Part shown: piece after piece, positions 1 through 64,000 of the stretch
How positions within the stretch are numbered: position 1 is the stretch's first letter
Layout of the letters: each line of letters starts with the position of its first letter
Source: Anaerolineae bacterium
GTDB lineage: Bacteria; Chloroflexota; Anaerolineae; CG2-30-64-16
Assembly (NCBI GenBank): GCA_034434235.1
Contig: DAOTZV010000182.1
Coordinates: forward strand, 10,713-74,712
DNA: 64,000 bases
Direction: 5' to 3'
Position numbers and translations under genes: made by a program
The notes under the pieces: model-generated
What the model saw: only the letters and a program-made list of their open reading frames with translations
The model's database searches: none
What the model was told of the DNA's origin: nothing

Positions 1-1743
1 ACCGGCGATCCCTTGCCCCCCGGCACGAACGCGGTGATCATGGTGGAAGATGTGCAGGTGCGGGAAGAAGGCCAATCGGCAGATCAGCAAAGCGGCGAAG
101 CGACAGAGCAGCAGGCCGGCCGGGGGGCGATCGAGGTGTTGGCCGCGGTGCCGCCGTGGCAACATGTGCGGCCGATGGGCGAAGACATCGTCGCGACCGA
201 GTTGATCTTGCCGGCCAATCATTTGTTGCGGCCGCAGGATATCGGCGCGGCGGCCGGTGCCGGCCATGCGCGGCTTTGCGTGCGCCGCAAGCCGCGGGTG
301 GCCATCCAGCCGACGGGCACCGAGCTGGTGCCGCCCGGCAGCAACGTGCGGCCGGGCGACATCATCGAGTATAACTCGCTGGTGTTGGGCGCCATGATCA
401 GCGAATGGGGCGCGGCCGTCACCCGCCTGCCGCCGCTCAAGGACGACTACGCCGCGATCCGGGCGCGTATCCTGGAGGCCGGCCGCGACCATGACCTGGT
501 GATCGTCAATGCCGGCTCATCGGCCGGCTCCGAGGACTTCACCGCGCGCATCATCGCCGAGCTGGGCCAGGTGTTGGTGCACGGCATCGCCATCCGGCCG
601 GGCCACCCGGTGATCCTGGGGTTGATCGAGCTGCCGGAAGAGACGAGAAACAGCGAGCGTCAAGCGTCAAGCGTCAAACGCCGGATGCCGGTGATCGGGT
701 TGCCGGGGTATCCGGTGTCGGCCGCGATCACGTGCGAGCTGGTCGTTCGCCCCACGATTGCGCGCTGGTTGGGCCAGCCGGTGGAGCCGCCGGCCGAGAT
801 CACCGCCACGATCACGCGCAAAGTCGTGAGCCCGGAGGGGGAAGAGGAGTTCCTGCGCGTGACGGTGGGCCAGGTGGGCGATCGCGTGGTGGCCACTCCT
901 TTGCCGGGCGGCTCCGGCGTGCTGATGTCGCTGGTGCGGGCCGACGGCATCGTGCGCATTCCGCGCGGCGAGGGCGGCTTCGAGCCGGGCACGGCCGTCA
1001 CCGTGGCGCTCTACCGCTCGCCGGCCGCCATCCGCCACACGATCGTGGCCATCGGCAGCCACGACCTGACCCTCGACCTGCTGGCCGACGAGCTGGGCCG
1101 GCGCCAGCCCGGCTGGCGGCTCAGCTCGGCTAACGTCGGCAGCCTGGGCGGGCTGTTGGCGCTCGGCCGCGGCGAGGCGCACCTGGCCGGCTCGCACCTG
1201 CTCGACGAGACGACCGGCGAGTACAATCTGCCGTACATCCGGCGCTACCTGGCCGGCGTTCCCGTGCGCGTGATCGGCTTCGTGCGTCGCGTGCAGGGAT
1301 TGATCGTGCCGCGCGGCAACCCCAAGGGGATTCGCGATCTGGCCGATCTGACCCGCCCCGACGTGAGCTTCATCAACCGGCAGCGCGGCGCGGGCACGCG
1401 CATCCTGCTCGATTACCGCCTGAAACAGGCGGGCATCAACCCGCGGCAGATCCAGGGCTACGAGCGCCAGGAGTTCACGCACCTGGCCGTGGCGGCCGCG
1501 GTTGCTTCGGGCGCGGCCGATTGCGGCCTGGGCATCCTGGCCGCGGCCCGTGCGCTGGATCTCGACTTCGTGCCTCTGGACGAAGAGCGGTACGACCTCA
1601 TCGTGCCGGCGCGCTTCTACGACGAGCCGCTCCTGGCGCCGCTGCTGGCGATCGTGAGAGATCCGGCGTTCCAGGCCCGCGTGGAGGCGTTGGGCGGCTA
1701 CACGGCCGCCGACATGGGAAAGGTGTTGGCAGAAGTAGAATGA
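1..1743 (+). CDS. moeA: Molybdopterin molybdenumtransferase MoeA fused to a C-terminal PBP-like (periplasmic-binding-protein-like, molybdate/tungstate-type) domain. The 5' end is truncated by the window edge.
   Basis: The frame is open from nt 1 with no start codon; roughly 100 aa of MoeA N-terminus are missing. MoeA motifs are present: LPPGTNAVMVED, IRPGHPV, GLPGYPVSA. The C-terminal ~230 aa (HTIVAIGSHDLTLD...INRQRGAGTRILLD) resembles the PBP-like module often fused to MoeA. The stop overlaps the next gene's start (ATGATG at 1740-1745). Confidence 0.8.
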   Translation, partial: TGDPLPPGTNAVIMVEDVQVREEGQSADQQSGEATEQQAGRGAIEVLAAVPPWQHVRPMGEDIVATELILPANHLLRPQDIGAAAGAGHARLCVRRKPRVAIQPTGTELVPPGSNVRPGDIIEYNSLVLGAMISEWGAAVTRLPPLKDDYAAIRARILEAGRDHDLVIVNAGSSAGSEDFTARIIAELGQVLVHGIAIRPGHPVILGLIELPEETRNSERQASSVKRRMPVIGLPGYPVSAAITCELVVRPTIARWLGQPVEPPAEITATITRKVVSPEGEEEFLRVTVGQVGDRVVATPLPGGSGVLMSLVRADGIVRIPRGEGGFEPGTAVTVALYRSPAAIRHTIVAIGSHDLTLDLLADELGRRQPGWRLSSANVGSLGGLLALGRGEAHLAGSHLLDETTGEYNLPYIRRYLAGVPVRVIGFVRRVQGLIVPRGNPKGIRDLADLTRPDVSFINRQRGAGTRILLDYRLKQAGINPRQIQGYERQEFTHLAVAAAVASGAADCGLGILAAARALDLDFVPLDEERYDLIVPARFYDEPLLAPLLAIVRDPAFQARVEALGGYTAADMGKVLAEVE

Positions 1744-2126
1744 TGGATGAACAAACCCACGCGACCCGCGCAGAGACATCGCCGGCGCGCGTCTTGCCCC
1801 TGCCCCCGCCGACCCGGCCGATCCCGCGGCTGATCCTGTGGGATGGGTCGGGCCGGCCCGACGAAGAGACGCTGCGCGGCCGGCTTGCGGCCGCGGGCTA
1901 TCAGGTCGTGAAATGGTCGAACGAGCCGGCTACGGGCTATCCGCCGCACGCGCACATCTACCCGGAGCTGCTCTGGCTCATCAGCGGAAGCCTGACGGTG
2001 ATCCTGACGGCCGAGCGCCGGCTGCTCGAGCTGGCGCCGGGCGACCGCATCGAGATCCCCCAGGGACTGATGCACGGCACCATGGCCGGGCCGGACGGCG
2101 CCAGCTATCTCCTGGCGACGAAATAG
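1740..2126 (+). CDS. Small cupin-domain protein
   Basis: ATG at 1740 overlaps the moeA stop. Cupin motifs GYPPHAHIYPELLWLISG ... GDRIEIPQGLMHG. 128 aa. Confidence 0.6.
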   Translation: MMDEQTHATRAETSPARVLPLPPPTRPIPRLILWDGSGRPDEETLRGRLAAAGYQVVKWSNEPATGYPPHAHIYPELLWLISGSLTVILTAERRLLELAPGDRIEIPQGLMHGTMAGPDGASYLLATK

Positions 2127-2135
2127 GACGCCGGC

Positions 2136-3278
2136 TCAGCTCCGGGTCAGCTCGCGGGCGATGATCACGCGCTGGATCTGGCTGGTGCCCTCGTAGATCT
2201 GGTAGATCTTGGCGTCGCGCATCAGCTTCTCGACCGGATATTCGCGACCGTAGCCGTAGCCGCCGAAGACCTGGACCGCGTCGGTGGTGGCTTGCATGCA
2301 CATATCGGCCGCGAAGGCCTTGGCGAAGGCGGCCTCTTTGACGTTGGGTTGTCCGTGATCCACCAGCCAGGCCGCCTTCCAGGTGAGGAGGCGAGCGGCC
2401 TCGATGTTCATCGCCATGTCGGCCAACATGAAGCTGATCGCCTGGTGCGCGATGAGCGGCTTGCCGAAGGCCCGGCGCTCCTGGGCGTAGCGCAGCGCCT
2501 CCTCGAGCGCCCGGCGGGCCACGCCGACGGCTGCCGCGGCCACCGGCGGCCGGGAGTGGTCGAAGACGCGCATGGCGAGCAGAAAGCCTTCCCCTTCGCC
2601 CCCCAAACGCGCTTCCAGCGGGACGCGGACATCCTCCAGGACGATCTCGCCCGTCCAGGCCGCGTGTTGGCCCATCTTCGGGATCGGCTTGCCGCAGGCG
2701 ACCCCGGGCCGGTCGCGCTCCACGATGAACGCAGTGATGCCCTGGTGCCGCGCGGCCGGATCGGTCTTGGCGAACACGACGAAGAAGCTGGCGACCGGCG
2801 CGTTGGTGATCCAGGTCTTGGTGCCGTTCAGGATGTACTCGTCGCCGCGGCGCACCGCGGTCGCCTGGATGCCCGCCACATCGGAGCCGGCCGCGGGTTC
2901 CGTGAGCGCGTAGGCGGCCAGTTCGCCGCCGTCAGTCAGGCGCGGCAGGTATCGTTGCTTCTGCTCCTCGGTGCCGGCCAACAGGATCGGCCAGGCGGCC
3001 AGGTTGTTCAGCATGATCGCCGTCTGGATGCCCGAGCACGCCCAGGCCAGTTCCTCGTTGATGAGACATTCTTCCAGCACGCCCAATCCCGGGCCGCCGT
3101 ATTCCGGCGGGATGTTGGAGCTGAGCAAGCCCAGCTTCTGCGCCTTCTTGATGATGGGCCAGGGGTATTCGTCGCTGCGGTCGTAGTGCTCGGCGGCGGG
3201 CAAGATTTCCTTTTGCGCGAACCGCCGCGCCGTGTCGCGGATCATCTCTTGCTCTGCGGAGAGGGTGAAGTCAAGCAT
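2136..3278 (-). CDS. Acyl-CoA dehydrogenase
   Basis: Full-length ACAD fold: [22 protein letters not shown]..., GGYGY..., C-terminal [18 protein letters not shown]. The ORF's first 8 codons are trimmed to the MLDF start. Confidence 0.9.
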
Positions 3279-3289
3279 CGGAACACCTC

Positions 3290-4999
3290 CTATTCCACCC
3301 ACAACGGCACGAACTTGAATTGATCCACGTCTACCAGCCCCATGTCCGTCAGCTTTAGATGCGGGATCACCTCCAGCGCCAGGAAACTGAGGGTCATGAA
3401 AGGATCATGGAGGGCCGTGCCCAGGCTACGCGCGGCCTCGATGACCTCGTCGAGCTGGCGACGCACCTCGGTGATCGGCCGGTTGGACATCAGCCCGGCG
3501 ACCGGCAGCGGCAGGCGGGCCAGGATGCGCACTCCGTCGGCTACGGCCAATCCGCCGCCCATGTCCGCGATGGCGCCGGCCGCGGTGGAGAGCGAGATGT
3601 TGTCGGTGCCCGCGACCACCAGGTTGTGATGGTCGTGCGCGATGGTGGACGCGATCGCGCCCCGGCGCAATCCCAATCCCTGCACGAACCCCTTGCCCAC
3701 CCGGCCGGTCGCCATGTGCCGCTCGATCACGGCCATCTTGAGGATATCGCGCTCGATATCGGGCACGGCGAAGCCCGAAGCCGTGGGGATCTCCAGGATG
3801 CGGTCTTCGGTGATCAGGCTATCGGGCACCGCGCCGATGACGTGCGCATAGCGCCCTTCGGCCGGGATGGTGAAGTCTACCGTGTGCCAGTTGACGTTCA
3901 TCGAACCGCGCAGATAAGAAGGCCGATCGGGCAGATCGAAAGGCAACAACCGGCCGTTTTCGGCCACGATCTGGCCGCTGCGGATCACCAGGCGCACGCG
4001 AAACTCCTGGGGATCGTCGAACACGATCAGGTCGGCGCGGCTGCCGGGCCGGATGCCCCCGCGATCGTAGAGGCGGAACCATTCGGCCGTGTTGAGGGTC
4101 GCCATGCGGATCGCCGTCACCAGATCCACGCCCCCGCGAATGGCCGCGCGCACCAGGTGATCCACGCTCCCTTCGTCCAGCAGGTCGGCCGGGTGGCGGT
4201 CGTCGGTGCAGAAGCAGATGCGCCGCGCGTTGTCGCAGGAGAGGAGCGGCAACAGCTCGCCCAGGTTGTGCGCGTTGGTGGCCTCTCGAATGAGGACGTA
4301 CATGCCCAGGCGCAGTTTCTCGCGTGCCTCCTCTACGGTCGTGCATTCGTGATCCGAGCCGATGCCGGCGGCCAGGTAGGCATTCAGCGCCTTGCCCGTC
4401 AGGCCGGGCGCGTGGCCATCGAGCACCCGGCTCTTGAACGCCTCGATCTTCTCCAGCGTGTTCGGGTCTTCGTTGACCACCCCCGGGTAGTTCATCATCT
4501 CGCCCAGGCCGAGCACCCAGCGGTCGTTTTGCAGCGCGGCGATGTCCTTCGCCTCCAGATATGCGCCGGCGGTCGCCATGTGGGTGGCCGGGACGCACGA
4601 AGGCACCATCACGAACATGCTGAGCTGGCCGTATTTCGCCTGATCGAACATGTAACGGATGCCGTCGAGCCCCAACACGTTGGTGATCTCGTGCGGATCG
4701 GCGATGACCGAGGTGACTCCGCGCGGCACGACCGCGGCCGCGAACTGGCGCACGCCCACCATCGAGCTTTCGATGTGGACGTGCGCGTCTATCAGGCCGG
4801 GCGCCAGGTAGCTGCCGGCCAGGTCTATCTCGCGCTGTCCCTCGTAGCCGGGACCGATGCCGGCGATGCGGGCGTTGTAGATCGCCACATCGGTGGGGTA
4901 GATCTCGCCCGAATAAACGTTCACCAGTTGCGCGTTGCGCAACACCAGATCGGCCGGCGCGTCGCCCCGCGCCACGCGTATCAGGCCATTCAGTTCCAT
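3290..4999 (-). CDS. ade: Adenine deaminase
   Basis: Amidohydrolase metal-binding signature: [13 protein letters not shown], ...DHE..., [10 protein letters not shown], ~569 aa as expected for Ade. Start MELNGL has an AGGAGG RBS 7 nt upstream on the minus strand. Confidence 0.85.
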
Positions 5000-5031
5000 G
5001 ACGCCTCCTGTCGCGAAGAGATACCCGTGCC

Positions 5032-5082
5032 GCAAGCCAGAGGCTTGCACAGGCCGAAAGGGCCACAAGCCAGAGGCTTGTG
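5032..5082. repeat. Two tandem copies of a palindrome of the form (C)ACAAGCC-AGA-GGCTTGTG, lying in the ade 5' leader of the divergent ade/BMP intergenic region
   Basis: GCAAGCCAGAGGCTTGC at 5032-5048 and CACAAGCCAGAGGCTTGTG at 5064-5082. The same palindrome family (CAAGCC-TCC-GGCTTG) recurs at 49112 and 56064. Confidence 0.7.
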
Positions 5083-5138
5083 CAACCTCAACACATGCGA
5101 TTTGACCGATTATACCACATCCACATGATGCCAGTCAT

Positions 5139-5166
5139 TTGCAGAAATGCAGCTTTCGGCTAGAAT
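5139..5166 (+). promoter_or_regulatory. Candidate sigma70-type promoter for the BMP ABC transporter operon
   Basis: TTGCAG-N16-TAGAAT. It sits ~150 nt upstream of the ATG at 5314. Confidence 0.35.
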
Positions 5167-5313
5167 AGCGATTGTAATCTCAGCGGTACCGGCCGATTCA
5201 CGCATGGCAGATTGTACTCCGACAGAAAGGTGGTGATCGAGCGACCGATTTCCGTGTCTTTCCCCGTTTGCCGACGATTCAAATTCCGCATGTCACCCAG
5301 AAGGAGGAGCACC

Positions 5314-6600
5314 ATGTTGCACAAACGCTTTTGGGGCCTGGTGGCCCTGTTGACCGTCCTGTCTCTCATCGTGGGCGCCTGCGCGCCCGCCCCCACGCCC
5401 GCGCCTGCGCCGGCCGCCAAGGCCGAGCCGACCAAGGCGCCGGAAGCGCCGAAGGCGGCCGAACCGACCAAGGCCCCGGAGAAGCCGGCCTTGCAGATCC
5501 CCGATGTCGTCCAGGGCAAGTTCAACGTCGCCATGGTCTTGATCGGCCCGCACGATGACGGCGGCTGGAGCCAGGCCCACTACGAAGGCCTCGAGTACAT
5601 CAAGGCCAATGTGCCCAACGTGAATGTCGCCTACGTCGAGAACGTGCCCGAGGGCACCGACTCGGAGCAGGTGTTCCGCAGCCTGGCCCGCAAGGGCTTC
5701 AACCTGATCTTCGGCACCTCGTTCGGCTTCATGGATCCGATGGAGACGGTCGCCAACGAGTTCCCCAAGGTCATGTTCGTCCACATCAGCGGCTATAAGT
5801 CCAACGAGAAGAACTTCGGCAACCTGTTCGGCGCGATGGAAGACATGAAATACCTGGCCGGCATGATCGCCGGCGCGCGGGCCAAGAAGGACGGCAACCC
5901 CAAGCTCGGCTACATGGCCACCTTCCCCATTCCCGAAGAGCTGCGCCTGGGCAACGCCATCGCGCTCGGCATGAAGAAGACGTGCCCGGAGTGCACCATG
6001 GACGTGCGCTGGATCAACACCTGGCACGATCCGGTCATCGAGAAGCAGGCCGCCGAATCGCTATTCGATGCCGGCGCGCAGGTGGTCTTCACCGGCGCGG
6101 ATACGCCGGCCGTGGCCGATGTGGCGCAGGCCAAGGGCAAGTGGGGCGTCACCTATGACTGGGTGGGCTCCTGCAAGGTGGAGCGCTGCCTCACCGCACC
6201 GTACTGGAACTGGGGCCCCATCTATGCCGACATCACCAAGAAAGTCCAGGCCGGCACCTACAAGCCGGGGTGGCAGTATTTCGACGCGGATTCCGGCGGC
6301 CTGGGCATCTACGGCCTGATGGAAGGCCAGAAGCTGACGAAGGGCATGGAGGATCTGCCGCCCGAGGTCATCAAGGATGTCAAGGATCTGCTGGCCAAGA
6401 TGCTGAAGGGCGAGTTCACCCGCTTCGATGTCTTCGCCGGCGAGATCAAGGACAACAAGGGCAAGGTGATCGTGCCCAAGGGCGAGAAGATGCAGCAAGC
6501 CGACCTGGATCAGTTCCCGCCCGGCGCCGAGGGCCTGAAGTGCAAGTACTGCATGTACTGGTGGGCCGAGGGCATCACCGCGGAGCTGCCGAAACAATAA
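5314..6600 (+). CDS. BMP-family (basic membrane lipoprotein, Med/PnrA-like) ABC transporter substrate-binding lipoprotein, probably for purine nucleosides
   Basis: GAAGGAGGAG RBS, then a signal peptide with a LIVGAC lipobox, an Ala/Pro/Lys-rich linker, and a BMP fold (VAMVLIGPHDDGGWSQAHYEGL...). Confidence 0.85.
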   Translation: MLHKRFWGLVALLTVLSLIVGACAPAPTPAPAPAAKAEPTKAPEAPKAAEPTKAPEKPALQIPDVVQGKFNVAMVLIGPHDDGGWSQAHYEGLEYIKANVPNVNVAYVENVPEGTDSEQVFRSLARKGFNLIFGTSFGFMDPMETVANEFPKVMFVHISGYKSNEKNFGNLFGAMEDMKYLAGMIAGARAKKDGNPKLGYMATFPIPEELRLGNAIALGMKKTCPECTMDVRWINTWHDPVIEKQAAESLFDAGAQVVFTGADTPAVADVAQAKGKWGVTYDWVGSCKVERCLTAPYWNWGPIYADITKKVQAGTYKPGWQYFDADSGGLGIYGLMEGQKLTKGMEDLPPEVIKDVKDLLAKMLKGEFTRFDVFAGEIKDNKGKVIVPKGEKMQQADLDQFPPGAEGLKCKYCMYWWAEGITAELPKQ

Positions 6601-6718
6601 GCTGGAAGCTAGAAGCTGGTAGCTGGTAGGGCGGTAGATCGGCGAGCCGATTGAGTCGGCTGCCGATCTACCGGCATGTGGTCTTCGCCTACCGGCATGT
6701 GATCCTCGCGAGGTTCTG

Positions 6719-8266
6719 ATGCCCGAACCCGTGAACGCCGTGGAGATGCACGGCATCGTCAAACGGTTTCCCGGCGTCCTGGCCAACGATCACGTGGACT
6801 TCGTGCTGCGCCAGGGCGAGGTGCATGCCTTGCTCGGCGAAAACGGGGCGGGCAAGAGCACCTTGATGAACATCCTGGCCGGCCTCTATCGGCCCGACCA
6901 GGGCACGATCCTGGTGAACGGCCAGCGCGTCCACTTCAACTCCCCGCGCGATGCCATCGCCGCCGGCATCGGCATGATCCATCAACACTTCATGCTGGTC
7001 CCTTCGCAGACCGTCACCGAGAACATCGTCCTCGGCCTGGATACCCCGCGCTTCTTCCTCCGCCTGGCCGAGCTGGACCGCCAGATCCTGGAGCTGCAAG
7101 CCCGCTACGGCCTGAAGGTGGACCCCAAGGCCAAGATCTGGCAGTTGTCGGTCGGCGAACAGCAGCGCGTGGAGATCCTCAAGATGCTCTACCGCGGCGC
7201 GCGGGTGCTCATCATGGACGAGCCGACCGCGGTGTTGACCCCGCAAGAGGTCGAAGAGCTGTTCGTCACCCTGCGCGGCATGGTCGCCAGCGGACATTCG
7301 ATCGTCTTCATCAGCCACAAGCTGGACGAGGTGCTCGCCATCGCCCATCGGATCACCGTGTTGCAACATGGCCGGGTGACTGCCGCCGGGCTGGACGCCC
7401 GGTCGGTGACCAAGCGTCAGCTTGCGCAGTTGATGGTCGGCCGCGAGGTGGTGTTCACCGTGCAGAAGCCGCCGGCCCGGCGGGGCGAGGTGGTGTTGCG
7501 CATCGAAGACATCTGGGCCGACAGCGATCGCGGCCTGCCGGCCCTGAAGGGGCTTTCGCTTGAGGTGTGCAGCGGCGAGATCGTCGGCGTGGCGGGGGTG
7601 GCCGGCAACGGACAAAGCGAGCTGGCCCAGGTGATCACCGGCCTGCGCAAGTGTCGCCGCGGCCGGGTGCTCATCAACGGCCAGGACATCGCCAACCGGT
7701 CGCCGGCCGCGGCCATCGCGCAGCAGATCGCCCACGTGCCGGAAGACCGCACGGGCGTGGGCACTGCGCCCGGCCTGAGCGTGGCCGACAACCTGATCAT
7801 GAAGAGCTATCGGTTGCCGCCGGTCTCCGACGGCTGGGTGCTCAACCGCCCCGTGATCCGCCAGCAGGCCGAGAAGCTCAAGACAGATTACGACATCATC
7901 GCGCCGTCGGTGGATGTCCAGGCGCGGCTGCTGTCGGGCGGCAACCTGCAGAAGGCCATCCTGGCGCGCGAGATGTCGGCCGGACCAAAGCTGATCGTCG
8001 CGGTGCAGCCGACGCGCGGGCTCGACGTGGGCGCGATCGAGGCGGTGCAACGCGTGCTGCTCAACGAGCGCAGCCGCGGCACGGCCATCCTGCTCATCTC
8101 CGAGGAGCTCGACGAGTTGATGTCGCTCTCCGATCGCATCATCGTGATGTATGAAGGCGAGATCATGGGCGAAGTGAAGCCCGAGGAGACCACCCTGGAA
8201 CAGCTCGGCCTGATGATGGCCGGCCAGAAGCTGGAACAGGCTCAGATCACCCCTGCCGCTGAGTGA
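6719..8266 (+). CDS. ABC transporter ATP-binding protein with two fused ABC domains
   Basis: Two Walker A/signature sets: GENGAGKST...LSVGEQQRVEI...IMDEPT, and GVAGNGQSEL...LSGGNLQK. Confidence 0.9.
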   Translation: MPEPVNAVEMHGIVKRFPGVLANDHVDFVLRQGEVHALLGENGAGKSTLMNILAGLYRPDQGTILVNGQRVHFNSPRDAIAAGIGMIHQHFMLVPSQTVTENIVLGLDTPRFFLRLAELDRQILELQARYGLKVDPKAKIWQLSVGEQQRVEILKMLYRGARVLIMDEPTAVLTPQEVEELFVTLRGMVASGHSIVFISHKLDEVLAIAHRITVLQHGRVTAAGLDARSVTKRQLAQLMVGREVVFTVQKPPARRGEVVLRIEDIWADSDRGLPALKGLSLEVCSGEIVGVAGVAGNGQSELAQVITGLRKCRRGRVLINGQDIANRSPAAAIAQQIAHVPEDRTGVGTAPGLSVADNLIMKSYRLPPVSDGWVLNRPVIRQQAEKLKTDYDIIAPSVDVQARLLSGGNLQKAILAREMSAGPKLIVAVQPTRGLDVGAIEAVQRVLLNERSRGTAILLISEELDELMSLSDRIIVMYEGEIMGEVKPEETTLEQLGLMMAGQKLEQAQITPAAE

Positions 8267-8273
8267 GGAACCG

Positions 8274-9398
8274 ATGGCCATGACTGAAACGACCGCAACG
8301 GGGTTGCGCGTGCCCTTCACCCTGCGCGTCGAGCCGCGCCTCGAAGTGCCGCGCTGGCTGGGCGCTGTTACATCGGCCGGCGCGCTGATCCTGGCCTTCG
8401 TGATCGGCGGCGGGATCATCGCGCTGGCGGGCGGCGATCCGATTCGCTCGTATCAACATATCTTCAAGGCCGCGTTCGGCAGCGTGGGCGTGCTGAACGA
8501 TACGCTGGTCAAAGCGACCCCGCTCATCCTGGTGGGACTGGCGTGCGCGCTGGCGTTTCGGATGCGGCTGTGGAACATCGGCGCAGAGGGGCAGTTCTTC
8601 CTGGGCGCCTGGGGTGCCAGCGCGGTGGTCTTGATCCCCTTGCTCCCCAAGACCGCGCCGCGACCGCTCATGTTGTTCGTCATGGCGCTGGCGGGCTTCG
8701 CCTGTGGCGCGCTGTGGGCCTGGTTGCCCGGCTATCTGAGGGCCAGGTTGAACGTCAACGAAGTGGTCACCACCCTGATGATGAACTACATCGCCGTCTC
8801 GTGGGTGCTCTATTGGGTGTTCGGCGCGTGGAGCGAGGGGGGCTTCCAGATGTCCCCCGTTTTCCCGAAGAACGCCTGGTTGCCGCGGCTGACCGATTAC
8901 GCCGGCGCTGTAGAAGCCTTCGCCGGCCTGACGCTGCATTTGGGCTTCTTGTTCGGCCTGATCGCGGCCGTGCTGGTATGGTTCATCCTGCAACGCAGCC
9001 GCTGGGGCTATGAGATCCGGCTGATCGGCGACAATCCGCGCGCGGCGCATTACGCGGGCGTGAACATGGTGCGCAACACCGTGCTGGTGATGATGCTTTC
9101 GGGCGGGCTGGCCGGACTGGCCGGCATGTCGGAGATCGCCGGCGTGGTCCATCGGCTCCAGGGCGCGATCTCGCCCGGCTACGGCTTCACGGGCATCATC
9201 GTCGCCTGGCTGGCCAAGCTCAATCCGTTCGCGGTGGTATTGGTCTCGGTCCTGTTCGGCGGCCTGATCCTGGCCGGCCGCGAGATCCAGCCTTCGGGCG
9301 TGCCGCGCATGCTTCAAGGCGTCATCCTCTTCTGCGTGATCGCCAGTGATGTCCTGCTGCGCTATCGGGTGCGGATCGTGCGGCGAGGTGCCGAATGA
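8274..9398 (+). CDS. ABC transporter permease (BMP-type)
   Basis: Polytopic membrane protein in an operon with the BMP binding protein and ATPase. Its end overlaps the next permease by 4 nt. Confidence 0.85.
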   Translation: MAMTETTATGLRVPFTLRVEPRLEVPRWLGAVTSAGALILAFVIGGGIIALAGGDPIRSYQHIFKAAFGSVGVLNDTLVKATPLILVGLACALAFRMRLWNIGAEGQFFLGAWGASAVVLIPLLPKTAPRPLMLFVMALAGFACGALWAWLPGYLRARLNVNEVVTTLMMNYIAVSWVLYWVFGAWSEGGFQMSPVFPKNAWLPRLTDYAGAVEAFAGLTLHLGFLFGLIAAVLVWFILQRSRWGYEIRLIGDNPRAAHYAGVNMVRNTVLVMMLSGGLAGLAGMSEIAGVVHRLQGAISPGYGFTGIIVAWLAKLNPFAVVLVSVLFGGLILAGREIQPSGVPRMLQGVILFCVIASDVLLRYRVRIVRRGAE

Positions 9399-10363
9399 TT
9401 GACTGGATCATCGTCCTCCAGGCCGGCGTGGCCACCGGCACCGTGCTCCTCTTCGCGACCGTCGGCGAGATCCTGGCCGAGCGGTCCGGCGTCATGAACC
9501 TGGGCGTCGAGGGGATGATGCTGATCGGCGCGATGACGGCGTACAAGACGGCCGTCCTGATCGGCCAGCCGTGGCTGGGCGTCCTTTTCGCGATGCTGGC
9601 GGCCGGCGCGCTGAGCCTGCTTCATGCGCTGGTGACGATCAGCTTTCAGGCCGACCAGGTGGTGAGCGGCCTGGCGACGAACTTCATGGGGATCGGGTTG
9701 AGCCTGGTGTTGGGCGAGGGATTGAGCAAGGCCGGCACCGTGGCGTTGTTGCCTTCGTACACCGTGCCGATCCTGAGCAGCATTCCGATCATCGGGCCGA
9801 TCTTTTTCACCAATCACAGCGTGATGGTGTATGTGGGTTATTTGTTGACGCCGGCCGTCTGGTTCTACATCAATCGGACGCGGCCCGGGTTGCATCTGCG
9901 CGCAGTGGGCGAATATCCGGCTGCGGCCGATGCGCTCGGCATCAACGTCTATCGCCTGCGCTATCAGTATGTCTTCGTCGGCGGCGTATTGGCCGGACTG
10001 GCCGGCGCCACGATCAGCCTGGCGGTATCGCCCGGCTGGTTCAGCGAGCTGACCACTTCGGGCCAGGGGTGGATCGCCATCGGCCTGGTGATCTTCGCTC
10101 AGTGGGATCCGTGGCGGGCGCTCGCCGGCGCGTATATGTTCGGCGCGGTCCGCCGTCTGATCCTGGACCTGCAGGGGCCGCAGACGCTGCTCGGCCTGGC
10201 CAATCCCTTCTACTACATGCCGAAGCTGGGCTTCTTCCTCCAGATGTTGCCGTATGCCCTCGTGATCCTGATCCTTTTCATCGGTTCACGCGAGGCGATG
10301 AGAAAACGCATCGGCGCGCCGGCCGCGCTGGGCACGCCCTACGTGCGCGGGGAGCGCGGATAG
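9395..10363 (+). CDS. ABC transporter permease (BMP-type)
   Basis: Second permease of the operon, hydrophobic throughout. Confidence 0.85.
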   Translation: MIDWIIVLQAGVATGTVLLFATVGEILAERSGVMNLGVEGMMLIGAMTAYKTAVLIGQPWLGVLFAMLAAGALSLLHALVTISFQADQVVSGLATNFMGIGLSLVLGEGLSKAGTVALLPSYTVPILSSIPIIGPIFFTNHSVMVYVGYLLTPAVWFYINRTRPGLHLRAVGEYPAAADALGINVYRLRYQYVFVGGVLAGLAGATISLAVSPGWFSELTTSGQGWIAIGLVIFAQWDPWRALAGAYMFGAVRRLILDLQGPQTLLGLANPFYYMPKLGFFLQMLPYALVILILFIGSREAMRKRIGAPAALGTPYVRGERG

Positions 10364-10382
10364 ACGCGGGAGGAACGCCTCG

Positions 10383-10419
10383 TATAAAACAAAACGCCCG
10401 CCCCCTCTTCAGGGGCGGG
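10383..10419 (-). terminator. Intrinsic-terminator-like GC hairpin with a U-tract on the minus strand. It may act for both convergent genes.
   Basis: GCCCGCCCC-TCTTCA-GGGGCGGGC, preceded on the plus strand by TAAAACAAAAC (read as GTTTTGTTTTA on the minus strand). It lies between the permease end (10363) and the end of the minus-strand repeat protein (10501). Confidence 0.5.
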
Positions 10420-10500
10420 CCACGATCGGCCTGAAATCACAGCCAACATGTTCGGCCCTCGTCGGTCGAGCCGCGCCGGGATGATGTGCCGCTGTGCGCC

Positions 10501-11295
10501 TCAATCACCGTGATAGACGAGCGTGATGCCGAGTTCCTGGCAGCGTTCCCGCACCTCATCGCCGATGCTCATGGCGATCATGATGCCCTCCACCTTGACG
10601 CCCGGATTCAACGCCTGTACGAAGGCCACTTTCTCGTGTAGCCGATCTATATCTTCCCACTCGCAGTAACTTTTCACTTCAAAGACCGAGATCTGACCAT
10701 CCTGAGCAAGGATATCTATCTCGAATCGCCGTTGCCCCGGGAGGCCAACCACGCCCTTTTCGTCCACCATTCTCTGGCGCAGCCGAAGCTGATCGGGCTT
10801 GATGTCGGGCCGACGCAAGGCGACCCGCAACGCGCCGGCCACCACATCCTCCAGCCGGCGGCCCGAACGCCGCTGCAACCCTCCGACAACGCCCTCAACC
10901 CAATCGCGCAGATCGCTCATTTCTTGTTGCAGGCCTTCGAGGCGCCGATCCACCTCTTCGAAGCGCTGATCTACATGCTCGAAGCGCCGATCAATCTCTT
11001 CGAAGCGCCGGTCGATCTGCTCGAAGCGCCGATCAATCTCTTCGAAGCGCCGGTCGATCTGCTCGAAGCGTTGGTCGATCTGCTCGAAGCGTTGATCTGT
11101 CTTGGCGCTGAAGCGTCTGAATTCGCCGCGAAACTCCCGCATTTCCGCAAGGATCGCCGCCGTCTCTTCTTTGGTGGTGAAAACCCGCAGAAAAGCACGG
11201 AACGCGCGACGTTCCAGATCGGGGTCGCGTTCGATCATCTCCGGAAGCTGCTCTTCCAGAATATGCAAGACTTCTTCATCCTTCAATTTCAACAT
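10501..11295 (-). CDS. Coiled-coil protein: eight tandem heptad repeats (D-x-R-F-E-x-I) in the middle and a C-terminal PD-(D/E)xK-nuclease-like core (EIDIL...VFEVK)
   Basis: Translation reads DQRFEQI DQRFEQI DRRFEEI DRRFEQI DRRFEEI DRRFEHV DQRFEEV DRRLEGL. C-terminal RRFEIDILAQDGQISVFEVKSY fits the D...ExK nuclease motif. A hairpin plus T-tract terminator follows downstream. Confidence 0.6.
   Translation of the reverse strand: MLKLKDEEVLHILEEQLPEMIERDPDLERRAFRAFLRVFTTKEETAAILAEMREFRGEFRRFSAKTDQRFEQIDQRFEQIDRRFEEIDRRFEQIDRRFEEIDRRFEHVDQRFEEVDRRLEGLQQEMSDLRDWVEGVVGGLQRRSGRRLEDVVAGALRVALRRPDIKPDQLRLRQRMVDEKGVVGLPGQRRFEIDILAQDGQISVFEVKSYCEWEDIDRLHEKVAFVQALNPGVKVEGIMIAMSIGDEVRERCQELGITLVYHGD
10936..11096. 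repeat. Near-perfect 21-nt tandem repeat (~8 units, including an exact 42-bp duplication) inside the CDS above
   Basis: GAAGCGCCGATCAATCTCTTC and GAAGCGCCGGTCGATCTGCTC alternate. 10981-11022 is identical to 11023-11064. Confidence 0.85.
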
Positions 11296-11537
11296 CGTCT
11301 ACCTGCCGATCAATCGTATCGCAACCGCTCCGGTTCATGGGTCTCAACCAGCTTGGCTATTGCAAAGTATAACATAAAGCCCCCCTGCTTGCAAGTGCTT
11401 TTTTGCGTCTGGCCGGGTGCTCCAGCGCCGGAGCGGCCGGCCAGCGTTCCTGGCCGGCTTTCAGCCTGCTTCAGGGAACACCGAACGGTAGCACGGACAT
11501 GTCATGGCCGTGCGCTGCTGCTTGAAAGCCGATCGGG

Positions 11538-12131
11538 TCAAGGCTTTGCCAGCCGGCCGTCCAGGCCCAGCTCGGCCGCGATCCCCTTCATCGCCTCCAG
11601 CACGATCCCGACGTGCTCCCAGATGTCCAGGCCCAGCTCCCGCGCGCCCTGTTCGATGTCGGCCCGATTGACCGCGGCCGCGAAGAGCTTGTCCTTCCAT
11701 TTCTTTTTGACCGAGCTGACCTCGACATCGCGGATGTCCTTGCTCGGCCGGACATAGGCCACGGCCATGATCAACCCGGTTAGTTCGTCGGAGGCGTAGA
11801 GGGCCGAATCCATGCGGGTCGTGCGCGGCACGCCCAGGAAAGGCGCGTGCCCCTCTACCGCGTGGATCAGCTCGGCCGGCAATCCCATCTCGCGGAACAG
11901 CCGCAGCGCGGTGCGCGGGTGGCCGTTCACCGGATCGTCCATGTCGGGATACCGCTCGAAGTCCAGGTCGTGGATGAGGCCGGTAATGCCCCACAGCTCC
12001 TCATCCTCGCCGAAGCGCCGTGCATAGCCGCGCATGGCCGCTTCGACTGCCAGCACATGCTTGCGTAAGCTTTCGCTCTGAATCCACTCGCAAACCAAAT
12101 CCCAGGCTTGTTCACGCGTTAATAGTGTCAT
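11538..12131 (-). CDS. HD-domain metal-dependent phosphohydrolase
   Basis: H...HD motif (GLIHDLDFERY), size ~197 aa, GGGAG RBS. Confidence 0.75.
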   Translation of the reverse strand: MTLLTREQAWDLVCEWIQSESLRKHVLAVEAAMRGYARRFGEDEELWGITGLIHDLDFERYPDMDDPVNGHPRTALRLFREMGLPAELIHAVEGHAPFLGVPRTTRMDSALYASDELTGLIMAVAYVRPSKDIRDVEVSSVKKKWKDKLFAAAVNRADIEQGARELGLDIWEHVGIVLEAMKGIAAELGLDGRLAKP

Positions 12132-12465
12132 AATGGCTCCCGATCTCCGACATGCCGGGCACTTACTGACGCGCCCGGCACGTGATGGCTACAATCCCAT
12201 GTTCTCTTTTGCCCCCAGCACCGGTTTGGGCCGGGCGATCTTGACATCCCACCAGGCGCGCAGCGAGGCAATCGCCTCGCGCAACTGGTAGTATGGATTG
12301 CTCAGATACAGACGGCGGTCGGCCGATAGCCCGACGCTCTCCACGCCCAGGTTGTGGCAGGTAAAAAGCGCCCGCGGCAAGCGGCGCCCACGACCAATGC
12401 GCCGCTGAAAAGCACACCGCCAGGCACCCATCGCGCGGCGGCCGTCCTGGTCTGGTGTGGGCTCT

Positions 12466-13176
12466 TCATGATAACGCCTCGGCCTGCAGGCGCAACAGGT
12501 CTCCGATGCCGCCCGCGGCCAGATCGAGGAGGCGATTCAGCATCGCCCGGTCGAACGGCTTGTGCTCGGCCGTACCCTGCAATTCGACATAACGGCCATC
12601 GCGGTTCATCACCACATTCAGGTCCACTTCGGCGCGCAGGTCTTCCTCGTAACACAGGTCGAGCAGCGGCTCGCCGTCCACCACCCCCACGCTGACGGCC
12701 GCTACCGGCGCCAGAAACACCTCCGGGGGCACATAGCCGCCTGCAACCAGCTTGCGCAACGCCAGCGCCAACGCCACGTAGCCGCCGGTGATCGCGGCCG
12801 TGCGCGTCCCGCCATCGGCCTGGAGCACGTCGCAATCCACGATGATCTGGCGCCTGCCCAGCAGCTTCAGGTCCACGGCCGCGCGCAGGCTGCGGCCGAT
12901 CAGCCGACGGATCTCCTGGGTGCGCGGCTGGGGCGTCGTCTCCCGCGGGGTGCGCACCAGGGTGCTGCGCGGCAACATCGCATATTCGGCGGTGACCCAC
13001 CCGCCCTCCTCGTGATTGCGCAACATCCAGGGCGGAAGCTGCTCGTCTATCGTGGCGTTGCACAACACCACCGTATTGCCCTGGGTCACCAGCGCCGAGC
13101 CCTCGGCCCACCTGGTATAACCGATCTCCAGCCTCACCGGCCGCAACTGGTCGCTGCGCCGTCCATCGTCGCGCAT
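12466..13176 (-). CDS. rph: Ribonuclease PH
   Basis: MRDDGRRSDQLRPV... TAEYAMLPRST ... GTRTAAITGGYVAL. The ORF is trimmed to the internal Met, which has a GGGAG RBS. Confidence 0.9.
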   Translation of the reverse strand: MRDDGRRSDQLRPVRLEIGYTRWAEGSALVTQGNTVVLCNATIDEQLPPWMLRNHEEGGWVTAEYAMLPRSTLVRTPRETTPQPRTQEIRRLIGRSLRAAVDLKLLGRRQIIVDCDVLQADGGTRTAAITGGYVALALALRKLVAGGYVPPEVFLAPVAAVSVGVVDGEPLLDLCYEEDLRAEVDLNVVMNRDGRYVELQGTAEHKPFDRAMLNRLLDLAAGGIGDLLRLQAEALS

Positions 13177-13211
13177 AAGTCTCTCCCTGTATGCGTTCGC
13201 GGACAATACGC

Positions 13212-13261
13212 CCATCCACCGTAAGACGAAATTCAAATTCATTTCGTCTTACGGTGGATGG
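13212..13261. terminator. Perfect 21-bp-stem hairpin between the arabinofuranosidase 3' end and the rph start
   Basis: CCATCCACCGTAAGACGAAAT-tcaaattc-ATTTCGTCTTACGGTGGATGG. No obvious U-tract follows. Confidence 0.45.
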
Positions 13262-13265
13262 CACG

Positions 13266-14753
13266 TCACCCCAACCGAAACGTGAACGCGGCCACCGACA
13301 GCGGCGGCAGCTCGCAACTGGCCTTGCCGTTGGCGATGCGCACGTCGGCGAACGGCCGCGCGACCACCAGGTCGGGCTGCTCGAAGCTGTTGGCGGCCTG
13401 GGCGTCCGGCCCGGTGAGCAGCTCGGCGCTGTCCAGGCGAGCGATGTCGCGGTCGGCCAGATGCACCTGGACGACGGCCGGCGCATCGGTGGATCGGTTG
13501 GTGGCGAAGACGTGCACCACGCCCTGGCCCAGGATCGCGCTGGCATCCACGAAGGTCACGCGGCCGTTCGTCTTGCCTTCGTATTCCGGCCCCTGCACCA
13601 CCGTGCGCAAGGCGACGCCATCCCGACGTTTGGCGTACATCTCGAACGGATAGAAGATGGACTGGATCAACAGGTCATCGCCCCGCGTCAGGAGCGGCGC
13701 GATGACGTTGACGATCTGCGCGATGTTGGCGATCTTCACCACGTCGGCGTGGCGGATGAAGCTGTTCAGGAAGCCGGCCGCGACGAGCGCGTCCTCCAGG
13801 TTGTAGATTTCCTCGATGAGGTGCGGCGCAAACTGGCCCGCGCCGTCCATCTGCCGGTTCTTGTACCAGACGTTCCATTCGTCGAAGCACAGATAAAGCC
13901 GCTTTTTGCTTCGCCGCTTCGCCTGGACGAAACGACACGCGGCATCCATCTCCTCGATCTGGCGATCGATCGAGTTGGTGATCGCCAGATAGTCGGCCGT
14001 GTCGCCGTCGCGATTGCCCACGTAGCGGTGCAGGCTGATGTAGTCGGCGTAGTCGCCGATGTACTCCAGCACCTGGCGATCCCATTCCATATAGGTCGGC
14101 AGGCCGGTCGTGCACGAACCACAGACCACCGTTTCGATGCTCCTGTCCACGTCCTTCATCATCTTGGCGGCCTGCTGCGCGCGGATGGCATAGTGGTCGG
14201 CCGGCACGTGGCCGAGCTGCCAGGGGCCGTCCATCTCGTTGCCCAGGCACCACAACTTCACGCCGTGCGGCTCGGGGTGGCCGTTGGCCGCGCGCAGATC
14301 GGCGAACTTCGTGCCCGGCGGACAGTTGCAGTACTCTACCCAGTTGCGGGCCTCTTCGGGCGTGCCGGTGCCCAGGTTGACCGTGAGCATCGGGGTCCAG
14401 CCCATCCGCCGGCACAGCGTGATGAATTCGTCGGTGCCGAACTGGTTCGGCTCGATGCTCTGCCAGGCCAGCTCGCGCACCGCGGGCCGATTGGCCTTCG
14501 GCCCGACGCCGTCCAGCCAGTGATAGCCCGAGGCGAAGTTGCCGCCCGGATAGCGCATCGCAGTCATCCGCAGGCGTTTCAGGGCTTGCAGTACGTCCGT
14601 GCGAAAGCCGTCGGCATCCGCATGCTTCGACTGTGGATCGTAGACCCCCTCATACACCGCGCGGCCCATGTGCTCCAGAAAGCCGCCGAAGATGCGCGGG
14701 TCAACCGACCCGATCTGAAATGCAGTGTGAAGGATGATGTTCGTCTGGTTCAT
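13266..14753 (-). CDS. Alpha-L-arabinofuranosidase, GH51 family
   Basis: GH51 hallmarks: GGNFASGYHW, WCLGNEMDGPWQ, C-terminal beta-sandwich. Start MNQTNII has an AGGAG RBS. Confidence 0.85.
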   Translation of the reverse strand: MNQTNIILHTAFQIGSVDPRIFGGFLEHMGRAVYEGVYDPQSKHADADGFRTDVLQALKRLRMTAMRYPGGNFASGYHWLDGVGPKANRPAVRELAWQSIEPNQFGTDEFITLCRRMGWTPMLTVNLGTGTPEEARNWVEYCNCPPGTKFADLRAANGHPEPHGVKLWCLGNEMDGPWQLGHVPADHYAIRAQQAAKMMKDVDRSIETVVCGSCTTGLPTYMEWDRQVLEYIGDYADYISLHRYVGNRDGDTADYLAITNSIDRQIEEMDAACRFVQAKRRSKKRLYLCFDEWNVWYKNRQMDGAGQFAPHLIEEIYNLEDALVAAGFLNSFIRHADVVKIANIAQIVNVIAPLLTRGDDLLIQSIFYPFEMYAKRRDGVALRTVVQGPEYEGKTNGRVTFVDASAILGQGVVHVFATNRSTDAPAVVQVHLADRDIARLDSAELLTGPDAQAANSFEQPDLVVARPFADVRIANGKASCELPPLSVAAFTFRLG

Positions 14754-14888
14754 GAGAGGCTCCTGAATCTTGGAAAGGTCTGCAACCGTTTTGGGCATTG
14801 TAGCACCATCGCCCAGGCGAAGCAAACCCCTGAAAAATGCCTTTGCGAATTTGACGAAGGCCGCGATTTTGCACTACACTGTACTTTG

Positions 14889-14991
14889 TAGACTCAGTAG
14901 ATCACAGATTCAAGCTCAGAGGGGGTCTGTGACCCCCGACCGCCGGTCACAGACCGGCTTGGAGCAGCAAAATTGTGATCTACTGAGACTG
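14889..14991. repeat. ~100-bp MITE-like element with ~16-bp terminal inverted repeats and an internal 11-bp-stem palindrome
   Basis: TIRs AGACTCAGTAGATCAC and GTGATCTACTGAGACT. Internal palindrome GGTCTGTGACC-CCCGACCGCC-GGTCACAGACC. The core 14894-14967 recurs, inverted, at 45970-46043. Confidence 0.8.
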
Positions 14992-15019
14992 TTTACCCAC
15001 ACTTCAGGGAGGGACTTCT

Positions 15020-15364
15020 ATGGACATCGCGAAGCTGTTCAACACCGATTTTCCGGCCTGGCTGGAAGCCAACGCAGAGGCGGCCCGACGGGTGGGCGCG
15101 AAGTACATCTTCAACATCACCGGCGAAGGGGGCGGCCAGTGGTTCCTCGACCTCTCGCGCACCGGCCCCAAGATCGAGCCGGCGTCCGGTCAGCGCGCCG
15201 ACTGCACGATCACGGTGAGCGCGGCCGACTTCGAGAAGCTGTGGGCCAATCCTTACATCGGAGAGTCCATGTATTATGCCGGCAAGATCTGGATCTCGGG
15301 CGATGAGATGCTCGCCATGAGCCTGCAGAACGTCTTCGCGCGGGTCAAATCGGCGGCCGGTTAA
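15020..15364 (+). CDS. SCP2 sterol-carrier-like domain protein
   Basis: AGGGAGGGA RBS, 114 aa, SCP2-like pattern (FNITGEGGGQWFLDL...ITVSAADFEKLW...GKIWISGD). Confidence 0.65.
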   Translation: MDIAKLFNTDFPAWLEANAEAARRVGAKYIFNITGEGGGQWFLDLSRTGPKIEPASGQRADCTITVSAADFEKLWANPYIGESMYYAGKIWISGDEMLAMSLQNVFARVKSAAG

Positions 15365-15499
15365 GACCCGATGGTGTTGCGCAGCGGCGTTCGGCGGCCA
15401 CGCCAGCCCGCCGGAGGGCCGTTAGCTTGATGCCTATGGGCGCAGACCTCCTGCGAGCCAGAAGTGCGCAAGTCCGATCTTTGAACGGAGTGAAGCTCC

Positions 15500-17152
15500 A
15501 TGCCGCTACATCCTCTTGCCGGCCAGCCGGCTCCCCACGAATTGCGGATCAACGTGCCGCGGCTCGTCGCGGCCTATTATACCGACCGGCCAGACCCCCG
15601 GGAGCCGGCGAACCTGGTGGCGTTCGGCACATCGGGGCATCGCGGCACGTCGCTCGAATGCAGCTTCAACGAAGCCCACATCCTCGCCATCTCTCAAGCC
15701 ATCTGCGAGCTGCGCTGGGCGCAGGGGATCAGCGGGCCGCTCTTCATCGGCATGGACACCCATGCCCTCTCCGAGCCGGCCCTCTATACCGCGCTCGAAG
15801 TGTTCGCCGCCAACGGCGTCGAAGTGATGGTGCAAACCGGCCTGGGCTATACCCCCACGCCGGTGATCTCGCACGCCATCCTGAGCTACAACCGGGGCCG
15901 CTCGGCGCGGCTGGCCGACGGCGTGGTCATCACCCCGTCGCACAATCCGCCGGCCGACGGCGGCTTCAAGTACAATCCGCCGTCGGCCGGCCCGGCCGCG
16001 CCCGAAACCACCCGCCGCATCCAGGAGCGGGCCAACGAGCTCCTGCGCGCCGATCTGAAGGGCGTGAAGCGCATGCCGGTGGGTCGGGCGTTGCGGGCCG
16101 AGACGACCCACATGTACGACTACATCACGCCCTACGTCCGCGATCTGAGGAACGTGATCCGCCTGGATGCCATCGCAGCCGCCGGCCTGAAGATCGGCGC
16201 GGATCCGCTGGGCGGCTCGGGCGTGGCCTACTGGGGCCCGATCGCCGAGATGTACGGCCTGAACATCGAGGTGGTCAACCCGATGGTGGACCCCACTTTC
16301 TCCTTTATGACCGTGGATTGGGACGGCAAGATCCGCATGGATTGCTCGTCGCCCTACGCGATGGCCGGGCTGATCGGACTGAAGGATCGCTTCGACATCG
16401 CGTTCGGCAACGACACCGACTTCGACCGCCATGGCATCGTCACGCCCGGTGCCGGGTTGATGAACCCGAACCACTACCTGGCGGTGGCGGTCTGGTATCT
16501 CTTCCGCAATCGGCCCGGCTGGCGGCCCGACGCGGCCGTGGGCAAGACGCTCGTCTCCAGCTCGATGATCGACCGCGTGGCCGCGGCCGTCGGCCGTCCG
16601 CTGGCCGAAGTGCCGGTCGGCTTCAAGTGGTTCGTGGATGGCCTGCTGGACGGCTCCTTCGGCTTCGGCGGCGAGGAGAGCGCCGGCGCGTCCTTCCTGC
16701 GACTGGACGGCACGGCCTGGACGACCGACAAGGACGGCTTCATCATGGACCTGCTCGCGGCCGAGATCACGGCCGTGACGGGCAAGGATCCGGGCGAACA
16801 CTATCGGGATCTGGAGGCGCGGTTCGGCGCGGCGGTCTACGAACGCATAGATGCGCCGGCCAATGCGCGGCAGAAGGCGGTGTTGAGCAACCTCTCGCCG
16901 GCCCAGGTGAGCGCCACCGAGCTGGCCGGCGAGCCGATCCTGGCCAAGCTGACGCGCGCGCCCTTCAACGACGCGCCCATCGGCGGCCTGAAAGTGGTGA
17001 CCGCCAACGGCTGGTTCGCGGCCCGGCCCTCGGGCACTGAAAGCGTCTACAAGATCTACGCCGAAAGCTTCCGGGGCGTGGACCATCTGCGCCGCATCCA
17101 GGAAGAGGCGCAGGCGATCGTGGCCGCGGCGTTCCGCGAGGCCGGCGTGTGA
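15500..17152 (+). CDS. pgm: Phosphoglucomutase (alpha-D-glucose phosphate-specific)
   Basis: TSGHRG active-site serine loop, GMDTHA, overall alpha-D-phosphohexomutase architecture, ~550 aa. Confidence 0.9.
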
Positions 17153-18054
17153 TGGACGGCTGGGTCTTCGACATTCAGCGCTTTTCGATCCACGACGGTC
17201 CCGGCATCCGCACGACCGTCTTCCTCCAGGGATGTAACCTGCGTTGCTTCTGGTGCCACAATCCGGAATCGCAGGATGCGGGGCCGGTCATTCAGTTTTT
17301 CCCCGATCGCTGCATCGCGTGCGGGTTGTGCGTCTCGACCTGTGCGCAGGCCGCGCAACTGCTCGTGGACGGCCGACGGGTCTACGTGCGCGATCTGTGT
17401 CGCATGTGCGGCGCGTGCGTGGATACCTGCTACGCGGGCGCGCTGATCATCAAGGCGAAGCGCCTGTCGGTGGCCGAAGTGCTGGCGGAAATCGAAAAGG
17501 ATCGGCTGTATTACGAGGATTCCGGCGGCGGCGTGACCTTCTCCGGCGGGGAGCCGACGCTGCAAAGCGACTTCCTGGCGGCCCTGTTGGCCGGCTGCAA
17601 GGAGCGCGGGTTGCATACCGCGGTGGACACCGCGTGTCACGTGCCGTGGGAAACGCTGGCCGCCCTGTTGCCGTACACCGATCTGTTCCTGGTGGACGTG
17701 AAGGCGTTCGACGAGGGGACGCATCGAGCGGGCACGGGGACGGGCAATCGGCGCATCCTGGACAACGTGCGCCGGCTCGCGGCCGCCGGCGCGACGATGT
17801 GGGTGCGCATCCCGGTCGTGCCCGGCTTCAATGCGAACGAGGAGGAGCTCGGCCGGATCGCCGACTTCCTGGCCGGCCTGGACCATGTGCCGCCCGTCGA
17901 GCTGTTGCCGTTCCACCACCTGGGCGGCGGCAAGTACGAGAGCCTGGGCCGCGCCTATCCGGCGCGCGATCTCAAGCCGCCTTCGGACGAAGCGATGGAG
18001 AGCTTTCGGCAACTGTTCGTCGGCCGGGGCATCCCGACGATCAGGGGAACTTGA
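17152..18054 (+). CDS. Glycyl-radical enzyme activating protein (radical SAM, with an extra ferredoxin-like clusters domain)
   Basis: CNLRCFWC radical-SAM CX3CX2C motif, plus CIACGLCVSTC...CRMCGACVDTC additional clusters. The start overlaps the pgm stop (GTGATG). Confidence 0.85.
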   Translation: MDGWVFDIQRFSIHDGPGIRTTVFLQGCNLRCFWCHNPESQDAGPVIQFFPDRCIACGLCVSTCAQAAQLLVDGRRVYVRDLCRMCGACVDTCYAGALIIKAKRLSVAEVLAEIEKDRLYYEDSGGGVTFSGGEPTLQSDFLAALLAGCKERGLHTAVDTACHVPWETLAALLPYTDLFLVDVKAFDEGTHRAGTGTGNRRILDNVRRLAAAGATMWVRIPVVPGFNANEEELGRIADFLAGLDHVPPVELLPFHHLGGGKYESLGRAYPARDLKPPSDEAMESFRQLFVGRGIPTIRGT

Positions 18055-18109
18055 GCTACAAGTATTGCGAAATTTATTTCGTAAGCAGAACGTGTGGAGG
18101 TCCGTGTCC

Positions 18110-20266
18110 ATGCTTCCAGCGCCTCGCATTCCCTATCGCGAGCGGATCGCCGCGCTGACCCGCACCAAGCTGGAGTTCAACGCGGCCAAGCTGGCCCGCG
18201 ACGGCTACCACGACGTGGACGACCACGGCAACATCCCCTGGCCCGACCCGATCCCCTTCGAGCGCATCAGCAATCACCCCGACGGCGGATCGTACGGCGC
18301 GCGCTGCATCGGCCAGAACTTCCGGCGCTGGCTGGAGGTGCATCCGGTGTACATCCACCCCATGAGCGCGCTCGCCGGCGCGTGGATCACGACGTTGCCG
18401 GGCGTCGGGGGATGGCGGCCGGAGGATCGGCCCACGCATCTGTACCCTTATCACAAGAAATATCATTTCATGGCCACCGGCATCGGCGCGATGAACCACT
18501 TCGGCCCCGACATGCGCATCGGCCTGGAGCTGGGATGGGGCGGCCTGCTGGACAAGATCCGCTACTATCGCGCTCGCAACCGGCCGGCCGACACCGCGTT
18601 CTACGACGCGGAAGAGGACTTCGTGCTCGGCGTGCAGAACTGGATCGGCCGCCACGTGACGTATGCCCGCGCGCGGGCCGCGGCCGAACCGGACCCCGAA
18701 GTGCGCGCCAACTACGAAGCCATCGCGGAGATGAACGAACACCTGGTGCACGGCCCCCCGCGCACCCTGCGCGAGGCGTGTCAGTTCCTGGCCTGGTTCC
18801 AGGCGGTGGATCGCATGTGGTATCACGGCGGCGCGCTGGGCCAGCTCGACGAGCTGTTGCGGCCGTACTACGAAGCGGATGTCGCGGCCGGCATCATAGA
18901 CGACGAGATGGTGCTCTGGTTCATCGCCAGCCTCTTCTTCAACGATACGCACTACTCGCAGATCGGCGGCCCCGCGGCCGATGGGCACGATGTCACCAGC
19001 CGCATGTCGTACCTGATCCTGGAGGCCGCGCATCTGCTGAAGATCCCGTCGAACCTGGCGATCCGCCTGCACGATGGCCTCGATCCGGGCCTCTTGCGCC
19101 AGGCGCTGATCTATAACCTGGAGGACGGTACCGGGCCGAGCATCTCGTGTGCGAAGGGCCTGGACGAGGGCTATGCGCGCAACGGCGTGCCGATCCAGCT
19201 CGCCCGGCTGCGCGCGAAGGTGGGCTGCAACTGGACCGCGCTGCCGGGCATCGAGTACTGCCATCAGGATGTCACGCGGCAATGCCTCGTCGCGCCGTTT
19301 CTGCTGGCCTTCTACGAGCTGGTGGACGACCCCGCGGCCCCGCGCACCATGGATGAACTGTGGCGGCGCTACGTGGAACATCTGGCGATCTCGGTGCGGG
19401 TGCTCAAAGAGGGCTTCGACTGGCACATGCAACATCACGCCGACAACCTGATCGAGATCGTGTTGAATCTGTTCTGTCACGGGCCGATCGAGCGCGGGCT
19501 GGATGCGGCGGCCGGCGGGGTGGACATCTACTTCCTGACCGCCGATGGCCTGGGCCTGGCGACCGTGGCCGACTCGTTCGCGGCCATCGAGCAGCGGGTG
19601 GTGATCGAGAAGCGGCTGACGTGGGAGCAGTTGGCCGAACACCTGCGCAACGATTACGCCGGCGCGGAACACGTGCGGCTGATGCTCAAGAACATCCCGC
19701 GCTTCGGCGCGGGCGGCACCCGCGCCGATGGATGGGCGAAGCGCATCGCCGAGACCTATACCCGGCTCGTGCGCGGCACGCCGACCCCGCTCGGCTATAC
19801 GATCATCCCCGGCCTCTTTTCGCACGGCGGCATCGCCCAATACGGCGCGGACCTGGGCGCCACGCCCAACGGCCGCCACGCCGGCGCGCCCATCTCCCAC
19901 AGCGCCAACCCCGATCCGGGCTTCCTGCCCGGCGGCGGCGCCGCATTGACCGCCAAGGCCTCGGCCGTGGCGGCTGTGCAACCGGGCTGGGGCAACTCTG
20001 CGCCGCTGCAGCTCGATGTGGACGCGCGGCTCTTGAAGGAGGCCGGCGGCCTGGAGGCGCTCGAGGCGCTGATCCGCACCCACAACCGTCAGGGCGGCAC
20101 GCTGATCAACCTGAACATCGTCTCCAAGGAGAAGATCCTGGAGGCGCACAAAGATCCGTCGAAGTACCCCGACCTGATGGTGCGGGTCACCGGCTACAGC
20201 GCCTATTTCCAGTCGCTGTCGCCGGCCTATCGGCAGCAGATCGTAGATCGGCTGCTGGCGGCGTAA
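18110..20266 (+). CDS. Glycyl radical enzyme (PFL2/DeHy-like family), substrate unknown. It is shorter than canonical members, at ~718 aa.
   Basis: C-terminal glycyl-radical motif RVTGYSAYF ~25 aa from the end. It sits immediately downstream of a dedicated activase. GGAGG RBS 9 nt before ATG 18110. Confidence 0.7.
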   Translation: MLPAPRIPYRERIAALTRTKLEFNAAKLARDGYHDVDDHGNIPWPDPIPFERISNHPDGGSYGARCIGQNFRRWLEVHPVYIHPMSALAGAWITTLPGVGGWRPEDRPTHLYPYHKKYHFMATGIGAMNHFGPDMRIGLELGWGGLLDKIRYYRARNRPADTAFYDAEEDFVLGVQNWIGRHVTYARARAAAEPDPEVRANYEAIAEMNEHLVHGPPRTLREACQFLAWFQAVDRMWYHGGALGQLDELLRPYYEADVAAGIIDDEMVLWFIASLFFNDTHYSQIGGPAADGHDVTSRMSYLILEAAHLLKIPSNLAIRLHDGLDPGLLRQALIYNLEDGTGPSISCAKGLDEGYARNGVPIQLARLRAKVGCNWTALPGIEYCHQDVTRQCLVAPFLLAFYELVDDPAAPRTMDELWRRYVEHLAISVRVLKEGFDWHMQHHADNLIEIVLNLFCHGPIERGLDAAAGGVDIYFLTADGLGLATVADSFAAIEQRVVIEKRLTWEQLAEHLRNDYAGAEHVRLMLKNIPRFGAGGTRADGWAKRIAETYTRLVRGTPTPLGYTIIPGLFSHGGIAQYGADLGATPNGRHAGAPISHSANPDPGFLPGGGAALTAKASAVAAVQPGWGNSAPLQLDVDARLLKEAGGLEALEALIRTHNRQGGTLINLNIVSKEKILEAHKDPSKYPDLMVRVTGYSAYFQSLSPAYRQQIVDRLLAA

Positions 20267-20296
20267 AGGGGGCATTCGACCGCGGCCGATCCATCT

Positions 20297-20325
20297 TTGA
20301 CCAGCTTGCCGTTTTCGTGTATGAT
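20297..20325 (+). promoter_or_regulatory. Candidate promoter upstream of the peptide ABC substrate-binding gene
   Basis: TTGACC-N17-TATGAT, ~110 nt before ATG 20436. Confidence 0.4.
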
Positions 20326-20435
20326 TGAAACCGATTCCCATCGTTGCCAGCAATGCCGCTGATATCCCCATCGCCGTGTGGTGTTTTGCCAAACCCGTTT
20401 CCGGTCTATTCCAAAAAAAGGAGGAGTTCCGAGCC

Positions 20436-22103
20436 ATGGCCAACAGTCCAACCCGTCTCAGCCGTCGTTCGTTTTTGCGGCTGGCCGGCCTGAGCGCCGG
20501 CGCAGCCGCGCTGGCCGCCTGCGCGCCGGCTGCCACGCCGGCCCCGGCCGCGCCGCCGGCTGCCACTCAGGCGCCCGCGGCCACCCAGGCGCCCGCGGCC
20601 ACCAAGCCGGCCGCGCCCACCGCGGCCCCGCCGCCCGCGCAGCCCAAGCAGATCGTCGTCGCTCAATACGCCGACGTCGTGAGCCTTGACCCCCAGGACA
20701 CCAACGACAATGCCTCGTATGGCCCCGAGAAGCTGATGTTCGAGGGCCTGGTCGGCTTCAACGAGAAGATGGAGATGGTGCCTCAGCTCGCCGAACGCTG
20801 GGAAGCCTCGGCCGACGCCACCACCTTCACCTTCTACCTGCGCAAGGGCGTCAAGTTCCACGACGGCACGCCCTTCAACGCGGAGGCCGTCAAGTACAAC
20901 TTCGACCGCGTCACCAATCCCGACAACAAGCTCAAGCGCTATGGCCTGTACAAGATCATCGCCAAGACCGAAGTCGTGAACGAGTACACCGTCAAGTTCA
21001 CGACCTCCGAGCCGTTCGGCGCGATGATCGCGACCTTCGCGCATCCCGCGGGCGGCATCGTGAGCCCGGCCGCGGCCAAGCAGGGCGCGGAAGCGCCGGC
21101 CTTCGGCAAGAAGCCGGTCGGCACCGGGCCGTACAAGTTCGTCGAGTGGGTGCCGGGCGATCATCTGACGGTCGAGAAGTTCGCCGACTACTGGAACCCG
21201 GACCAGGGCGCGAAGGTGGATCGCTTCATCATCAAGCCGGTGCCCGAGGCCGGCACCCGCATCAACATGCTGCTCGCCGGCGACGCCCAGTTCATCAACA
21301 CCGTGCCCTATGCCCAGGTCAAGCAACTGAAGGGCAACCCGAACGTGGCCATCGCCGAGAACGAGGCGATCTACACCTTCTGGGTGGCGATGAACACGCA
21401 GAAGGAACCGTTCAAGGACAAGCGGGTGCGCCAGGCGCTCAACTATGCCATTGACAAGCAGGCGATCATTGACTCGGTGCTCGCCGGCTACGGCAAGCCG
21501 GTGGATTCGCCGCTGGCGCCGCGCGTCTGGGGCTACAAGTCGGTCAAGACCTATCCGTATGACCTGAAGAAGGCCAAGGAGCTGCTCGCCCAGGCCGGCG
21601 TCAGCGGCTTCAAGACCACCCTGTGGGCGGCCGAGAGCACCGAGGCCAAGCAGGTGGCCGTGGCGCTCCAGGCCCAGCTCAAGGAGGTGGGCTTCGACGT
21701 CGAGGTGGTGACGATGGAGGCCGCTACGCTGAGCGCCGAGCGCTTCAAGAAGTTCGAAGAGAACAAGAGCATGATGAACTACGCCGGCTGGTCCCCCTCG
21801 ACCGGCGATGCCGACTGGGGCCTGCGACCGTTGCTCGCCAAGGAGTCGTGGCCGCCGGCCTCCTTCAACCTGGCGTTCTGGGACAATCCGGAGTTCGACG
21901 CGCAGATCAAGGCCGGGTTGCAGACCGCCGATCCCGAGAAGCGCAAGGCCGCCTACGCCAAGGCGCAAGAGATCGTGATGGAAGAAGCGCCCTGGATCTT
22001 CTTGTGGGTCAACCAGGTGCTGGGCGGCATCAGCACCAAGTGCGAAGGCATGGTGATCCAGCCGGACGGCATCGCCTATCTGCGCACCGGCCGGTACAAG
22101 TAA
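20436..22103 (+). CDS. ABC transporter substrate-binding protein, family 5 (peptide/nickel/opine type), with Tat/lipoprotein-like signal
   Basis: RRSFLRLAGLSAGAAALAAC signal, AP-rich linker, SBP-5 fold. AAGGAGGAG RBS. Confidence 0.85.
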   Translation: MANSPTRLSRRSFLRLAGLSAGAAALAACAPAATPAPAAPPAATQAPAATQAPAATKPAAPTAAPPPAQPKQIVVAQYADVVSLDPQDTNDNASYGPEKLMFEGLVGFNEKMEMVPQLAERWEASADATTFTFYLRKGVKFHDGTPFNAEAVKYNFDRVTNPDNKLKRYGLYKIIAKTEVVNEYTVKFTTSEPFGAMIATFAHPAGGIVSPAAAKQGAEAPAFGKKPVGTGPYKFVEWVPGDHLTVEKFADYWNPDQGAKVDRFIIKPVPEAGTRINMLLAGDAQFINTVPYAQVKQLKGNPNVAIAENEAIYTFWVAMNTQKEPFKDKRVRQALNYAIDKQAIIDSVLAGYGKPVDSPLAPRVWGYKSVKTYPYDLKKAKELLAQAGVSGFKTTLWAAESTEAKQVAVALQAQLKEVGFDVEVVTMEAATLSAERFKKFEENKSMMNYAGWSPSTGDADWGLRPLLAKESWPPASFNLAFWDNPEFDAQIKAGLQTADPEKRKAAYAKAQEIVMEEAPWIFLWVNQVLGGISTKCEGMVIQPDGIAYLRTGRYK

Positions 22104-22113
22104 GCTTTGACTA

Positions 22114-22145
22114 CGTGCCAGGCGCCAGAGAGGGCGCCTGGCACG
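22114..22145. repeat. REP-like palindrome, family 2, just after the binding-protein stop
   Basis: CGTGCCAGGCGCC-AGAGAG-GGCGCCTGGCACG. Related copies lie at 45905 and 50559. Confidence 0.7.
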
Positions 22146-22179
22146 CACCGGTGAATTTGCTTAGCGAGGCAATCTCAGG

Positions 22180-23106
22180 GTGTTCGGCTACTTTGTTCGG
22201 CGCGTTGTAGCTCTTATCCCGACCCTGTTCGGGGTCTCGGTGGCGGTCTTCCTGCTGTTGCACCTGGTGCCCGGCGACCCCGCGCGCATGGTGGCCGGCC
22301 TGGACGCCACCGAGGCCGACCTCGTCCTGATTCGCCAGGATCTCGGCCTGGACAAATCGTTGCCCGAGCAGTACCTGACCTGGTTGAACAACCTGCTCCA
22401 CGGCAACATGGGCAAGTCCACCCGCTCGCGCAACCCCGTCACCTACGAGATCGGCCTGCGCATGCCGGCCACCTGGCAGTTGACGGCCGTGAGCATCACC
22501 ATCGCGGTGGTGATCGGCATGGTCACCGGCATCGTCGCGGCCACCCGGCGCAACTCGGTGTGGGATTACGGCAGCATGGTGGCCGCGCTGCTGGGGATCT
22601 GCACCCCTTCCTTTTGGCTCGGCCTGATGCTCATGCTGATCTTCGCCGTCCAGCTCCACTGGTTCCCCACCAGCGGCCGGGGCGACTGGCGGCATCTGGT
22701 GTTGCCGGGCTTCACCCTTGGCGCGGGCGCGGCCGCCATCATCGCACGGGTCACGCGTTCCAGTCTGCTCGAGGTGCTGAACCAGGATTACATCCGCACG
22801 GCCACGGCCAAAGGCCTGCGGCCGGCCACGGTCATCTATCGCCACGCGCTGAAGAACGCGCTCATTCCGGTCGTCACGGTGGTGGGCCTGGAGTTCGGCT
22901 ATCTGCTCGCCGGCGCGGTCATCACCGAGACCGTGTTCGCCTATCCGGGGATCGGCCGGCTGCTGGTGGACTCCATCGGCTTTCGCGATTTCCCGGTCGT
23001 CCAGGGCATCCTGCTGATCCTGGCCACGCAGTTCGTCCTGATCAACCTGGTCGTGGATCTGATCTACGCCTGGCTCGATCCGAGGATCCACTATGGCAAC
23101 GCCTAG
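22180..23106 (+). CDS. ABC transporter permease (DppB/OppB-like)
   Basis: Binding-protein-dependent permease with an EAA-like loop. GTG start. Confidence 0.8.
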   Translation: MFGYFVRRVVALIPTLFGVSVAVFLLLHLVPGDPARMVAGLDATEADLVLIRQDLGLDKSLPEQYLTWLNNLLHGNMGKSTRSRNPVTYEIGLRMPATWQLTAVSITIAVVIGMVTGIVAATRRNSVWDYGSMVAALLGICTPSFWLGLMLMLIFAVQLHWFPTSGRGDWRHLVLPGFTLGAGAAAIIARVTRSSLLEVLNQDYIRTATAKGLRPATVIYRHALKNALIPVVTVVGLEFGYLLAGAVITETVFAYPGIGRLLVDSIGFRDFPVVQGILLILATQFVLINLVVDLIYAWLDPRIHYGNA

Positions 23107-23989
23107 CACTACCGCCGGTACCGCAGTCCTGATGGCGTCCGGCCGGCCGCGCAGCCTGTGGCGCGATGCCTGGACGCGCCTGAAAAAGAACAAGGCCGCC
23201 ATGTTCGGCGGCTTCGTGGTCATCCTGCTGCTCTTCGCCGGCATCACCGCGCCGTGGATCGCGCCATATGACCCGATCAAGCAGAACCTGCGCGATAACC
23301 TGATGCCGCCTTCGGCGACGCACTGGCTGGGGACCGACGTGCACGGCCGGGACATCTTCAGCCGCATCCTGTACGGCGCGGCCATCTCGCTGCGCATCGG
23401 CTTCCTCGGCGCGCTGCTGGGCGGGGCCATCGGCGTCGTGCTGGGGCTGATCTCCGGCTATTACGGCGGCCTGGCCGACATGCTGATCATGCGCCTGGTG
23501 GACATCCAGCTGGCGTTCCCCGGCCTCCTGCTGGCGATCGCCATCATCGCCGTCATCGGGCCGGGCCTGGAGAACGTCATCATCGCGGTCGGCATCTTTT
23601 CCGTGCCGACCTTCACGCGGGTGGTGCGCGGATCGGTGCTCTCGGTCAAACAACAGGATTTCGTCATGGCCGCGCGCACGGTCGGCGCGACCGGCCCGCG
23701 CATCATGCGGGTCCATCTCTTTCCCAACATCCTGGCGCCCGTGCTCGTGCTGCTCACCATGCGTGTGGCCACGGCCATCCTGACGGCCGCCAGTTTGAGC
23801 TTCCTGGGCCTGGGCGCGCAGCCGCCCATCCCCGAATGGGGCGCCATGCTCAGCGACGGCCGCGACTACCTGGTGTTGGCCCCGCACGTGGCCACTTTCC
23901 CGGGCCTGGCGATCTTGCTCGCCGTCCTCGGCTTCAACCTGCTGGGCGACGGCCTGCGCGATGCGCTCGACCCGCGCCTGCGCATCTAA
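23093..23989 (+). CDS. ABC transporter permease (DppC/OppC-like)
   Basis: Overlaps the preceding permease by 14 nt. Typical DppC topology. Confidence 0.8.
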   Translation: MATPSTTAGTAVLMASGRPRSLWRDAWTRLKKNKAAMFGGFVVILLLFAGITAPWIAPYDPIKQNLRDNLMPPSATHWLGTDVHGRDIFSRILYGAAISLRIGFLGALLGGAIGVVLGLISGYYGGLADMLIMRLVDIQLAFPGLLLAIAIIAVIGPGLENVIIAVGIFSVPTFTRVVRGSVLSVKQQDFVMAARTVGATGPRIMRVHLFPNILAPVLVLLTMRVATAILTAASLSFLGLGAQPPIPEWGAMLSDGRDYLVLAPHVATFPGLAILLAVLGFNLLGDGLRDALDPRLRI

Positions 23990-24004
23990 CGAAGAAAATC
24001 CAAG

Positions 24005-25420
24005 ATGACCGATTTCGACCTCCTGCGCGCCACCGAATTCAGCCGCCTGGATGCGACCGGCCAGATCTACCTGGACTACACCGGCGGCGGCCTCTACGCC
24101 GAAAGCCAGCTTCGCCAACACCTCGATCTCCTCAGGGAGAACGTCTTCGGCAACCCGCATTCGCACAATCCCACCTCGCAGGCGATGACCTGCCTGGTGG
24201 ATCAGGCGCGGGCCTATGTGCTGGAGTTCTTCAACGCGCCCCCCGGCGAATACGCGGTGATCTTCACGCCGAACGCTTCGGGCGCGCTCAAGCTGGTCGG
24301 CGAGGCGTATCCGTTCGGCCCCGGCGATCACTACCTGCTCACCTTCGACAACCACAATTCGGTCAACGGCATCCGCGAGTTCGCGCGCGCCAAAGGCGCG
24401 CAGTTCACCTATCTGCCGATCGGCGGGCCGGAGCTGCGCGTGGATCCGGCGACGCTGGACGAATATCTGGCGTTGGCCGCGCCGGGCCGCCACAACCTGT
24501 TCGCGTTTCCGGCGCAATCCAACTTCACCGGCGTCCAGCACCCGTTGGAGATGATCGGCCGGGCGCACGAGCGGGGATGGGACGTGTTGGTGGACGCCGC
24601 GGCCTTCGCGCCGACCAACCGGCTCGACCTGGCCCGCTGGCGGCCCGATTTCGTGCCGCTTTCGTTTTACAAGATGTTCGGCTATCCGACCGGCATCGGG
24701 TGTCTGCTGGCGCGGCGGGAGGCGCTGGCGAAGCTGCGCCGGCCCTGGTACGCGGGCGGCACGATCACCATTTCGTCGGTGCAGGGGGATGGCCACTACC
24801 TGGCGCCGGGCGAAGCCGGCTTCGAGGACGGCACGATCAACTACCTGAACATTCCGGCCGTGGAGATCGGCCTGCGCTTTCTGGCCGGCGTGGGCATGGA
24901 GGCCATCCACGAGCACGTCATGGCCTTGACCGGCCGGCTCCTCGAGCAGCTCGTCGCGCTGCGCCATAGCAATGGCCGGCCGCTGGTCAAGATCCACGGC
25001 CCGACCGACCTGAACGCCCGCGGGGGCACGGTGACCATGACCTTCTACGACCGGGAGGGCCGGGCGATAGACGATCAACGCGTCGAGCAGCTCGCCAACC
25101 GCCAGCGGATCTCCGTGCGCACCGGTTGCTTCTGCAACCCGGGCGCGGGCGAAGTGGCCCACGGCCTGACGGCCGAGATCATGCGGACGTTCTTCGGCCG
25201 GCCGGTGGCGCCGTCGTTCCAGGAGTTGCGCCGGGAGATGCGCGAGCGCTTCGGCCGCGACATCAGCGCGGTGCGCGTGTCGGTGGGCCTTGCTTCCAAC
25301 CGCGGGGACGTGGACGCGTTCATTCGCTTCGCGGCCGGCTTTCTAGACCGCACGGCCGACGAGATCGGCGAGATGGAGCCGGGCCCCGCGCCCTGCTCCA
25401 CCGACCGCGACGCGGCATGA
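24005..25420 (+). CDS. Class V aminotransferase-fold PLP enzyme resembling the N-terminal domain of molybdenum-cofactor sulfurase (MOCOS/ABA3) or a NifS-like desulfurase
   Basis: IYLDYTGGGLYAESQL, FTGVQHP, SFYKMFGYPTGIGCL (PLP-lysine region), C-terminal TGCFCNPGAG. Confidence 0.65.
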   Translation: MTDFDLLRATEFSRLDATGQIYLDYTGGGLYAESQLRQHLDLLRENVFGNPHSHNPTSQAMTCLVDQARAYVLEFFNAPPGEYAVIFTPNASGALKLVGEAYPFGPGDHYLLTFDNHNSVNGIREFARAKGAQFTYLPIGGPELRVDPATLDEYLALAAPGRHNLFAFPAQSNFTGVQHPLEMIGRAHERGWDVLVDAAAFAPTNRLDLARWRPDFVPLSFYKMFGYPTGIGCLLARREALAKLRRPWYAGGTITISSVQGDGHYLAPGEAGFEDGTINYLNIPAVEIGLRFLAGVGMEAIHEHVMALTGRLLEQLVALRHSNGRPLVKIHGPTDLNARGGTVTMTFYDREGRAIDDQRVEQLANRQRISVRTGCFCNPGAGEVAHGLTAEIMRTFFGRPVAPSFQELRREMRERFGRDISAVRVSVGLASNRGDVDAFIRFAAGFLDRTADEIGEMEPGPAPCSTDRDAA

Positions 25421-25433
25421 GAGCAGCCAACCC

Positions 25434-26276
25434 ATGAAACTCACCCGTCATGCGACCGCAGGAGCGTTCCTGGCCCGCGCCCGGGCCGCCCTGGAGCGTC
25501 AGGAAGCCTTCAACAACCTGATGCTCGGGGTGGCCACGCGCCTGGACGAAGACCCCGAACGGATCAAAACGCCTCCCTATCTGGCGACGGTCGAGGAAGG
25601 CGATGCGCTGTTGGCCGCGGCGGTCATGACGCCGCCCCATCGGGTCATCGTCCACAGCGAGAGCACGGACCCTGCTCCGCTCCGCCTGATCGCGCATGAT
25701 CTGCACGCGAACGGCTGGGCGCCGCCCGGCGTCATCGGCCCGGCCGCGACGGCGCGGGCCTTCGCCGCGGCGTGGACTGCCGCGGCGGGCGGCTCCTTTC
25801 GCCTCTTGCGCCACGAGCGTGTCTACGAGCTGCGCCAGGTCAACCCGCCGCCCCCGACGCCGGGCGCGTTGCGCGTTGCGGTCGAGGCCGATCAGGCGCT
25901 GGTGGCGCAATGGTTCTATGCCTTCATGCACGAGGTGGGCATGGGAGGCACGGCCGAAGAGCTGGCCGAGCTGGCCGCGCAACGCATTGACCGCCGCGAG
26001 ATCTTTCTCTGGGACGACGGTGGGCCGGTATCTCTGGCCGGCCGCGGTCGCCACACCGCGCACGGCGTGGCGATCGGCCCGGTGTATACGCCGCCGGCGC
26101 TCCGCGGCCGCGGCTACGCCAGCGCGTGCGTCGCGGCCCTGAGCCAGCAGATGCTCGACGCCGGCTGGCGTTTCTGCGCGCTCTTCACCGACCTGGCCAA
26201 TCCGACCTCCAACCGCATCTACCAGAAGATCGGCTATCGGCCTCTCGGCGATTTCGACGAGTACGGGTTCACGTGA
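25434..26276 (+). CDS. GNAT-family N-acetyltransferase (two-lobed)
   Basis: C-terminal acetyl-CoA-binding motif RGRGYASACVAAL...NRIYQKIGY. Confidence 0.65.
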   Translation: MKLTRHATAGAFLARARAALERQEAFNNLMLGVATRLDEDPERIKTPPYLATVEEGDALLAAAVMTPPHRVIVHSESTDPAPLRLIAHDLHANGWAPPGVIGPAATARAFAAAWTAAAGGSFRLLRHERVYELRQVNPPPPTPGALRVAVEADQALVAQWFYAFMHEVGMGGTAEELAELAAQRIDRREIFLWDDGGPVSLAGRGRHTAHGVAIGPVYTPPALRGRGYASACVAALSQQMLDAGWRFCALFTDLANPTSNRIYQKIGYRPLGDFDEYGFT

Positions 26277-26290
26277 TGGGAGGTTTCCCG

Positions 26291-28714
26291 ATGCCCAATC
26301 TGCTCCAGACCGGCCTTTCGTGGTTGGCCCGCGGCCGCCAGCCGCGGCTCAAGGGAACGATCCGCCTGAAAGGTTTGCGCGCCCCGGTGGAGATCATCCG
26401 CGATCGCTGGGGCGTGCCGCACATCTACGCGACCAACATGGCCGACCTGCTCTTCGCGCAGGGATTCGTTCATGCGCAGGATCGCCTGTGGCAGATGGAG
26501 TTCAACCGCCGGCTGGTGGCCGGCCGGCTCTCGGAGGTGATCGGTCCGGCCACGGTGCCGGCCGACCGCTGGCTGCGCATCCTGGGCTTGCGCCGCGCGG
26601 CCGAGGCCGGCCTGGCGCTCCTCCGGCCCGAAGTGCGTGCGGAGCTGGATGCTTATGTCGCAGGCGTCAACGCCTTCATCGCCCGCGGCCCCCTGCCGAT
26701 CGAGTTCACCCTGTTGCGCTACCGGCCCGAGCCCTGGACGCTCGCCGATTCTCTGAGCTGGGCCAAGATGATGGCGTGGAGCCTTTCGATCAACTGGGAG
26801 ACCGAGCTCCTGCGCGCCCGGCTGATCGGCCGGCTTGGCCCCGAGCGCGCCGCCGAGCTGGAGGCCCCCTGGCCGACGCAATGGCCGACGATCATCCCGG
26901 AGGAGCTGCGCCAGGTATCGGCCGAACGCCTGGGCCGGCTGGCGCTGGAGCGGGCCGAGGCCGCGCGACGCTTCGTCGGCCCGGCCGCGCACGCCGGCCT
27001 GGGCAGCAACAACTGGGTCATCGCCGGCAGCCGTACGTTCAGCGGCAAGCCGCTGTTGGCCAACGACATGCACCTGCTGATGGGCATTCCGTGCATCTGG
27101 TACGAGAACCACCTGGTGTGCCAACCCGACGCCGGGGCCGATCCGGCCGACGCGCTGGAGGTGACCGGGGTCACCTTCCCCGGCACGCCGTATGTCGTCG
27201 CCGGCCACAACGCGCACGTTGCCTGGGGCTTCACGAACGGCTTCCCCGACGTGCAGGATCTCTACATGGAGCACCTGCGGCGCACCGACGACGGCCGGGT
27301 GCAATACGAGTTCCGGGGCGAATGGCACGACGCGGAGGTCTTGCGCGAAGTCATCCGCGTCAAAGGCGCGGCGCCGGTCACCGAAGAGGTGATCATCACG
27401 CGGCATGGGCCGATCATCAACGCGCTGGCGCCCGACCTGACGCGAGCGCTGTTGCCGCAGGAGGAGGAGCCGCCGCTGGCGTTGCGTTGGACCGCGCTGG
27501 AGCCCGATACGTTGATCCACGCACTGCGGGCGATGAACCGGGCGCGCTCGTGCCTGGAATTTCGCGAGGCGCTGCGCGAGTGGTCCGCGCCGATCCAGAA
27601 CACCGTCTATGCCGATACGGCCGGCCATATCGGCTACAGCTTTCCGGGCAAGGTGCCCATCCGGGCCAGGGGCGATGGCAGCGTGCCCGTGCCCGGCTGG
27701 ACGGGAGAATACGAGTGGGTGGGCTACGTGCCGTTCGACGCGCTGCCGCATCTCTACGACCCGCCGCAGGGCTACATCGTCACGGCCAACAACCGCGTGG
27801 TCGGCGACGACTATCCCTACTTCATTTCCCGCGAGTATTGCATGGGCGACCGGGCCCAGCGCATCGCCGAGCTGATCGCCGCGCGCGACAGGATCAACGT
27901 GGCCTACATCCGCCGCATGCAATTCGACCAGGTCTCGCCGACCGCCCGCGTGGTGGCGGGCCACATCGGCCGGCTGACGTGCGACGACCCCGAGCTGATG
28001 GCCGTGGCGCGGATGATGGCGGCGTGGGACGGCAATCTGGCCGTGGACAGCCCCCAGGCCGCGATCTATCAGGTGTTCATGCGCCGGATCATCGCACTGT
28101 TGTTGCGCGACCGGCTGGGGGAGGATCTCGCCGCGCGCTACGCGGGCAAGGGGCCGTTGCCGGTCCTGGCCGAGGGGAGCTTCTTCGGCCAGCGGGCATG
28201 GGAATGGGTACAACAGCTCCTGGCCATGGACGACTCGCCCTGGTTCGACCTGGGCCACGGCGAGCGCCGCAACGATGTGATTCGCCTGGCGCTGCGCGAG
28301 ACGGTGGACTTTCTGAAGGCGCGTTTGGGGCCCACGTCGGAGGATTGGGCCTGGGGCAAGCTGCACGTCTTGCGCTTCATCCATTTCGTGGGCCAGATGC
28401 CTGCGCTGGCGCCGCTCTTCAACCGCGGGCCGTTCGCGCTGGGCGGCGACGGCAACACCATCTGGGCCACCGGCAACCGCATGGACACGCTCGACTTCGA
28501 TCAGATCATCGGCCCGCCCTTCCGCCACATCTCAGACCTCGGCGACTGGAGCAACTCGTTCGGCCTGTTGGCGCCCGGCAATTCGGGCCGGCCGGGCAAT
28601 CGCCACTATGACGACCAGATCGAGGCCTGGTTCATGGGCGACTATCATCCGCTGCTCTTCGCGCGCGAGGACGTGGAGCGCGAGGCCGAGGCGCGCCTCC
28701 GGCTATTGCCCTGA
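26291..28714 (+). CDS. Penicillin acylase-family Ntn-hydrolase (S45), possibly an acyl-homoserine-lactone or beta-lactam acylase
   Basis: GVPHIYATNMADLLFAQGFVHAQDRLWQME, the GSNNW nucleophile region, ~807 aa. GGGAGG RBS. Confidence 0.8.
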   Translation: MPNLLQTGLSWLARGRQPRLKGTIRLKGLRAPVEIIRDRWGVPHIYATNMADLLFAQGFVHAQDRLWQMEFNRRLVAGRLSEVIGPATVPADRWLRILGLRRAAEAGLALLRPEVRAELDAYVAGVNAFIARGPLPIEFTLLRYRPEPWTLADSLSWAKMMAWSLSINWETELLRARLIGRLGPERAAELEAPWPTQWPTIIPEELRQVSAERLGRLALERAEAARRFVGPAAHAGLGSNNWVIAGSRTFSGKPLLANDMHLLMGIPCIWYENHLVCQPDAGADPADALEVTGVTFPGTPYVVAGHNAHVAWGFTNGFPDVQDLYMEHLRRTDDGRVQYEFRGEWHDAEVLREVIRVKGAAPVTEEVIITRHGPIINALAPDLTRALLPQEEEPPLALRWTALEPDTLIHALRAMNRARSCLEFREALREWSAPIQNTVYADTAGHIGYSFPGKVPIRARGDGSVPVPGWTGEYEWVGYVPFDALPHLYDPPQGYIVTANNRVVGDDYPYFISREYCMGDRAQRIAELIAARDRINVAYIRRMQFDQVSPTARVVAGHIGRLTCDDPELMAVARMMAAWDGNLAVDSPQAAIYQVFMRRIIALLLRDRLGEDLAARYAGKGPLPVLAEGSFFGQRAWEWVQQLLAMDDSPWFDLGHGERRNDVIRLALRETVDFLKARLGPTSEDWAWGKLHVLRFIHFVGQMPALAPLFNRGPFALGGDGNTIWATGNRMDTLDFDQIIGPPFRHISDLGDWSNSFGLLAPGNSGRPGNRHYDDQIEAWFMGDYHPLLFAREDVEREAEARLRLLP

Positions 28715-28715
28715 C

Positions 28716-28860
28716 CTGTAGGGCGAGATTTATCTCGCCCTACAGGCTATGGAGAGGCGAGATGAATCTCGCCCTACGCGCGTCTTTGGAGGGGCGAGAT
28801 GAATCTCGCCCTACGCGCGTCTTTGGAGAGGCGAGATGAATCTCGCCCTACACGCCTTCC
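28716..28860. repeat. Array of four related hairpin-containing repeats, with 37-bp units, between convergent genes
   Basis: CTGTAGGGCGAGAT-TT-ATCTCGCCCTACAG at 28716-28745. Then AGGCGAGATGAATCTCGCCCTACGCGCGTCTTTGGAG repeated ~2.9 times from 28755 to 28860. The last unit supplies the TAG stop of the receiver gene. Confidence 0.85.
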
Positions 28861-29300
28861 CCCGGCAGATGCACGATGCTCACCCAGAACTCCCGGATCT
28901 GCTTCACGACCTTGATGAACTGCTCCAGGTCCACCGGCTTGGAGATGTAGCAGTTCGCATGCAGATCATACGAGCGCAGGATGTCCTGCTCGGCCTCCGA
29001 GGTGGTCAGGATGACTACCGGGATGCGCCGCAGATCGGGATCGGCCTTGAGGATGGCCAGGCATTCGCGGCCGTCCATGCGGGGCATGTTCAGATCGAGC
29101 AGGATGAGATCGGGCCGGGGAGCATCCGCGTATTTCCCCTCGCGGCGCAGAAATTCCAGCGCCTCCACTCCGTCTGAAACCACAAAGAGACGATTGAGCA
29201 CCTTGCCGTTGCGCAACGCCTCTTGCGTCAGGCGCACGTCTCCGGGGTTGTCCTCGACGAGAAGGATGTCTATCGGCCTCAAGACTTTGGACGTGGCCAT
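28848..29300 (-). CDS. Stand-alone CheY-like response-regulator receiver domain protein
   Basis: LLVEDNPGD, phospho-acceptor D in LILLDLNMP, the T in ILTTS, conserved K in ISKP. AAGGAG RBS. It starts 33 nt after the stop of the upstream XPB-operon gene. Confidence 0.85.
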
Positions 29301-29333
29301 GTTCGACTCCTTGTGGGGTGCCAGATGAGAAAT

Positions 29334-31694
29334 TCACCGTTCCGTCAGTTCGACCCCGCGCTCGGCCAGCAGAACGCGCAGCGCGGCCACATCATCGGGT
29401 TGGACGAGCGCCAGGCCCAGGTTGGCGGCCGGCATGAAGGGCTGCATGTATTGCGCCAGGGCCGGATCGGCGCACAGCTCGTTTACCACGGCCTGATCGC
29501 GAAACTGGACCAGGGTGAACGTCTGGACCACCGCGTCGCCGTAGTGTTTGCTCCATGCCTTGATGCGCATTTGCAGCCCGGCCGGCACGCCGCCCAACGC
29601 GAGCGATTCCAGCCGGGCGATGATCCTGGTGGCATCGAGCCCGGCCGCGACGGCCCGGCGCACGCTGGAAGGCGTGATGCGCCAGCCGTCGGGGGTCTGA
29701 TCGGCCAGCGGGAACAGGTAGCCGTACACGTACAGGCTCGGCACCGCGTGGGCAAATTGGATGGCGCCATCGGCCGTCAGGGTGATGCTGGCCTTGGGGG
29801 CCTCTTCGGCGCTCGATGCGCGCACCGGCAGCTCGCCGGCCGCCAACAGGCGCTGCTCGATCAGATCCACCTTGTCGGCGTGTACCATGAGCGAGGTGGC
29901 ATCCACGCGCTTGATGATCGCCGCGTCCAAGACGGGATCCGCCATCAGATGCTCGGCCAGCTCGGCCGTGGCCGTCTGCACCCAGCCGACGCGCGGCCGG
30001 ACGACGATGCGCTCGAACGCGGCCTGCCATTCGAAGAGGCTGCGCAGGACGTTTTGCGGCATTGCCGCGCCGGTCGTGTTTTCCAGCCAGCGGATGATCT
30101 CGGCCACCTGCTGGCCGTTCTGCTGGGCGCGATAGACCGACGCGGCGGTCAGCTCGTATTCTATGGCCCGCTCGGCATTCAGCCGCGTCGCGAAGCTGTC
30201 GAGCCGGGCCAACACCGCATCGGAGATCGGATCGAAGGCGAAGATGTGAAAATTCGGCTGGACGACGACCCGGCCGGTCTCGGCGGGGATGGCGGGCGGC
30301 TCGGCGTCCAGGAGCAGCCAGCGCCCCATATCGGTCAGGCGCACCGCCTGCAAACCCGCGGGCGCGGCGCCCCCCGCGGCCGTCACCGGCCGCAGATAGC
30401 CCAGATCCACCAGCCCCAACCAGTAGAGCCCTTCGGTCAAGACCGCGCGAATGAAGGCCCCTTCCACGCCATCCCAGCCGGCCTCCAGATCCTGGGCATA
30501 CTTCTCCCATACCCAGCCCAGCGCGTTCTGCTGGTAAGGCGAGATAACCGAAGGACGGGAATAATAGTAATAAGAACTGGGGCGGTGTTCGGCGGTCTCC
30601 CGATCGACCAGGAACTCCTCGTCGTGATCGTGCAGATAATCGGAGATGGCGTCGAGCGAGATCCACTCCGCGCCGTCGCGCGCGAAGCGCGCCAGCAGAT
30701 CGAGCACCGTGCGCCGCGCCTTTACCACCGGATTCGGCGCAAAATCGATCACGGAGCCGCTGGCCCGCGTCGAGCCGGGGTCGTAAGTGGCCCACAGCTC
30801 GTGCCACCAGGCGCCATCGCGCCAGCTCTGGTAACAGGTTTGCACGCGCTGCGTGGCGCCGCTCTCCCAGAACTCCATGTCCGGCGCAGCGGTCAACGTG
30901 TTGGCGTTGGCTCCTTCGCCGGCGACGAGGAGGCCCAACGCCATCAGCAGGCGACGCAAGAAAAAGATGCGCCGGAAGTCGCTCTCCTTGCTGCCGGTCG
31001 AATAGGTTTCGGTCACCAGGAGCTGGCCGCTCAATCGCTTGACATCGGCCGCCCGGAGCAGTCCGGCGTTGGTGAGCTGCAACGGCGACTCGCGCGCGGC
31101 GCTCCACATCAGATAGAGGTCGCGCTGGCAGGTGCGGGCCGAGCCGGGGAGCACATGGGCGATCGACGGCTCGGTGCGCGGGAGCGAGGCTACCGGCGGC
31201 AGGTGGACGGCCACTTCCTGCGGGATGTAGACGAAGCGGCCGCCATCGAAGCCGAGCTTGGCAGTGGTGATGGTGCCTGCGGACAGGCTGTGCGTCCAGA
31301 TCAGCCCGTATTTGAGCAGCGCGGCCAATACCTCCTCGAACGTCATGGGGTCGCTGGCGTGCTCCGGGTGTTGCCCATAAGAGGAATATGTCGCGCGGCG
31401 CTTGCCGGGAGCAGGCTCCTTGACGATGCCGGCGCGCGTGAGCAGCGCGCGATAGCGCTCGGTGCGCAGCTCGCCGTCGGCCCGTTGCAACACTTCGAGC
31501 GCCTTGCGACAACGATTGTTGATCTGACGTAAGGCCGTCTGGATGCGCTGGGGATCGGCGATCAGTTTGGCCCATAGCGCGGCCTTCTCATCCTTGAACT
31601 TCGGGATATCGCGGACGCCGGCCGTGCGCAGAATGGTATTCAGATCGTTGGCTCGAAAGGCATCAATGGCCTGGCGCAAAGGTGGAGGGGTCAT
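29334..31694 (-). CDS. XPB-associated large protein 2 (uncharacterised, ~786 aa)
   Basis: Start ATG overlaps the stop of the upstream gene (ATGA). The C-terminal modules look loosely like the XPB N-terminal winged-helix/DRD region. No catalytic motif recognised. Confidence 0.6.
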   Translation of the reverse strand: MTPPPLRQAIDAFRANDLNTILRTAGVRDIPKFKDEKAALWAKLIADPQRIQTALRQINNRCRKALEVLQRADGELRTERYRALLTRAGIVKEPAPGKRRATYSSYGQHPEHASDPMTFEEVLAALLKYGLIWTHSLSAGTITTAKLGFDGGRFVYIPQEVAVHLPPVASLPRTEPSIAHVLPGSARTCQRDLYLMWSAARESPLQLTNAGLLRAADVKRLSGQLLVTETYSTGSKESDFRRIFFLRRLLMALGLLVAGEGANANTLTAAPDMEFWESGATQRVQTCYQSWRDGAWWHELWATYDPGSTRASGSVIDFAPNPVVKARRTVLDLLARFARDGAEWISLDAISDYLHDHDEEFLVDRETAEHRPSSYYYYSRPSVISPYQQNALGWVWEKYAQDLEAGWDGVEGAFIRAVLTEGLYWLGLVDLGYLRPVTAAGGAAPAGLQAVRLTDMGRWLLLDAEPPAIPAETGRVVVQPNFHIFAFDPISDAVLARLDSFATRLNAERAIEYELTAASVYRAQQNGQQVAEIIRWLENTTGAAMPQNVLRSLFEWQAAFERIVVRPRVGWVQTATAELAEHLMADPVLDAAIIKRVDATSLMVHADKVDLIEQRLLAAGELPVRASSAEEAPKASITLTADGAIQFAHAVPSLYVYGYLFPLADQTPDGWRITPSSVRRAVAAGLDATRIIARLESLALGGVPAGLQMRIKAWSKHYGDAVVQTFTLVQFRDQAVVNELCADPALAQYMQPFMPAANLGLALVQPDDVAALRVLLAERGVELTER

Positions 31695-33514
31695 GAAAGC
31701 ACCTGCGGAGTATAGCCTTTGCGGCGCAGCTCTTCGACGAGGACAGGGACCGTTTCGGGCCGCAACACGACCAGATGCCGCGAGGAGATCGGGTAACAAT
31801 CGCCCTGGCTCAGGCCGATGGACGCCTGCACTTCGGACATGGTTTGCTCATCGCCGAACTCGATCACGGCCAGGTTGTCATAGAGCTGATGGCGCCCCAG
31901 GCGCCCCTGCCATTCCTTCAGCCGGTTTTGCATTTCGGCGGGCAACGGAAAACCGGCCTCGGCGAACGCCTGGATCACCTGATCGGCCGATTGCCCGCTG
32001 CGCAGCGTCTGCCGGAAGGCCGCGGGGTCAAGCGCATAGAGGATCGCCTGGCGATCGCGCGTGACTTCGGAAGCGATCTTCAAGATGAGCTGGCGCAGCT
32101 CGCCGGTCTGCCACGTGTTGCGCAGGCTCAACCGGCCGTCGGGAAGGAAGCTCAACATGTCGGCCGGAAGCCGCTGCGGTCCGCTCGGCGTTGCCTGTTC
32201 GCCCGGCCGGCTGATCGCCATCACGCGCTCGTTGGTCACCGCCATCTGGATGAAGCCCAACCAGTACGCCGGCCCCAGCCATCCCTCGAAGAGGCCGCCG
32301 AAGAGGTCGTTCCAGACGCGACGCTGGAAGTGCTGCGGATCGAGCTGCTCCTCGCCGTCATACCAGGCCCAACCGGCATAAACAGAAAGGGCAAAAGTGA
32401 GGTGGTCGCGACGCAAGCGATGGATCAGGTCCAACCAGCGCGTCGTGCTGATCCACACTTCGGGCTTGATGGCCGAGAGCAAACCGGCCAGCCAAACGCG
32501 CTGGCTTTGCACCTGCCGATCCAGATACTCGCGATTGCTCCAGCCGGCATTCTGGCGCAGGCTGAATCGGTTCTGCGTGGTCAGGAAGAAATCGAGCTCA
32601 TCCCAGGTCATCAACGACCGCACCGCGGCCGGAATGTCGAGCGGCCAGCCTTCCAGCCACCAGTGGTGTAGTTGAGCGCGCCGCGCGGCCGGCGATAGGC
32701 CACGCCAGACATCTATCTGTGTCGCGTCGGTCAGGAGATATGGCTTGCCCCCCGTCTCTTGCACGTGCAGCAGCTTGCCGACCGCCAACAGAGATAACAG
32801 GGTGCGTGCCAGGGCCCGTTCTTCGGCCGCGTTGTAGCCCCAGGCGGCCAACTGCTCGTCGGCCACGATCCCGGCGTGCGGTTCCGCGCGCTGATAGGCC
32901 ACCGATACATTGCGCCCCGGTTGCGCGACGGTGACCGGGCGTAGCAGGGCCGTGCGCTTCACTTCGGGCCGATCGGTCTCGACAGCCGCCAACAGCCGCG
33001 CGATGTGATCGTCGAGGAAGCCCGGTGCCGGCGCCGGCATCACGTCCGCGGCCAGGTCACGATAGACCAGGCCCGGCGCATCCGTCTCCGGCAACCAGTC
33101 GAGGTAGATCGTCGGCACATGAAAGGCGCCGGTAATGGAATCCGTCAAGATGAATAGCTTCTGATGAAGATCGCCGAGGGCCTGCGTCACGGCCTCTTTG
33201 GTCGTCCGCAGCTCTTCGGCGATCTCCAGGATCGGCGCCAGGACTTCGACCTGGCCGTCGTTCCTGCTCAGACGGCCGAGCCAGATCAGGATCTTGCGGT
33301 GCAGGGATGGAAGCTGCTCGAACCCCGCCGACATCTCGGCGGCGTTGGTCAGATGCTCCATGATCCCCTGGACGACATCGGCCTTGGCCGTGCCCCGAAG
33401 CGACCATCCCCACGCGCGCGCGGCGCTGCGCAGGTCTTGCAAGACGATCGCCTGCAATGCGGTGCGGAGCTGGTGCAGGGCATTGGCTCGGGAGGGCGAT
33501 TCCGTCGTGTTCAC
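31691..33514 (-). CDS. XPB-associated large protein 1 (uncharacterised, ~607 aa)
   Basis: GTG start overlaps the XPB stop (GTGA). Trp-rich central region. C-terminus (...RHLVVLRPETVPVLVEELRRKGY) resembles the XPB N-terminal module. Confidence 0.6.
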   Translation of the reverse strand: MNTTESPSRANALHQLRTALQAIVLQDLRSAARAWGWSLRGTAKADVVQGIMEHLTNAAEMSAGFEQLPSLHRKILIWLGRLSRNDGQVEVLAPILEIAEELRTTKEAVTQALGDLHQKLFILTDSITGAFHVPTIYLDWLPETDAPGLVYRDLAADVMPAPAPGFLDDHIARLLAAVETDRPEVKRTALLRPVTVAQPGRNVSVAYQRAEPHAGIVADEQLAAWGYNAAEERALARTLLSLLAVGKLLHVQETGGKPYLLTDATQIDVWRGLSPAARRAQLHHWWLEGWPLDIPAAVRSLMTWDELDFFLTTQNRFSLRQNAGWSNREYLDRQVQSQRVWLAGLLSAIKPEVWISTTRWLDLIHRLRRDHLTFALSVYAGWAWYDGEEQLDPQHFQRRVWNDLFGGLFEGWLGPAYWLGFIQMAVTNERVMAISRPGEQATPSGPQRLPADMLSFLPDGRLSLRNTWQTGELRQLILKIASEVTRDRQAILYALDPAAFRQTLRSGQSADQVIQAFAEAGFPLPAEMQNRLKEWQGRLGRHQLYDNLAVIEFGDEQTMSEVQASIGLSQGDCYPISSRHLVVLRPETVPVLVEELRRKGYTPQVLS

Positions 33515-35292
33515 CAGTGCGCCTCGTCGTGTGCCGGATCGAAGTCGGCCAGGTCGTCTTCGTACAGGATCTCGTATTTGTAGCCCTGCTCGGTCAGGAA
33601 CATCTGCCGGTGCGCGCCGTAGAGCTGATCCTTGGTATCGCGCATGACGATGGCGTAGAAGTGGGCCGGCCGGCCGTCGCTCTTCGGCCGCAGGATGCGG
33701 CCCAGGCGCTGCGCCTCTTCCTGTCGCGAGCCGAAGGTGCCGCTGATCTCGATGGCGACGCTGACATCGGGCAGGTCAATGGCGAAGTTGGCGACCTTCG
33801 AGACGACCAGCAGCCGCAATGTGCCTTCGCGCATCTGCTGGTAGAGCTTCTGGCGCTCGCGCACCGGCGTCTTGCCCGTGAGGAGCGGCGCGTTGAAGCG
33901 CTTCGCGGCCTCTTCGAGCTGGTCCAGGTAGGTGCCGATGATCAGGATCTGGTCGTCGGGGTGCTTGGCGATCAACTGCTCGACCACGGGCAGCTTGGCG
34001 GGATCGGTGGCGGCGATGGCATATTGCAGCTTGCTGTCGGCCAGGGCATATTCCATCCGGCGCTCGCGCGACATGCTCAGGCGCACTTCGTGGCAGTGCG
34101 CGGTGGCGATCCATCCCTGGCGCTCCAGGTCTTTCCACGGCACGTCGTACTTCTTGGGGCCGATGAGCGCGAACACGTCCTCTTCGCGGCCGTCTTCGCG
34201 CACCAGGGTGGCCGTGAGGCCCAGACGACGCTTGCCTTGCAGCTCGGCCGTCATGCGGAACACCGGCGCCGGCAGCAGGTGCACCTCGTCGTAGACGATC
34301 AGGCCCCAATTGCGCTCGTTGAACAGCCGGAAATGGGGGAAGTCCTCGATGGAGAGCGGCTTCGGCGCGCCGTTCTCATCCCACCCCAGCTCATCTTCCT
34401 TGCCGTTCCGGCCGCGGCGCTTGTGATAGGTCAGGATCTGGTAGGTGGTGACGGTGATCGGCCGGATCTCTTTGACATCGCCGGTGTACTCGCCGATTTC
34501 GTCGGAGGTAAGCGATGTCTTGTCGAGCAGCTCCTCGATCCACTGGCGCACCGCGACGGTGTTGGTGGTGAGGATCAGCGTGTTGGTTTGCAGGCGGTCC
34601 ATGGCGCCCATGCCGACCATCGTCTTGCCGGCGCCGCACGGCAACACGATGACGCCCGAGCCGCCCTGCGGCGCGCCGTTGGCGTGGAATGTGTCCACGG
34701 CATCTTGCTGATAGTGCCGCAGGCGGAACACCTCGCCGGTCGTGCGCCGGGCCGGCAAGAGCCGAAACGAGATCGGCGCGCCTTCCACGTAGCCGGCCAG
34801 GTCTTCGGCCGGATAGCCGATGTCTACCAGCGCCTTCTTGATGTGGCCGCGCATGGCGGGGTTGACGCGCACCGTGCGCGGATCTATCTCTTCGAGGATG
34901 AACTGGCGGACCTTGCGCTGGCGGCTCACCTCCATCATCAGGAGGGGATCGTCGGCCGTCAGGAGCAGCGCGCCGGTGGGATCTTTGTGCAGCTTGACCC
35001 GGCCGAACCGGCTGACGTAATCGCGCACGTCGGCCTGGATGTTGCCGGGCACATCGTATTTGCTGTATTGCGCCAGGCTCGCCAGGATGGCGTCGGCCGT
35101 GAGGCCGCTGGCGGCCGCGTTCCAGAGGGAAAGCGGCGACAGCCGATAGGTATGGATATGTTCGGGGCTTTTTTCCAGCTCAGCGAAGCGCGCCAGCGCG
35201 TCGCGCGCTTCGCTGTAGAGCGGGTTATCTACTTCGAGCAGCACCGTCCGGTCGCTCTGCACGACCATCGGGTTCAACGGGTTAACAGCCAT
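33511..35292 (-). CDS. XPB/ERCC3/Ssl2-type superfamily-2 DNA helicase (bacterial XPB homologue)
   Basis: N-terminal damage-recognition-like domain, Walker A PCGAGKT, DEVH box (VYDEVHLLPA), RED-like and thumb regions, HD2 with RPKSDGRPAHFYA. Confidence 0.9.
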   Translation of the reverse strand: MAVNPLNPMVVQSDRTVLLEVDNPLYSEARDALARFAELEKSPEHIHTYRLSPLSLWNAAASGLTADAILASLAQYSKYDVPGNIQADVRDYVSRFGRVKLHKDPTGALLLTADDPLLMMEVSRQRKVRQFILEEIDPRTVRVNPAMRGHIKKALVDIGYPAEDLAGYVEGAPISFRLLPARRTTGEVFRLRHYQQDAVDTFHANGAPQGGSGVIVLPCGAGKTMVGMGAMDRLQTNTLILTTNTVAVRQWIEELLDKTSLTSDEIGEYTGDVKEIRPITVTTYQILTYHKRRGRNGKEDELGWDENGAPKPLSIEDFPHFRLFNERNWGLIVYDEVHLLPAPVFRMTAELQGKRRLGLTATLVREDGREEDVFALIGPKKYDVPWKDLERQGWIATAHCHEVRLSMSRERRMEYALADSKLQYAIAATDPAKLPVVEQLIAKHPDDQILIIGTYLDQLEEAAKRFNAPLLTGKTPVRERQKLYQQMREGTLRLLVVSKVANFAIDLPDVSVAIEISGTFGSRQEEAQRLGRILRPKSDGRPAHFYAIVMRDTKDQLYGAHRQMFLTEQGYKYEILYEDDLADFDPAHDEAHW

Positions 35293-35299
35293 ACAAACT

Positions 35300-35340
35300 T
35301 GCTTATCCTTTGACTAAAACATCAGTACAAATGATAAGCA
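35300..35340. promoter_or_regulatory. Inverted repeat TGCTTATC-N25-GATAAGCA overlapping the -10 and leader of the XPB operon; candidate operator
   Basis: 8-bp perfect arms at 35300-35307 and 35333-35340. Confidence 0.4.
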
Positions 35341-35365
35341 TACCGCATTTCGTTATTATTCGCAA
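35337..35365 (-). promoter_or_regulatory. Candidate promoter of the XPB operon inside an AT-rich island
   Basis: Read on the minus strand: TTGCGA-N17-TATGCT. The island 35293-35381 is ~40% GC against ~67% background. Confidence 0.35.
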
Positions 35366-35381
35366 CTTATCGAAAGCCTCT

Positions 35382-35765
35382 CTACCGATCGGCCGCGACG
35401 CGCGTCAGGCGCACCGGATCGCCATCGCGCACGGCCCGGAACGCGGTCGCGTCGTCGAGCACCCGGCCCAGGATGTTGACCGGGCTGTAGGCGCGCGGCG
35501 CGGGGCCGCTGCTGGCGGGGGTCGGGCCGAAGAAGATGCAGAAGGCATGGCCCGGCGGCCAGTAGCCCAGCTCGCCCACGGCCACGTCGTCGCGCGCGTC
35601 GGCGGCCTGGCGCGCGACGACGGGGATCTCGAAGTAGATCTCGTCGCCCCAGGTATTGGCGCGGCCCTCGATGGGCAACGCATCCCACACCTGCTGCGCG
35701 GTCGGGCTGTCGTTCAGTTCGGCCGGCAATGAGACCGGGCCGGCCGTGATCAGGATGCGCTGCAT
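35382..35765 (-). CDS. Cyclophilin-like-fold protein (DUF3830 / Cyclophil_like family)
   Basis: 127 aa, motif ELGYWPPGHAFCIFFGPTP. Recognised from memory of the family only. Confidence 0.5.
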   Translation of the reverse strand: MQRILITAGPVSLPAELNDSPTAQQVWDALPIEGRANTWGDEIYFEIPVVARQAADARDDVAVGELGYWPPGHAFCIFFGPTPASSGPAPRAYSPVNILGRVLDDATAFRAVRDGDPVRLTRVAADR

Positions 35766-35776
35766 CGGTCCCTCCT

Positions 35777-36781
35777 TCAGCGGATGCGGCTATCCGCGCC
35801 CGATTGCCACAGATCGGCGTTGGCTCCCAGCTTTGCCTTGACGGGCTGCGTCAAGCGGTCCAGCTCGGCCAACACGTCGGCCGAGAGCTGGCGGCCGATT
35901 CCGCGCAGCGAGTCCTCGAGCTGCGCGACCGTGCGCGTGCCCGCGATCACCGTGGCGACCCCCTCTTGCGCCGCCACCCAGGCCAGCGCCAGATCGGCCA
36001 TCGGCATGCCGAGCTCGTCGGCAAGGCGGGCAATGCCGTTGATGGCGGCGAACACCTCCTCTTCGGCGCCGGGCTCGCCGTGACGGGTGCCGGGCCGCGC
36101 GCTGCTGAAGTGCCGGGTGCGTCGGCGGATGGGCGGGATCTCGTCGGCGCTGCGCCAACGGCCGGTGAGCAGCCCCTGCATCAGCGGCATGTACGCGGTC
36201 ACCGCCACACCTCGTTGCCGACACAGGGGCAAGATCTCGAACTCGATGGCCCGATGCAACAGGCTATAGCCGAGCTGATTTACCTCGATGGCCGCGCCGG
36301 TGGCCAGCGCTTCTTGCAGTTGTTGCACGCCGAAGTTGCTCACGCCGATGGCGCGGATTTTGCCTTCGGCGCGCAGATCGGCCAGCGCGCCGAAGGCGTC
36401 GGCCACCGGATAGTCGGTGATGGGCCAGTGCACCATGTAGATGTCTATCACATCGGTGCCCAGCCGGCGCAGGCTCGCCTCGCAGTGGCGGCGCAGGGTC
36501 TTCGGCTCGGTGTTTTGCGGGCTGATCTTCGTGCCGATGATGGCCTCTCCGCGTCGGCCCTTCAGCGCCCGGCCCAACGCCTCCTCGCTGCGGCCGTCGT
36601 TGTAACCCTCGGCCGTGTCGAAGTAGTTGGCCCCGTGGGCCAGCGCCCGCGCGATGATCTCGGCGGCCTCGCGATCGTCGTGGGGACCCCAATAATCCCC
36701 CTCCTGGCCGCCGAAGGACCAGCAGCCCAGCCCCAAGAGGGGAAGCCGGATGCCCGATGGAACAAGAACGGTTGTCCTCAT
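35777..36781 (-). CDS. Aldo/keto reductase
   Basis: GLGCWSFGG, YFDTAEGY, GTKISP, IGVSNF. The start overlaps the stop of the upstream dipeptidase (ATGA). The longer ORF 35777..37945 is an in-frame artefact. Confidence 0.85.
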   Translation of the reverse strand: MRTTVLVPSGIRLPLLGLGCWSFGGQEGDYWGPHDDREAAEIIARALAHGANYFDTAEGYNDGRSEEALGRALKGRRGEAIIGTKISPQNTEPKTLRRHCEASLRRLGTDVIDIYMVHWPITDYPVADAFGALADLRAEGKIRAIGVSNFGVQQLQEALATGAAIEVNQLGYSLLHRAIEFEILPLCRQRGVAVTAYMPLMQGLLTGRWRSADEIPPIRRRTRHFSSARPGTRHGEPGAEEEVFAAINGIARLADELGMPMADLALAWVAAQEGVATVIAGTRTVAQLEDSLRGIGRQLSADVLAELDRLTQPVKAKLGANADLWQSGADSRIR

Positions 36782-38160
36782 TGTCTTCTCCCTTCGCCAA
36801 GGAGTTCCCAGTAGCGTGCCCAGCCCTCCAGGCCCTGGTATAGCCGGGAGATGCGGAAGAATTCGTTCGGCGCGTGGAAGTCTTCGTCGGCGGTCGAGAA
36901 CGAGAAAAAGACCGTCTCCAGGCCCATCACCCGCTTGAACACCTCGCACACCGGCACGGTGCCGCCCATGCGCACCACGACCGGCCGGACGCCGAAGGTT
37001 TGCTCCAGCGCCTTGCCGGCCACGACCAGGCCGAAGTGATCGGCCGGGATGGCGTAGGGAAGCGCGGCATGGGTTTCGGGGTTGATGGTCAGGCGAACGC
37101 CGGCCGGCACATGCGCTTCCAGATGGCGCACGATCTTCGCGATGATGTCGGCCGGGTCCTGGTTGGGCACCAGGCGGCAGGTGATCTTGGCGTGCGCTTC
37201 GGAGGGCGTGACGGTCTTGACGCCCGGCCCCTGGTAGCCGCCCCACAGGCCGTTCACCTCCAGCGTGGGCCGGATCCACTGGCGTTCGAGCGTGCTGTAG
37301 CCCGGCTCGCCGAAGAGGGCCGGCGCGCCCACCTCGGCCAGATACGCGGCTTCGTCGAACGGCAGCGCGGCGATGGCGGCCCGTTCCTCGGCCGAGAGCT
37401 CGACCACATCGTCGTAAAAGCCGGCCACGGCCACGCGGCCATCCGGGGTGTGCAGGCCGGCGATCAGCTCGGCCAGCGCGTGCAGGGGATTGGCCACCGC
37501 GCCGCCGTGCCGGCCCGAGTGCAGGTCCTTGGCCGCGCCGGTCAGCGTGAACTCCAGCCCGGCAAGCCCGCGGCTGGACACCGTCAGCGACGGCTCCTCG
37601 ACGCGCCACATGCCGCCGTCGGCCGAGATCACGAAGTCGGCCGCCAGCAGATCGGTGTGCGCCCGGATGAACGGCTCCAGGCTGGGGCTGCCGATCTCTT
37701 CCTCCCCCTCGAACATGAACTTGACGTTGATGGGCAACGCGCCCCGCGTGGCGAAGAACGCCTGCGCGGCCTTGATGGCCTGAAAGATCGGCGCCTTGTC
37801 GTCGGATATGCCGCGCGCGTAGAGCCGATCCTGGCGGATGGTCGGCGTGAAGGGCGGGCTGATCCATTTGTCCAGCGGGTCGGGCGGCTGAACGTCGTAG
37901 TGGCCGTAGATCAGCACGGTGGGCTTGCCCACCGCGCCGAGCCACTGGCCGAAGACGACCGGATGCCGGCCGGTCGGCATGATCTGCACGTCGAACGGCC
38001 CGGCGGCCGCGATCTGATCGGCGACCCAGGCCGCAGCCCGCTCGATGTCGGCCCGATGGGCCGGGTCGGTGCTGATGCTGGGAATGGCCGCGAACTCGAT
38101 CAGCTCGGCCAGGATGCGCTCGCGATGAGCGGCAAAGTAAGCGAAAGGTGTCTGTGTCAT
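36778..38160 (-). CDS. M20-family dipeptidase / metallopeptidase
   Basis: GHYDVQPP, ARGISDDK, dimerisation-domain pattern. GGGAG RBS before MTQTPF. Confidence 0.8.
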   Translation of the reverse strand: MTQTPFAYFAAHRERILAELIEFAAIPSISTDPAHRADIERAAAWVADQIAAAGPFDVQIMPTGRHPVVFGQWLGAVGKPTVLIYGHYDVQPPDPLDKWISPPFTPTIRQDRLYARGISDDKAPIFQAIKAAQAFFATRGALPINVKFMFEGEEEIGSPSLEPFIRAHTDLLAADFVISADGGMWRVEEPSLTVSSRGLAGLEFTLTGAAKDLHSGRHGGAVANPLHALAELIAGLHTPDGRVAVAGFYDDVVELSAEERAAIAALPFDEAAYLAEVGAPALFGEPGYSTLERQWIRPTLEVNGLWGGYQGPGVKTVTPSEAHAKITCRLVPNQDPADIIAKIVRHLEAHVPAGVRLTINPETHAALPYAIPADHFGLVVAGKALEQTFGVRPVVVRMGGTVPVCEVFKRVMGLETVFFSFSTADEDFHAPNEFFRISRLYQGLEGWARYWELLGEGRRQ

Positions 38161-38331
38161 GATGTAAGCTCCCGGTAAAGACTTGAGTTTTATTATACTC
38201 CAGGCCATCGGCGGGGAAAAAGAAGCCGACTCGATTTTAGATTGTGGTGGCCAGATGGGGCCGCGGCAATTTCAAATGGCGCAGATCAGCCCCGTTCACG
38301 GGACGTTGCTCCCGTAGCCCGGCGATTGATC

Positions 38332-38420
38332 GCCGGGCGGCCCCGATTGACGCACAGACGGCCGCACGACCATGAATGGATCGTGCTTTACTGAGCCGGG
38401 CGGCCCCGATTGACGCACAG
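38332..38420. repeat. Two perfect 26-bp direct repeats flanking a hairpin, upstream of rmlA
   Basis: GCCGGGCGGCCCCGATTGACGCACAG at 38332-38357 and again at 38395-38420. Hairpin GCACGACCATGAATGGATCGTGC at 38365-38387. Confidence 0.8.
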
Positions 38421-38474
38421 CGCGCCGGCAAACGCGCGCGGCACATTTGGAATTGCTGGCTTGTCATCGAACAG

Positions 38475-38504
38475 TTGGCGCGGTCGCGCAGATTGTGCTA
38501 CAAT
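38475..38504 (+). promoter_or_regulatory. Candidate promoter with an extended -10 for rmlA
   Basis: TTGGCG-N18-(TGC)TACAAT, ~45 nt before ATG 38548. Confidence 0.4.
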
Positions 38505-38547
38505 CGGTCCGGGTTTGCCGAGAGTCATACCTCCACCAGGAGCGCAC

Positions 38548-39438
38548 ATGAAAGGGATCATCCTCGCGGGCGGAGCGGGCACGCGCCTCTATCCGCTCAC
38601 CATCAGCATCAGCAAGCAGTTGCTGCCGGTCTACGATAAGCCGATGATCTATTACCCGCTCTCCATGCTCATGCTGGCGGGCATCACCGAGATCCTGATC
38701 ATCAGCACGCCCGAAGCGCTGCCGCAGTTTCGCACGTTGCTGCGCGATGGCCGGCAATGGGGGCTGAAGTTCTCGTATGCCGAGCAGCCGACCCCGCGCG
38801 GCCTGGCCGACGCGTTCATCGTGGGCCGCGAGTTCGTCGGCGATCAACCGTCGTGCCTGATCCTGGGCGACAACATCTTCTACGGCCACGGCCTGCCCGG
38901 CCGGCTGCGCGCCGCCGCGCGCCTCACCGAGGGCGCGCTCGTGTTCGCGTATCCGGTCAAAGACCCGGAGCGCTACGGCGTGATCGAGTTCGACGCCTCG
39001 GGCCGCGCGATCAGCATCGAGGAGAAGCCGCAGAAGCCCCGCTCTCACTATGCCGTCCCCGGCCTCTACTTCTACGACGCGCAGGTCGTCGAGATCGCGG
39101 CCAACCTGAAGCCCTCGGCGCGGGGAGAGCTGGAGATCACCGATGTCAATCGCGTGTACCTGGAGCGGGGCCAGTTGCGCGTCGAGCCGCTGGGCCGGGG
39201 CTTCGCCTGGCTCGACGCCGGCACGCACGAGTCGTTGTTGCAGGCGGCCAACTTCGTGCAGGCGATGGAGGAGCGCCAGGGGATGATGATCTCGTGCCCC
39301 GAGGAGATCGCGTATCGGATGGGCTATATCGGCCGGGACGAGCTGCGCCGGCTCGGCGAGGCGATGCGCAGCAACGGCTACGGCCAGTATCTGCTGCGGC
39401 TGGCGGAAGAGGAACTGCCGCCGCCCGACAACGGATAA
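38548..39438 (+). CDS. rfbA: Glucose-1-phosphate thymidylyltransferase
   Basis: [18 protein letters not shown]..., [19 protein letters not shown]. The whole length matches RmlA. AGGAG RBS. Confidence 0.9.
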
Positions 39439-39480
39439 GGGTTGGCGATCCGTCCCGCGGATCGCCAACCCCCGCCTCGG

Positions 39481-40449
39481 CTACGGCACCAGCACGATCT
39501 TGCCGGTCGTCTGGCGGCCGGCCAGCGCATGATGTGCGGCCGCGGCTTCGGCCAGCGGATAGGTCGCGCCGATGCGCACCCGCAGCTCGCCGTCGCGGAT
39601 CATCGCGAGCACCGCGTTGGCGTGGGCCAGATAGGCGTCGCGGGTGCGGGTGTAGGCAAACAGCGACGGCCGGGTGACGAAGAGCGAGCGCATTCCGCCC
39701 AGGCGTTGGATATCGAGCGGCGGCGGGAACCCGCTCGACTGGCCGAACGAGACCAGATAGCCCAGGGGCGCCAGGCACTCCAGGCTCCTGTCAAACGTGT
39801 CCTTGCCCACCGAGTCGTACACCACCTGCACGCCCTGGCCGTCGGTGATCCGTTGCACCTCGGCCAGGAAATCCTGCTGCGTATAGAGGATCACCTCTTC
39901 GGCGCCGGCCTCGCGCGCCAGCTTCGCCTTCTCCTCCGTAGAGACCGTGCCGATCACCCGACCGCCCTGCCGACGGGCGATCTGCGTCAACAACAGGCCC
40001 ACCCCGCCGGCCGCCGCGTGGATCAGGCACCAGTCCCCCGGCTTGACCGGATACGTGCGCGTGGCCAACACGTGCGCGGTCATGCCCTGGATCATGGCCG
40101 CCACCCCCTGCTCGAAGCTCACCTCGTCGGGCAAGGCCACCAGCCGATCGGCCGGCACCAGGCAATGCGTGGCGTAGGTGCCCAGCCCGCCGATGAACGC
40201 CACGCGATCGCCCGGCCGCGCGGCGGTCACCCCCGGGCCGACCGCCTCCACGATCCCCGCGGCCTCGCTGCCCGGCACCGAGGGCAACGGAACCTTGTAC
40301 CATCCCAGCCGCTGATAGATCTCGATGAAATTGACGCCCGTCGCCATGATCTTGACCAGCGCCTGGTCCGCGCCGGGCGTCGGGGTCGGCCGTTCTTCCA
40401 GCTTCATGACCTCTGGACCGCCGAATTCGGATACAACGATCGCTTTCAT
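39481..40449 (-). CDS. NADPH:quinone oxidoreductase (zinc-ADH superfamily, Qor-like)
   Basis: MKAIVV...GPEV..., VNFIE, AAGGVG Rossmann motif. Confidence 0.85.
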   Translation of the reverse strand: MKAIVVSEFGGPEVMKLEERPTPTPGADQALVKIMATGVNFIEIYQRLGWYKVPLPSVPGSEAAGIVEAVGPGVTAARPGDRVAFIGGLGTYATHCLVPADRLVALPDEVSFEQGVAAMIQGMTAHVLATRTYPVKPGDWCLIHAAAGGVGLLLTQIARRQGGRVIGTVSTEEKAKLAREAGAEEVILYTQQDFLAEVQRITDGQGVQVVYDSVGKDTFDRSLECLAPLGYLVSFGQSSGFPPPLDIQRLGGMRSLFVTRPSLFAYTRTRDAYLAHANAVLAMIRDGELRVRIGATYPLAEAAAAHHALAGRQTTGKIVLVP

Positions 40450-40452
40450 CGC

Positions 40453-41142
40453 TTACCCCTCCGTATTTTTGTCGAAGACATCCGCCATTGTTGCATCTGG
40501 CATGTGCACGGTCTGTAACAGAGCCACCAACTCGCTCAGCACCATCGCGGTCGCGCCCCACACCTTATGCTCGCCCACCGCGTAGAAGGGCACCTGCACG
40601 GCCGCGCCGCGGATCTCCCAGGTCTCCTCGCGGCGGGTCTCTTCCTCCAGGAAGAGCGCCAGGGGCGCCTCGATCACCTCCGCGACCTCGTGTGGATTGG
40701 GGATGAAATCGGGCCGCGCGGCCGCGTAGGCCACCGTCGGATAGATGCAGAAGCGGCTGTTCGGGATGTACAGCGGCGACAGCGTGCCGAGCACTTCTAC
40801 CGCGTCCGGTGCAATGCCCAGCTCCTCCTGCGCTTCCCGCAGCGCGGCGGCCTCGGCGTCCTCGGCCGGCTCCAGGCTTCCGCCCGGAAACGAGATCTGC
40901 CCGCGGTGATTGTCCACCGACTCGGTGCGCCGGGTGAGCACCAGGCACAGCTCGCCGGCGCGCGGGTAGATCAGCACCAACACGCCCGCCCGGCGGCAAT
41001 CGAGCTGCGGGTCGAGGATCCGTTCGGTGCCGGGCCGCGGCCGCGGAGACATGCGGAGCTGCGCCGCCAGGCCGGGCAAGGGTTGCGCCAGGGCGGCCCG
41101 CACCTGGGACAAAGTGATACGATAACAGGACGAAGTTCTCAT
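40453..41142 (-). CDS. NUDIX hydrolase, CoA-pyrophosphatase-like
   Basis: NUDIX box GGSLEPAEDAEAAALREAQEELGI, and the upstream LTRR...ISFPGG pattern typical of NudL. Confidence 0.75.
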   Translation of the reverse strand: MRTSSCYRITLSQVRAALAQPLPGLAAQLRMSPRPRPGTERILDPQLDCRRAGVLVLIYPRAGELCLVLTRRTESVDNHRGQISFPGGSLEPAEDAEAAALREAQEELGIAPDAVEVLGTLSPLYIPNSRFCIYPTVAYAAARPDFIPNPHEVAEVIEAPLALFLEEETRREETWEIRGAAVQVPFYAVGEHKVWGATAMVLSELVALLQTVHMPDATMADVFDKNTEG

Positions 41143-41190
41143 CGAAAATCCAACCGACGTTGATGTGTGCGGCGTTCAAACGGCACGGCG

Positions 41191-41246
41191 CGTCGAACGC
41201 TGAGCGTCGGGCGTCGGGCGTCAAGCGTCAAACGTCAGGCGTCGGG
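41191..41246. repeat. Heptanucleotide CGTCRRR microsatellite (8 units) in the NUDIX 5' region, overlapping the DUF4129 gene's 3' end
   Basis: cgtcgaa cgctgag cgtcggg cgtcggg cgtcaag cgtcaaa cgtcagg cgtcggg. Confidence 0.8.
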
Positions 41247-42932
41247 GCCGGCTGTCCGGCGTCGGAGTTCTTGCATCAGCCGGCGCCAGATCGCCTGGAC
41301 GCCTTGGGCCTCGTCGGCCGAGATGGGCCGGCGATCGTAGCGGGCGGCCAGAAAGGCCGATGTGAGCGCCTCGACCTCGGCCCCGGCTTCGGGCCATGCG
41401 GCCTCGAGCTGCTGCGCGAACTCGGACGGGGTGCGGTGCGCCGGCCGGGCCACGCCCCGTTCGGCCGCGTGGCCGACCATCCGCAGGTAAAAGTAGCGCA
41501 CGCGCTCGCGCGGGGCCAGTGCACCCACGCGCACGCCGGCCGGGCGGAGCGAGGCGGCCGCGCGGCCGCGCGCTGCGGCCATCCGCCGGCGCACCGCGCC
41601 GGCCGCGGCCTGGAGCGCCGCGCCGGCCCGCGCCCAGCGCGCCCGCCACCAGTAGCGCAGCCGCATCAGCCAATCGCCGAGGCGCCCCCGCAACATGCCG
41701 TGCGCGCCGAGATAGGATAGCCCGAAATAAACGGCCACCAGCGCGATGATGCTCCACAGCACCGCGCCGCCCAGCCAATCGGGAAGCCAGCTCAGCGCTT
41801 CGGCCTGCGACGGCACCTGGGGCATCGCCGACAGGTCGGGCCGCGACCCCGCATCGATCTGCGTCAGGAAGCGCAGGGGCCACAGGAGCAGCGCCAGGAA
41901 CACCGCCAGCAGAAACATCAGCAGATAGCCCAGGCGCATGACCAGGGCCAACAGCGCCTCCACCGCGGCCGAGAGCCAGCTCGTCGTGCCCATGGGCAGA
42001 AACGCCGCGACCAGGCCGATCAACAGTACGGCGAGCAGGCTGTTCACGTGCCAGCGGCGGAGCACGACCGGCTGCACTTCCACATCCTGATTGTACCAGC
42101 GGCCGCGCAAGACCGCCAGCCGCGCCTGACTGATCAGCAGGAGGCCGGCCAGGAAATAGGCCAGCAACGCGGCGAGCAGTCCGGCCGGCAAGCCGAGGCC
42201 GCGCACGCCCAGCCGCAGGGCGCTGGCGGCGAAGTCCACGCGCGCCAGCGCCGCGAAGAGGACCAGGATCGCGCCGCCGGCCGTCCAATGCGCAACGAAG
42301 CGCGCCAGGATCTCGCTGCGCGGCATGGCCCGGCCGGCGCGCAACTGGCTGCGGCTTTCCCCCCACAGCACGCTCTCGTGCGCGGCGATCTCGTCCGGCT
42401 GCAACGCCAGGTCCAGGAAATCGCCGGCCATGCCCACCGCCAGCCCCCAGGCGATGAGGATCCAGACGCCGAAGATGGCGAACGGCGCGTCCAGGAACGC
42501 GAACGGCTCGCGCAACCAGAGCTGTACCTCGGCCATGCCGGGCCAACCGCTCCCGAAGGTCCACACGGCCAACCGGAACAGGATCAGCAGCACGGCGACC
42601 TCGCCCAGGCGATACGCCAGGCCGCGGCGATCGCGCCAGCTCGGCCGGCCGAGCTGCAACGTGCTGTAGACCCCCTCGAGCGCGGCCGCGAACGCGCCCG
42701 GCAACACATATCCCATGCGCCACGGCGCACCGATCAGATGCAACAGCGCCAGAGGACCGGCCACGACGCTTGCCGCCACCAGGGCGATCAACAGCGGCCG
42801 GAAGGCGCTGCTCACCCAGGCCGCGTCGAAGAAGTCCTGGTACGCGGGCCGCCGGCCGGGGAGAGGCCCCGTGACCCGACCGCCGTCGCGAGCTTCGGTC
42901 GCCGGGCTCGAAGCATCAGGCGTATGCGCCAC
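41235..42932 (-). CDS. DUF4129-domain polytopic membrane protein (partner of MoxR/DUF58)
   Basis: GAGGAGG RBS, then GTG at 42932. Multiple TM helices. C-terminal RYFYLRMVGHAAERG...RTPSEFAQQL...FLAARYDRRP matches the DUF4129 pattern. The in-frame upstream 180 codons of the ORF-track entry overlap DUF58 and look non-coding. Confidence 0.7.
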   Translation of the reverse strand: MAHTPDASSPATEARDGGRVTGPLPGRRPAYQDFFDAAWVSSAFRPLLIALVAASVVAGPLALLHLIGAPWRMGYVLPGAFAAALEGVYSTLQLGRPSWRDRRGLAYRLGEVAVLLILFRLAVWTFGSGWPGMAEVQLWLREPFAFLDAPFAIFGVWILIAWGLAVGMAGDFLDLALQPDEIAAHESVLWGESRSQLRAGRAMPRSEILARFVAHWTAGGAILVLFAALARVDFAASALRLGVRGLGLPAGLLAALLAYFLAGLLLISQARLAVLRGRWYNQDVEVQPVVLRRWHVNSLLAVLLIGLVAAFLPMGTTSWLSAAVEALLALVMRLGYLLMFLLAVFLALLLWPLRFLTQIDAGSRPDLSAMPQVPSQAEALSWLPDWLGGAVLWSIIALVAVYFGLSYLGAHGMLRGRLGDWLMRLRYWWRARWARAGAALQAAAGAVRRRMAAARGRAAASLRPAGVRVGALAPRERVRYFYLRMVGHAAERGVARPAHRTPSEFAQQLEAAWPEAGAEVEALTSAFLAARYDRRPISADEAQGVQAIWRRLMQELRRRTAGPDA

Positions 42933-42943
42933 GATCCACCTCC

Positions 42944-44149
42944 TCACGCTGCCAGGGGAAGCGATCGGCCGGCCGCCCAGCGCTTGAGATCGGCCTCGTT
43001 CGCCACCAGATGCGCGGCCACGCCGAGTTGCCGGGCCCGCTCGCGAATGACCCCGAACTGGCCGTGCGGCTCGATCACCACCAGCACGGGGTTGAGGCCG
43101 GCCCGCAGCAGGCGGTGCGCCGCCCGGCAGATGGCCTCGTCGCCGGTCGGGCTGACGATGATCACGGTGGTGCCCCATCCCAGCCCCAGCGCGGCGGTCG
43201 GCAGCCAGTCGGCCAGCGGCGCCAGGTCGGCCGTCTGGACGCGCGCCAGCCATTCCAACAGCTTCATCAGATGGACGCGGCCCGGCCGCGGGGGGATCAG
43301 CCAGCGGCCGGCGCCGGAAAGGGAATCCACGCCGTTGCAGCCCAGGCCCACCGCCTGGCGTTGTTCGGCCAGATAGCCGGCCAGCGACGCCGCCACCACG
43401 ATGCCCCATTCGCTGGCGCCGTAGCGCAACTGGGTCGTATAGGCCCGCGCGCTGAGCTCCAGAAAGATCATGCTGGTCAACGACACGGCCGGCGCGTATT
43501 GCTTCACCTGGAGGGTGTTCGTGTGCGCGCTGCTCTTCCAGTCAATTGTCCGCAGCGGATCGCCGGGCCGATATTCGCGCTTGCCGATCACGCGCGTCGG
43601 GTCGGCGAAGATGCGTTGTTGGCTGGCGATGGACCCGTGCGGCGAGCGCGACGTCAGATCCACGTGCATGAGCGGGATCACGCGCGGATAGACCGTCAGA
43701 TGGTCGAGCGTCTCCACCCGGCCCTGGACCTCGGCGAAGCCGAAGAGGTCGCCGACCGTCATGGCGGCCGGGCCGATCTGATAGTACCCGCGCTGGCGAC
43801 CGATCAGGTCGTAGTGCACCGTCAGGCGTTCCTTGGGCCGCAGCGACACGACCCGACGCACCCCCGCGCCGGCGGCAATCGCCAACGGCGGCGACTCCTC
43901 CAGCCGCAACCAGGGCACCGGCCACCAGCTCGTGTTCTCGATCTCGATCTCGACCCGGCTCGTCTCGCCCGGAAAGATGTGATCGGTGAAGTTGCGGCGC
44001 ACCTGCAGGCGCGGGAGGCTACGGCCGGTCCACCAGCGCGCCAACAGATACGAGCCGGCCAACACATAGACCAGATAGAAGACGAAGTCCACCTGCAAGA
44101 TGACGGCGATCAACAGCAAGAACAACAACAGGAGCAAGATGTCCGACAT
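42944..44149 (-). CDS. DUF58 (vWA-like) protein
   Basis: N-terminal TM hairpin, then REYRPGDPLRTIDWKSSA (the DUF58 hallmark). The ATG lies 4 nt after the rsmI stop. Confidence 0.8.
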   Translation of the reverse strand: MSDILLLLLFLLLIAVILQVDFVFYLVYVLAGSYLLARWWTGRSLPRLQVRRNFTDHIFPGETSRVEIEIENTSWWPVPWLRLEESPPLAIAAGAGVRRVVSLRPKERLTVHYDLIGRQRGYYQIGPAAMTVGDLFGFAEVQGRVETLDHLTVYPRVIPLMHVDLTSRSPHGSIASQQRIFADPTRVIGKREYRPGDPLRTIDWKSSAHTNTLQVKQYAPAVSLTSMIFLELSARAYTTQLRYGASEWGIVVAASLAGYLAEQRQAVGLGCNGVDSLSGAGRWLIPPRPGRVHLMKLLEWLARVQTADLAPLADWLPTAALGLGWGTTVIIVSPTGDEAICRAAHRLLRAGLNPVLVVIEPHGQFGVIRERARQLGVAAHLVANEADLKRWAAGRSLPLAA

Positions 44150-44153
44150 GGCG

Positions 44154-44843
44154 CTATGCTTCGACCTCGGCCGGCGTGCGGCCGGCGCCGGCAATGACGA
44201 GCACGTATTCGCCCCTGGGCGGACTGGCGCGCACCGCGGCCAACAGCTCGGAGAGCCGGCCGCGCAAGACCGACTCGTGGATCTTGGTCAGCTCGTGCGC
44301 CAGGGCCGCCTGGCGGTCGCCGTACACCTCCAGCGCATCGGCCAGCAGCGCCTCGACGCGGTAGGGGCTCTCGTAGAAGACCAGGGTGTGCGGCGAATCG
44401 CGGTCCACCTCCAGGAAGCGCCGCCGCGGGCCGGGCCTGTGCGGCGGAAAGCCGCGATAGGTGAAGCTGTGCACCGGCAGGCCCGAAAGCACCAGGGCCA
44501 TCACCAGCGCGGTCGGGCCGGGGATCATCGTCACCTCGGCTCCCGCGGCGATGGCCCGGCGCACGAGCGAGAAGCCCGGATCGGAGATGCCCGGGGTGCC
44601 GGCCTCGCTCACCACGGCCACCGACTTGCCCTCTGCCAACAGGGCCATGATCCGTTCGCCGGCGCGCTCTTCGTTGTGCTCATGAAACGCGATCTGTGGC
44701 TTCTGGATCCCGAAGTGCTTCAGGAGCAGGCCCGTCTTGCGCGTGTCTTCGCTGGCGATCACATCCACCGCGCGCAGCGTTTCGAGCGCCCGCAACGTGA
44801 TGTCGCCCAGGTTGCCGATGGGAGTGGCGACCAGATACAGCAT
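44154..44843 (-). CDS. rsmI: 16S rRNA (cytidine1402-2'-O)-methyltransferase RsmI
   Basis: [30 protein letters not shown], tetrapyrrole-methylase fold. It lies between moxR and DUF58 with 4-nt gaps. Confidence 0.85.
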
Positions 44844-44847
44844 GGCG

Positions 44848-45846
44848 CTACGCGATCTTGCCCAGATCAAGGGGCACGCTGTTCAGCAGATCGGCGATGA
44901 TCTTGCCCGCGGTGCGGCCGCGCAGCGAGCTTTCCGGGTGCACCAGGCAACGGTGCGCCAGACAGAACGGCGCCAGCTTCTTGACGTCGTCCGGCAACAC
45001 GTAATCGCGGCCGTGGATCAGCGCCCACGCCTGGCTGGCCTTGTAGAGCGCCAGGCTCCCGCGCGGACTGGCGCCGAGCAGCAGATCGGGCTGGGAACGG
45101 GTGGCCTGCACCAGGCGCACGATGTAATCGCGCACGGTGTCGTCCACGTGCACGTCCCACACCTGCCGCGCCAGCTCGGGCAATTGCGTGCCGTCCACCA
45201 CCGGCTTCAGCGTCTCGATGGGGTGCTGTTGGCGCAGGTTGAGCAGCATCCGGCTCTCGGTCGCCGCGTCCAGATAGCCCAGCTTCAGCTTGAACAGAAA
45301 ACGGTCCAGTTGCGCCTCGGGCAACGGAAAGGTGCCCTCGTATTCCACCGGATTTTGGGTCGCCAGCACGATGAAGGGCCGGCTGAGCGGTCGGGTCACG
45401 CCGTCCACGGTGATCTGGCGCTCGCCCATGCACTCGAGGAGGGCCGCCTGGGTGCGCGGGGTGGCGCGATTGATCTCGTCGGCCAGGAGGACGTTGGCGA
45501 AGGCCGGCCCCGGGATGAACTCGAAGCGGCCCGCCGACTGGTTGTACACCGACACGCCGGTCACATCGTTGGGCAACAGGTCGGGGGTGCACTGGAGGCG
45601 CTTGAAGGTGACCCCCAACGAGATGGCCAGCGCCCGCGCGAGCATCGTCTTGCCCACGCCCGGCACATCCTCGATGAGCACGTGGCCTTCGCACAGCAGC
45701 GCGGCGAGCAGCAATTCAATGGCTTCTCGCTGCCCGACGATGACCTTCTCGATGTTGGCCACGATCTTTTCGCTGAAAGTCTGGATCGTATCCACCGAAC
45801 GCTCCCGCCACAGGGATTGGCTCGCACGCGTCAGATTGTACCACAC
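44848..45846 (-). CDS. MoxR-family AAA+ ATPase
   Basis: [48 protein letters not shown]. Confidence 0.9.
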
Positions 45847-45904
45847 CCGGCGGGCCGCGACAAGCGTTTTGTGGTATACTCAGACATCACGATTTCGTCA
45901 TCCA

Positions 45905-45936
45905 CGTGCCTGGCACTTCCGGAAGTGCCAGGCACG
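45905..45936. repeat. REP-like palindrome, family 2, upstream of the moxR cluster
   Basis: CGTGCCTGGCAC-TTCCGGAA-GTGCCAGGCACG. Confidence 0.7.
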
Positions 45937-45969
45937 TTCGGGAGATACCGGCGACACTCCTATTCGTTT

Positions 45970-46043
45970 CTGCTCCAAGCCGGTCTGTGACCGGCGGTCG
46001 GGGGTCACAGACCCCCTCTGAGCTTGAATCTGTGATCTACTGA
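45970..46043. repeat. Second (inverted, partial) copy of the 74-bp core of the MITE-like element, flanked by ~26-bp imperfect direct repeats
   Basis: Exact reverse complement of 14894-14967. Flanks GATACCGGCGACACTCCTATTCGTTTC (45944-45970) and GATACTGGCGACACTCCTATCTGTTCG (46042-46068). Confidence 0.85.
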
Positions 46044-46079
46044 TACTGGCGACACTCCTATCTGTTCGCGGAGGCCGAG

Positions 46080-46421
46080 ATGGCTCGCATTGTCTATTCG
46101 ACCGATCCCGATCCGGTTGTCCTGTGTCCGCGCTGCGGCCGCTCGCCGTGCGTGTGTCGGCAGATCAACCTGCCGCCGCACCAGCAGACCGCCTACATCA
46201 AGCGGGATCGCAAGGGTCGTGCCGGCAAGACCGTCACGGTGATCTACGGCCTGCAGCATACGCCGGCCGCCTTCAAGGAGCTATTGGTTGCGCTGAAGGA
46301 GACCTGCGGCGCCGGCGGCACGCTCAAGGAGAACGAGCTGGAGATCCAGGGCGATCAGCGGGAGAAGGTGGCCGCAAAGCTGAAGGCGCTGGGCTACAAG
46401 GTGAAGCTGGTGGGCGGCTGA
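46080..46421 (+). CDS. SUI1/YciH-family translation initiation factor
   Basis: 113 aa. N-terminal Cys cluster, then SUI1 fold (GRAGKTVTVI...TCGAGGTLKENELEIQGDQREKV). Confidence 0.8.
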   Translation: MARIVYSTDPDPVVLCPRCGRSPCVCRQINLPPHQQTAYIKRDRKGRAGKTVTVIYGLQHTPAAFKELLVALKETCGAGGTLKENELEIQGDQREKVAAKLKALGYKVKLVGG

Positions 46422-46479
46422 AGCGGTCGCTTCCCCGCGTCTACGGCGCCCCGCCAGCACATGCCGCCGCGAAGCCGCC

Positions 46480-46710
46480 CTATTCGCCGGCCCAGCGCTC
46501 CATCAGCGTCAGGATCAGCCACAGCAGGCCGAACAACCCCGAACCCGCCAGCAGACACGTCAGGCCCAGGATCAGCGCGCTGCTGCCGTAGATTGCCGCA
46601 ATCAGCGCGCCCCCCACCCCCACCAGGAAGATCACGACCGCCAGGGCCAGGTTGCGGTCGTTCTTGCGGCGAAACGCGCGGTAGTCCGTCGGCGGACGCA
46701 CAGAGGACAT
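46480..46710 (-). CDS. Small hypothetical membrane protein (2 TM)
   Basis: 76 aa, two hydrophobic helices, GGGAG RBS. Confidence 0.45.
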   Translation of the reverse strand: MSSVRPPTDYRAFRRKNDRNLALAVVIFLVGVGGALIAAIYGSSALILGLTCLLAGSGLFGLLWLILTLMERWAGE

Positions 46711-46801
46711 GATCTTTCTCCCGTTATCCGTTCCTATCCGTTACCCCGTTGCGATTATACCACCGTTCCACCGCGCGGCGCACTTATGGTACAATAAGCC
46801 C

Positions 46802-49111
46802 ATGCAGAAGTCCGAGAGCCTTTTCGACGCGCGGCGCGCCGAGCTGACCGAGAAAGAAGCGCCCCTGGCCGCGCGCATGCGGCCACGCACCCTGGACGAA
46901 TTCATCGGCCAGGAGCACATCGTGGGGCCGGGGCGATTGCTGCGTCGCGCCATCCAGGCCGACCAGCTCAGCTCGATCATCTTCTACGGGCCGCCCGGCA
47001 CCGGCAAGACGACCCTGGCGCGCATCATCGCCAACACCACGCGGGCGCACTTCATCGCCATCAACGCGGTGCTCGCCGGCGTGGCCGACATCCGCAACGC
47101 CATCGCCGAGGCCCAGGAGCGCCGCGGCCAGTTCGGCCAGCGCACCATCCTCTTCGTGGATGAAGTGCATCGTTTCAACAAAGCCCAACAGGACGCCCTG
47201 TTGCCGTGGGTCGAGAACGGCACCGTCATCCTGATCGGCGCGACGACCGAAAACCCCTACTTCGAGGTGAACAAGGCCCTGGTGAGCCGGAGCCGCATCT
47301 TCCAGCTCAAGCCGCTCACCAAAGAGGACCTCTATGCCGTGGCGCGGCAGGCGCTGAGCGATCCCGAACGCGGCTACGGCCGGCTCAAGGTGCAGATTGA
47401 CGACGACGCGCTGGAGCACCTGGTGGATGTGGCCAACGGCGACGCCCGCGGGGTGCTCAACGCGCTCGAGCTGGCCGTCGAAACCACTCCGCCCGGCCCC
47501 GACGGCGTGATCCACGTGGATCTGGCCGTGGCCGAAGAGAGCATCCAGCGCCGCGCCGTGCTCTACGACAAGGAAGGGGACGTCCACTACGACACGATCA
47601 GCGCGTTCATCAAGAGCCTGCGCGGGTCCGATCCCGACGCGGCCCTCTACTGGATGGCGCGCATGGTCTACGCGGGCGAGGATCCCCGCTTCATCTTCCG
47701 GCGCATGATGATCCTGGCGGCCGAAGACATCGGCCTGGCCGATCCGAACGCGCTCCAGGTGGTGGTGGCGGCCGCGCAGGCGTTCGACTACGTGGGGATG
47801 CCCGAGGGCCGCTTTCACCTGGCCGAGGCCGCGCTCTATCTGGCCACCGCACCCAAGAGCAACTCGACGATGGCCTTCTTCGACGCGCTCCAGACGGTGG
47901 AGAACGAGCAAGAGGCCGAGGTGCCCGCGCACTTGCGCGACGCCAGCCGCGACCGCGAGGGCTTCGGCCACGGCGAGGGGTACCTGTATCCCCACGCCTG
48001 GCGCGATCACTGGGTGGCGCAACAGTACCTGCCCGACGCGCTCCAGGGTCGCGTCTTTTATCAGCCGGGCGCGTTGGGCTACGAGGCCAGGGTCAAGGCC
48101 GAGGTCGAGCGCCGTCGCGAGGCGCAACTGGCCGCCATGTTGGAGGGCGGCGCGGGGTTCGGCGCCACCGAGACCCTCACCTTCACGGGCGAGCTGGCCC
48201 GCGGCGACCGCGATCGCTGGCTACAACGCGCCATCGGCGGCGCGGGCGAGCGGTTGGCCGCGTTGCGCGATCGCGTGCTCGACGCGGCCCGGCTCCAGCG
48301 CCATCACCTGGTGCTCGACGTGAACGCCGGCAGCGGGCTGCTCACCTGGGAGGCGTTGCGCCGCGTGCCGGAAGGCGGGGTATGGGCTTTGACCGCCACC
48401 GCCGCGGAGGCCGACGCCCTGCGCGAGATCGCCGCCCGGCTGCCGCCGATCGAGCGGCCGGCCGTCCTGCAAGGCGCGCTCGTCGAGCTGCCGGATCTGC
48501 TGGCCCTGCGCGGAGAGGGCGACGTCCGCTTCGATGCCATCGTCGGCCGCGGCGTCGTCGCCTTCTACCACCGCGGCCGCGGCGCCGCGTCGCGCGGCGA
48601 TCCGGGCCGCGGCGCCGATCACCTGTCGCACATCGCCCGCCTCCTCGCCGGCCTCCTGCACGCCGGCGGGGTGATCAGCCTGGCGGAGCCGGTGCCGCGC
48701 CATACCCAGCGCCTCTACGCGCTCGTGGATCTCTCGTCGCTGGGCGATGACCTGGCGGCCCGGGTGCGCGCGGCCGAAGAGGCGATCTACGCCGCAGCCG
48801 ACGATCCGCTGGTCAACTGGGCCGAGGCGGATCTGGCCGACGCGTTGCGCGCGGCCGGCCTGGCCGACGTAACGGTCGAGGCGGTGGAGTCCACGGCCGA
48901 CATGCGCATCGGCCCGGCCCTGCTCGACCGCTGGTTCACGCCCGCGGCCGCGGATGCCCGGCCCGCCTACGTGCAACATCTGGCCGGCCACCTGAGCGCC
49001 GATGAGATCGCCGATGTAGAGGCGCTCTATCGCCGCAAGCTCACCGGCGCCACCGTGCCCTGGCGTTCGGTGACCGCCTATCTGGTCGCCAGAGCCACAC
49101 ATCCATCGTAA
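46802..49111 (+). CDS. rarA: Replication-associated recombination protein A (RarA/MgsA) fused to a C-terminal class-I SAM-methyltransferase-like domain
   Basis: N-terminal ~440 aa is a complete RarA ([23 protein letters not shown], MgsA C-terminal helical domain). It continues in-frame for ~330 aa containing [13 protein letters not shown] (methyltransferase motif I). Confidence 0.8.
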
Positions 49112-49130
49112 CACAAGCCTCCGGCTTGTG
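49112..49130. repeat. Palindrome, family 1, immediately after the rarA-fusion stop
   Basis: CACAAGCC-TCC-GGCTTGTG. Confidence 0.7.
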
Positions 49131-49192
49131 ATGCAAAAGCGGCATCACCATGCCGCAATCCAAAGATGCCGCAATCCAAAGCAGGGACGATC

Positions 49193-50158
49193 ATGACCGA
49201 CTGTCTGGTGTTGGGCGCGACGGGTTTCATCGGCGGCCAGGTGGCGCGCGCCGCGCTGAGCCGCGGGTGGCGGGTGGCCGGCCTGCGCCGCCGGCCTGCG
49301 GCGACCGGCGACCTGGGGGATGCGGCCATCACCTGGCTTCAGGGCAATCTCGACGACCCCGAAAGCCTGGCGAACGCCATGCGCGGCCGGGCCGTAGTGT
49401 TCCACTGCGCGGGCGCGTATCCGCACAATCCCCGCACCATGGCGCGCGACCTCGGCCGGGCCGTCGCGCAGATGCGCAACGTCCTGGCCGCGGCGCGGCG
49501 CGCGGGCGTCGAGCGGCTGGTCTATACCAGCTCCTACACCACGATCGGCCGGCCGCGCGAGCCGGGCCGCCTGGCCGACGAACGCGACTTCTACGTCCCC
49601 GGCTCGACCCGCGACCCGTACTACGAAACCAAATGGGCCATGGAGGCCGAGGCGCTGGCCGCCGCGCGCGCGGGCCTGCCGGTGGTGGTGCTGTGTCCGG
49701 TGGCGGTCTTCGGCCCGGGCGATGTCCACATGTCGGTCAGCGGGCCGCTGCTGATGGCCGCGCGGGGCCGGTTGCCCGTCTATCCCGACGCCACCCTCGG
49801 CGTGATTGACGTGCGCGATGCCGCGGCCGGCCACATCGCCGCGGCCGAGCGCGGCCCGGCTGGCGAACGCTTCATCCTCAGCGCGCACAACGTCACCCTG
49901 TACGATGTGTTCGCCGAAATGGCCCGCGCGGCCGGCGTCCGGCCCCCGCGGATCAGGCTCGGCCCCCGGCTCCTGGCCATAGCCGCCGCCATCGGCCAGC
50001 TCGCGCCGGGCGGCCAGGCCAGCTTCCTGAAGACCGTCCCCCTCTGGCAGCCGGTCAACAACGCCAAAGCAGTGGCCGTGCTGGGCTTGACAACCCGGCC
50101 CCTCTCGGAGACAATGGCCGATACATTGACCTGGTTTCGTGCACGAGGATACCTGTGA
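49193..50158 (+). CDS. NAD-dependent epimerase/dehydratase (extended SDR)
   Basis: VLGATGFIGG Rossmann motif, YxxxK region (YYETKWAME). Confidence 0.8.
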   Translation: MTDCLVLGATGFIGGQVARAALSRGWRVAGLRRRPAATGDLGDAAITWLQGNLDDPESLANAMRGRAVVFHCAGAYPHNPRTMARDLGRAVAQMRNVLAAARRAGVERLVYTSSYTTIGRPREPGRLADERDFYVPGSTRDPYYETKWAMEAEALAAARAGLPVVVLCPVAVFGPGDVHMSVSGPLLMAARGRLPVYPDATLGVIDVRDAAAGHIAAAERGPAGERFILSAHNVTLYDVFAEMARAAGVRPPRIRLGPRLLAIAAAIGQLAPGGQASFLKTVPLWQPVNNAKAVAVLGLTTRPLSETMADTLTWFRARGYL

Positions 50159-50538
50159 GCCCGCTGCGACTATCGCCCGAAGACTTCGAGGCGCTGGTGG
50201 CCGAGGCCGTGGACGCGCTGCCGGACGTCTTCCTCGAGATGCTCGACAACGTGGATATCGTCGTGGAAGACTGGCCCGATCGCCGCACGATGGCCCTGGC
50301 CGGCGCCGCATCGCGCTACGACCTTCTCGGCTTCTATCACGGCGTGCCGCAGACCGCCCGGCCGCACGACTACGGCAATGTGGCGCCGGACAAAATCAGC
50401 ATCTATCAACGTCCGATCGAGGCGCAATGTCGCACGCTGGACGAAGTGCGCGATCTGGTCGGCCGCGTGGTGCGCCACGAGATCGCCCATCACTTCGGCA
50501 TAGACGACGACCGCCTGCGGGAGATCGGCGCATACTGA
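50155..50538 (+). CDS. Zincin-like metallopeptidase-fold protein (DUF1025-type)
   Basis: HEIAHHFG HExxH motif. GTG start overlapping the previous stop (GTGA). Confidence 0.6.
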   Translation: MSPLRLSPEDFEALVAEAVDALPDVFLEMLDNVDIVVEDWPDRRTMALAGAASRYDLLGFYHGVPQTARPHDYGNVAPDKISIYQRPIEAQCRTLDEVRDLVGRVVRHEIAHHFGIDDDRLREIGAY

Positions 50539-50558
50539 CCTGAAAACAGCGCGCCGGA

Positions 50559-50590
50559 CGTGCCAGGCACCTTGGAGGGTGCCTGGCACG
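50559..50590. repeat. REP-like palindrome, family 2
   Basis: CGTGCCAGGCACC-TTGGAGG-GTGCCTGGCACG, between the metallopeptidase-like gene and the FAD oxidase. Confidence 0.7.
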
Positions 50591-50626
50591 TGAAGCGCCG
50601 GCCATTTTCATCATGCAAGGAAGACC

Positions 50627-52081
50627 ATGACACCGTACAATCCCGTCACGCCCTCCATCGTCGAACGACTGGCCGCCATCGTCGGCCCGCAAAACCTGAT
50701 CTATGCCGACCCGGAGCGGATGCTCGACTACGCGCACGATGAATCGTTCGAGAACGAACACTACATGCCCGAAGTGGTGGTCAAGCCGGCCACCGCTCGA
50801 GAGGTGGCCGCCATCATGCGCCTGGCCAATCGAGAGCTCATTCCGGTTACCCCGCGCGGGGCCGGCTCGGGGCTATCGGGCGGCGCGGTGCCGATCTTCG
50901 GCGGCATCCTCCTCTCGGTCGAGCGGATGAACCGCATCCTGGAGATAGACTTGAAGAACCTGGTCGCGGTCGTCGAGCCCGGGGTGATCACCAACGAGCT
51001 GAGCGAGGCGGTGCGGGCGCATGGCCTCTTCTACGCCGGCTATCCGATGAGCGTGGAGCTGTGTTACATCGGCGGCAACGTGGCCGAGAACGCCGGCGGC
51101 GGCCGGGCCATCAAATACGGCGTGACGGGCCGTTATGTTCTGGGGCTGGAGGTGGTGTTGCCGACGGGCGATATCGTGCAGTTGGGCGGCAAGCGGCTGA
51201 AGGACGTAACCGGCTACGACCTGGTGCACCTGATGGTCGGCTCGGAGGGGACGCTGGGGATCTTCACCAAGATCATCTTGCGCCTGTTGCCGGCGCCGGC
51301 CGCCAGCGCGGTGCTCCTGGCGCCGTTCGACGATCCCTACATCGCCATCCACGCGGTGCCGCGCATCATCCAACAGGGCCACCTGATCCCCTCGGCGGTG
51401 GAGTTCATGGACTATGCCGCCATGAAGCTGGCGTATGAGTATACGCAGGAGAAGCTGCCGCACCGCGCGGCCCGGGCGCTGCTGCTGGTGGAGGTAGATG
51501 GCTACACCGCGTCCGATGTCGAGGCGCAACTGGAGACCCTGGCCCGACTGTTGAACGAGGCGGGCGCGCTGGACATTTACGTGGGCAACACGCCCGATCT
51601 GGCCCGCAAGATGTGGCGGCCGCGGCAGAAGATCGGCGATGCGTTCAGCTCGCTGGCCGTGGAACAATTGGACGAGGACATGGTGGTGCCGCTGTCGGAG
51701 ATCCCGGAGCTGTTGCCCAAAGTTGAAGAGCTCGCGGCCCGCCACCACATGAAGCCGTTCTGCTTCGGCCACGTGGCCGACGGCAACATGCACCTGCACA
51801 CCATCGCCGAGCCCGGAGTCGGCCGCGAGGAATGGCGCGCGGCCTGTCGGGCGTTCCTCACCGAGCTGTACACGCTGGTCGTCGGCCTGGGCGGCACGAT
51901 CACCGGCGAGCACGGCATCGGCTCGAAGCGCGCGGCCTACCTGCCCATCGCGCTCGACCCGACCTCGATCGCGCTGCACCGGCGCATCAAGGCGGCCTTC
52001 GATCCGTTGAACATCCTCAATCCGGGCAAGATCATCAACGGCGTCACGGCTTCGGGGTGGACGCCAGGGGCGGACCGATGA
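50627..52081 (+). CDS. FAD-linked oxidase (GlcD / D-lactate dehydrogenase-like)
   Basis: FAD-binding PCMH domain (PRGAGSGLSGGAV), C-terminal FAD-oxidase_C domain with HVADGNMH. Confidence 0.85.
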   Translation: MTPYNPVTPSIVERLAAIVGPQNLIYADPERMLDYAHDESFENEHYMPEVVVKPATAREVAAIMRLANRELIPVTPRGAGSGLSGGAVPIFGGILLSVERMNRILEIDLKNLVAVVEPGVITNELSEAVRAHGLFYAGYPMSVELCYIGGNVAENAGGGRAIKYGVTGRYVLGLEVVLPTGDIVQLGGKRLKDVTGYDLVHLMVGSEGTLGIFTKIILRLLPAPAASAVLLAPFDDPYIAIHAVPRIIQQGHLIPSAVEFMDYAAMKLAYEYTQEKLPHRAARALLLVEVDGYTASDVEAQLETLARLLNEAGALDIYVGNTPDLARKMWRPRQKIGDAFSSLAVEQLDEDMVVPLSEIPELLPKVEELAARHHMKPFCFGHVADGNMHLHTIAEPGVGREEWRAACRAFLTELYTLVVGLGGTITGEHGIGSKRAAYLPIALDPTSIALHRRIKAAFDPLNILNPGKIINGVTASGWTPGADR

Positions 52082-53927
52082 TCGCATCGGCCGGCAAAGT
52101 GGCGCCTGGGCCGTACAGGAAGACCGACCGCCACGGCTGATACTTGCTGACGAAGCGATCTTCCGTGACCTTGCCGTCGCCGGTGCGGACGATGCGCCGG
52201 ACGACCACATCCTGGCCGTCCCTGGCCCATTCCACCTGCTTGATCGTCCCGCGCGGCAGGGAACTGTCTTCCTGATAGATCGGCGGCTCCGGCGGCCGCA
52301 CGTTGCTGATCTCCGGCTTGCTCAGCTCGACCGTGCGGTCGGGCCGCGTGCCGTAGAACGAGAAGGTGATCCGCCCCTTCGCCTTGTCCACTTCCGGCTT
52401 GATCAGCAGGAACGCGGATGTGTCGTTCTTGAAGCGCAGGTCAACGTTCGGCGTGTAGATCGTTGCATCCAGGCCGGGCTCGCCGTACCAGCTCACCACA
52501 TAGCCGTGCGCGTGGCGTTCGGTGATCGGGAAGCCGCCCTGCACCGCGGCCCGGAACACCGTGGTGGACACCTGGCACACGCCGCCGCCGATCCCCACGG
52601 CCGTCCGGTCGCCCCAGATGATCAACCCGTCAATGAAGCCGTTGGCCGCGCTGATGTCGCCGACGTAGCGGTTGAACGAGAATTCCTCGCCGGGCGGAAT
52701 GACGACTCCGACGAATTTCTGGGCCGCGGTGACGATATTGTGGACTCGCTCCGGGCTGGAACCGGCGAAATAGGTCGTGCCCTGGGTCACCAGCTCCTTG
52801 ATCCCCAGCGCGGCCGGGTCGCTGCTATCTACCCGTGGCCTGATCGGCTGCCAGGAGAGGGTCACGGTGGCCAGCGCATTCGGCGCCAGCTCGAGCAGGC
52901 CGGCCAACGTCTGCGAGATGGCGCGCGTGGCCGCCTCCACGTCGAGGGCCCGGCCGGGCCGGCTGGGCTTGAGCACGACGATCTGTTTGGCCGCCACGTC
53001 GTAATCCAAGGCCGCGTCCTGGGCCGGCCGATCGAATTGCTTCGCCAGCTCTTCCACATATGCCCGCACCCGGCCGGCCTCCACCTGGACATCCAGGTCG
53101 AGCGCGCTGTCGGGGCCCGGCCGCGGGACAAGCCTGAGCCACGTCCGCAGCGCGTCGCGGCCGACCGCTCGCGATGTGACCTCTTCCCCGGTTTGGATCG
53201 CCACCGTGAGCGGATGGCTCAACACGGCGTTCGCCTTTGCGGCGGCGGCCTCGGCCGACATCACGGCCGGCAACCGTTCCTCTACCGGCAACGAGACAAC
53301 GCCGCCCCTTCTGCTGCTCAGGAGCGAGAGCACGGCCGCGCGCGTCGCCTCCAGGTCCACCGTCCGGCCGGGCGCGCCGGCCACGGCGACGGCGCCGGCC
53401 TCGGTGATGCTCAGCGCGCCTTCGCGTGGGGCCTGATCAACCTCGCGGGCGATCTGTTTGAGCACGAGCGCCAGGCGATTTTCGTCCACCTGCAAGACGG
53501 GCGCGACCGGGTAGCCGTGGCGCCACGCCTGCCACTGGTCGGCCAGATCCTGGCGCAGGCCGTCCAGCGGCGAACCGCGCGCGGCGCCGCTGCGGCCCAC
53601 CCGATAGGCCGCGGTGGCCGTCGCGCGCGCATCCACCGCAACGCCCAGATCGGCCGGAGAGAAGGTCCACGAGCGCGTGCCGTAGCGCAAGGTGATTGCG
53701 GCGGAGGGCAGAAAGGTCGCCGTTCGATTGCGCAAGACGAGCGTGGCATCTTCGAGCGTCAGGCCACCGAGCGCCACGCCGGCCACTTCGACCCCCTCGT
53801 AGATGCGGCCGGCGTGGCGAAGTTGGTAGATGAAGGGCGCGGCGATCATCGCGGCCGCCGCCAGGCAGATCATCCACCAGGCGACGATCCATCCCCAGGA
53901 CCACTTCGAACGGATTCGACCGGCCAT
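52044..53927 (-). CDS. VanW-family protein with N-terminal membrane anchor
   Basis: TM segment, repeated PG-binding-like modules, C-terminal VanW domain (FSFNRYVGDISAANGF...GGGVCQVSTTVF). Confidence 0.75.
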   Translation of the reverse strand: MAGRIRSKWSWGWIVAWWMICLAAAAMIAAPFIYQLRHAGRIYEGVEVAGVALGGLTLEDATLVLRNRTATFLPSAAITLRYGTRSWTFSPADLGVAVDARATATAAYRVGRSGAARGSPLDGLRQDLADQWQAWRHGYPVAPVLQVDENRLALVLKQIAREVDQAPREGALSITEAGAVAVAGAPGRTVDLEATRAAVLSLLSSRRGGVVSLPVEERLPAVMSAEAAAAKANAVLSHPLTVAIQTGEEVTSRAVGRDALRTWLRLVPRPGPDSALDLDVQVEAGRVRAYVEELAKQFDRPAQDAALDYDVAAKQIVVLKPSRPGRALDVEAATRAISQTLAGLLELAPNALATVTLSWQPIRPRVDSSDPAALGIKELVTQGTTYFAGSSPERVHNIVTAAQKFVGVVIPPGEEFSFNRYVGDISAANGFIDGLIIWGDRTAVGIGGGVCQVSTTVFRAAVQGGFPITERHAHGYVVSWYGEPGLDATIYTPNVDLRFKNDTSAFLLIKPEVDKAKGRITFSFYGTRPDRTVELSKPEISNVRPPEPPIYQEDSSLPRGTIKQVEWARDGQDVVVRRIVRTGDGKVTEDRFVSKYQPWRSVFLYGPGATLPADAIIGPPLASTPKP

Positions 53928-54087
53928 CGCGCATCCATGTTGACAGGACGATGAAATCGTGCGATGATTGTAACAGACCGTCGGCGGATTGACAAGGCCG
54001 TCATGTAACCGTTCGCGCATTCGCTCATCTAATCAAGCGAGATGGGCAGATGCCCATCCTTTTTTTCCAAAGGAGGTTCATTATCCT

Positions 54088-54738
54088 ATGGCGCTCTTGA
54101 ACGACGCGATCCGCAAGGAAGTGCGACAGGCGCTGGCCGATCTGAAGGATCCGGTGACCTTGAAGGTCTTCACCCAGGCCTTCGAATGCCAGTATTGCAA
54201 GGAGACGCGCGAGCTGGTGGAGGAGGTTGCCGCGCTTTCCGATAAGCTCTCGGTCGAAGTCTACGATTTCGTCAAGGACAGCGACGTGGCTCAAAGCTAC
54301 GGCATAGACAAGGTGCCCGCGGTTGCCGTCATCGGCAAGAAGGACTACGGAGTCCGGCTCTACGGCATTCCGGCCGGCTACGAGTTCGGCTCGCTGATCG
54401 AAGATATCCGCATGGTATCGGAGGGGGATTCGGGGTTGACGCCGGAGACGCGGGCGGCCGTCGCCAAACTGACCAAACCGATCCGCATCCAGGTGTTCGT
54501 CACACCCACCTGCCCGTACTGCCCGCGAGCCGTGGTGCTCGCCCATCAACTGGCCATCGAGAGCGATCTGATCACGTCCGACATGGTCGAGGTAACCGAG
54601 TTCCCGCATCTGGGCCACAAGTACGACGTAATGGGGGTGCCGCGCACCGTCATAGACGAGACGATCCACATCGAGGGCGCCGTGCCCGAGCAGTGGTTGA
54701 TGCAGGAATTTCGCAAGGTGTTGACCTCCGCCTCGTAA
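54088..54738 (+). CDS. Protein-disulfide oxidoreductase with two thioredoxin-like folds
   Basis: Two CxxC motifs (CQYC and CPYC), ~216 aa. AAGGAGG RBS. Confidence 0.75.
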
Positions 54739-54891
54739 TGTCGAAACTGAGATAACGATCACTTGACGCGCCCAGAGGATTGAGCTACATTTGTACTATA
54801 GCGTCCGGCCTGGGCGCGTCGTGGTTTAAATCATGAGTTCGCGCAGCGATCACGAAGCATCCATCGTTGCGACTTCAGGGAGGAGGTTTCG

Positions 54892-56043
54892 GTGAGCAAT
54901 TCGGAAACAACAGCGACCAAAGGATTGGCCGGCATCGTCGTCGCCGACACCAGCATCAGCTATGTGGACGGCAACCAGGGCATCCTGGAGTATCGGGGCT
55001 ACGATATTCGCGTCTTGGCCGAACACAGCACGTTCGAAGAGGTCGCCTATCTGCTGTGGAACGGCAAGCTTCCCACCGTCCAGGAGCTACAGGCGATGAA
55101 GGCTCAGGCGCGCGCCTGTCGCTTCCTGCCGCCCGAGATCATCGTGGCTTTGCGCAACATGCCGAAGAACGCCGATCCGATGGCGGTGATGCGGACGGCG
55201 GTTTCCATGTTGGCGCACTACGACCCGGAGGCCGAGGACAACACGCCGCTGGCGCATCAGCACAAGGCATGTCGCCTGTTGGGGCAGATCTCGGGCGTGG
55301 TGGCGGCCTATGAGCGGATCCGCCGCGGCGAGGAGCCGATCAAGCCGCGCATGGACCTGGATCATGCCGCGAATTTCCTCTGGATGCTCACGGGCGAAGA
55401 CCCGGAGCCGCTGGCGGCCAAGGCGCTCGACCAGTATCTGCTGTTGCTGGCCGAGCACGAGCTGAACGCCTCCACTTTTACGGCGCGGGTGATCGCCTCG
55501 ACCGGTTCGGAGCTGCACTCGGCGATCACGGGCGCGCTCGGCGCGCTGAAAGGCCCGGCCCACGGCGCGGCCGTGCAGGAAGCCATGATGCAGTTTTTGG
55601 AGATCGGCTCGGCCGACAACGTGGAAGCGTGGTTCAAGAAGGCGCGCGCCGAGGGCCGACGGATCATGGGGATCGGCCATCGCGTCTACAAGGTGCGCGA
55701 TCCGCGCGCCGGTCCGCTGATGAAGAACGTGGAGATGATGGTTGACGCCACGGGCGAGCGCCAATGGTTCGACATCGCCCGTCGCCTGGAAGCGGTGGCC
55801 ACGCAAGACCCGTACTTCAAGGAACGCAACTTGAGCGCCAACGTGGACTTCTACTCCGCGCCGCTGCTCTATTCCATCGGCATTCCGGTGGATGCGTTCA
55901 CCTGTATGTTCGCCATGAGCCGCATCGTGGGCTGGACGGCGCACGTGTACGAGCAGCAGGCCGACAATCGCCTGATCCGGCCGCTCGGCAATTACACGGG
56001 GCAACACCAGTTGCCGTGGGTGCCGCTGGAAGAGCGGCAGTAG
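54892..56043 (+). CDS. Citrate synthase (short ~380-aa type; could be 2-methylcitrate synthase)
   Basis: Conserved GHRVYK..DPR and acetyl-CoA/oxaloacetate site residues. GGGAGGAGG RBS, GTG start. Confidence 0.85.
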   Translation: MSNSETTATKGLAGIVVADTSISYVDGNQGILEYRGYDIRVLAEHSTFEEVAYLLWNGKLPTVQELQAMKAQARACRFLPPEIIVALRNMPKNADPMAVMRTAVSMLAHYDPEAEDNTPLAHQHKACRLLGQISGVVAAYERIRRGEEPIKPRMDLDHAANFLWMLTGEDPEPLAAKALDQYLLLLAEHELNASTFTARVIASTGSELHSAITGALGALKGPAHGAAVQEAMMQFLEIGSADNVEAWFKKARAEGRRIMGIGHRVYKVRDPRAGPLMKNVEMMVDATGERQWFDIARRLEAVATQDPYFKERNLSANVDFYSAPLLYSIGIPVDAFTCMFAMSRIVGWTAHVYEQQADNRLIRPLGNYTGQHQLPWVPLEERQ

Positions 56044-56063
56044 GGGCCATCTATCCTCCACCC

Positions 56064-56090
56064 GTAGCGCAAGCCTCCGGCTTGCGCTAC
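56064..56090. repeat. Palindrome, family 1, after the citrate synthase stop
   Basis: GTAGCGCAAGCC-TCC-GGCTTGCGCTAC. Confidence 0.7.
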
Positions 56091-56111
56091 GGTCCTCTCC
56101 GGGCAAGCTGC

Positions 56112-57632
56112 TCAACCGCGCGCCAGTTGCGGCACGATGAAGCGCAGCAGCGCGTAAAGGGACAAGATCGGCAGACCGGCAAACGGCAACGCAAACAGCA
56201 GGCCGTGCAAGACAGGCAACGGACGGCCGACCACCCGCTCGATCAGCGCCGGGCCGAAATCCAGGACCGCCACGCCGGCCGCAAACGCCACGGTGATCGC
56301 CAGCGGCCATTTCGGCAATCCCGCGCCGCTCAAGACCCCCCAGGCGGCCAGCGCAACGGTCAAGACCCCCAATCCCGCCGCCAGATAGCGCCCCACTCCC
56401 CCGGCCACCACCGCCTCCCAACCCACCGCAAACGCGAACGCCAGCGGGATCAGCGCGGTGAACAGATAGCGGCCCTGATGCTGCACGAACTGGGTGTTAT
56501 ACCAGACGTAGGTGAGGAGCGTCAGGAGCACGGATGAGAGCAGAAGGAGAAAGGCGCGGCGCTGTGAAACGTGAAACGTGAAATGTGAAACGTGATGTTT
56601 GACGTTTGACGTTTGACGTTCGACGCGCATGATCGCGCCGGCCGCGGCCAGGCCGCTCAGCAGGGCCAGGGCGAAGTAGATGCGGCTATCCATAAAGACG
56701 CCCAGCCAGCCGAAGACTCCCCAGAAGCTCTTGAAGGTGAACTCGATCGCGCGGCGGAGATACGCGGCCCAGCCGACCTGCGCCAGAAACTCGCCGGTGC
56801 GGGTTTGCCCCACCACGATTTGGTCGTGCCGGATCAACCCCAGGAAATCGGGCCAACCGTAGACCGCCAGATTGCGCGCATACCACGGCAGGGCGATCAG
56901 CGCCAGCGGCCCGACGACCAGGGCCGCCTCCAGGAGCATGGGGCGCCATCCGACCCGCAGCCGACGCCAACGCCAGATCAGCACGCCCGCGGCAAGCGCC
57001 ACCGCGATGTAGGCCGTCGTCTTGGTGATCAGGATCAGGCCCAACAGGATGCCCAGGATGGCCGATGAACGTCGGCCCGCGGCCGCGGGCGCCAACACCT
57101 GGCCGATCAAGATGTAGAGCACGACTGCGAAGAGCAGCTCGGCCAATACATCGTTGCCCACCTGCGAGACGGTCGCCAGATGTTGGGGCAAAAACGCCAC
57201 GAAAGCCGCCGTGGCCAGCGCCAGATGCCCGCGGCGCGGGGCCAGCCGCCGCGCGATCGCGTAGGCCGGCAACACCACGCCCGCGCCCAACAACACCGAA
57301 ACCAGCCGCAACGGCAACAGCGCGCCTTGCGTCAGGCCATACACCGGCGCCAGCAACGCGTAGTAGAGCGGCGGCTGATGGAATTCGTAGCGGATCGGAT
57401 CGATGCTCAGCCCGGCCGGAAACCGGCGGCTCTTGATTTCTTCCAGATATCCATGCGGATAGTCGCCCATTTGCAGCACGGGAAAGCTGGCCGTCGTGGC
57501 GACGAAACGGATATAGTTGTAATGCGCCGGCTCGTCGGGCGCCTGCCAGGCCGGCGTGCGCCACGCGAAGAGGGTGGCGAGCGCCAGATACGCAATGAGG
57601 ACGACCAGGAGGACGAAATGACGAAAACGCAT
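56112..57632 (-). CDS. GT-C-fold glycosyltransferase (PMT/ArnT-like, GT39/GT83-type) membrane protein
   Basis: ~11 TM helices, N-terminal DE-containing first loop (WQAPDEPAHY). A heptamer-repeat tract is inserted in-frame. Confidence 0.7.
   Translation of the reverse strand: MRFRHFVLLVVLIAYLALATLFAWRTPAWQAPDEPAHYNYIRFVATTASFPVLQMGDYPHGYLEEIKSRRFPAGLSIDPIRYEFHQPPLYYALLAPVYGLTQGALLPLRLVSVLLGAGVVLPAYAIARRLAPRRGHLALATAAFVAFLPQHLATVSQVGNDVLAELLFAVVLYILIGQVLAPAAAGRRSSAILGILLGLILITKTTAYIAVALAAGVLIWRWRRLRVGWRPMLLEAALVVGPLALIALPWYARNLAVYGWPDFLGLIRHDQIVVGQTRTGEFLAQVGWAAYLRRAIEFTFKSFWGVFGWLGVFMDSRIYFALALLSGLAAAGAIMRVERQTSNVKHHVSHFTFHVSQRRAFLLLLSSVLLTLLTYVWYNTQFVQHQGRYLFTALIPLAFAFAVGWEAVVAGGVGRYLAAGLGVLTVALAAWGVLSGAGLPKWPLAITVAFAAGVAVLDFGPALIERVVGRPLPVLHGLLFALPFAGLPILSLYALLRFIVPQLARG
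56564..56624. repeat. Heptanucleotide repeats (GTGAAAC x4 followed by GTTTGAC x4) inside the glycosyltransferase CDS
   Basis: gtgaaac gtgaaac gtgaaat gtgaaac gtga tgtttgac gtttgac gtttgac gttcgac. Reverse complement gives CGTCAAA units, as at 658-678 and 41191-41246. They encode ...RQTSNVKHHVSHFTFHV... in the protein. Confidence 0.85.
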
Positions 57633-57651
57633 GATGGCGGCCTTTCTGAAA

Positions 57652-58632
57652 CTAACACTCATCGCCGAACACGAACAAACTCCCGATAGATTGCCGCGAC
57701 GAATTGCGCCAGATCGCTTCGCCGAAGACCGGCGCCACCGAGAGGACGGTCAACTTCGACGGCGGATTGGCAGGGGGCGGCACCGTGTCGGTCGTGATGA
57801 TCTCGCGGATCTGCTCGATCGCCAGCAGCCGATTCAGCGCGTTGCCGGCAAAGAGGCCATGCGTGCAGACCACGACGATCTCCTCGATCCCGCTGGCGAT
57901 CAGATGTCGGCTCAGCTCGATCATCGAGCCGCCGGTGGCGATCTCATCGTCGTAAATGACTGCCCGGCGATATCCCGTTACCTGGCGATCAATGGAGACG
58001 CTGATGCGCACCTCGGTGTCGGAGACGCGCGTCTTATCGGCCGAAACGACCGACAGGCCCAGCTGGCCGGCCAGGCGGGTCGCCGATCCCGCGCGGCCGA
58101 AGTCGGGCGCCACCACCAGCGTATCCCGTGGGCTGAAATCGTAACGCCGAAGGTAGTTGGCGAACAGGGCGCGGGCGGTCAGGGGATCGCAGGGGATGCT
58201 GAAGAAGCCGTGTACCTGCGGCGAATGCAGGGTCATCGTCATCACGTGCGTGGCGCCGGCGGTCTGGATCAGATCGGCGATCAGCCGGGCCGTGATCGAA
58301 ATGCGCGGCGCGTCCTTCTTGTCGGAGCGGGCATAGGAAAAGTACGGGATGATGGCATGGATCTCGCGCGCCGCGGCGCCGCGGGCGGCATCCAACATCA
58401 TGAACAGCTCCAACAGATGATCGCTGACGGGCGGCACGAGCGATTGCACGATGAACACCGCCCGCCCCCGCACACTGGCGCCCAACTGGACGTAGAGGTT
58501 GTCGTTGCTGAAGCGCCGAAAATGAGTTGGGTCGAGCGGCACCGACAGGTACGCCGCAATGCCGGCCGCCAGCGCGGGATGAGACCGGCCGCTGAAGAAA
58601 CGCACATCGTTCGGGTCCAACGCGTGACACAT
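57652..58632 (-). CDS. prs: Ribose-phosphate pyrophosphokinase
   Basis: PRPP synthetase motifs: IPYFSYARSDKK, PRPP-binding loop VIYDDEIATGGS. Confidence 0.9.
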   Translation of the reverse strand: MCHALDPNDVRFFSGRSHPALAAGIAAYLSVPLDPTHFRRFSNDNLYVQLGASVRGRAVFIVQSLVPPVSDHLLELFMMLDAARGAAAREIHAIIPYFSYARSDKKDAPRISITARLIADLIQTAGATHVMTMTLHSPQVHGFFSIPCDPLTARALFANYLRRYDFSPRDTLVVAPDFGRAGSATRLAGQLGLSVVSADKTRVSDTEVRISVSIDRQVTGYRRAVIYDDEIATGGSMIELSRHLIASGIEEIVVVCTHGLFAGNALNRLLAIEQIREIITTDTVPPPANPPSKLTVLSVAPVFGEAIWRNSSRQSIGSLFVFGDEC

Positions 58633-58689
58633 GGAGGCCTCCGATGGATCTGAAATGGGATCTAACGGGCCGGGGCGACAGGGCACGGC

Positions 58690-61098
<2,409 letters not shown>

Positions 61099-61173
61099 CG
61101 TTCCGCCTCACCATCCGCGCAAATGTTCTATGGCTATTATACACCCACCCTGCAAGCGGCCGAAAAGCGAAAA

Positions 61174-62844
61174 CTACACATCTATCACCAGCGGCAGGAT
61201 GAGCGGCCGTCGGCCGGTACGCGCGTAACAGTATTGGCTGAGCACGTCCTTGATCTTGTTGCGGATCGCCGAGCCGGTCGCCGGCACCCGCAACACCTCC
61301 CACATGCGATCCTTGGCGCCTTCGATCAGGTCGTCGGCCTCGGCCACGTAGACGAACCCGCGCGTCAGGATCTCCGGGTCGGCCACGATCTCGCCCGTGG
61401 CCGTGTTGCGCGCCACGATCGCCACCAGGAAGCCGTCGCGGGCCAGGTGTTGGCGATCGCGCAGCACGGCCGATCCGATGTCGCCGACGCTCAACCCATC
61501 CACCAGCACGTGGCCTTCGCTCACCCGTTCCCCCGGCCGGATGCCGTTTGGCCCCACCTCGACGACCTGGCCGCTCTCCACGATGACGATGTGATCGGCC
61601 GGGATGCCCATCTCCTGGGCCGTGCGGGCATGGAGCACCAGATGGCGATATTCGCCGTGCATCGGCACGAAGAAGCGGGGCCGCACGAGCGAGATCATCA
61701 TCTTGTGATCCTCGCGACTGCCGTGGCCCGACACGTGCACGTCGGACAGGTCGGAATAGATCACATCCGCGCCCAGCCGGAAGAGATCGTCTATGACGTG
61801 GTTGATCGTTTCCTCGTTGCCGGGGATCGGCGTGGCCGAAAGCACCACCGTATCGCCGGGCACGATCTGCAACTGCGCGTGTTCCTCGTTGGCCAGCCGC
61901 GCCAGCACCGAGGTCGGCTCGCCCTGGCTGCCGGTGCATACGATGACCACCTCTTCGCGCGGCAGGTTGTTCATCTCCGAGGTGGTCAACAGGTCCTCCG
62001 CGGCGATGTCCAGATAGCCCAGCTTGATCGCCATGCGCACGTTGTTGACCATGCTTCGGCCCACCACGCCCACGCGGCGGCCATAGCGCCGCGCCACCTG
62101 GATCACCTGCTGGATGCGGGAGATGTTGGACGCAAAGGTGGCCACCACCACCCGGCCCGCGGCGCGAGCCATGATGCGATCGAGGGCCTCCGTAACCCGC
62201 TGCTCCGAGGGGGTGAAGCCTTCGGTGTCGGCGTTGGTCGAATCGGAAAGGAGCAGCAGCACGCCTCGATCGCCGAGCGCGCGCAGCTTTGCCACGTCCG
62301 TCAGCCGGCCATCTACCGGCTGCTGGTCGAACTTGTAGTCGCTGGCATGGATCACCAGGCCCACCGGGGTCGTCACGGCCACGCCGACCGCGTCGGGGAT
62401 GCTGTGACACACGTGGAAGAACTCGACCTGAAACGGGCCGAAGGTCAACACATCGTCGGCCGTGATCGTGTGGAGCTCGGCGTCGGCCAGGAGGCCGGCC
62501 TCCTTGAGCTTCACCTCGGCCAGGCCGCGCGTCAGCGGGGTCGCGTAAACGGGCACGTCCAGGTACTTGAGCAGATACGGCAGAGCGCCGATGTGATCCT
62601 CGTGGCCGTGGGTCAGGATCACGGCCTGCACCCGGTCCGCCCGATTGGTCAGGTAGGTGATGTCCGGATAGACCAGGTCAATGCCGGGCATGTCGCCTTC
62701 GGGGAACATCAGGCCGACATCTATGACCAGGATCTCGCCATCATACTCCAACACCATCAAGTTCTTGCCGATCTCGCCGACGCCGCCGAGAGGGATCACC
62801 CGCAACGGATATTCCGACAAAGAGACCTCCCCTTCAAGATGCAC
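61174..62844 (-). CDS. rnj: Ribonuclease J
   Basis: Metallo-beta-lactamase motif HGHEDHIG, beta-CASP and C-terminal domain. N-terminus VIPLGGVGEIGKN. Confidence 0.9.
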   Translation of the reverse strand: MHLEGEVSLSEYPLRVIPLGGVGEIGKNLMVLEYDGEILVIDVGLMFPEGDMPGIDLVYPDITYLTNRADRVQAVILTHGHEDHIGALPYLLKYLDVPVYATPLTRGLAEVKLKEAGLLADAELHTITADDVLTFGPFQVEFFHVCHSIPDAVGVAVTTPVGLVIHASDYKFDQQPVDGRLTDVAKLRALGDRGVLLLLSDSTNADTEGFTPSEQRVTEALDRIMARAAGRVVVATFASNISRIQQVIQVARRYGRRVGVVGRSMVNNVRMAIKLGYLDIAAEDLLTTSEMNNLPREEVVIVCTGSQGEPTSVLARLANEEHAQLQIVPGDTVVLSATPIPGNEETINHVIDDLFRLGADVIYSDLSDVHVSGHGSREDHKMMISLVRPRFFVPMHGEYRHLVLHARTAQEMGIPADHIVIVESGQVVEVGPNGIRPGERVSEGHVLVDGLSVGDIGSAVLRDRQHLARDGFLVAIVARNTATGEIVADPEILTRGFVYVAEADDLIEGAKDRMWEVLRVPATGSAIRNKIKDVLSQYCYARTGRRPLILPLVIDV

Positions 62845-63391
62845 ACAACGAGCAACGTTCCATCTTCGCGCGCGCCTCCTGCCGCGCCAGGGCCAACCGA
62901 CCCTGCATGGCCGGCTCGGCCAGCGGCGGCGTCGTCATGATCAAGGCGTCCTCGCCGTCGCGATAGTAGCGGCGCCGCCGGCCGGCCACCTGGTAGCCGA
63001 GCTTGAGGTAGAGCTGCTGCGCCGCCGCATTGCCGGCGCGCACTTCCAGCGTCGAAAGCCGCGCGCCGCGCGCCATCGCGGCGTCGAGCAGGCCGAGCAT
63101 CAGATAAAGCCCCAGGCCGCATCCGCGCCAGTCGGGATGGGTGGCCACGGTCGCGATATGCGCCTCGTCCACCATCAGCCAGAACCCGCCGTAGGCCAGG
63201 ATCGCCGGCAGGGATGCCTGAGCCGGGTGAGACGCCGGCGGCCGCACCACCAGGTACGTGGCCAGGTTATTCTCCGTCAGGTCGGTCAGGTACATCCGCC
63301 GCGTCCAGGGATCCTTGAAGCAGGCCCGTTCGAGCGGCATGATGAGATCCAGGTCCTCGACCGTCATCGGCGCGATCAGAGGCAACGCCAT
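62834..63391 (-). CDS. rimI: Ribosomal-protein-alanine N-acetyltransferase
   Basis: GNAT motif IATVATHPDWRGCGLG...QLYLKLGY. It sits directly downstream of tsaB. The ORF-track N-terminal 107 aa overlap tsaB and are spurious. Confidence 0.75.
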   Translation of the reverse strand: MALPLIAPMTVEDLDLIMPLERACFKDPWTRRMYLTDLTENNLATYLVVRPPASHPAQASLPAILAYGGFWLMVDEAHIATVATHPDWRGCGLGLYLMLGLLDAAMARGARLSTLEVRAGNAAAQQLYLKLGYQVAGRRRRYYRDGEDALIMTTPPLAEPAMQGRLALARQEARAKMERCSLCAS

Positions 63392-63393
63392 CG

Positions 63394-64000
63394 TCAATCC
63401 GTCCTGGCCGGCGGCGGTTCGTGCAGGTAGATGGGGCTCAGGGTGGTCGGATCGTCGGCCTGGCCCGCGGCATAGCGTTGCCATGCCAGTTCCGCGAGAT
63501 AGCCCGCCCGGCGCACAGAGAGGGCCGGCGGCCGGAACTGCACGCGCGCCCGGCCGCTGCGCGCGGCCAACGCCGCGCGATCGGCCGGCAACAGCTCGCC
63601 GACCACCACCATCGGCCGGCCGATGGTGTCGGCGAGCGCTTCGATCGTCGAAAGCCGATAGGGGGTTTGCGCGGCCCAGCCGGCCGGGCCGTGCGCGTAG
63701 AGCGCCCAGCACACCCGGCCCCGTCCCGCCTGGATGACCGCGATCACGGGAGCCGGCGCATCCTGATGGCCGTACGCCACCGCGTCGAGGGTGGGCACGC
63801 CGAGCAGCGGCACGCCATTGGCCAGCGCGATCCCCTTGGCCGCGGCGAGCGCCACGCGCAGGCCGGTGAAGGAGCCGGGCCCGAGCGCCACGCCCACCGC
63901 CCGCAGATCCTGCGGCCCGGCGCCGGCCAGCTCCATCACGCGTGCCACCTGCGGCATCAGCTCGACCGTGTGCCGGTTGGCCGAATGCCAGTTGTATTCG
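63394..64000 (-). CDS. tsaB: tRNA threonylcarbamoyladenosine biosynthesis protein TsaB (YeaZ), N-terminus beyond the window edge
   Basis: HTVELMPQVARVMELAGAG..., GPGSFTGLRV. The reading frame stays open to nt 64000. Confidence 0.75.
   Translation of the reverse strand, partial: EYNWHSANRHTVELMPQVARVMELAGAGPQDLRAVGVALGPGSFTGLRVALAAAKGIALANGVPLLGVPTLDAVAYGHQDAPAPVIAVIQAGRGRVCWALYAHGPAGWAAQTPYRLSTIEALADTIGRPMVVVGELLPADRAALAARSGRARVQFRPPALSVRRAGYLAELAWQRYAAGQADDPTTLSPIYLHEPPPARTD

Follow-up and report, generated by a model that had tools for sequence, protein, structure and literature searches.

A glycyl-radical enzyme with tryptophan in place of the usual catalytic glutamate, encoded with its activase behind a phosphoglucomutase gene

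Organization of the locus

The window (the whole stretch of DNA analysed, 64,000 nucleotides) contains three genes arranged head to tail on the forward strand, which encode a phosphoglucomutase (pgm), a radical-SAM activating enzyme (activase) and a glycyl-radical enzyme (GRE). The features of the locus are as follows:

14851-14880: promoter-like site upstream of the SCP2 gene; weak consensus match only
15020-15364, + strand: small SCP2-fold protein, 114 aa (Pfam SCP2, 53.5 bits)
15500-17152, + strand: pgm, phosphoglucomutase of the alpha-D-glucose-1,6-bisphosphate-dependent type, 550 aa (TIGR01132 equivalog)
17149-17154, + strand: stop/start overlap gTGAtg between pgm and the activase gene (direct sequence reading)
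17152-18054, + strand: GRE activating enzyme, radical SAM, about 300 aa (TIGR02494; Pfam Radical_SAM, Fer4_12, Fer4)
17233-17256, + strand: radical-SAM cluster motif CNLRCFWC, CX3CX2C (translation)
17311-17343, + strand: first ferredoxin-type CX2CX2CX3C motif, CIACGLCVSTC (translation)
17398-17430, + strand: second ferredoxin-type CX2CX2CX3C motif, CRMCGACVDTC (translation)
18096-18100, + strand: Shine-Dalgarno-like GGAGG, 9 nt 5' of the GRE start codon (direct sequence reading)
18110-20266, + strand: GRE of the C-x-W clade, 718 aa (Pfam PFL-like and Gly_radical)
18497-18499, + strand: His130 in M-N-H-F-G-P-D, aligned with His164 of glycerol dehydratase (1r8w)
19223-19258, + strand: Cys loop G372-C373-N374-W375-T-A-L-P-G-I-E382-Y383 (translation; alignment to GCVE of glycerol dehydratase, propanediol dehydratase and PflD)
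20183-20209, + strand: glycine loop R692-V-T-G695-Y-S-A-Y-F, the glycyl-radical site (translation; Pfam Gly_radical, residues 633-700)
20297-20325, + strand: promoter-like site TTGACC-17-TATGAT between the GRE stop codon and downstream ABC-transporter genes (consensus scan, 10/12 matches, weak)

With 927 bits, the pgm product passes the TIGR01132 cut-off of 778; each of the four PGM/PMM Pfam domains is matched, and the TPSHNP active-site motif is visible in the translation. Its TGA stop codon (17150-17152) overlaps the start of the activase gene by 1 nt if the latter begins with ATG (17152-17154) and by 4 nt if it begins with GTG (17149-17151), so the overlap behind the translational coupling proposed in the initial annotation can be read directly from the sequence. 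The same overlap is kept in a Chloroflexota relative (locus L002, 96% identical), where the SCP2 gene also occupies the same position (89% identity), and it is only in the window and L002, among about 120 loci examined, that pgm and the SCP2 gene lie upstream. Judged from the sequence, the GRE and activase genes would here be co-transcribed with, and translationally coupled to, pgm in a lineage-specific arrangement. The transcription unit may begin with the SCP2 gene, and the site at 20297-20325 suggests that the ABC transporter downstream (its SBP_bac_5 gene is missing from L002) forms a separate one.

The mechanically delimited GRE reading frame opens at 17831, the real start being the ATG at 18110; the resulting 718 aa are in line with the lengths of homologues (713-735 aa). 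Because GC3 in the ORFs reaches 0.87-0.89 and full-length homologues of the GRE number in the hundreds, chance ORFs are not at issue. The activase obtains 355 bits with TIGR02494 (cut-off 174), its best equivalog being the HypD activase at 342 bits, under the cut-off of 425; Fer4-type Pfam matches span its residues 47-103. An activase gene adjoins the GRE gene in 32 of 74 loci with enough flanking sequence, and in 21 of the 40 that have at least 5 kb on each side. The adjoining gene, the three Cys clusters and the TIGR02494 score above the cut-off all agree with its initial description as a dedicated activase of the PFL2 type.

An intact enzyme of a distinct clade

The glycine loop RVTGYSAYF and the length of about 718 aa were both noted initially, as was the absence of a canonical G-C-[VI]-E motif, and all three points stand: the loop around the cysteine reads G-C-N-W. 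An HMMER alignment places this loop column for column with the GCVE of glycerol dehydratase (GD), propanediol dehydratase (PD) and PflD, which shows the catalytic Cys to be in place, with Trp standing in for Glu. Across 64 family members G-C-[N/H]-W does not vary, His130 is likewise invariant in the family, and the glycine loop is unchanging except in one frameshifted locus (L040). The GRE, a radical enzyme sensitive to oxygen, is not a pseudo-enzyme, which the initial annotation had offered as the alternative should a catalytic Cys loop be lacking: its motif is invariant, its dN/dS is low and its predicted fold resembles those of solved GREs at a TM of about 0.8. Specifically, comparison with the four close relatives for which dS could be measured gives dN/dS of 0.08-0.15, and comparison with a fifth, 80% identical, gives 0.135; some 100 residues stay conserved in 97% or more of a set of 64 relatives. 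Homologues range from 68 to 100% identity, and all genomes bearing the gene are metagenome-assembled. The AlphaFold model (pTM 0.85; TM 0.78-0.80 to PD, GD, PflD and CutC) was built from a shallow alignment of 33 sequences, all at least 67% identical, and is unreliable at the Cys loop (pLDDT below 50 at residues 371-387), so that Trp375 is placed relative to a substrate pocket by sequence alignment alone.

The enzyme is orthologous to no characterised GRE, in keeping with the undefined specificity initially assigned to it. None of the NCBIfam GRE equivalogs comes close to its cut-off, and neither does the PFL2-3 subfamily model; the scores are 210 bits for TIGR01774 (cut-off 678), 153 for the PflD equivalog NF007437 (cut-off 1109) and 59-177 for the HypD, HpsG, HpfG, CutC, IAD, HPAD and PFL equivalogs (cut-offs about 1000 or more). 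Identity to every solved GRE structure is 19-21%, and the highest score of the family profile among PDB sequences, 222 bits, is that with GD.

Database entries for the relatives read 'pyruvate formate lyase' or 'formate C-acetyltransferase', and a Pfam PFL-like domain is indeed matched, as would suit a pyruvate (or 2-ketoacid) formate-lyase releasing acetyl-CoA and formate during fermentation. PFL chemistry, however, requires the adjacent pair Cys418-Cys419, whereas the GRE has a single Cys in G-C-N-W, and the database name is therefore wrong. Of the 33 PDB matches listed, PFL also scores lowest (73 bits, covering the C-terminal third only), and TIGR01255 yields 59 bits (cut-off 994); orthology to PFL/TdcE, considered at the outset, is not seen. 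We regard a formate-lyase as extremely improbable.

Another alternative is an ordinary 1,2-eliminase that would use another base residue; its substrate would be a diol or amino alcohol of small size, for instance glycerol, 1,2-propanediol, ethylene glycol or something closely similar from sugar fermentation. GD and PD are the nearest solved relatives by both profile and fold, the activase is of the eliminase type, and the conserved His130 and Tyr282 are counterparts of GD His164 and Tyr339, His164 being the proposed acid for the leaving hydroxyl (PMC13450708). Against this, not only is Glu replaced by Trp, but GD Ser282 corresponds to Ala242, Asp447 to Gln386 (with Asp387 next to it) and Tyr640 to Phe570; the TIGR01774 cut-off is far from reached, and the recurrent neighbours include no aldehyde dehydrogenase, microcompartment shell protein or 1,3-propanediol dehydrogenase. 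An enzyme of this kind is thus quite unlikely.

According to a 2026 GRE review (PMC13450708), all characterised eliminases and isomerases keep C-x-E. In a set of 86 full-length sequences (the window and 85 representatives), 24 have C-x-W followed by [VI]-P-G-x-E-[YW]-x3-D. These form one clade in a neighbour-joining tree, with no C-x-E sequence inside it, and come from Chloroflexota, Spirochaetota, Clostridia, Bathyarchaeia, Acidobacteriota and others. The GRE and its activase are very probably a functional pair of this distinct uncharacterised clade, a widespread and unstudied PFL2-like branch in which the usual catalytic Glu has given way to Trp.

Genomic neighbourhoods and the probable substrate

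Approximately 120 related loci, many on short contigs, were surveyed for neighbours. Pairs of sugar ABC permeases occur in about 21 loci, Gfo/Idh/MocA oxidoreductases in about 14, a ManD-subgroup dehydratase of the enolase superfamily in 11, an Ams1-like GH38 α-mannosidase (often directly 3' of the GRE gene) and URO-D-like proteins in 10 each, sulfatases in at least seven, and a GxGYxYP putative glycosidase, directly upstream, in six; GH31, GH3, a BNR-repeat protein and a ROK kinase are also found. Distant C-x-W members sit with β-helix proteins and a sugar ABC system in one setting, and in others with SIS, ABC and two URO-D-like genes or with a class II aldolase. The neighbourhoods are heterogeneous: apart from the activase no partner is present in 20% of the loci, no family dominates among 98 further immediate neighbours, and at some loci (including L001, L003 and the window itself) the neighbours are mostly housekeeping or unrelated genes. 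The argument for a carbohydrate is for this reason a statistical one and defines no pathway. Taken across the roughly 120 loci, the neighbours nevertheless make a carbohydrate or a carbohydrate-derived small molecule the probable substrate.

The coupling to pgm had initially been read as a hint of sugar-phosphate metabolism. The wider context of carbohydrate uptake and degradation does recur, whereas the pgm link itself does not. A sugar phosphate substrate, as for the 1,5-anhydrohexitol-6-phosphate isomerases YbiW and PflD, with pgm serving a shared glucose-phosphate pathway, would agree with the conservation of the stop/start overlap in L002, with the place of PflD among the top three PDB matches and the P-G-x-x-Y-x-L-x-D loop pattern in common, and with the class II aldolase or SIS-domain protein beside some distant members. 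It is nonetheless unlikely: pgm lies upstream in just two of the loci, the importers at related loci are of the ABC or MFS type, which bring sugars in unphosphorylated, sugar kinases are rare neighbours, the score with NF007437 is low, and the Glu of C-x-E that hydrogen-bonds the C2-OH in YbiW/PflD (PMC13450708) is missing from the C-x-W clade.

A hydrophobic or aromatic non-carbohydrate, bound with Trp in a hydrophobic pocket by an enzyme of the decarboxylase or fumarate-adding type, seems very unlikely. The replacing residue is itself aromatic, and phenylacetate decarboxylase also does without the Glu, having Cys482-x-Gln484 and an essential Trp495 (PMC13450708). Yet HPAD, BSS and MASS reach profile scores (100-122 bits) of only about half the values for eliminases and isomerases, the neighbours are carbohydrate genes rather than aromatic, β-oxidation or fumarate-pathway genes, and no genes for small accessory subunits flank the GRE gene, which is preceded by a 55-nt gap and followed by no ORF.

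We therefore consider that, with related genes mostly lying among genes for sugar uptake and degradation, the enzyme probably catalyses a new reaction of a carbohydrate; on balance we lean towards a functional GRE that acts on a carbohydrate-derived substrate by chemistry dispensing with the canonical Glu base. By family precedent, the three-cluster radical-SAM activase would cleave S-adenosylmethionine and take a hydrogen from Gly695, and the stored glycyl radical would generate a thiyl radical on Cys373. The substrate would be supplied by sugar ABC or MFS import or released by glycosidases and sulfatases. The invariant Trp stands two positions past the Cys, where characterised 1,2-eliminases and isomerases have the substrate-deprotonating Glu; speculatively, Trp375 could stack on a sugar ring, the role of the base being taken by another residue or by the leaving group itself. 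The leading candidate for the chemistry, though a speculative and rather doubtful one, is radical cleavage of a C-O bond on a sugar, which might bring about dehydration, open the ring or expel an ether or ester substituent.

Relationship to characterised systems

GD of Clostridium butyricum (1r8w/1r9d) and PD (5i2g) are the best matches by profile (222 and 205 bits) and by fold (TM 0.79-0.80). They share with the GRE the Gly loop, the position of the catalytic Cys and a three-cluster activase of the same subfamily. The GRE differs in being only about 20% identical to them and about 70 residues shorter, a difference that lies mainly at the N-terminus, in having Trp for the essential Glu of C-x-E and Ala and Phe for the glycerol-binding Ser282 and Tyr640 of GD, and in the absence of aldehyde-processing or microcompartment genes nearby.

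To our knowledge, no characterised PFL-like GRE other than PflD and YbiW acts on sugars. These enzymes (8id0, 8yjo, 8id7) are ring-opening isomerases of 1,5-anhydromannitol-6-P and 1,5-anhydroglucitol-6-P; PflD matches the GRE with 205 bits and a TM of 0.80, including the similar P-G-x-x-Y-x-L-x-D stretch after the Cys loop, and a carbohydrate genomic context is found in both families. Their substrates are PTS-derived 6-phosphates, whereas loci related to that of the window carry ABC or MFS importers.

Phenylacetate decarboxylase (PhdB/PAD) acts on an arylacetate, unlike the carbohydrate that we propose for the GRE. As described, its motif is C-x-Q, an essential Trp lies close by and, like the GRE, it has no Glu two positions past the catalytic Cys; C-x-E is therefore not obligatory for catalysis by a GRE.

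The GRE locus and its gene layout

The 718-amino-acid glycyl-radical enzyme (GRE) of the window belongs to a run of four co-directional genes on the plus strand, situated in a chromosomal region with a G+C content of 62-73%. The wider flanks carry housekeeping genes (FtsK, RNase J, RNase PH, MoeA), and the composition is even, for which reasons a mobile element or island was rejected. Rfam and tRNA scans found no RNA genes in the window.

Genes around the GRE in the window.
13266-14825, minus strand: GH51-type α-L-arabinofuranosidase (NF051901, 580 bits vs cut-off 625; Pfam Alpha-L-AF_C)
15020-15364, plus strand: SCP2-fold protein, 114 aa
15500-17152, plus strand: phosphoglucomutase, pgm (TIGR01132, 927 bits vs cut-off 778; four PGM/PMM Pfam domains)
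17152-18054, plus strand: GRE activase (TIGR02494, 355 bits vs cut-off 174)
18110-20266, plus strand: GRE (Pfam PFL-like and Gly_radical)
20436-23989, plus strand: two permeases with a GsiB/Dpp-like SBP_bac_5 binding protein, the next genes after the GRE
24005-25420: class-V aminotransferase, after the SBP_bac_5 transporter genes
26126-28714: penicillin-amidase family protein, after the aminotransferase

The pgm product passes the TIGR01132 equivalog model with all four PGM/PMM domains present and is a phosphoglucomutase. Its stop codon overlaps the start of the activase gene (gTGAtg), and 55 nt separate the latter from the GRE gene, whose ATG has a GGAGG 9 nt on its 5' side. A mechanical ORF call would begin the GRE at 17831, in overlap with the activase, but this is not its true start; homologues are 713-735 aa long, with alignments beginning at about residue 9. 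A promoter-like site lies ahead of the downstream SBP_bac_5 ABC transporter. Everything that the initial annotation had read from the sequence of pgm, the activase and the GRE (coordinates, overlap and motifs) was confirmed.

The gene adjoining the GRE encodes the cognate radical-SAM activating enzyme typical of the GRE superfamily. It contains the motif CNLRCFWC (CX3CX2C) and two CX2CX2CX3C motifs, i.e. the three clusters of the TIGR02494 PFLE_PFLC subfamily, whose model it passes, but it reaches the cut-off of no specific equivalog, the top one being the HypD activase (342 vs 425).

The GRE itself displays the glycine loop RVTGYSAYF at residues 692-700 (Pfam Gly_radical, 51 bits), which conforms to the RVxG[FWY] signature of the superfamily and is invariant in the family. 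A single Cys is found in G372-C373-N374-W375, a stretch aligned by HMMER exactly onto the GCVE of glycerol dehydratase (GD), propanediol dehydratase (PD) and PflD; G372-C373, the Cys-loop hallmark of the superfamily, is likewise family-invariant. Near-invariant in 64 relatives are the motifs G-C-[N/H]-W-x-x-[LIV]-P-G-x-E-[YF] and R-V-T-G-[YF]-[ST]-A-[YF]-F, as well as His130, the counterpart of GD His164. An AlphaFold model (mean pLDDT 80, pTM 0.85) was matched by Foldseek to the ten-stranded α/β barrel of solved GREs (TM 0.78-0.80 to 5i2g, 1r8w, 8yjo and 5a0u) at 19-21% sequence identity. The Cys loop, residues 371-387, is poorly modelled (pLDDT <50), and we therefore draw no active-site geometry from the model.

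Selection on the gene was gauged against five relatives. The dN/dS ratio is 0.08 relative to L002, a locus from a Chloroflexota relative, 0.13-0.15 relative to L041, L042 and L064 (88-96% identical) and 0.135 relative to L015 (80% identity). The initial annotation had itself raised the possibility of a pseudo-GRE devoid of a Cys loop; the Cys373 loop is present, and the intact motifs combined with dN/dS of 0.08-0.15 exclude this. With all testable superfamily features in place, the protein is, to judge from its sequence, a real and functional-looking enzyme resembling a PFL2-type GRE at work.

Several other genes of the window deserve mention. The MoeA molybdopterin molybdenumtransferase (13-1743, plus strand) is fused to a C-terminal PBP_like domain, and its ORF may begin before the window. 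A Bmp/PnrA-type ABC transporter operon (5212-10363, plus strand), comprising a binding protein, a double ATPase and two permeases, adjoins an adenine deaminase gene (3290-5068, minus strand), and the whole resembles a cluster for the salvage of purines or nucleosides. Two neighbouring minus-strand genes, at 29334-31799 and 33511-35292, both encode Helicase_C_3 domains; the product of the latter is XPB/ERCC3-like (ResIII and ERCC3_RAD25_C), and the two may constitute a paired helicase system.

Tests against known GRE classes

PFL and TdcE need two adjacent Cys residues on the Cys loop. The single Cys in the G-C-N-W of the window GRE rules out such an identity, and the PFL model TIGR01255 gives 59 bits against a cut-off of 994; orthology to PFL/TdcE, the other outcome that the initial annotation had regarded as fatal to its interpretation, is thus refuted. 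Public sources nevertheless call members of the family (P0001-P0120) "pyruvate formate lyase" or "formate C-acetyltransferase", labels that must be wrong, since there is one Cys where PFL/TdcE need two. Such misnaming can add false formate or acetyl-CoA fermentation steps to metabolic reconstructions of uncultured anaerobes, and reconstructions counting the gene as PFL in Anaerolineae, Poribacteria, Latescibacteria or Bathyarchaeia would be wrong.

A C-x-E motif, in which a Glu two residues after the catalytic Cys is hydrogen-bonded to the substrate, is common to CutC, the C-S lyases, the three isomerases and all six of the C-O eliminases (PMC13450708); the eliminases and isomerases considered here are GD, PD, HypD, CutC, IslA/IseG, HpsG/HpfG, HplG, YbiW and PflD. 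The position of this Glu is occupied by Trp375 in the window GRE and by Trp throughout the branch to which it belongs, here called the C-x-W clade. Phenylacetate decarboxylase is the only enzyme described with C-x-Q, and the same 2026 review of the superfamily includes no C-x-W enzyme (PMC13450708). The PFL2-3 subfamily model TIGR01774 is not passed either (210 vs 678), and the same holds for the more specific models.

Equivalog models compared with the window GRE (score vs cut-off; none passed).
HpsG: 177 vs 1000
HpfG: 158 vs 1000
HypD: 155 vs 1100
PflD-type: 153 vs 1109
CutC: 143 vs 1050
HPAD decarboxylase: 98 vs 1150
IAD decarboxylase: 93 vs 1100

Neither the gap separating activase and GRE nor the stretch that follows the GRE contains a small ORF that could encode an Fe-S small subunit of the HPAD type. 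Scores to the X-succinate synthases TutD and MasD (116-122 bits) are below those to eliminases, and the locus has no genes for the accessory β/γ subunits of X-succinate synthases. Aminoacyl radical enzymes (AAREs) have Ala, Ser or Thr where GREs have the Gly that carries the radical (PMC13450708); here, Gly695 is present and conserved. Searched against PDB sequences, the family profile attains at most 222 bits, with GD first, followed by PD, PflD, HpsG, CutC and HypD, and PFL at only 73 bits. As far as defining motifs and curated models can tell, the window GRE is therefore none of the known enzymes, be they eliminases, isomerases, PFL, decarboxylases, X-succinate synthases or AAREs.

The C-x-W clade and its genomic contexts

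When 1.84 billion cluster representatives were searched exhaustively with HMMER, 6213 GRE-like proteins emerged, and the window GRE was aligned with 85 full-length representatives from the best 150 of them. C-x-W is found in 24 of the 86 aligned sequences, as GC[NH]W in the core family and as GCQW, GCFW, GCGW or ACPW in distant members (240-390 bits), and is followed in all 24 by [VI]-P-G-x-E-[YW]-x3-D. In a neighbour-joining tree the 24 come out as a single clade, and no C-x-E sequence falls within it. Since C-x-E sequences appear from about 250 bits, the clade arises inside the PFL2-like radiation but separately from every characterised group. The window GRE, as placed by this analysis, is a member of this uncharacterised clade of the GRE superfamily, and its closest relative is that of L002, a Chloroflexota MAG (96% identity).

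All 39 genome loci come from metagenome-assembled or uncultured genomes, representing Chloroflexota/Anaerolineae, Ktedonobacterales, Spirochaetota (including termite-gut Treponema), Clostridia, Latescibacterota, Acidobacteriota, Rikenellaceae, Chthonomonadaceae and Bathyarchaeia; Poribacteria also have members of the clade. Two short peptide patterns alone retrieved 438 confirmed metagenome stretches. Literature searches, and targeted reading of papers for a link of GREs to carbohydrate or sulfatase loci, turned up neither a description of the clade nor such a link. Four loci (L052, L095, L119, L120) bear two paralogous C-x-W GRE copies within about 10 kb; in L119 and L120 an activase accompanies one copy, while the second has a Gfo/Idh/MocA gene at its side and, in L119, also a ManD gene.

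The ORFs of about 120 loci were grouped by clustering, and Pfam, NCBIfam and PDB searches served to identify the clusters that recur. The only frequent partner gene of the GRE is the activase, lying within 500 bp in 32 of the 74 loci whose flanks both reach 1.3 kb or more, and in 21 of the 40 whose flanks reach 5 kb or more. The other recurrent neighbours are carbohydrate genes: pairs of sugar ABC permeases (about 21 loci, an SBP_bac_1 binding protein being detected in 15 and a GntR/LacI-type regulator in nine), Gfo/Idh/MocA oxidoreductases (about 14), ManD-subgroup dehydratases of the enolase superfamily (11), Ams1-like GH38 α-mannosidases (10, often directly downstream of the GRE), URO-D-like proteins (10), sulfatases (at least seven) and a GxGYxYP putative glycosidase (six, directly upstream of the GRE). 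GH31, GH3, a BNR-repeat protein, ROK kinase and MFS transporters also recur. A compact locus of regulator, binding protein, two permeases, activase, GRE and GH38 (e.g. L016, L013, L118, L113) is conserved in Clostridia, Spirochaetes and some Anaerolineae. The carbohydrate theme returns among distant members of the clade: one is found with a sugar ABC system, an SDR epimerase and proteins of the β-helix type; another with SIS and an ABC system, two URO-D-like genes flanking its activase and GRE; and a third adjoins a class II aldolase. Another 98 immediate neighbours, scanned together against Pfam, revealed no dominant family, the largest being MFS with seven members.

The richest candidate pathway context encountered for the family is a long co-directional operon on a 655-kb marine contig (L107:4550-18059). 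It encodes, in order, a sugar-binding protein, two permeases, a Cys/Met-metabolism PLP enzyme, the activase, the GRE and a ManD-like dehydratase, then a metallo-β-lactamase-fold protein, a cupin, an SDR epimerase/dehydratase, an MFS transporter, a CBM9-like protein and a ROK kinase.

Divergent URO-D-fold proteins (PF01208) adjoin C-x-W GREs of the core family and of distant members alike (L015:1403-2437; L126:5397-6557 and 9904-11160; L127:3430-4686; L125:1-653; also L006, L027, L042, L043, L059, L065, L085, L087 and L088), and in L126 the activase-GRE pair sits between two such genes. Sequence searches with these neighbours gave neither a PDB relative nor an NCBIfam match. No corrinoid-protein gene was seen beside them, and a methyltransferase role is therefore not obvious.

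When pgm, SCP2, SBP_bac_5 and GH51 were searched by tblastn against 120 loci, only L002 matched, and with pgm and SCP2 alone; the two genes lie upstream of the GRE only in the window and L002. On this basis, we reject the pgm and transporter links as features of the family. The coupling to pgm put forward by the initial annotation is real as an overlap but specific to this lineage; apart from it, that interpretation, a GRE of unknown specificity with a dedicated activase, is supported. In functional terms, the family is linked to carbohydrate utilisation in general, not to sugar phosphates specifically. The SBP_bac_5 transporter, aminotransferase and penicillin-amidase genes downstream are not conserved with the GRE even in L002, which lacks the SBP_bac_5 transporter. 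The GH51-type gene, divergently upstream of SCP2-pgm-activase-GRE, is the sole glycosidase near the window GRE and was not found in the related loci.

Putative chemistry and relation to characterised GREs

The features bearing on mechanism are the conservation of both radical loops and of a complete activase, the replacement of Glu by Trp, and the retained His130. By analogy with the family, the activase would install the radical on Gly695, and Cys373 would become a thiyl radical that takes a hydrogen from the substrate, which, to judge from the genomic context, is probably a carbohydrate or a derivative. More speculatively, the reaction could be a C-O cleavage on a sugar, with Trp375 providing CH-π stacking, an interaction typical of sugar-binding sites. 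The Glu base might then be replaced by another residue (the conserved Glu382, Asp387 and His572 are candidates) or by a good leaving group. The candidates are the dehydration or ring-opening of an unphosphorylated sugar or sugar acid, or its loss of an ether or ester group. Because the neighbours are heterogeneous, no pathway can be written yet. The conserved regulator-ABC-activase-GRE-GH38 loci hint at substrates worth screening, and the activase-GRE pair of the window offers a compact test system.

[quoted passage not shown] We tentatively propose, with rather less than even confidence, that the C-x-W clade might be a new functional class of GREs, performing in anaerobic glycan degraders of many phyla a radical transformation of a carbohydrate that is so far undescribed for GREs, with a Trp that stacks on the sugar taking over the position of the universal Glu base. 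If true, this would provide the first assignable role for an archaeal (Bathyarchaeia) PFL-like GRE. The clade matters in that it is abundant and broadly distributed, and departs from the C-x-E rule of every characterised eliminase and isomerase.

What the first reader, a model, noticed from the sequence alone, without database searches (positions are those of the whole stretch)
28848..35381. Four-gene operon: bacterial XPB helicase, two large uncharacterised partner proteins and a CheY-like receiver
Seen in sequence:
- Four genes sit on the minus strand. XPB (33511-35292), protein 1 (607 aa) and protein 2 (786 aa) are joined by GTGA/ATGA start-stop overlaps. The receiver follows after 33 nt with its own AAGGAG RBS.
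- The operon starts with the only strongly AT-rich island in the window (35293-35381, ~40% GC), carrying a plausible promoter and an inverted repeat.
- It ends in an array of tandem hairpin repeats.

Established knowledge: XPB/ERCC3 is a eukaryotic/archaeal NER/TFIIH helicase. In archaea it works with the Bax1 nuclease. Bacterial homologues (for example mycobacterial XPB) sit next to large conserved hypothetical genes whose function is unknown.

Inference:
- The partner proteins have no motif I can assign. Their C-terminal segments loosely resemble the XPB N-terminal DNA-damage-recognition/winged-helix module.
- A phospho-receiver in the same transcription unit suggests signal-controlled activity.
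- The module could be a DNA-repair or DNA-surveillance (defence-like) system of a kind not characterised in bacteria.
Basis: partly seen in the sequence, partly recalled or inferred. Interest (0 to 1): 0.8.

Follow-up and report, generated by a model that had tools for sequence, protein, structure and literature searches.

The report
Bacterial XPB helicase with p52-like partners
A Chloroflexota bacterium encodes the DNA helicase XPB together with two proteins whose predicted folds resemble p52/Tfb2, the subunit that holds and regulates XPB in the eukaryotic TFIIH complex. This gives a concrete, testable idea of how the poorly understood bacterial XPB works.

Summary
Four minus-strand genes lie at the stated coordinates, with GTGA and ATGA start/stop overlaps, the most AT-rich spot in the window upstream, and a tandem hairpin array downstream.

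- **Conserved unit.** The conserved unit has three genes, not four. XPB lies upstream of P2 in 42 of 46 Chloroflexota loci, and a P1-like gene lies directly upstream of P2 in 45 of 46. The receiver follows P2 in only 2 of 52 loci. No other neighbour is conserved.
- **Partner proteins.** P1 (607 aa) and P2 (786 aa) are paralogues. For both AlphaFold models, the best PDB matches are almost exclusively the TFIIH subunit p52/Tfb2, aligned over most of its length, followed by the XPB N-terminal domain.
- **Repeated domain.** The locus carries four mutually homologous XPB-NTD/p52-"clutch" domains.
- **What was not found.** There is no nuclease domain, no defence-system signature and no phage or plasmid copy of P2.

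Best explanation: a bacterial XPB–p52-like translocase module, in which P1 and P2 bind and tune XPB through clutch/NTD pairing as p52/p8 do in TFIIH. Homology is well supported; complex formation and function are inferred. The receiver and the REP-like hairpins are lineage-specific neighbours. I found no publication describing bacterial p52-like XPB partners.

The parts
35293..35381 (-). AT-rich intergenic region upstream of XPB (34.8% GC), holding the promoter and 5' UTR
   Evidence: It is the lowest-GC 89-nt stretch in the window. Sequence read.
35337..35365 (-). Sigma-70-type promoter TTGCGA-17 nt-TATGCT
   Evidence: The AGTTG (-35 region) and TAT.CT (-10) positions are invariant in an alignment of 7 related upstream regions. 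A TTGnnn-N16-18-TAnnnT motif lies within 95 nt upstream of XPB in about 27 of 46 loci. The generic scan did not pick this pair; it reported a weaker one, TAGAGA-18-AATAAT.
35300..35340 (-). 5'-UTR hairpin whose 3' arm covers the ribosome-binding site (AAAGGA)
   Evidence: 13-nt arms, 92% complementary. RNAalifold on 5 close relatives gives 13 pairs, 2 of them with compensatory changes. Seen only in the closest clade; weak evidence.
33511..35292 (-). XPB helicase (593 aa): N-terminal PF13625 domain (aa 10-136), SF2 motor with GAGKT, DEVH and RED motifs
   Evidence: NCBIfam NF045503 scores 844 bits against a cut-off of 610. Pfam hits are ERCC3_RAD25_C, Helicase_C_3 and ResIII. Motifs read in the translation.
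34885..35265 (-). XPB N-terminal domain (aa 10-136), the proposed docking site for the partners
   Evidence: PF13625 E 2.6e-36. Homologous to the three partner domains by hhalign, 86-95% probability.
31691..33514 (-). P1 (607 aa): p52/Tfb2-like protein, paralogue of P2. Its GTG start overlaps the XPB stop (GTGA).
   Evidence: - hhalign P1 vs P2: probability 97.7%, E 1.9e-12 over 538 columns.
- AF2 model: pLDDT 77.6.
- Foldseek: the top 20 PDB hits are all chains taken to be p52/Tfb2, best 8.4e-9, with 320-630 aligned columns.
- No sequence-level PDB hit.
- Overlap read.
31820..32110 (-). P1 clutch/NTD-type domain (aa 469-565)
   Evidence: PF13625 scores 34.7 bits against a cut-off of 34.2. It is the only part of P1 that the window P1 sequence still detects by tblastn in the clades with short (~310 aa) or long (~750-790 aa) P1.
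29334..31694 (-). P2 (786 aa): p52/Tfb2-like protein with an extra C-terminal XPB-NTD-like domain. Its ATG overlaps the P1 stop (ATGA).
   Evidence: - AF2 model: pLDDT 86.1.
- Foldseek: all 34 hits with E<=1e-3 are TFIIH p52/Tfb2 or XPB chains.
- Overlap read.
29904..30269 (-). P2 domain 1 (aa 476-597), clutch-type
   Evidence: PF13625 profile positions 1-124 of 125. Weak Pfam Tfb2 hit: aa 471-539 against profile 286-354 of 358, E 0.0024. Weak TIGR00625 tfb2 hit, E 0.0021.
29364..29774 (-). P2 domain 2 (aa 641-777), XPB-NTD-type
   Evidence: The P2 family profile hits the human XPB N-terminal domain (8ebt_A res 25-172, 6nmi_A res 43-163) at E 1e-5 to 1e-4. Of the partner domains it is the closest to the window XPB NTD (hhalign 95.4%).
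28848..29300 (-). Stand-alone receiver (150 aa): neighbour, probably co-transcribed here, not part of the conserved module
   Evidence: PF00072 E 5.5e-21. The acceptor-Asp context LLDLNMP is present. It lies downstream of P2 in only 2 of 52 loci.
28722..28855 (.). Array of 3.7 copies of a 37-nt REP-like hairpin unit between the convergent receiver and penicillin-amidase genes; a likely transcript end
   Evidence: - TRF score 205.
- RNA fold z = -8.55.
- Absent from the 66 related loci held at that point.
- The same 21-mer is present in 35 metagenome contigs.

Best explanation
The conserved unit is a three-gene operon, XPB-P1-P2, with its own sigma-70-type promoter.

P1 and P2 are paralogous bacterial relatives of the TFIIH subunit p52/Tfb2. 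Each has a helical/winged-helix scaffold followed by a 'clutch' domain of the same fold as the XPB N-terminal domain. P2 carries one further XPB-NTD-like domain.

By analogy with TFIIH, the clutch-type domains of P1 and/or P2 would pair beta-sheet to beta-sheet with the XPB N-terminal domain. P2's extra NTD-like domain could occupy the remaining clutch. In TFIIH the p52 clutch forms a pseudo-symmetric dimer with the XPB NTD, and p52/p8 both activates and limits the XPB ATPase.

The result would be an XPB-P1-P2 complex in which the partners hold the two RecA lobes in a productive geometry, set the ATPase/translocase rate, and use the winged-helix array to bind DNA or other factors. The module would act as a chromosomal DNA translocase/helicase in DNA repair or DNA-structure processing.

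The receiver gene and the hairpin array are lineage-specific neighbours.

- **Shown:** gene order, conservation, paralogy, domain homology, fold similarity to p52.
- **Inferred:** physical complex, pairing geometry, effect on the ATPase, cellular role.
For: **Conservation**
- XPB lies upstream on the same strand in 42 of 46 loci, and a P1-like gene lies directly upstream of P2 in 45 of 46, across Anaerolineae, Caldilineales and Chloroflexaceae.
- A distant metagenome member shows the same order.
- No other gene is conserved on either side; the largest cluster covers 6 loci.
- 4-nt start/stop overlaps suggest translational coupling (the same P1/P2 overlap is seen in many loci).

**Paralogy**
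- hhalign P1 vs P2 gives 97.7% probability, E 1.9e-12.

**Likeness to p52**
- Two independent AF2 models (pLDDT 86.1 and 77.6) were searched against 350,542 PDB chains.
- P2: all 34 hits at E<=1e-3 are TFIIH p52/Tfb2 or XPB chains. The p52 alignments mostly span 430-650 columns.
- P1: the top 20 hits are all p52/Tfb2.
- Weak sequence-level Tfb2 hits fall exactly on the clutch.
- The P2 profile hits the human XPB NTD at E 1e-5.
- Four mutually homologous NTD/clutch domains are present.

**Mechanistic precedent**
- The p52 clutch and the XPB NTD share a fold and form the pseudo-symmetric dimer that recruits XPB (PMC6422496).
- p52/p8 is the 'master regulator' of the XPB ATPase (PMC7708078).

**Generality**
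- XPB sits beside or near a distantly homologous PF13625 protein in Deinococcus, Paenibacillus, Tsukamurella, Actinomyces and Acaryochloris.
Against: - No interaction was tested.
- Global superposition on p52 is poor (TM 0.2-0.3, rmsd about 25 A). The similarity is in domain folds and their order, not in rigid arrangement. No residue-level alignment was returned, so the domain-by-domain mapping is inferred.
- Pfam Tfb2 is far below its cut-off (17.3 against 34.5 bits). It is seen in only 3 of 40 family members at E<=0.01.
- The N-terminal 470 aa have no sequence-level PDB match.
- Identification of most Foldseek chains as p52 (chains D, 2, 3, 4, Z and C of TFIIH-containing entries) rests on my knowledge of those entries. 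Only 6trs and 6tru are named as p52/Tfb2 by the tools.
- No p8, p34, p44, p62 or XPD counterpart is linked, so the partners cannot act as a bridge to a TFIIH-like core.
- Four loci have P1-P2 without an adjacent XPB.
- The cellular role is not addressed by any data here.
Confidence: 0.62

Rival explanations
1. A four-gene, signal-controlled unit: phosphorylation of the receiver switches the XPB-partner machine on or off.
For: In this genome the receiver starts 33 nt after P2, with no terminator-like hairpin between them, so co-transcription is likely. The receiver keeps the acceptor-Asp context. The two closest relatives also have it downstream.
Against: It lies downstream of P2 in only 2 of 52 loci, at 126-147 nt in those relatives. 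Elsewhere the position is taken by unrelated genes such as Wzy_C, an acetyltransferase or a lipoate ligase. The receiver has no output domain, and the regex found no kinase motif in the window.
Confidence: 0.06
2. An anti-phage or anti-plasmid defence system, in which XPB translocates on foreign DNA and P1/P2 act as sensor or effector.
For: SF2 helicases with large unknown partners are common in defence systems. XPB gives partial hits to the PADLOC PbeA helicase models (E 4.5e-21, helicase core only).
Against: - No PADLOC hit for P1, P2 or the receiver.
- P2 is absent from the plasmid, phage and viral collections.
- The flanks are housekeeping genes that differ between genomes, with no defence island or mobile-element genes.
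- Conservation is broad across the phylum, with XPB at 60-97% identity.
Confidence: 0.07
3. A helicase-nuclease pair like archaeal XPB-Bax1: P1 or P2 hides a diverged nuclease that cuts the DNA that XPB opens.
For: The archaeal precedent of XPB working with an operon-encoded nuclease. P1 and P2 are large, with about 470 aa lacking any sequence-level annotation.
Against: No nuclease family or fold appears among the significant hits. The N-terminal parts match winged-helix domains and p52. Invariant columns of the families are dominated by W, L, G, R and F rather than an acidic catalytic constellation.
Confidence: 0.08
4. The partners share only the XPB-NTD-type domain with p52, and the rest is a generic winged-helix array. 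They are DNA-binding specificity or loading factors, not p52-like regulators.
Against: Generic winged-helix arrays should bring other multi-winged-helix proteins to the top of Foldseek. Instead the significant lists for two models that are only 18% identical are exclusively TFIIH p52 and XPB. The clutch-less half of p52 aligns over 158 residues.
Confidence: 0.15

Closest known systems
TFIIH XPB-p52(Tfb2)-p8(Tfb5) translocase sub-module of eukaryotes
   Same: - An XPB helicase with an N-terminal domain, plus a partner that carries a domain of the same fold (the clutch).
- Precedent for pairing of homologous domains and for ATPase control (PMC6422496, PMC7708078).
   Different: - Two large paralogous partners instead of p52 plus the small p8.
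- P2 has an additional XPB-NTD-like domain.
- The partners are 150-320 aa longer than p52.
- No linked p34, p44, p62 or XPD, so there is no TFIIH core to bridge to.
- Sequence similarity is below family thresholds.
- Operon-encoded, in a bacterium.
Bacterial XPB (e.g. Mycobacterium tuberculosis Rv0861c) and its neighbouring 'helicase-associated domain-containing protein'
   Same: The same helicase family (NF045503). The same kind of PF13625 partner lies beside or near XPB in Actinomycetota, Deinococcota, Bacillota and Cyanobacteriota.
   Different: - Those phyla show one partner; Chloroflexota have two paralogues in fixed order.
- In actinobacteria the partner can be separated from XPB or divergent.
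- Published work treats XPB alone (PMC3353954). The six papers that mention Rv0862c do not study its function, judging by their titles and abstracts. That Rv0862c is the Mtb partner is from my memory and was not tested.
Archaeal XPB-Bax1 helicase-nuclease
   Same: XPB encoded next to a dedicated partner that modulates its ATPase.
   Different: Bax1 is a nuclease that binds the XPB thumb/HD2 region. P1 and P2 show no nuclease fold and instead carry NTD/clutch domains.
Stand-alone CheY-like receivers of two-component systems
   Same: The fourth gene is a canonical PF00072 receiver.
   Different: It has no output domain, no kinase nearby by regex, and no conserved link to the XPB module.

Membership tests
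Bacterial DNA repair helicase XPB (NCBIfam NF045503) | Score above the curated equivalog cut-off (610 bits) | tested here: met
   844.3 bits.
Bacterial DNA repair helicase XPB (NCBIfam NF045503) | SF2 motor motifs (Walker A GxGKT, DExH) and the XPB-specific RED motif | tested here: met
   GAGKT, DEVH and REDGRE were read in the translation. ERCC3_RAD25_C E 1.2e-43.
PF13625 Helicase_C_3 / 'helicase-associated domain-containing protein' | Pfam gathering score of 34.2 bits | tested here: met
   P2 scores 109 bits in two stretches. P1 scores 34.7 bits, which is borderline. All 40 P2-family members hit.
TFIIH p52/Tfb2 (GTF2H4) | Sequence membership: Pfam PF03849 (cut-off 34.5 bits) or TIGR00625 (cut-off 320.7 bits) | tested here: not met
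   P2 scores 17.3 bits on PF03849 (E 0.0024) and 17.1 bits on TIGR00625. Only 3 of 40 members hit at E<=0.01. P1 has no hit.
TFIIH p52/Tfb2 (GTF2H4) | Overall fold and domain order (NTD, MD1, MD2/clutch, CTD; PMC7708078) | tested here: met
   - Foldseek to p52 chains: P2 2.3e-7 and P1 8.4e-9, mostly with 430-650 aligned columns.
- 6trs_B: 5.4e-5 for P2 and 6.2e-5 for P1.
- Caveat: TM is only 0.2-0.3, and no residue-level mapping was returned.
TFIIH p52/Tfb2 (GTF2H4) | C-terminal domain that pairs with a p8/Tfb5 subunit | tested here: inconclusive
   Only weak hits to Tfb5/Tfb2-CTD were found (3dom, 3dgp: probability 0.96-0.99 but E about 0.5). There is no small p8-like gene in the window. A 115-aa gene in Deinococcus matches P2 profile positions 565-628.
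TFIIH p52/Tfb2 (GTF2H4) | Clutch domain binds the XPB N-terminal domain and modulates the ATPase | not testable with these tools
   Inferred from domain homology and operon linkage.
TFIIH p52/Tfb2 (GTF2H4) | Bridges XPB to a p34/p44/p62/XPD core | tested here: not met
   No conserved neighbour beyond the three genes. No vWA, p62 or XPD-type genes appear in the annotated loci.
Archaeal XPB-Bax1 | Partner is a Bax1-type nuclease | tested here: not met
   No Bax1 or nuclease family or fold was found for P1 or P2.
Known anti-phage defence systems (PADLOC-DB 2.0) | Component proteins match defence-system models, in a defence or mobile context | tested here: not met
   - No hit for P1, P2 or the receiver; XPB matches only the helicase core of PbeA.
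- P2 is absent from plasmids, phages and viral contigs.
- The flanks are housekeeping genes.
Two-component response regulator (receiver, PF00072) | Receiver fold with the acceptor Asp; a cognate kinase | tested here: inconclusive
   The receiver domain is met (75.3 bits; the LLDLNMP site). A crude regex found no kinase motif in the 64 kb, so the partner kinase is unknown.

The most novel reading that the evidence does not exclude
Bacteria possess a genuine counterpart of the TFIIH XPB-p52-p8 sub-module. XPB, P1 and P2 would form a heterotrimer held together by pseudo-symmetric pairs of NTD/clutch-type domains: four such domains, giving two pairs. P1 would play the role of the second, p8-like subunit. 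The pairing principle that recruits and throttles XPB in eukaryotic transcription and NER would then predate TFIIH and be shared with, or have been acquired from, bacteria. If so, the long-obscure function of bacterial XPB becomes directly testable. The origin of p52, whose domains were reported in 2020 to have no structural homologues, would also be traced outside eukaryotes.
Probability: 0.4. Interest if true: 0.8.

Novelty: new variant of a known kind. Interest (0 to 1): 0.62.

Why it matters
[quoted passage not shown] A 2026 review still calls the function of XPB in bacteria 'elusive' (PMC13024598), and biochemistry has been done on the helicase alone (PMC3353954). If its conserved operon partners are p52-like, bacterial XPB has probably been studied without its obligatory subunits. 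That would explain weak or odd activities and suggests immediate experiments: co-purification, and ATPase/translocase assays with and without the partners.
- **Outgroups for p52.** The authors of the p52 crystal structure found no structural relatives for p52's NTD, MD1 and MD2 domains (PMC7708078). These bacterial proteins supply outgroups, which bears on how the TFIIH XPB-p52-p8 sub-module arose.
- **A simpler unit.** The finding removes a misleading lead, the receiver and 'defence system' idea, and reduces the unit to three genes.

Tried and rejected
1. **Word-indexed homologue search for P1.** It returned only 12 proteins, and repeating it with a 24-sequence alignment returned the same 12.
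2. **The listing of cluster members on 10 distant P2 relatives.** No names or taxa came back.
3. **afdb50 fold search.** This would have given UniProt names and taxa, but the library was not available.
4. **Sequence-profile searches of PDB.** The P1 family and the P2 N-terminal 470 aa gave no p52 hit, only noise and a Crp-type winged-helix match at E 0.05. The likeness to p52 outside the clutch is therefore purely structural.
5. **Literature searches.** Searches for bacterial p52-like XPB partners, Rv0862c and the evolutionary origin of TFIIH found no relevant paper.
6. **Rfam on 28000-36000.** No match.
7. **Generic promoter scan.** It missed the conserved promoter and reported a weaker pair; the alignment of upstream regions found the real one.
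8. **Ideas rejected.**
   - Receiver-controlled operon.
   - Defence system.
   - Bax1-like nuclease.
   - The hairpin array as an operon-specific element or a CRISPR-like array. The repeats are contiguous with no unique spacers, and the motif is dispersed in 35 contigs.
9. **Haloarchaeal plasmid XPB-like helicases.** One was checked for a partner (Haloterrigena). None was annotated beside it.

Full report

Yes. The ORF list and translations give four minus-strand genes at the stated coordinates:
- XPB, 33511-35292, 593 aa
- P1, 31691-33514, 607 aa, GTG start
- P2, 29334-31694, 786 aa from the ATG
- a receiver, 28848-29300, 150 aa

The junctions were read directly. 'CAC TGG TGA' with GTG in the +2 register gives the GTGA overlap, and 'TCA TGA CC' gives the ATGA overlap. 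The receiver starts 33 nt after P2 with AAGGAG 7 nt upstream.

The helicase scores 844 bits on the NCBIfam XPB equivalog, cut-off 610. It carries GAGKT, DEVH and RED motifs. The receiver is a canonical PF00072 domain.

The upstream island 35293-35381 is 34.8% GC in a 66.7% GC window. It is the most AT-rich 89-nt stretch of the 64 kb.

The 3' end carries 3.7 tandem copies of a 37-nt hairpin unit. TRF scores it 205, the fold z-score is -8.55, and there are 4 matches where chance expects 0.

**2. What is the unit?**

The organism is a Chloroflexota (Anaerolineae-type) bacterium. All named relatives of P2 come from such MAGs.

I fetched 63 loci from species-representative genomes plus several metagenome contigs and located the four proteins by tblastn.
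- XPB lies upstream on the same strand in 42 of 46 loci with enough flank.
- A P1-like gene sits directly upstream of P2 in 45 of 46.
- The receiver follows P2 in only 2 of 52 loci. Both are the closest relatives, L004 and L006.

Clustering all ORFs within 2.5 kb on either side found no other conserved neighbour; the largest cluster covers 6 loci. Annotated contigs show unrelated genes after P2, including Wzy_C, an acetyltransferase and a lipoate ligase.

So the conserved unit is XPB-P1-P2. It has its own promoter. The AGTTG (-35) and TAT.CT (-10) positions are invariant in seven aligned upstream regions. In the window this reads TTGCGA-17-TATGCT at 35365..35337. A sigma-70-type motif is found upstream of XPB in about 27 of 46 loci.

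The flanking genes in the window are a penicillin amidase (convergent), a cyclophilin-like protein, an aldo/keto reductase and an M20 peptidase. This is ordinary chromosomal context.

**3. What are P1 and P2?**

They are paralogues. hhalign of the two family alignments gives 97.7% probability, E 1.9e-12. P1 22-606 aligns with P2 6-637, and P2 adds a C-terminal domain.

At the sequence level, only the C-terminal parts are recognisable.
- PF13625 (the XPB N-terminal 'Helicase_C_3' domain) hits P2 twice and P1 once.
- P2 has marginal Tfb2 hits exactly over the region that corresponds to the p52 clutch.
- The P2 family profile finds the human XPB N-terminal domain in PDB at E 1e-5.
- Sub-alignments of XPB 1-140, P1 455-607, P2 470-628 and P2 636-786 are all mutually homologous, 86-97% probability. 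The locus therefore encodes four copies of this domain type.

AlphaFold2 models were good for P2 (pLDDT 86.1, 40 sequences) and fair for P1 (77.6, 12 sequences). Against 350,542 PDB chains, Foldseek returned the following.
- For P2, 34 hits at E<=1e-3, every one a TFIIH subunit. These are p52/Tfb2 chains (best 2.3e-7, alignments mostly of 430-650 columns) and XPB chains through the N-terminal domain.
- For P1, the top 20 hits are all p52/Tfb2 chains (best 8.4e-9), followed by XPB.

Caveats:
- Global TM-scores are low (0.2-0.3) and rmsd is high. This is expected for flexible multi-domain chains, but it means the match concerns domain folds and their order, not rigid shape.
- No residue-level alignment was returned.
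- Only 6trs and 6tru are explicitly named p52/Tfb2 by the tools. The identity of the other chains is from my knowledge of those entries.
- P1, and the N-terminal 470 aa of P2, have no sequence-level PDB hit.

**4. How it most likely works**

*Established knowledge.* In TFIIH the p52 clutch (MD2) has the same fold as the XPB N-terminal domain. The two form a pseudo-symmetric dimer that recruits XPB (PMC6422496). p52 MD2 and p8, together with the XPB NTE and DRD, form a lunate ring around the RecA lobes. p52/p8 both activates and limits the ATPase (PMC7708078).

*Inference for this locus.* XPB, P1 and P2 are made in fixed proportion through overlapping stop and start codons. They would assemble through pairs of NTD/clutch domains. 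The XPB NTD would pair with one partner's clutch, and P2's extra NTD-like domain with the other. The winged-helix scaffold would then contact DNA or other proteins, and the partners would set XPB's ATPase/translocase behaviour.

P1 evolves fastest. Its length varies between clades (about 310, 600 and 750-790 aa). With the window P1 as query, only its clutch-containing C-terminus is still detected in the short- and long-P1 clades. That is what one expects if this domain is the functional core.

The cellular role is not addressed by my data. DNA repair or processing is plausible, given the published helicase and annealing activities of mycobacterial XPB (PMC3353954).

**5. Alternatives**

- *Receiver control.* This is contradicted by the lack of conservation. 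The receiver is probably co-transcribed here but is a lineage-specific insertion. A regex for H-box and G1/G2 kinase motifs found nothing in the window.
- *Defence system.*
  - PADLOC gives no hit for P1, P2 or the receiver.
  - No effector domain was found.
  - P2 is absent from 72,556 plasmids, 50,697 phages and 2.9 million viral contigs.
  - The flanks are housekeeping genes.
- *Bax1-like nuclease.* No nuclease family or fold was found.
- *Generic winged-helix array.* This does not explain why the significant Foldseek lists for two models with 18% identity are exclusively TFIIH p52 and XPB.

**6. Beyond Chloroflexota**

tblastn of XPB against plasmid-class replicons found XPB at about 50% identity in Actinomycetota, Deinococcota, Cyanobacteriota and Bacillota. 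In each record inspected, a 620-850-aa protein lies beside or near XPB. It is annotated 'helicase-associated domain-containing protein', or 'hypothetical' in Acaryochloris.
- Downstream in Deinococcus and Paenibacillus.
- Directly upstream in Acaryochloris.
- 3.5 kb upstream in Tsukamurella.
- Divergent in Actinomyces.

These partners hit the P1/P2 HMMs at E 1e-7 to 1e-12, mainly through the clutch domain.

So the XPB-partner association is widespread and already visible in annotation. What is particular to Chloroflexota is the duplicated partner in fixed order. What appears new is the recognition that the partners are p52-like. Seven literature searches found no paper describing this. The library is incomplete, so prior description elsewhere cannot be excluded.

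**7. Verdict**

It was right about XPB, the uncharacterised conserved partners and their resemblance to the XPB N-terminal module. It is not supported on the receiver or the defence idea.
- The best-supported explanation is a bacterial XPB-p52-like translocase module, a new variant of a known kind.

My confidence by step:

| Claim | Confidence |
|---|---|
| P1 and P2 are homologous to p52 at fold level | ~0.85 |
| They form a complex with XPB through NTD/clutch pairing | ~0.6 |
| They regulate the ATPase as p52/p8 do | ~0.5 |

Interest is 0.62. A TFIIH/NER specialist would find full-length p52-like proteins in bacterial XPB operons unexpected, and the finding makes bacterial XPB function testable. 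The interaction and the role are still inferred, though, and the gene pairing itself was already annotated.

Noticed in passing
window 28722-28855: The hairpin unit (TAGGGCGAGATTCATCTCGCC core) is a dispersed element, not something specific to this operon. The exact 21-mer occurs in 35 metagenome contigs from several samples, sometimes 2-4 times per contig. It is absent from the 66 related XPB loci held at that point. It looks like a REP-like extragenic palindrome family of this lineage, here clustered between two convergent genes.
   Followed up: partly
window 35300-35340 (- strand): A 13-bp hairpin in the XPB 5' UTR pairs the region just after the -10 box with the ribosome-binding site (AAAGGA). 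In 5 close relatives, 2 of 13 pairs show compensatory changes. It may act in translational control or mRNA stability. It has no Rfam match.
   Followed up: partly
L070 7755-8102 (Deinococcus aquaticus pDATS01): A 115-aa hypothetical gene lies between XPB and the 805-aa partner. It matches the P2 family HMM at positions 565-628 (E 3e-8), the stretch just after the clutch. It is a candidate for a small p8/Tfb5-like subunit in a one-partner system.
   Followed up: no
L037, L041, L056, L062: These loci have P1-like plus P2-like gene pairs with no XPB within the fetched upstream flank (about 10 kb). L037 and L041 come from MAGs that also hold a complete XPB-P1-P2 locus (L026 and L011). They are therefore second, XPB-less copies of the partner pair.
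   Followed up: partly
L034, L036, L038, L039, L043 versus L044-L061: P1 comes in three size classes: about 310 aa (Candidatus Amarolinea type), about 600 aa (the window's clade) and about 740-790 aa (Chloroflexaceae and others). With the window P1 as query, only the C-terminal clutch-type region is detected in the short and long classes. The long forms also match P2 over aa ~245-623.
   Followed up: partly
L032 and L054 (same MAG, CAVPXC01): One genome carries two complete XPB-P1-P2 loci, each with XPB at 77% identity to the window. Several reading frames are broken into pieces, probably through long-read assembly frameshifts.
   Followed up: no
L073 (Haloterrigena turkmenica pHTUR04): Haloarchaeal plasmids carry XPB-like helicases at about 32% identity. 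In the record inspected, the helicase sits next to type II/IV secretion ATPase genes and ParA, with no PF13625-type partner annotated. That is a different context from the bacterial module.
   Followed up: no
window 29223-31532 (+), 33457-35313 (+), 26234-28528 (-): Very long ORFs (618-769 aa) run antisense to P2, XPB and the amidase gene. This is the usual artefact of a 67% GC genome with few stop codons. I did not scan these antisense ORFs against any family library.
   Followed up: no
window 35382-35765 (-): A cyclophilin-like (PF04126) gene ends 89 nt upstream of XPB on the same strand. It is not conserved next to XPB in other loci, so read-through from it is not part of the module.
   Followed up: partly

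Follow-up and report, generated by a model that had tools for sequence, protein, structure and literature searches.

An intergenic region of an Anaerolineae genome raises three connected questions: what a head-to-tail series of near-identical hairpins is, how it came to fill the whole space between two convergent genes, and what it may do for their transcripts. We analysed this region within the 64-kb stretch of DNA that contains it, referred to here as the window. The first-pass annotation, made from the letters of the window alone, had recognized the repeats and had considered for them a terminator, an RNA-stability or a protein-binding role.

Architecture of the array

Four hairpins lie between two convergent genes, formed by a palindrome and three tandem 37-bp units, in agreement with the initial description (Table 1). 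The palindrome is perfect, as had been stated, but its length is 32 bp instead of 30. The three 37-bp units share 92-100% identity in pairwise comparison, and on the minus strand each of them reads GTAG-GGCGAGAT-TC-ATCTCGCC, with the GTAG tag located immediately 5' of the stem in four of four hairpins on this strand. The stems are perfect and comprise 8-9 bp with a 2-nt loop, while the predicted fold has a 4-nt loop. The palindrome and unit 1 form an inverted pairing, the arms of which are 95% complementary and located 16 nt apart. Tandem Repeats Finder places a repeat of period 37 and 3.7 copies at 28722-28855, and its score of 205 is the joint top score in the window.

Exact copies of GGCGAGAT-NN-ATCTCGCC start at 28722, 28756, 28793 and 28830, and there is no other exact copy in the 64-kb window. 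When up to three mismatches are allowed, seven matches are found where 1.0 is expected, and none of 100 shuffles reaches seven. The earlier statement that the array resembles nothing else in the window holds for exact copies, but two further tagged palindromes are present (Table 1). Hairpin and linker combined into the full 37-bp unit were seen at this locus only; the combined pattern GAGATTCATCTCGCCYCTCCAWAG had no match in one metagenome collection, which evidently is without the known contigs of the locus, so that this result carries no weight for the occurrence of the unit elsewhere. A CRISPR array had been set aside from the start and can be rejected, as the 19-nt linkers are themselves repeated (92-100% identical) where unique spacers would be found, and no cas gene was noted among the mapped genes. 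In a search with Rfam 15, the best match to the region at permissive E-values scored 24.6 bits against a threshold of 268, and the whole window contained no match at gathering score. There are no tRNA or tmRNA genes near the array.

Table 1. Positions of the array, its hairpins and related features in the window.
Feature	Position	Strand or location	Sequence, evidence or remarks
Penicillin-amidase family gene	26126..28714	+	ORF list; Pfam PF01804 on the identical gene in contigs L001-L004
Whole array	28715-28857	between two convergent genes	32-bp palindrome, then three 37-bp units
Palindrome	28715-28746	both strands	CCTGTAGGGCGAGAT-TT-ATCTCGCCCTACAGG; perfect, 32 bp; REP hairpin
Tags of the palindrome	28718-28721 (GTAG, +); 28740-28743 (CTAC)	GTAG on both strands	core hairpin 28722-28739
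Unit 1, 37 bp	28747-28783	-	linker CTATGGAGA; hairpin GGCGAGAT-GA-ATCTCGCC 28756-28773; tag CTAC 28774-28777; then GCGCGT
Unit 2, 37 bp	28784-28820	-	hairpin 28793-28810; stem extends to 9 bp (28792-28811); tag CTAC 28811-28814
Unit 3, 37 bp	28821-28857	-	hairpin 28830-28847; tag CTAC 28848-28851
CheY-like (Rcp1-type) single-domain response-regulator gene, 150 aa	28848..29300	-	Pfam PF00072; homologues
Further tagged palindrome	13212-13261		core GTAAGACGAAAT...ATTTCGTCTTAC
Single perfect palindrome, unrelated	39439-39471	convergent gap	no T-run
Further tagged palindrome; single, perfect, unrelated	56062-56092	convergent gap	CCGTAGCGCAAGCC-TCC-GGCTTGCGCTACGG; no T-run

The hairpin is a dispersed GTAG-tagged REP

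We compared the hairpin with described families of bacterial repeats. A GTAG at the head of a short, perfect stem-loop marks the GTAG-tagged REP super-family, the members of which go together with RAYT transposases (Di Nocera et al. 2013, PMC3733652; Nunvar et al. 2010, PMC2817692). Our array is a local cluster of one such GTAG-tagged REP family, and thus belongs to an already described kind of bacterial repeat. The REP features found here are a short palindrome forming a stem-loop, which in REPs spans 20-40 bp, GTAG at the stem end, an extragenic 3' position near the ends of ORFs, and clustering.

The hairpin is widespread. In a species-representative genome collection, the pattern GTAGGGCGAGAT-N(1-8)-ATCTCGCC was found in more than 114 stretches, with a chance expectation of about 9 matches, distributed evenly over the eight loop lengths. 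The loop measures 2-3 nt in about 130 of the 141 matches listed, and the few matches with loops of 7-8 nt, located in G+C-rich, coding-looking DNA, are probably the chance fraction. The sequences that flank the hairpins are intergenic and show no relation from one genome to the next, and in many copies a tag is present at either end (GTAG...CTAC). Among stem variants in the fetched loci, both arms are changed in 51 and one arm only in 4, and palindromy is therefore maintained. By record title among the matches listed, the hosts are mostly Chloroflexota (Anaerolineae, Chloroflexia, Thermoflexales, Caldilineae, Ardenticatenia); the remaining titles name Ignavibacteriota, Bacteroidota, Actinomycetota (Gaiellaceae), Phycisphaerales, Chthonomonas, Pontiellaceae and one 'Blastochloridaceae' MAG. 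Tag and stem together thus span at least seven phyla of MAGs, again by record title, and single MAGs contribute at least 10-20 hairpin copies among the matches listed. The first-pass annotation had regarded a common genome-wide REP as the outcome that would overturn its reading, and this is largely what we found, a dispersed GTAG-tagged REP present in many genomes and located beside RAYT genes. The stem GGCGAGAT itself was not found in the searchable text of the literature, including that of PMC3733652 and its supplements, a comparison with written text and not with the 24 family consensus sequences drawn in Figure 1 of that paper.

In the genome of origin, dispersal has to be assessed from one exact-stem cluster in the 64-kb window and from further clusters in contigs of matching composition. 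A scan of metagenomes for two neighboring hairpins returned 102 stretches; about 45 of them, from several metagenomes, were rejected as coincidences in a conserved coding context (G-E-I/M-H/D-L-A), and the remainder are real clusters. Seven of the contigs (L191, L220, L183, L157, L170, L184 and L168) have a tetranucleotide correlation with the window of 0.967-0.990, on a scale where the window's own pieces reach 0.982-0.991 and other contigs of similar G+C reach at most 0.93. They represent six distinct loci, with L183 and L220 containing the same locus with 4 and 5 hairpins, respectively. Four of the seven share a metagenome with one of the contigs that contain the window's locus. The clusters in the seven contigs comprise 2-10 hairpins, again with TC/GA loops, and often begin precisely where the upstream gene has its stop codon. 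Because such contigs carry further clusters, the repeat is very probably dispersed in the genome of the window's organism too, their assignment to the same organism being made by composition only.

The arrays differ in their periods, which are 37 bp in the window, and 31 bp in L183 and L220; other metagenome contigs have periods of 43, 51 and 53 bp. Within an array the linkers share 92-100% identity, but those of different loci are unrelated. As judged by these sequences, each array grew locally, by duplication of a hairpin together with its adjacent flank. Di Nocera et al. 2013 (PMC3733652) describe this mode of growth for REP clusters, the tandem units of which include flanking DNA.

Association with RAYT transposases

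We searched for RAYT candidates by tblastn with an approximate RAYT-like query and used only those matches that were confirmed by NCBIfam and by homologues. Three RAYT-like ORFs match the NCBIfam model NF047646 ('REP-associated tyrosine transposase') with E = 7e-14 (the protein of contig L199), 2e-14 and 2e-21; their 52-76 bits are below the 80-bit equivalog cut-off. Matches to Pfam Y1_Tnp are weak or absent. Homologues of the L199 protein carry the JGI name 'REP element-mobilizing transposase RayT', and both the HUH motif (MPNHIHGI) and the Y motif (YIxxNP) are present in the alignment.

In the metagenome contigs L199 and L241, the RAYT homologue has several GTAG-GGGCGAGAT-NN-ATCTCGCCC hairpins on each side. 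L241 is an independent contig, with a protein 90% identical to that of L199. In a third contig (L136), a RAYT fragment is followed by three hairpins of the GTAG-GGGCGAGAT type, and the RAYT genes of L199, L233 and L241 end on, or directly before, a tagged hairpin. More distant RAYT homologues are flanked by other GTAG-tagged palindromes, for example GGGGCACGAT... and GGGGCGTTCAATTGAACGCCCC, as would be expected if REP-RAYT pairs change together. Gene neighborhoods in other organisms than the window's thus place the hairpin family in a REP-RAYT system. No RAYT gene was found by tblastn in the 64-kb window or in the composition-matched contigs. When all ORFs of the 114 loci were clustered, there was no recurrent neighbor gene besides unrelated housekeeping families (FolD, FabF, hydrolases, sigma factors). 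This is expected if each genome contains a single copy of the mobilizing gene.

A separate, preliminary observation concerns several RAYT genes of this clade, the coding sequence of which appears to contain, in frame, a copy of the gene's own REP.

History of the locus and origin of the stop codon

The stop codon of the amidase gene (TGA, 28712-28714) directly abuts the palindrome. The true start of this gene is probably near 26291, because metagenome gene calls give a protein of 807 aa. The convergent response-regulator gene, whose closest named relative in a homologue search is from an Anaerolineae MAG, stands downstream of two Helicase_C_3 genes. Its stop codon is CTA at 28848-28850 (TAG on the minus strand), within the CCCTAC of the last unit, and so does lie inside that unit as the first-pass annotation had said. 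The TAG forms part of the GTAG tag, and the first G of the tag is the last base of the final Val codon. The convergent stop codons are separated by 133 nt, which the array fills with 0 nt to spare on either side.

Relatives of the locus retain the gene order, with two Helicase_C_3 genes and the response regulator converging on the amidase gene, and they differ in their hairpins. Comparing copy number across strains, as had been suggested, gave three, four or five hairpins at 98.8-99.7% DNA identity: there are three in eight of the contigs L001-L010, five in L003 and four in the window, and L010 matches the first three hairpins of the window and ends inside the array. Two samples with the identical locus come from Chocolate Pots hot springs, Yellowstone (PMC6137239). 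At 90% DNA identity (L125), one hairpin fills a 23-nt gap, which reads GTG-TAG-GGCGAGAT-TG-ATCTCGCC-CCTGT-TCA. Two contigs at 82% DNA identity are without such a hairpin and contain a different palindromic element rich in CACGAAT; here, the response-regulator gene ends in GTG TAG in L126 and in GTA TGA in L127. At 73-75% DNA identity (L128 and L129) the hairpin is absent and the stop codon is TGA. The series of 3, 4 or 5 copies in near-identical strains, 1 copy at 90% and none at 82% and below indicates recent growth by tandem duplication of hairpin plus linker. One hairpin copy was present directly after GTG-TAG in the common ancestor of the window's species and its 90% relative. In the window's species, slippage during replication or unequal recombination then multiplied the hairpin with its 19-bp linker in head-to-tail orientation.

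The first-pass annotation had taken the position of the stop codon to mean that the array expanded into the end of the gene, a view that the relatives contradict. Orthologues of 73-93% identity retain the C-terminus of the response regulator, HLPGEGV/I, whether or not the hairpin is present; L125 shows the same junction with one hairpin, and L126 ends in GTG TAG without any. As the one-hairpin L125 has the identical GTG-TAG-GGCGAGAT join and the conserved C-terminus, alignment of these loci indicates that the hairpin already adjoined the stop codon before the array arose, and that the array left the protein unchanged.

We analysed how often a tag provides a stop codon in this hairpin family. 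Among 93 tagged hairpins for which the longest upstream ORF (75 nt upstream) shares the strand, 14 have an ORF that ends exactly on the TAG of the tag, a count inflated by the guaranteed TAG in the tag, and no other single position accounts for more than 3. A cruder count of any ORF of at least 120 codons ending near the tag was discarded, with 37 in the in-frame phase vs 38 in another phase, as it is confounded by spurious long frames in G+C-rich DNA. A stop codon supplied by the tag is a general property of the family; according to Di Nocera et al. 2013 (PMC3733652), GTAG REPs 'often provide the ... stop codon (TAG)'.

Folding and likely function of the hairpin stack

RNA folding, a further check that had been proposed, shows the array to be far more stable than its shuffles on both strands (z = -9.4 for plus, -8.6 for minus). 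At 37 C, the units have predicted energies between -12.8 and -15.1 kcal/mol and the palindrome one of -26.9 kcal/mol (z of about -9 to -10); at 65 C, the range is -6.6 to -16.1 kcal/mol. The four REP stems lack a T-run behind them on both strands, and none of them is a canonical intrinsic (Rho-independent) terminator. The only terminator-like call, at 28706-28726 on the plus strand, is a weaker, different stem formed over the amidase stop codon and the left half of the palindrome, and this one call is within what shuffles give (0.5 expected). Other convergent gaps in the window also contain single, perfect palindromes that are unrelated to the array and lack T-runs (Table 1), which suggests that palindromes serve as 3'-end structures in this organism.

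We consider it probable that the array is a REP cluster which was duplicated locally and acts as a stack of 3'-end hairpins for both convergent mRNAs. Each transcript would terminate in stable hairpins, the first of which begins at its stop codon or immediately behind it. By analogy with REPs, the stack likely serves as a terminator or as an mRNA stabilizer, and of the roles considered initially these are the most plausible, although not in the form of a canonical intrinsic terminator. The stack would stop or attenuate transcription arriving from both sides, and the hairpins may shield both mRNAs from 3' exonucleases, as REPs do in Escherichia coli. The first hairpin, which begins at the stop codon itself, may in addition slow translation termination on the response-regulator mRNA. 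The multi-hairpin E. coli REP325 acts as a partial, partly Rho-dependent terminator and as an mRNA stabilizer, and convergent genes with a REP between them are both expressed at a higher level; terminal REPs leave mRNA half-life unchanged genome-wide (bioRxiv 10.64898/2026.03.23.713779).

The main effect could alternatively be on translation instead of transcription. In this account, the stop-codon hairpin would hinder the terminating ribosome and lower the output of the response regulator, with copy number tuning the outcome. Liang, Rudd and Deutscher (Mol Cell 2015) reportedly observed ribosome stalling and trans-translation in E. coli when a REP is no more than about 15 nt away from a stop codon. 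Here, the hairpin starts at the base after TAG, ORFs end on the TAG of the tag far more often than at any other position (14 vs at most 3), and three RAYT genes end on or directly before such a hairpin. However, the first hairpin alone could act in this way, which leaves the extra copies unexplained, and the stop codon count is inflated by the TAG guaranteed in every tag and shows no excess over one other frame in its cruder version. We regard this account as rather unlikely.

Somewhat less probable still is a home-grown bidirectional terminator, unrelated to mobile REPs, whose copies were selected for tighter termination in a thermophile. The palindromes in the other convergent gaps would agree with such an origin, as would the different palindromic element that the 82% relatives carry at the same spot, where some hairpin seems to be wanted, and the weakness of single 8-bp stems at 65 C (-6.6 kcal/mol). 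However, an identical 12-nt tag and stem in more than 100 unrelated loci from several phyla cannot have been invented locally, and the same hairpin flanking RAYT homologues and the lack of T-runs also speak against this origin.

A protein-binding array, the third role initially considered, appears very improbable. It would consist of sites for RAYT, a nucleoid protein or gyrase that act on DNA topology between the convergent units. E. coli REP/BIME elements bind IHF, gyrase and Pol I, positive supercoils accumulate between convergently transcribed genes, and the window presents identical sites at a regular 37-bp spacing. This spacing differs by locus (31, 37, 43, 51 and 53 bp), which argues against a fixed protein lattice, and the sequence points to no particular protein. 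In addition, the model of chromosome compaction by E. coli REP325 and HU is unsupported in recent work (bioRxiv 10.64898/2026.03.23.713779).

An assembly artefact or a chance repeat can be rejected: although repeats do break assemblies, and the related contig L010 ends inside the array, the structure is agreed in eleven independent assemblies, including ten independently assembled contigs that are 98.8-99.7% identical and carry the array, and both the shuffles, none of which reaches the observed hairpin count, and the Tandem Repeats Finder score of 205 speak against chance.

Discussion

Our favored reading, a locally duplicated REP cluster that acts at the 3' ends of both mRNAs, can be compared with several known systems. 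The closest is the GTAG-tagged REP super-family (PMC3733652), with which the array shares a perfect 8-9-bp stem, a 2-3-nt loop and GTAG at one end, a location between convergent or co-directional ORFs at most 20 bp from the ORF ends, and a tag that supplies the TAG stop codon. GTAG REPs occur in Chloroflexi and mostly have such a location, and clusters between convergent genes were already described in 2013; the clustered GTAG-23 elements of the Chloroflexi member T. roseum likewise form tandem units that include flanking DNA (PMC3733652). As differences, head-to-tail REP dimers are rare in that study (PMC3733652), whereas head-to-tail arrays are common in the present hairpin family, and the stem occurs in at least seven phyla (by record titles).

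E. coli REP and BIME elements, such as the 12-hairpin REP325, also form extragenic multi-hairpin arrays in 3' untranslated regions, and their positions and copy number vary between strains. About 60% are located between convergent genes. Their stems are imperfect and longer, in contrast to the perfect 8-9-bp stems of the array, and BIMEs alternate two REP types with defined linker motifs, where we find one type, head to tail, with a locus-specific linker. We therefore rejected a strict BIME, as the three units share their tag orientation and only the terminal palindrome gives an inverted pairing.

In Pseudomonas REPIN-RAYT systems (Bertels and Rainey 2011; Nunvar et al. 2010), REPs are similarly headed by GTAG, and the RAYT flanked by its own REPs in L199 and L241 follows the same arrangement. 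Inverted doublets, as in REPINs, are seen in the Blastochloridaceae MAG, in the flanks of L199, and in the palindrome plus unit 1 of the window. The array consists mostly of direct repeats of a symmetric hairpin rather than of one inverted doublet, and the RAYT clade described here scores below the NCBIfam curated cut-off.

A conserved tetranucleotide 5' of a hairpin is also found in the sub-terminal hairpins of IS200/IS605 elements (IS608, ISDra2). There, hairpin and tetranucleotide are recognized on single-stranded DNA by a Y1 HUH transposase, and IS608-type elements insert 3' of their target tetranucleotide. Insertion of this style would fit a hairpin located exactly 3' of a pre-existing GTG-TAG; L126, a single case, is compatible with a hairpin having entered 3' of a GTAG that was already provided by the G of the Val codon and the TAG. 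In contrast to IS200/IS605 elements, the array has no transposase gene between its hairpins and no left and right ends.

For the window locus itself, very little changes. It represents a REP cluster of the textbook type, and a stop codon that lies within the repeat, its most striking feature, has already been described for GTAG REPs. The polymorphism of three, four or five copies provides a ready strain marker for the hot-spring Anaerolineae population, and the copy-number series offers a natural test of whether two convergent genes are tuned in their expression by how many REP hairpins lie between them.

The wider family may hold more. REP/RAYT pairs are usually taken to be inherited vertically and to be specific to their lineage. 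An identical GTAG-GGCGAGAT REP and a related RAYT clade common to Chloroflexota, Ignavibacteriota, Bacteroidota, Actinomycetota, Planctomycetota, Armatimonadota and others would mean either that a REP-RAYT pair spread horizontally and repeatedly between phyla or that its recognition specificity is extremely conserved, and the in-frame REP copies would hint at self-regulation or self-targeting. We put this forward tentatively, as a possibility with the balance of probability against it. The occurrence of the same stem in many phyla, of RAYT genes flanked by REPs and of internal REP copies, all preliminary observations, may be of interest for the evolution of REPs and RAYTs. If an active cross-phylum REP-RAYT system does exist, the strain-variable array in the window would be one of its visible products.

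Further Palindromes in the Window

Besides the array of four GTAG-tagged REP hairpins, the window contains other perfect palindromes and a tandem repeat. The perfect palindrome at 56062-56092 is situated between two convergent genes, whose ends are at 56043 (+) and 56112 (-), and its stem differs from that of the array's hairpins. It probably represents a second REP family in this genome. A minus-strand gene (13266..14873) is followed, 5 nt after its stop codon, by the palindrome at 13212-13261. Three A/G transitions are all that separate the core of this palindrome, GTAAGACGAAAT, from GTAGGGCGAGAT, and the outer arms (CCATCCAC) are similar to the beginning of the CACGAAT-rich element found in L126, a relative with 82% DNA identity. 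Three palindromes of another family occupy short intergenic gaps; two of these (45904-45937 and 50558-50591) have the core ACGTGCC(A/T)GGCAC in common, and the third (CGTGCCAGGCGCC...) is a close variant of them. The palindrome at 39439-39471 fills most of a 42-nt gap between convergent genes (ends at 39438 (+) and 39481 (-)) and is not accompanied by a T-run. As one of several such cases, it suggests that transcripts of this organism end at plain hairpins. The tandem repeat at 10937-11091 encodes a heptad-like repeat, FEQIDRRFEEIDRR, and is therefore a coding repeat; we rejected it as a non-coding element.

Palindromic and repeat features in the window and in fetched loci
Feature	Locus	Position	Remark
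21-bp tandem repeat, 7.4 copies	Window	10937-11091	Inside ORF 10501..11295, minus strand
50-bp perfect palindrome, 21-bp stem	Window	13212-13261	CCATCCACCGTAAGACGAAAT-TCAAATTC-ATTTCGTCTTACGGTGGATGG
Perfect palindrome, another family	Window	22114-22145	Short intergenic gap
Perfect palindrome	Window	39439-39471	GGGTTGGCGATCCG-TCCCG-CGGATCGCCAACCC
Perfect palindrome, another family	Window	45904-45937	Short intergenic gap
Perfect palindrome, another family	Window	50558-50591	Short intergenic gap
Perfect palindrome	Window	56062-56092	CCGTAGCGCAAGCC-TCC-GGCTTGCGCTACGG; GTAG tag on both strands
CACGAAT/ATTCGTG-rich palindromic element	L126	3549-3737	
CACGAAT/ATTCGTG-rich palindromic element	L127	1476-1572	
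Internal palindrome of RAYT homologue	L233	1797-1816	Anaerolineae MAG GCA_020851635.1
Internal palindrome of RAYT homologue	L235	1774-1801	
Internal palindrome of RAYT homologue	L236	1762-1791	
Internal palindrome of RAYT homologue	L238/L239	1793-1808	Bacteroidota MAG GCA_049589195.1

Hairpin Turnover and Longer Arrays

In the relatives L126 and L127 (82% DNA identity), the corresponding intergenic gap contains not GTAG hairpins but a different palindromic element of 100-190 nt with many CACGAAT/ATTCGTG repeats. Thus, the position stays fixed while the hairpin elements found there turn over. Other loci carry far longer arrays of the window array's hairpin family. L203 (Ga0180437_10002371) harbors a run of ~51-bp units from ~12030 onwards, with GGCGAGAT and GGCAAGAT variants, and L168 contains ~10 hairpins at 2707-3047, with GGCGAGAT and GGCGAAAT variants; this run stops precisely where an ORF of 708 codons has its stop codon.

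Not every match to this stem is a REP hairpin. Among the metagenome contigs from our two-hairpin scan (L131-L232), ~45 (e.g. L131, L134, and L138) contain GGCGAGAT(C/G/T)(C/G/A)ATCTCGCC within a conserved coding context (peptide G-E-I/M-H/D-L-A-G). We rejected these matches as coincidence in protein-coding DNA; any search for the array's hairpin that omits the GTAG tag would be contaminated by them. The hairpin plus linker pattern had no match in the metagenome contig collection, an absence that is not evidence, because known JGI contigs with hairpin and linker were missed and the collection is evidently incomplete for these samples. One such contig, Ga0272448_1013657, was also missing from a second metagenome scan.

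Palindromes Shared by MAGs of Several Phyla and Present within RAYT Genes

An identical palindrome, GTAGGGGCGTTCAATTGAACGCCCCTAC, flanks the RAYT homologues of L233 and L238/L239, which come from MAGs of two phyla and are only 45% identical. Likewise, the GGCGAGAT stem is common to MAGs from at least seven phyla. Some of these MAGs may be mis-binned; together, the two findings point to horizontal spread or to unusually conserved recognition.

Several of the fetched RAYT homologues contain an in-frame GTAG-tagged palindrome, the same as that found on their flanks. It is located in a variable linker right after the HUH motif, ~270-300 nt from the start of the gene. In L233, GGGCGTTCAATTGAACGCCC is found within the gene and on both of its flanks, and in L235, GTAGGGGTTCAATATATTGAACCCCTAC is found within the gene and at its end. 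The RAYT of L199, flanked by the array's hairpin type, has no internal copy, in contrast to those of L233, L235, L236, and L238/L239. To our knowledge, RAYT genes holding an in-frame copy of their own flanking REP have not been described. The internal copy could serve in self-regulation, or the linker could be a hot spot for REP insertion.

Follow-up and report, generated by a model that had tools for sequence, protein, structure and literature searches.

In the window, i.e. the whole 64,000-nucleotide stretch of DNA that was analysed, a single frame on the plus strand was open from the ATG at 46802 to the TAA at 49109-49111. The encoded product has 769 aa and consists of a RarA half, a junction and an additional C-terminal domain, referred to below as the C-domain. 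The gene, its parts and the elements flanking it are the following.

46480-46710, minus strand: divergent gene for a 76-aa membrane protein, conserved in 12 related loci (tblastn).
46790-46795, plus strand: TACAAT, a -10-like box preceded by TGG (TGG-TACAAT, 46787-46795), located from the sequence and at a position that recurs in orthologues.
46802-49111, stop included, plus strand: the whole gene, a RarA-methyltransferase-fold fusion of the PRK13341.1-2 / NF009881 family, based on the ORF, the NF009881 match and the identical protein P0264.
46976-47299, plus strand: AAA+ ATPase core, aa 59-166 (Pfam AAA, 68 bits against a cutoff of 21.2; motif scan).
47384-47623, plus strand: AAA lid domain AAA_assoc_2, aa 195-274 (PF16193, 102 bits against a cutoff of 34.3).
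47624-48112, plus strand: MgsA_C, the helical, RarA-specific C-terminal domain, aa 275-437 (PF12002, 221 bits against a cutoff of 27; 3PVS match).
48113-48190, plus strand: junction, aa 438-463 (column counts in 65 orthologues).
48191-49108, plus strand: predicted class-I (Rossmann-like, seven-strand) methyltransferase-fold domain with a helical cap, aa 464-769.
48311-48343, plus strand: motif I, the glycine-rich cofactor loop, aa 504-514 (counts in 65 orthologues; aligns to VLDLGAGTGLL of 9fce).
48551-48655, plus strand: segment after strand 4, aa 584-618, with a lineage-specific Gly/Arg-rich insertion of ~16 aa (length comparison, pLDDT).
49112-49130, no strand assigned: palindrome CACAAGCC-TCC-GGCTTGTG with an 8-bp stem and a 3-nt loop (sequence; repeat count).

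An in-frame ATG is also present further upstream, at 46709, and would give a product of 800 aa. This longer version is unlikely because it would overlap the start of the conserved divergent 76-aa gene, because the TACAAT box ends 6 nt upstream of the ATG at 46802 and keeps its position in orthologues, and because a public protein identical over all 769 aa (P0264), called on two other contigs, uses the 46802 start. TACAAT or TATAAT at -12 from the start codon recurred in many orthologous loci of Chloroflexota, and TAnnnT was located at -10 to -15 in 28 of 70 orthologous loci. The box is probably a promoter element, and its position suggests that the transcript is leaderless or near-leaderless.

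The palindrome begins immediately 3' of the stop codon, where the initial annotation had described a REP-like hairpin. The label is fair, since the pattern occurs in 4 copies in the window against 0.30 expected; the palindrome belongs to a small family of dispersed palindromic repeats. A canonical intrinsic terminator was rejected at this site, as a T-run is absent 3' of the palindrome.

The genes upstream encode SUI1, a small membrane protein, MoxR, DUF58 and RsmI, and those downstream an NAD-dependent epimerase, a small metallopeptidase-like protein and a GlcD-like oxidase. When the eight window neighbours were searched by tblastn against 83 related loci, the small membrane protein was recovered in 12 of them, SUI1 in 9, MoxR in 5 and RsmI in 4. 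None of the eight is a family-wide operon partner in these 83 loci. Conserved operon partners were rejected as a source of functional clues because the neighbours are kept only in the closest relatives.

RarA is found almost universally and helps to maintain replication forks, although its precise role is still debated. The claim that a complete RarA runs on here without a stop was confirmed by the three Pfam domains (AAA, AAA_assoc_2 and MgsA_C), each over its gathering threshold, and by the match to E. coli RarA/MgsA (3PVS, 447 aa; E=2e-110), in which aa 20-432 aligned to residues 14-428. The N-terminal 440 aa of the window protein thereby match nearly the whole 3PVS chain. The motif scan located an intact Walker A (GPPGTGKT, aa 63), Walker B (ILFVDEVH, aa 116), sensor 1 (GATTENP, aa 146) and arginine-finger motif (SRS, aa 162), so that the AAA domain, the lid, MgsA_C and the ATPase motifs of bacterial RarA are all present. 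Judged by these matches, the N-terminal ~445 aa are a complete, orthodox RarA/MgsA AAA+ ATPase that ends at the usual RarA end. Canonical RarA stops ~10 residues past MgsA_C, whereas the window protein adds ~330 aa, made up of the linker and the methyltransferase-fold domain. Because the Pfam domains and the 3PVS match stop there (the latter at aa 432), this extension, as first annotated, is real. The RarA half would work as other RarA proteins do, namely as an AAA+ oligomer at replication forks that are stalled or damaged. Solely by orthology, we would also expect it to form a tetramer, to have an ATPase stimulated by DNA ends and SSB, and to play a role at stalled forks.

The two halves are joined in a conserved order. 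MgsA_C is followed by a nearly invariant helix (aa 437-446), a variable spacer of 8-12 aa and an E-[VI]-L-T-[FY] motif (aa 457-461), after which the RDRWLQR helix opens the methyltransferase domain. The linker had pLDDT <50 in both the C-domain model and the full-length model, which fits a predicted flexible linker of ~20 aa. The full-length AlphaFold2 model (pLDDT 67, pTM 0.45) contained no confident inter-domain contacts. Its poor quality is likely due to the shallow alignment, in which every row had ≥70% identity.

The C-domain alone was modelled by AlphaFold2 from a 23-sequence alignment with pLDDT 86.7 and pTM 0.84. In this model, the first 22 residues are disordered and are followed by a long N-terminal helix and then by seven strands in the order of Rossmann methyltransferases, with helical insertions that form a cap. 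The sheet is Rossmann-like and seven-stranded, with strand order 1-7 and a hairpin of strands 6 and 7, as in the class-I fold. Foldseek against the PDB returned 944 chains at E<=1e-3, and the best matches were all SAM-dependent methyltransferases (OxaG, 3ccf, AtmM/RebM, BioC, trans-aconitate methyltransferase and JHAMT). The Rossmann-like layout that the initial annotation read from the sequence is thus borne out by the model, in which the last ~305 aa form a helix-capped SAM-methyltransferase fold of class I. We must stress that "methyltransferase" is used here as the name of a fold and not of a demonstrated activity.

Sequence similarity to known methyltransferases was much fainter. No Pfam methyltransferase family matched the window protein at E<=0.01; the Methyltransf_25 score was 13.5 bits against a cutoff of 27 (E=0.13). 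Relatives matched better, as 12 of 23 members hit Methyltransf_23, 11 hit Methyltransf_12 and 9 hit Methyltransf_25 at E<=0.01, with E values that reach 1e-5 to 1e-6. The weak score of the window protein is probably due to the Gly/Arg-rich insertion after strand 4, where the segment is 35 aa long with pLDDT 60-71, compared to 19 aa in 48 of 65 orthologues. Among NCBIfam models, CbiT gave a sub-threshold match to the C-domain. A search of the PDB with the single C-domain sequence returned nothing meaningful, whereas the C-domain profile gave marginal matches, all to class-I methyltransferases, with 9fce as the best (E=0.004). Known proteins close to the C-domain are SAM-dependent small-molecule methyltransferases of class I with a helical cap, of the Methyltransf_12/23/25 type: BelI (9fce), OxaG (5w7k), the Anabaena protein 3ccf and RebM/AtmM, and further trans-aconitate methyltransferase (2p35), BioC and the phosphoethanolamine N-methyltransferases. 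The C-domain differs from them in that its identity to them is only 8-20%, that it lacks the acidic ribose-binding residue after strand 2, and that it is fused to an AAA+ ATPase, with none found free-standing.

We examined the putative cofactor pocket in an alignment of 65 full-length orthologues. Mean identity to the query was 80% in the RarA half and 56% in the C-domain. The most conserved stretch of the C-domain was aa 481-520, which runs from the helix preceding strand 1 through this strand and the motif I loop, with a mean column conservation of 0.79 compared to 0.51-0.72 elsewhere in the domain. The class-I motif I that the initial annotation had assigned to the extension lies in this stretch, at aa 504-514. 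Within the loop, D506, G512, L513 and L514 were present in 65/65 orthologues, A509 in 63/65 and G510 in 55/65. Position 508, which corresponds to the first Gly of the canonical GxGxG, was occupied by Asn (45), Lys (9) or His (7). The window loop D-V-N-A-G-S-G, with S/T before G512, aligns to DLGAGTG of the SAM-bound 9fce; compared to the canonical D/E-x-G-x-G-x-G it is non-canonical, and by its sequence it would be compatible with SAM binding.

Methyltransferase active sites lie at the C-terminal end of strand 4, and it is at this end that F577, D578 and G582 were essentially invariant. E629, after strand 5, was E, Q or D in all 65 orthologues, and the cap contributed five further invariant residues (Y663, W673, W711, F712 and Y723). 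In most class-I methyltransferases, an acidic residue at the end of strand 2 binds the ribose hydroxyls of SAM. At the column of the ribose-binding Asp of 9fce, an acidic residue was present in 0/65 orthologues (Ala 46, Thr 13, Val 4, Gly 1, Ser 1); two residues further on, Asp was present in only 25/65. The acidic residue after strand 3 was likewise sparse, with Asp or Glu in only 21/65.

Both the (D/N/S)PP(Y/F/W/H) motif and a Pro-Cys nucleophile were absent from the C-domain of the window protein and of all 65 orthologues. Cysteine is entirely missing from the window protein, and Cys did not exceed 20% in any alignment column. Since motif IV and a conserved cysteine are missing, the sequences do not support a canonical mechanism of DNA methylation, whether of the N6/N4 or of the C5 type. 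Moreover, the C-domain is acidic (median pI 5.6), which makes a general DNA-binding role unlikely and fits an enzyme or a ligand-binding domain better.

At the level of the family, the window protein scored 1155.9 bits against a cutoff of 651 on NF009881 (PRK13341.1-2), a curated NCBIfam equivalog of 736 positions, and the match ran from one end of the model to the other (aa 7-764 with positions 3-734 of the profile). The last 329 aa by themselves matched positions 437-734 with 233.7 bits, and a cyanobacterial orthologue scored 1259 bits on the same model. By these profile matches, the window gene belongs to NF009881, the conserved family of RarA-methyltransferase-fold fusions in Chloroflexota and Cyanobacteria. 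It shares the two-part architecture, and other Chloroflexota and cyanobacterial orthologues match the same model; it differs in nothing essential, although most members lack the ~16-aa insertion. The architecture is already known, as it has a curated NCBIfam equivalog, occurs in hundreds of genomes and is represented by an identical public protein. Nevertheless, proteins of the family are labelled in the sources only as "AAA family ATPase" or "putative ATPase", and our literature search found no paper on a RarA-methyltransferase-fold fusion; those results in which RarA was mentioned had no bearing on it. The parent cluster PRK13341 was, we presume, formerly titled [quoted passage not shown].

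With one genome scanned per species, at least 529 species genomes encode a relative of the C-domain. Most belong to Chloroflexota (Anaerolineae, Caldilineae, Ardenticatenales), and cyanobacteria are also represented (Microcoleus, Coleofasciculus, Stenomitos, Desertifilum, Waterburya). An exhaustive profile search with the C-domain gave 1362 cluster representatives at E<=1e-3. The best 150 of the 1362 were family members or fragments, and no non-RarA source lineage of the C-domain was identified among these 150.

Three explanations compete with that of a RarA fused to a functional accessory domain. One is an error of sequencing or assembly that joined an adjacent rarA and methyltransferase gene by losing a stop or shifting the frame. 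Three short, seemingly free-standing C-domain proteins from long contigs (P0011, P0095 and P0082), entered in the database as separate, overlapping genes, would speak for it, but each proved to be a split call, with a RarA gene in another frame that lies immediately upstream or overlaps it, and all three were rejected as stand-alone C-domains. The "C-domain plus cyclase" architecture of P0082 seems to reflect a further frame error. No free-standing C-domain was found in the 83 loci or in the look-up of these three proteins. The fusion proposed by the initial annotation held among the orthologues: of 83 related loci from independent assemblies, 74 have RarA and the C-domain in a single ORF, with a length of 732-874 aa and one outlier, and the 9 exceptions differ by a frame change only, the RarA part lying directly upstream of the C-domain in a different frame each time, mostly in long-read "contig_N" assemblies. 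The near-invariance of the junction helix, the full-length curated model and the repeated calling of an identical protein also argue against an error. In view of the 74 single-ORF loci, NF009881 and the cyanobacterial orthologue, chance read-through or a frameshift is excluded for practical purposes, and we assign an artefact a negligible probability. The two halves are encoded together as an obligate fusion across two phyla, and the window gene is a correctly assembled, ordinary member of a known family. A part in restriction-modification or anti-phage defence, as a system component in which an AAA+ ATPase is fused to a DNA methyltransferase, is very improbable as well. PADLOC did match the C-domain to the mad2 methyltransferase weakly (E=7.6e-8, 29.6 bits) and gave weak, generic AAA (P-loop-only) matches, yet these amount to generic fold-level similarity. 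The DNA-methyltransferase motifs discussed above are absent, the N-terminal half is an orthodox RarA, the neighbours are of the housekeeping kind (SUI1, RsmI, MoxR, epimerase), with nuclease and specificity subunit absent, and the gene behaves as vertically conserved and single-copy across two phyla. The defence reading was rejected because the PADLOC matches are only generic and the motifs are missing.

The main rival, and a serious one, is a pseudo-methyltransferase, in which the fold was kept and SAM binding or catalysis was lost, so that the C-domain would serve RarA as a protein-protein interaction, oligomerisation, targeting or regulatory module. We give it a considerable likelihood that stays short of even. 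It agrees with the finding that the acidic residues which canonically contact SAM after strands 2 and 3 are not conserved, with the sub-threshold similarity to methyltransferase families, with the faster evolution of the C-domain than of the RarA half, and with the absence of free-standing copies expected of a dependent accessory module. Pseudo-enzymes, however, usually lose the glycine-rich cofactor loop, and in the C-domain this loop and its flanks are the best conserved part, including the four residues found in every orthologue. Furthermore, the invariant residues cluster at the ends of strands 4 and 5 and in the cap, where substrates bind. Because the cofactor loop and the residues on the active-site side are best conserved, we favour the C-domain as a functional ligand-binding module.

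In this preferred explanation, to which we give even chances as a whole, the protein is a RarA fusion with a cofactor-binding accessory C-domain. The tethered C-domain would be a functional cofactor-binding module with SAM as the most likely ligand; that its pocket binds SAM or SAH is a balanced proposition. The C-domain might either methylate a substrate other than a DNA base, such as a protein side chain or a small molecule, near the site of action of RarA, or couple RarA to SAM status. True methyl transfer to a non-DNA-base substrate is possible but somewhat doubtful. A more specific version, in which the C-domain is an active methyltransferase that uses SAM, binds its ribose in an unusual way and is brought by RarA to stalled forks, where it methylates a fork-associated protein or metabolite, or in which it is a SAM sensor that gates RarA, seems rather unlikely. 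If it were true, the rescue of forks would be tied directly to methylation or to one-carbon status in Cyanobacteria and Chloroflexota. The initial annotation had proposed that a fork-rescue factor is coupled to a methyltransferase; this interpretation is supported with two qualifications, namely that the architecture is not a new one and that the methyltransferase activity is a putative one, given the acidic contact of strand 2 in 0/65 orthologues, that of strand 3 in only 21/65 and the Pfam score of 13.5 against 27.

Two large phyla carry RarA permanently joined to a methyltransferase-shaped domain, which offers a natural clue to a partner activity or a regulator of RarA. The interest lies in the role of the C-domain, with its highly conserved cofactor loop and yet without the standard ribose contact. 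Since fusion orthologues occur in genetically tractable cyanobacteria, this role should be easy to test. An arrangement analogous in its logic to the pseudo-methyltransferase rival may be seen in the eukaryotic RarA homologues Mgs1/WRNIP1, which have an N-terminal ubiquitin-binding zinc finger that targets them. There too, an accessory domain attached to a RarA core directs or regulates this core, but the domain is a different one, sits at the opposite terminus and has no homology to the C-domain.

The points counted against a cofactor-binding reading were the acidic contacts of strands 2 and 3, the first Gly of the loop, the sub-threshold Pfam match together with the modest E values of the relatives, the lack of a family-wide operon partner and of papers on the fusion, and the full-length model with its lack of confident contacts between the domains. 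We also observed a rise in GC content from 65-67% in the RarA half to 72-77% in the C-domain. A foreign origin was rejected as its cause, since neighbour genes reach 73% and since, in a high-GC gene, a higher GC content is to be expected in the half under weaker constraint.

In five cyanobacterial loci (L046, L058, L070, L077 and L082), the RarA half of the fusion protein shared 77-78% identity with the window protein, which is from Chloroflexota, and the C-domain shared 48-51%. As judged from these values, the similarity is unusually high for a cross-phylum pair. The fusion gene could have been transferred between the phyla, or it could be under exceptional constraint.

The linker, which was modelled with low confidence, was variable except for a short conserved motif, E-[VI]-L-T-[FY], at residues 457-461 of the protein (window 46802-49108). 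Among the 65 aligned full-length orthologues, the Glu and Leu positions were each kept in 60, and the Thr in 64. The motif does not appear to fit the consensus for binding the bacterial clamp; it could form a docking strand or serve as a peptide motif. Within the RarA half, the Walker A sequence of the orthologue L019, from an Ardenticatenales MAG, read GPPGTRKT instead of GPPGTGKT; the difference could stem from a sequencing error, or the orthologue could be a variant with impaired ATPase function.

In 9 of the 83 related loci, mostly from long-read MAG assemblies, the fusion gene was interrupted by frame changes (L001/L015, L002, L003, L014, L020, L023, L074 and L080). Such copies give rise to database "proteins" that resemble free-standing C-domains (P0011 and P0095) or a C-domain-cyclase chimera (P0082), and we rejected these entries as evidence for separate genes. 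These copies are a trap for domain-architecture surveys.

A -10-like box, TACAAT (or TATAAT), was located exactly 6 nt upstream of the fusion start codon (window 46787-46804), and this spacing was kept in many Chloroflexota orthologues. The box was recorded in L004, L005, L006, L008, L013, L014 and L015, and further in L021, L032, L047, L052, L066 and L078; TAnnnT occurred at -10 to -15 in 28 of 70 loci. The arrangement suggests that the mRNA would be leaderless. Divergent from the fusion gene lies a small open reading frame:

46480-46710, minus strand, 76-aa predicted membrane protein

Since its product is conserved in the 12 closest loci (68-96% identity), sequence comparison indicates a real small gene, one that could escape a length filter.

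The small, dispersed palindrome (C/G)xCAAGCC-NNN-GGCTTG(x) occurred four times in the window, against 0.30 copies expected, and every copy was intergenic:

5031-5049, palindromic element, in tandem with the next
5064-5082, palindromic element
49112-49130, palindromic element
56068-56086, palindromic element between convergent gene ends

The last copy carries compensatory changes, and its stem is lengthened to 12 bp, GTAGCGCAAGCC-TCC-GGCTTGCGCTAC. The four copies seem to form a REP-like family of repeats in the source genome.

A second hairpin, GCGGCATCACCATGCCGC, was found at window 49139-49156, preceded by AAAA on the plus strand. It scored as a terminator on the minus strand only, yet no gene on that strand leads into it. 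At window 49150-49181, a short distance upstream of the epimerase gene, lies a perfect tandem duplication of the 16-nt unit ATGCCGCAATCCAAAG, each copy of which supplies an in-frame ATG. The true start of the epimerase gene is likely the ATG at 49194 (MTDCLVLGATGFIGG) rather than 49166, the position given by the ORF-finder.
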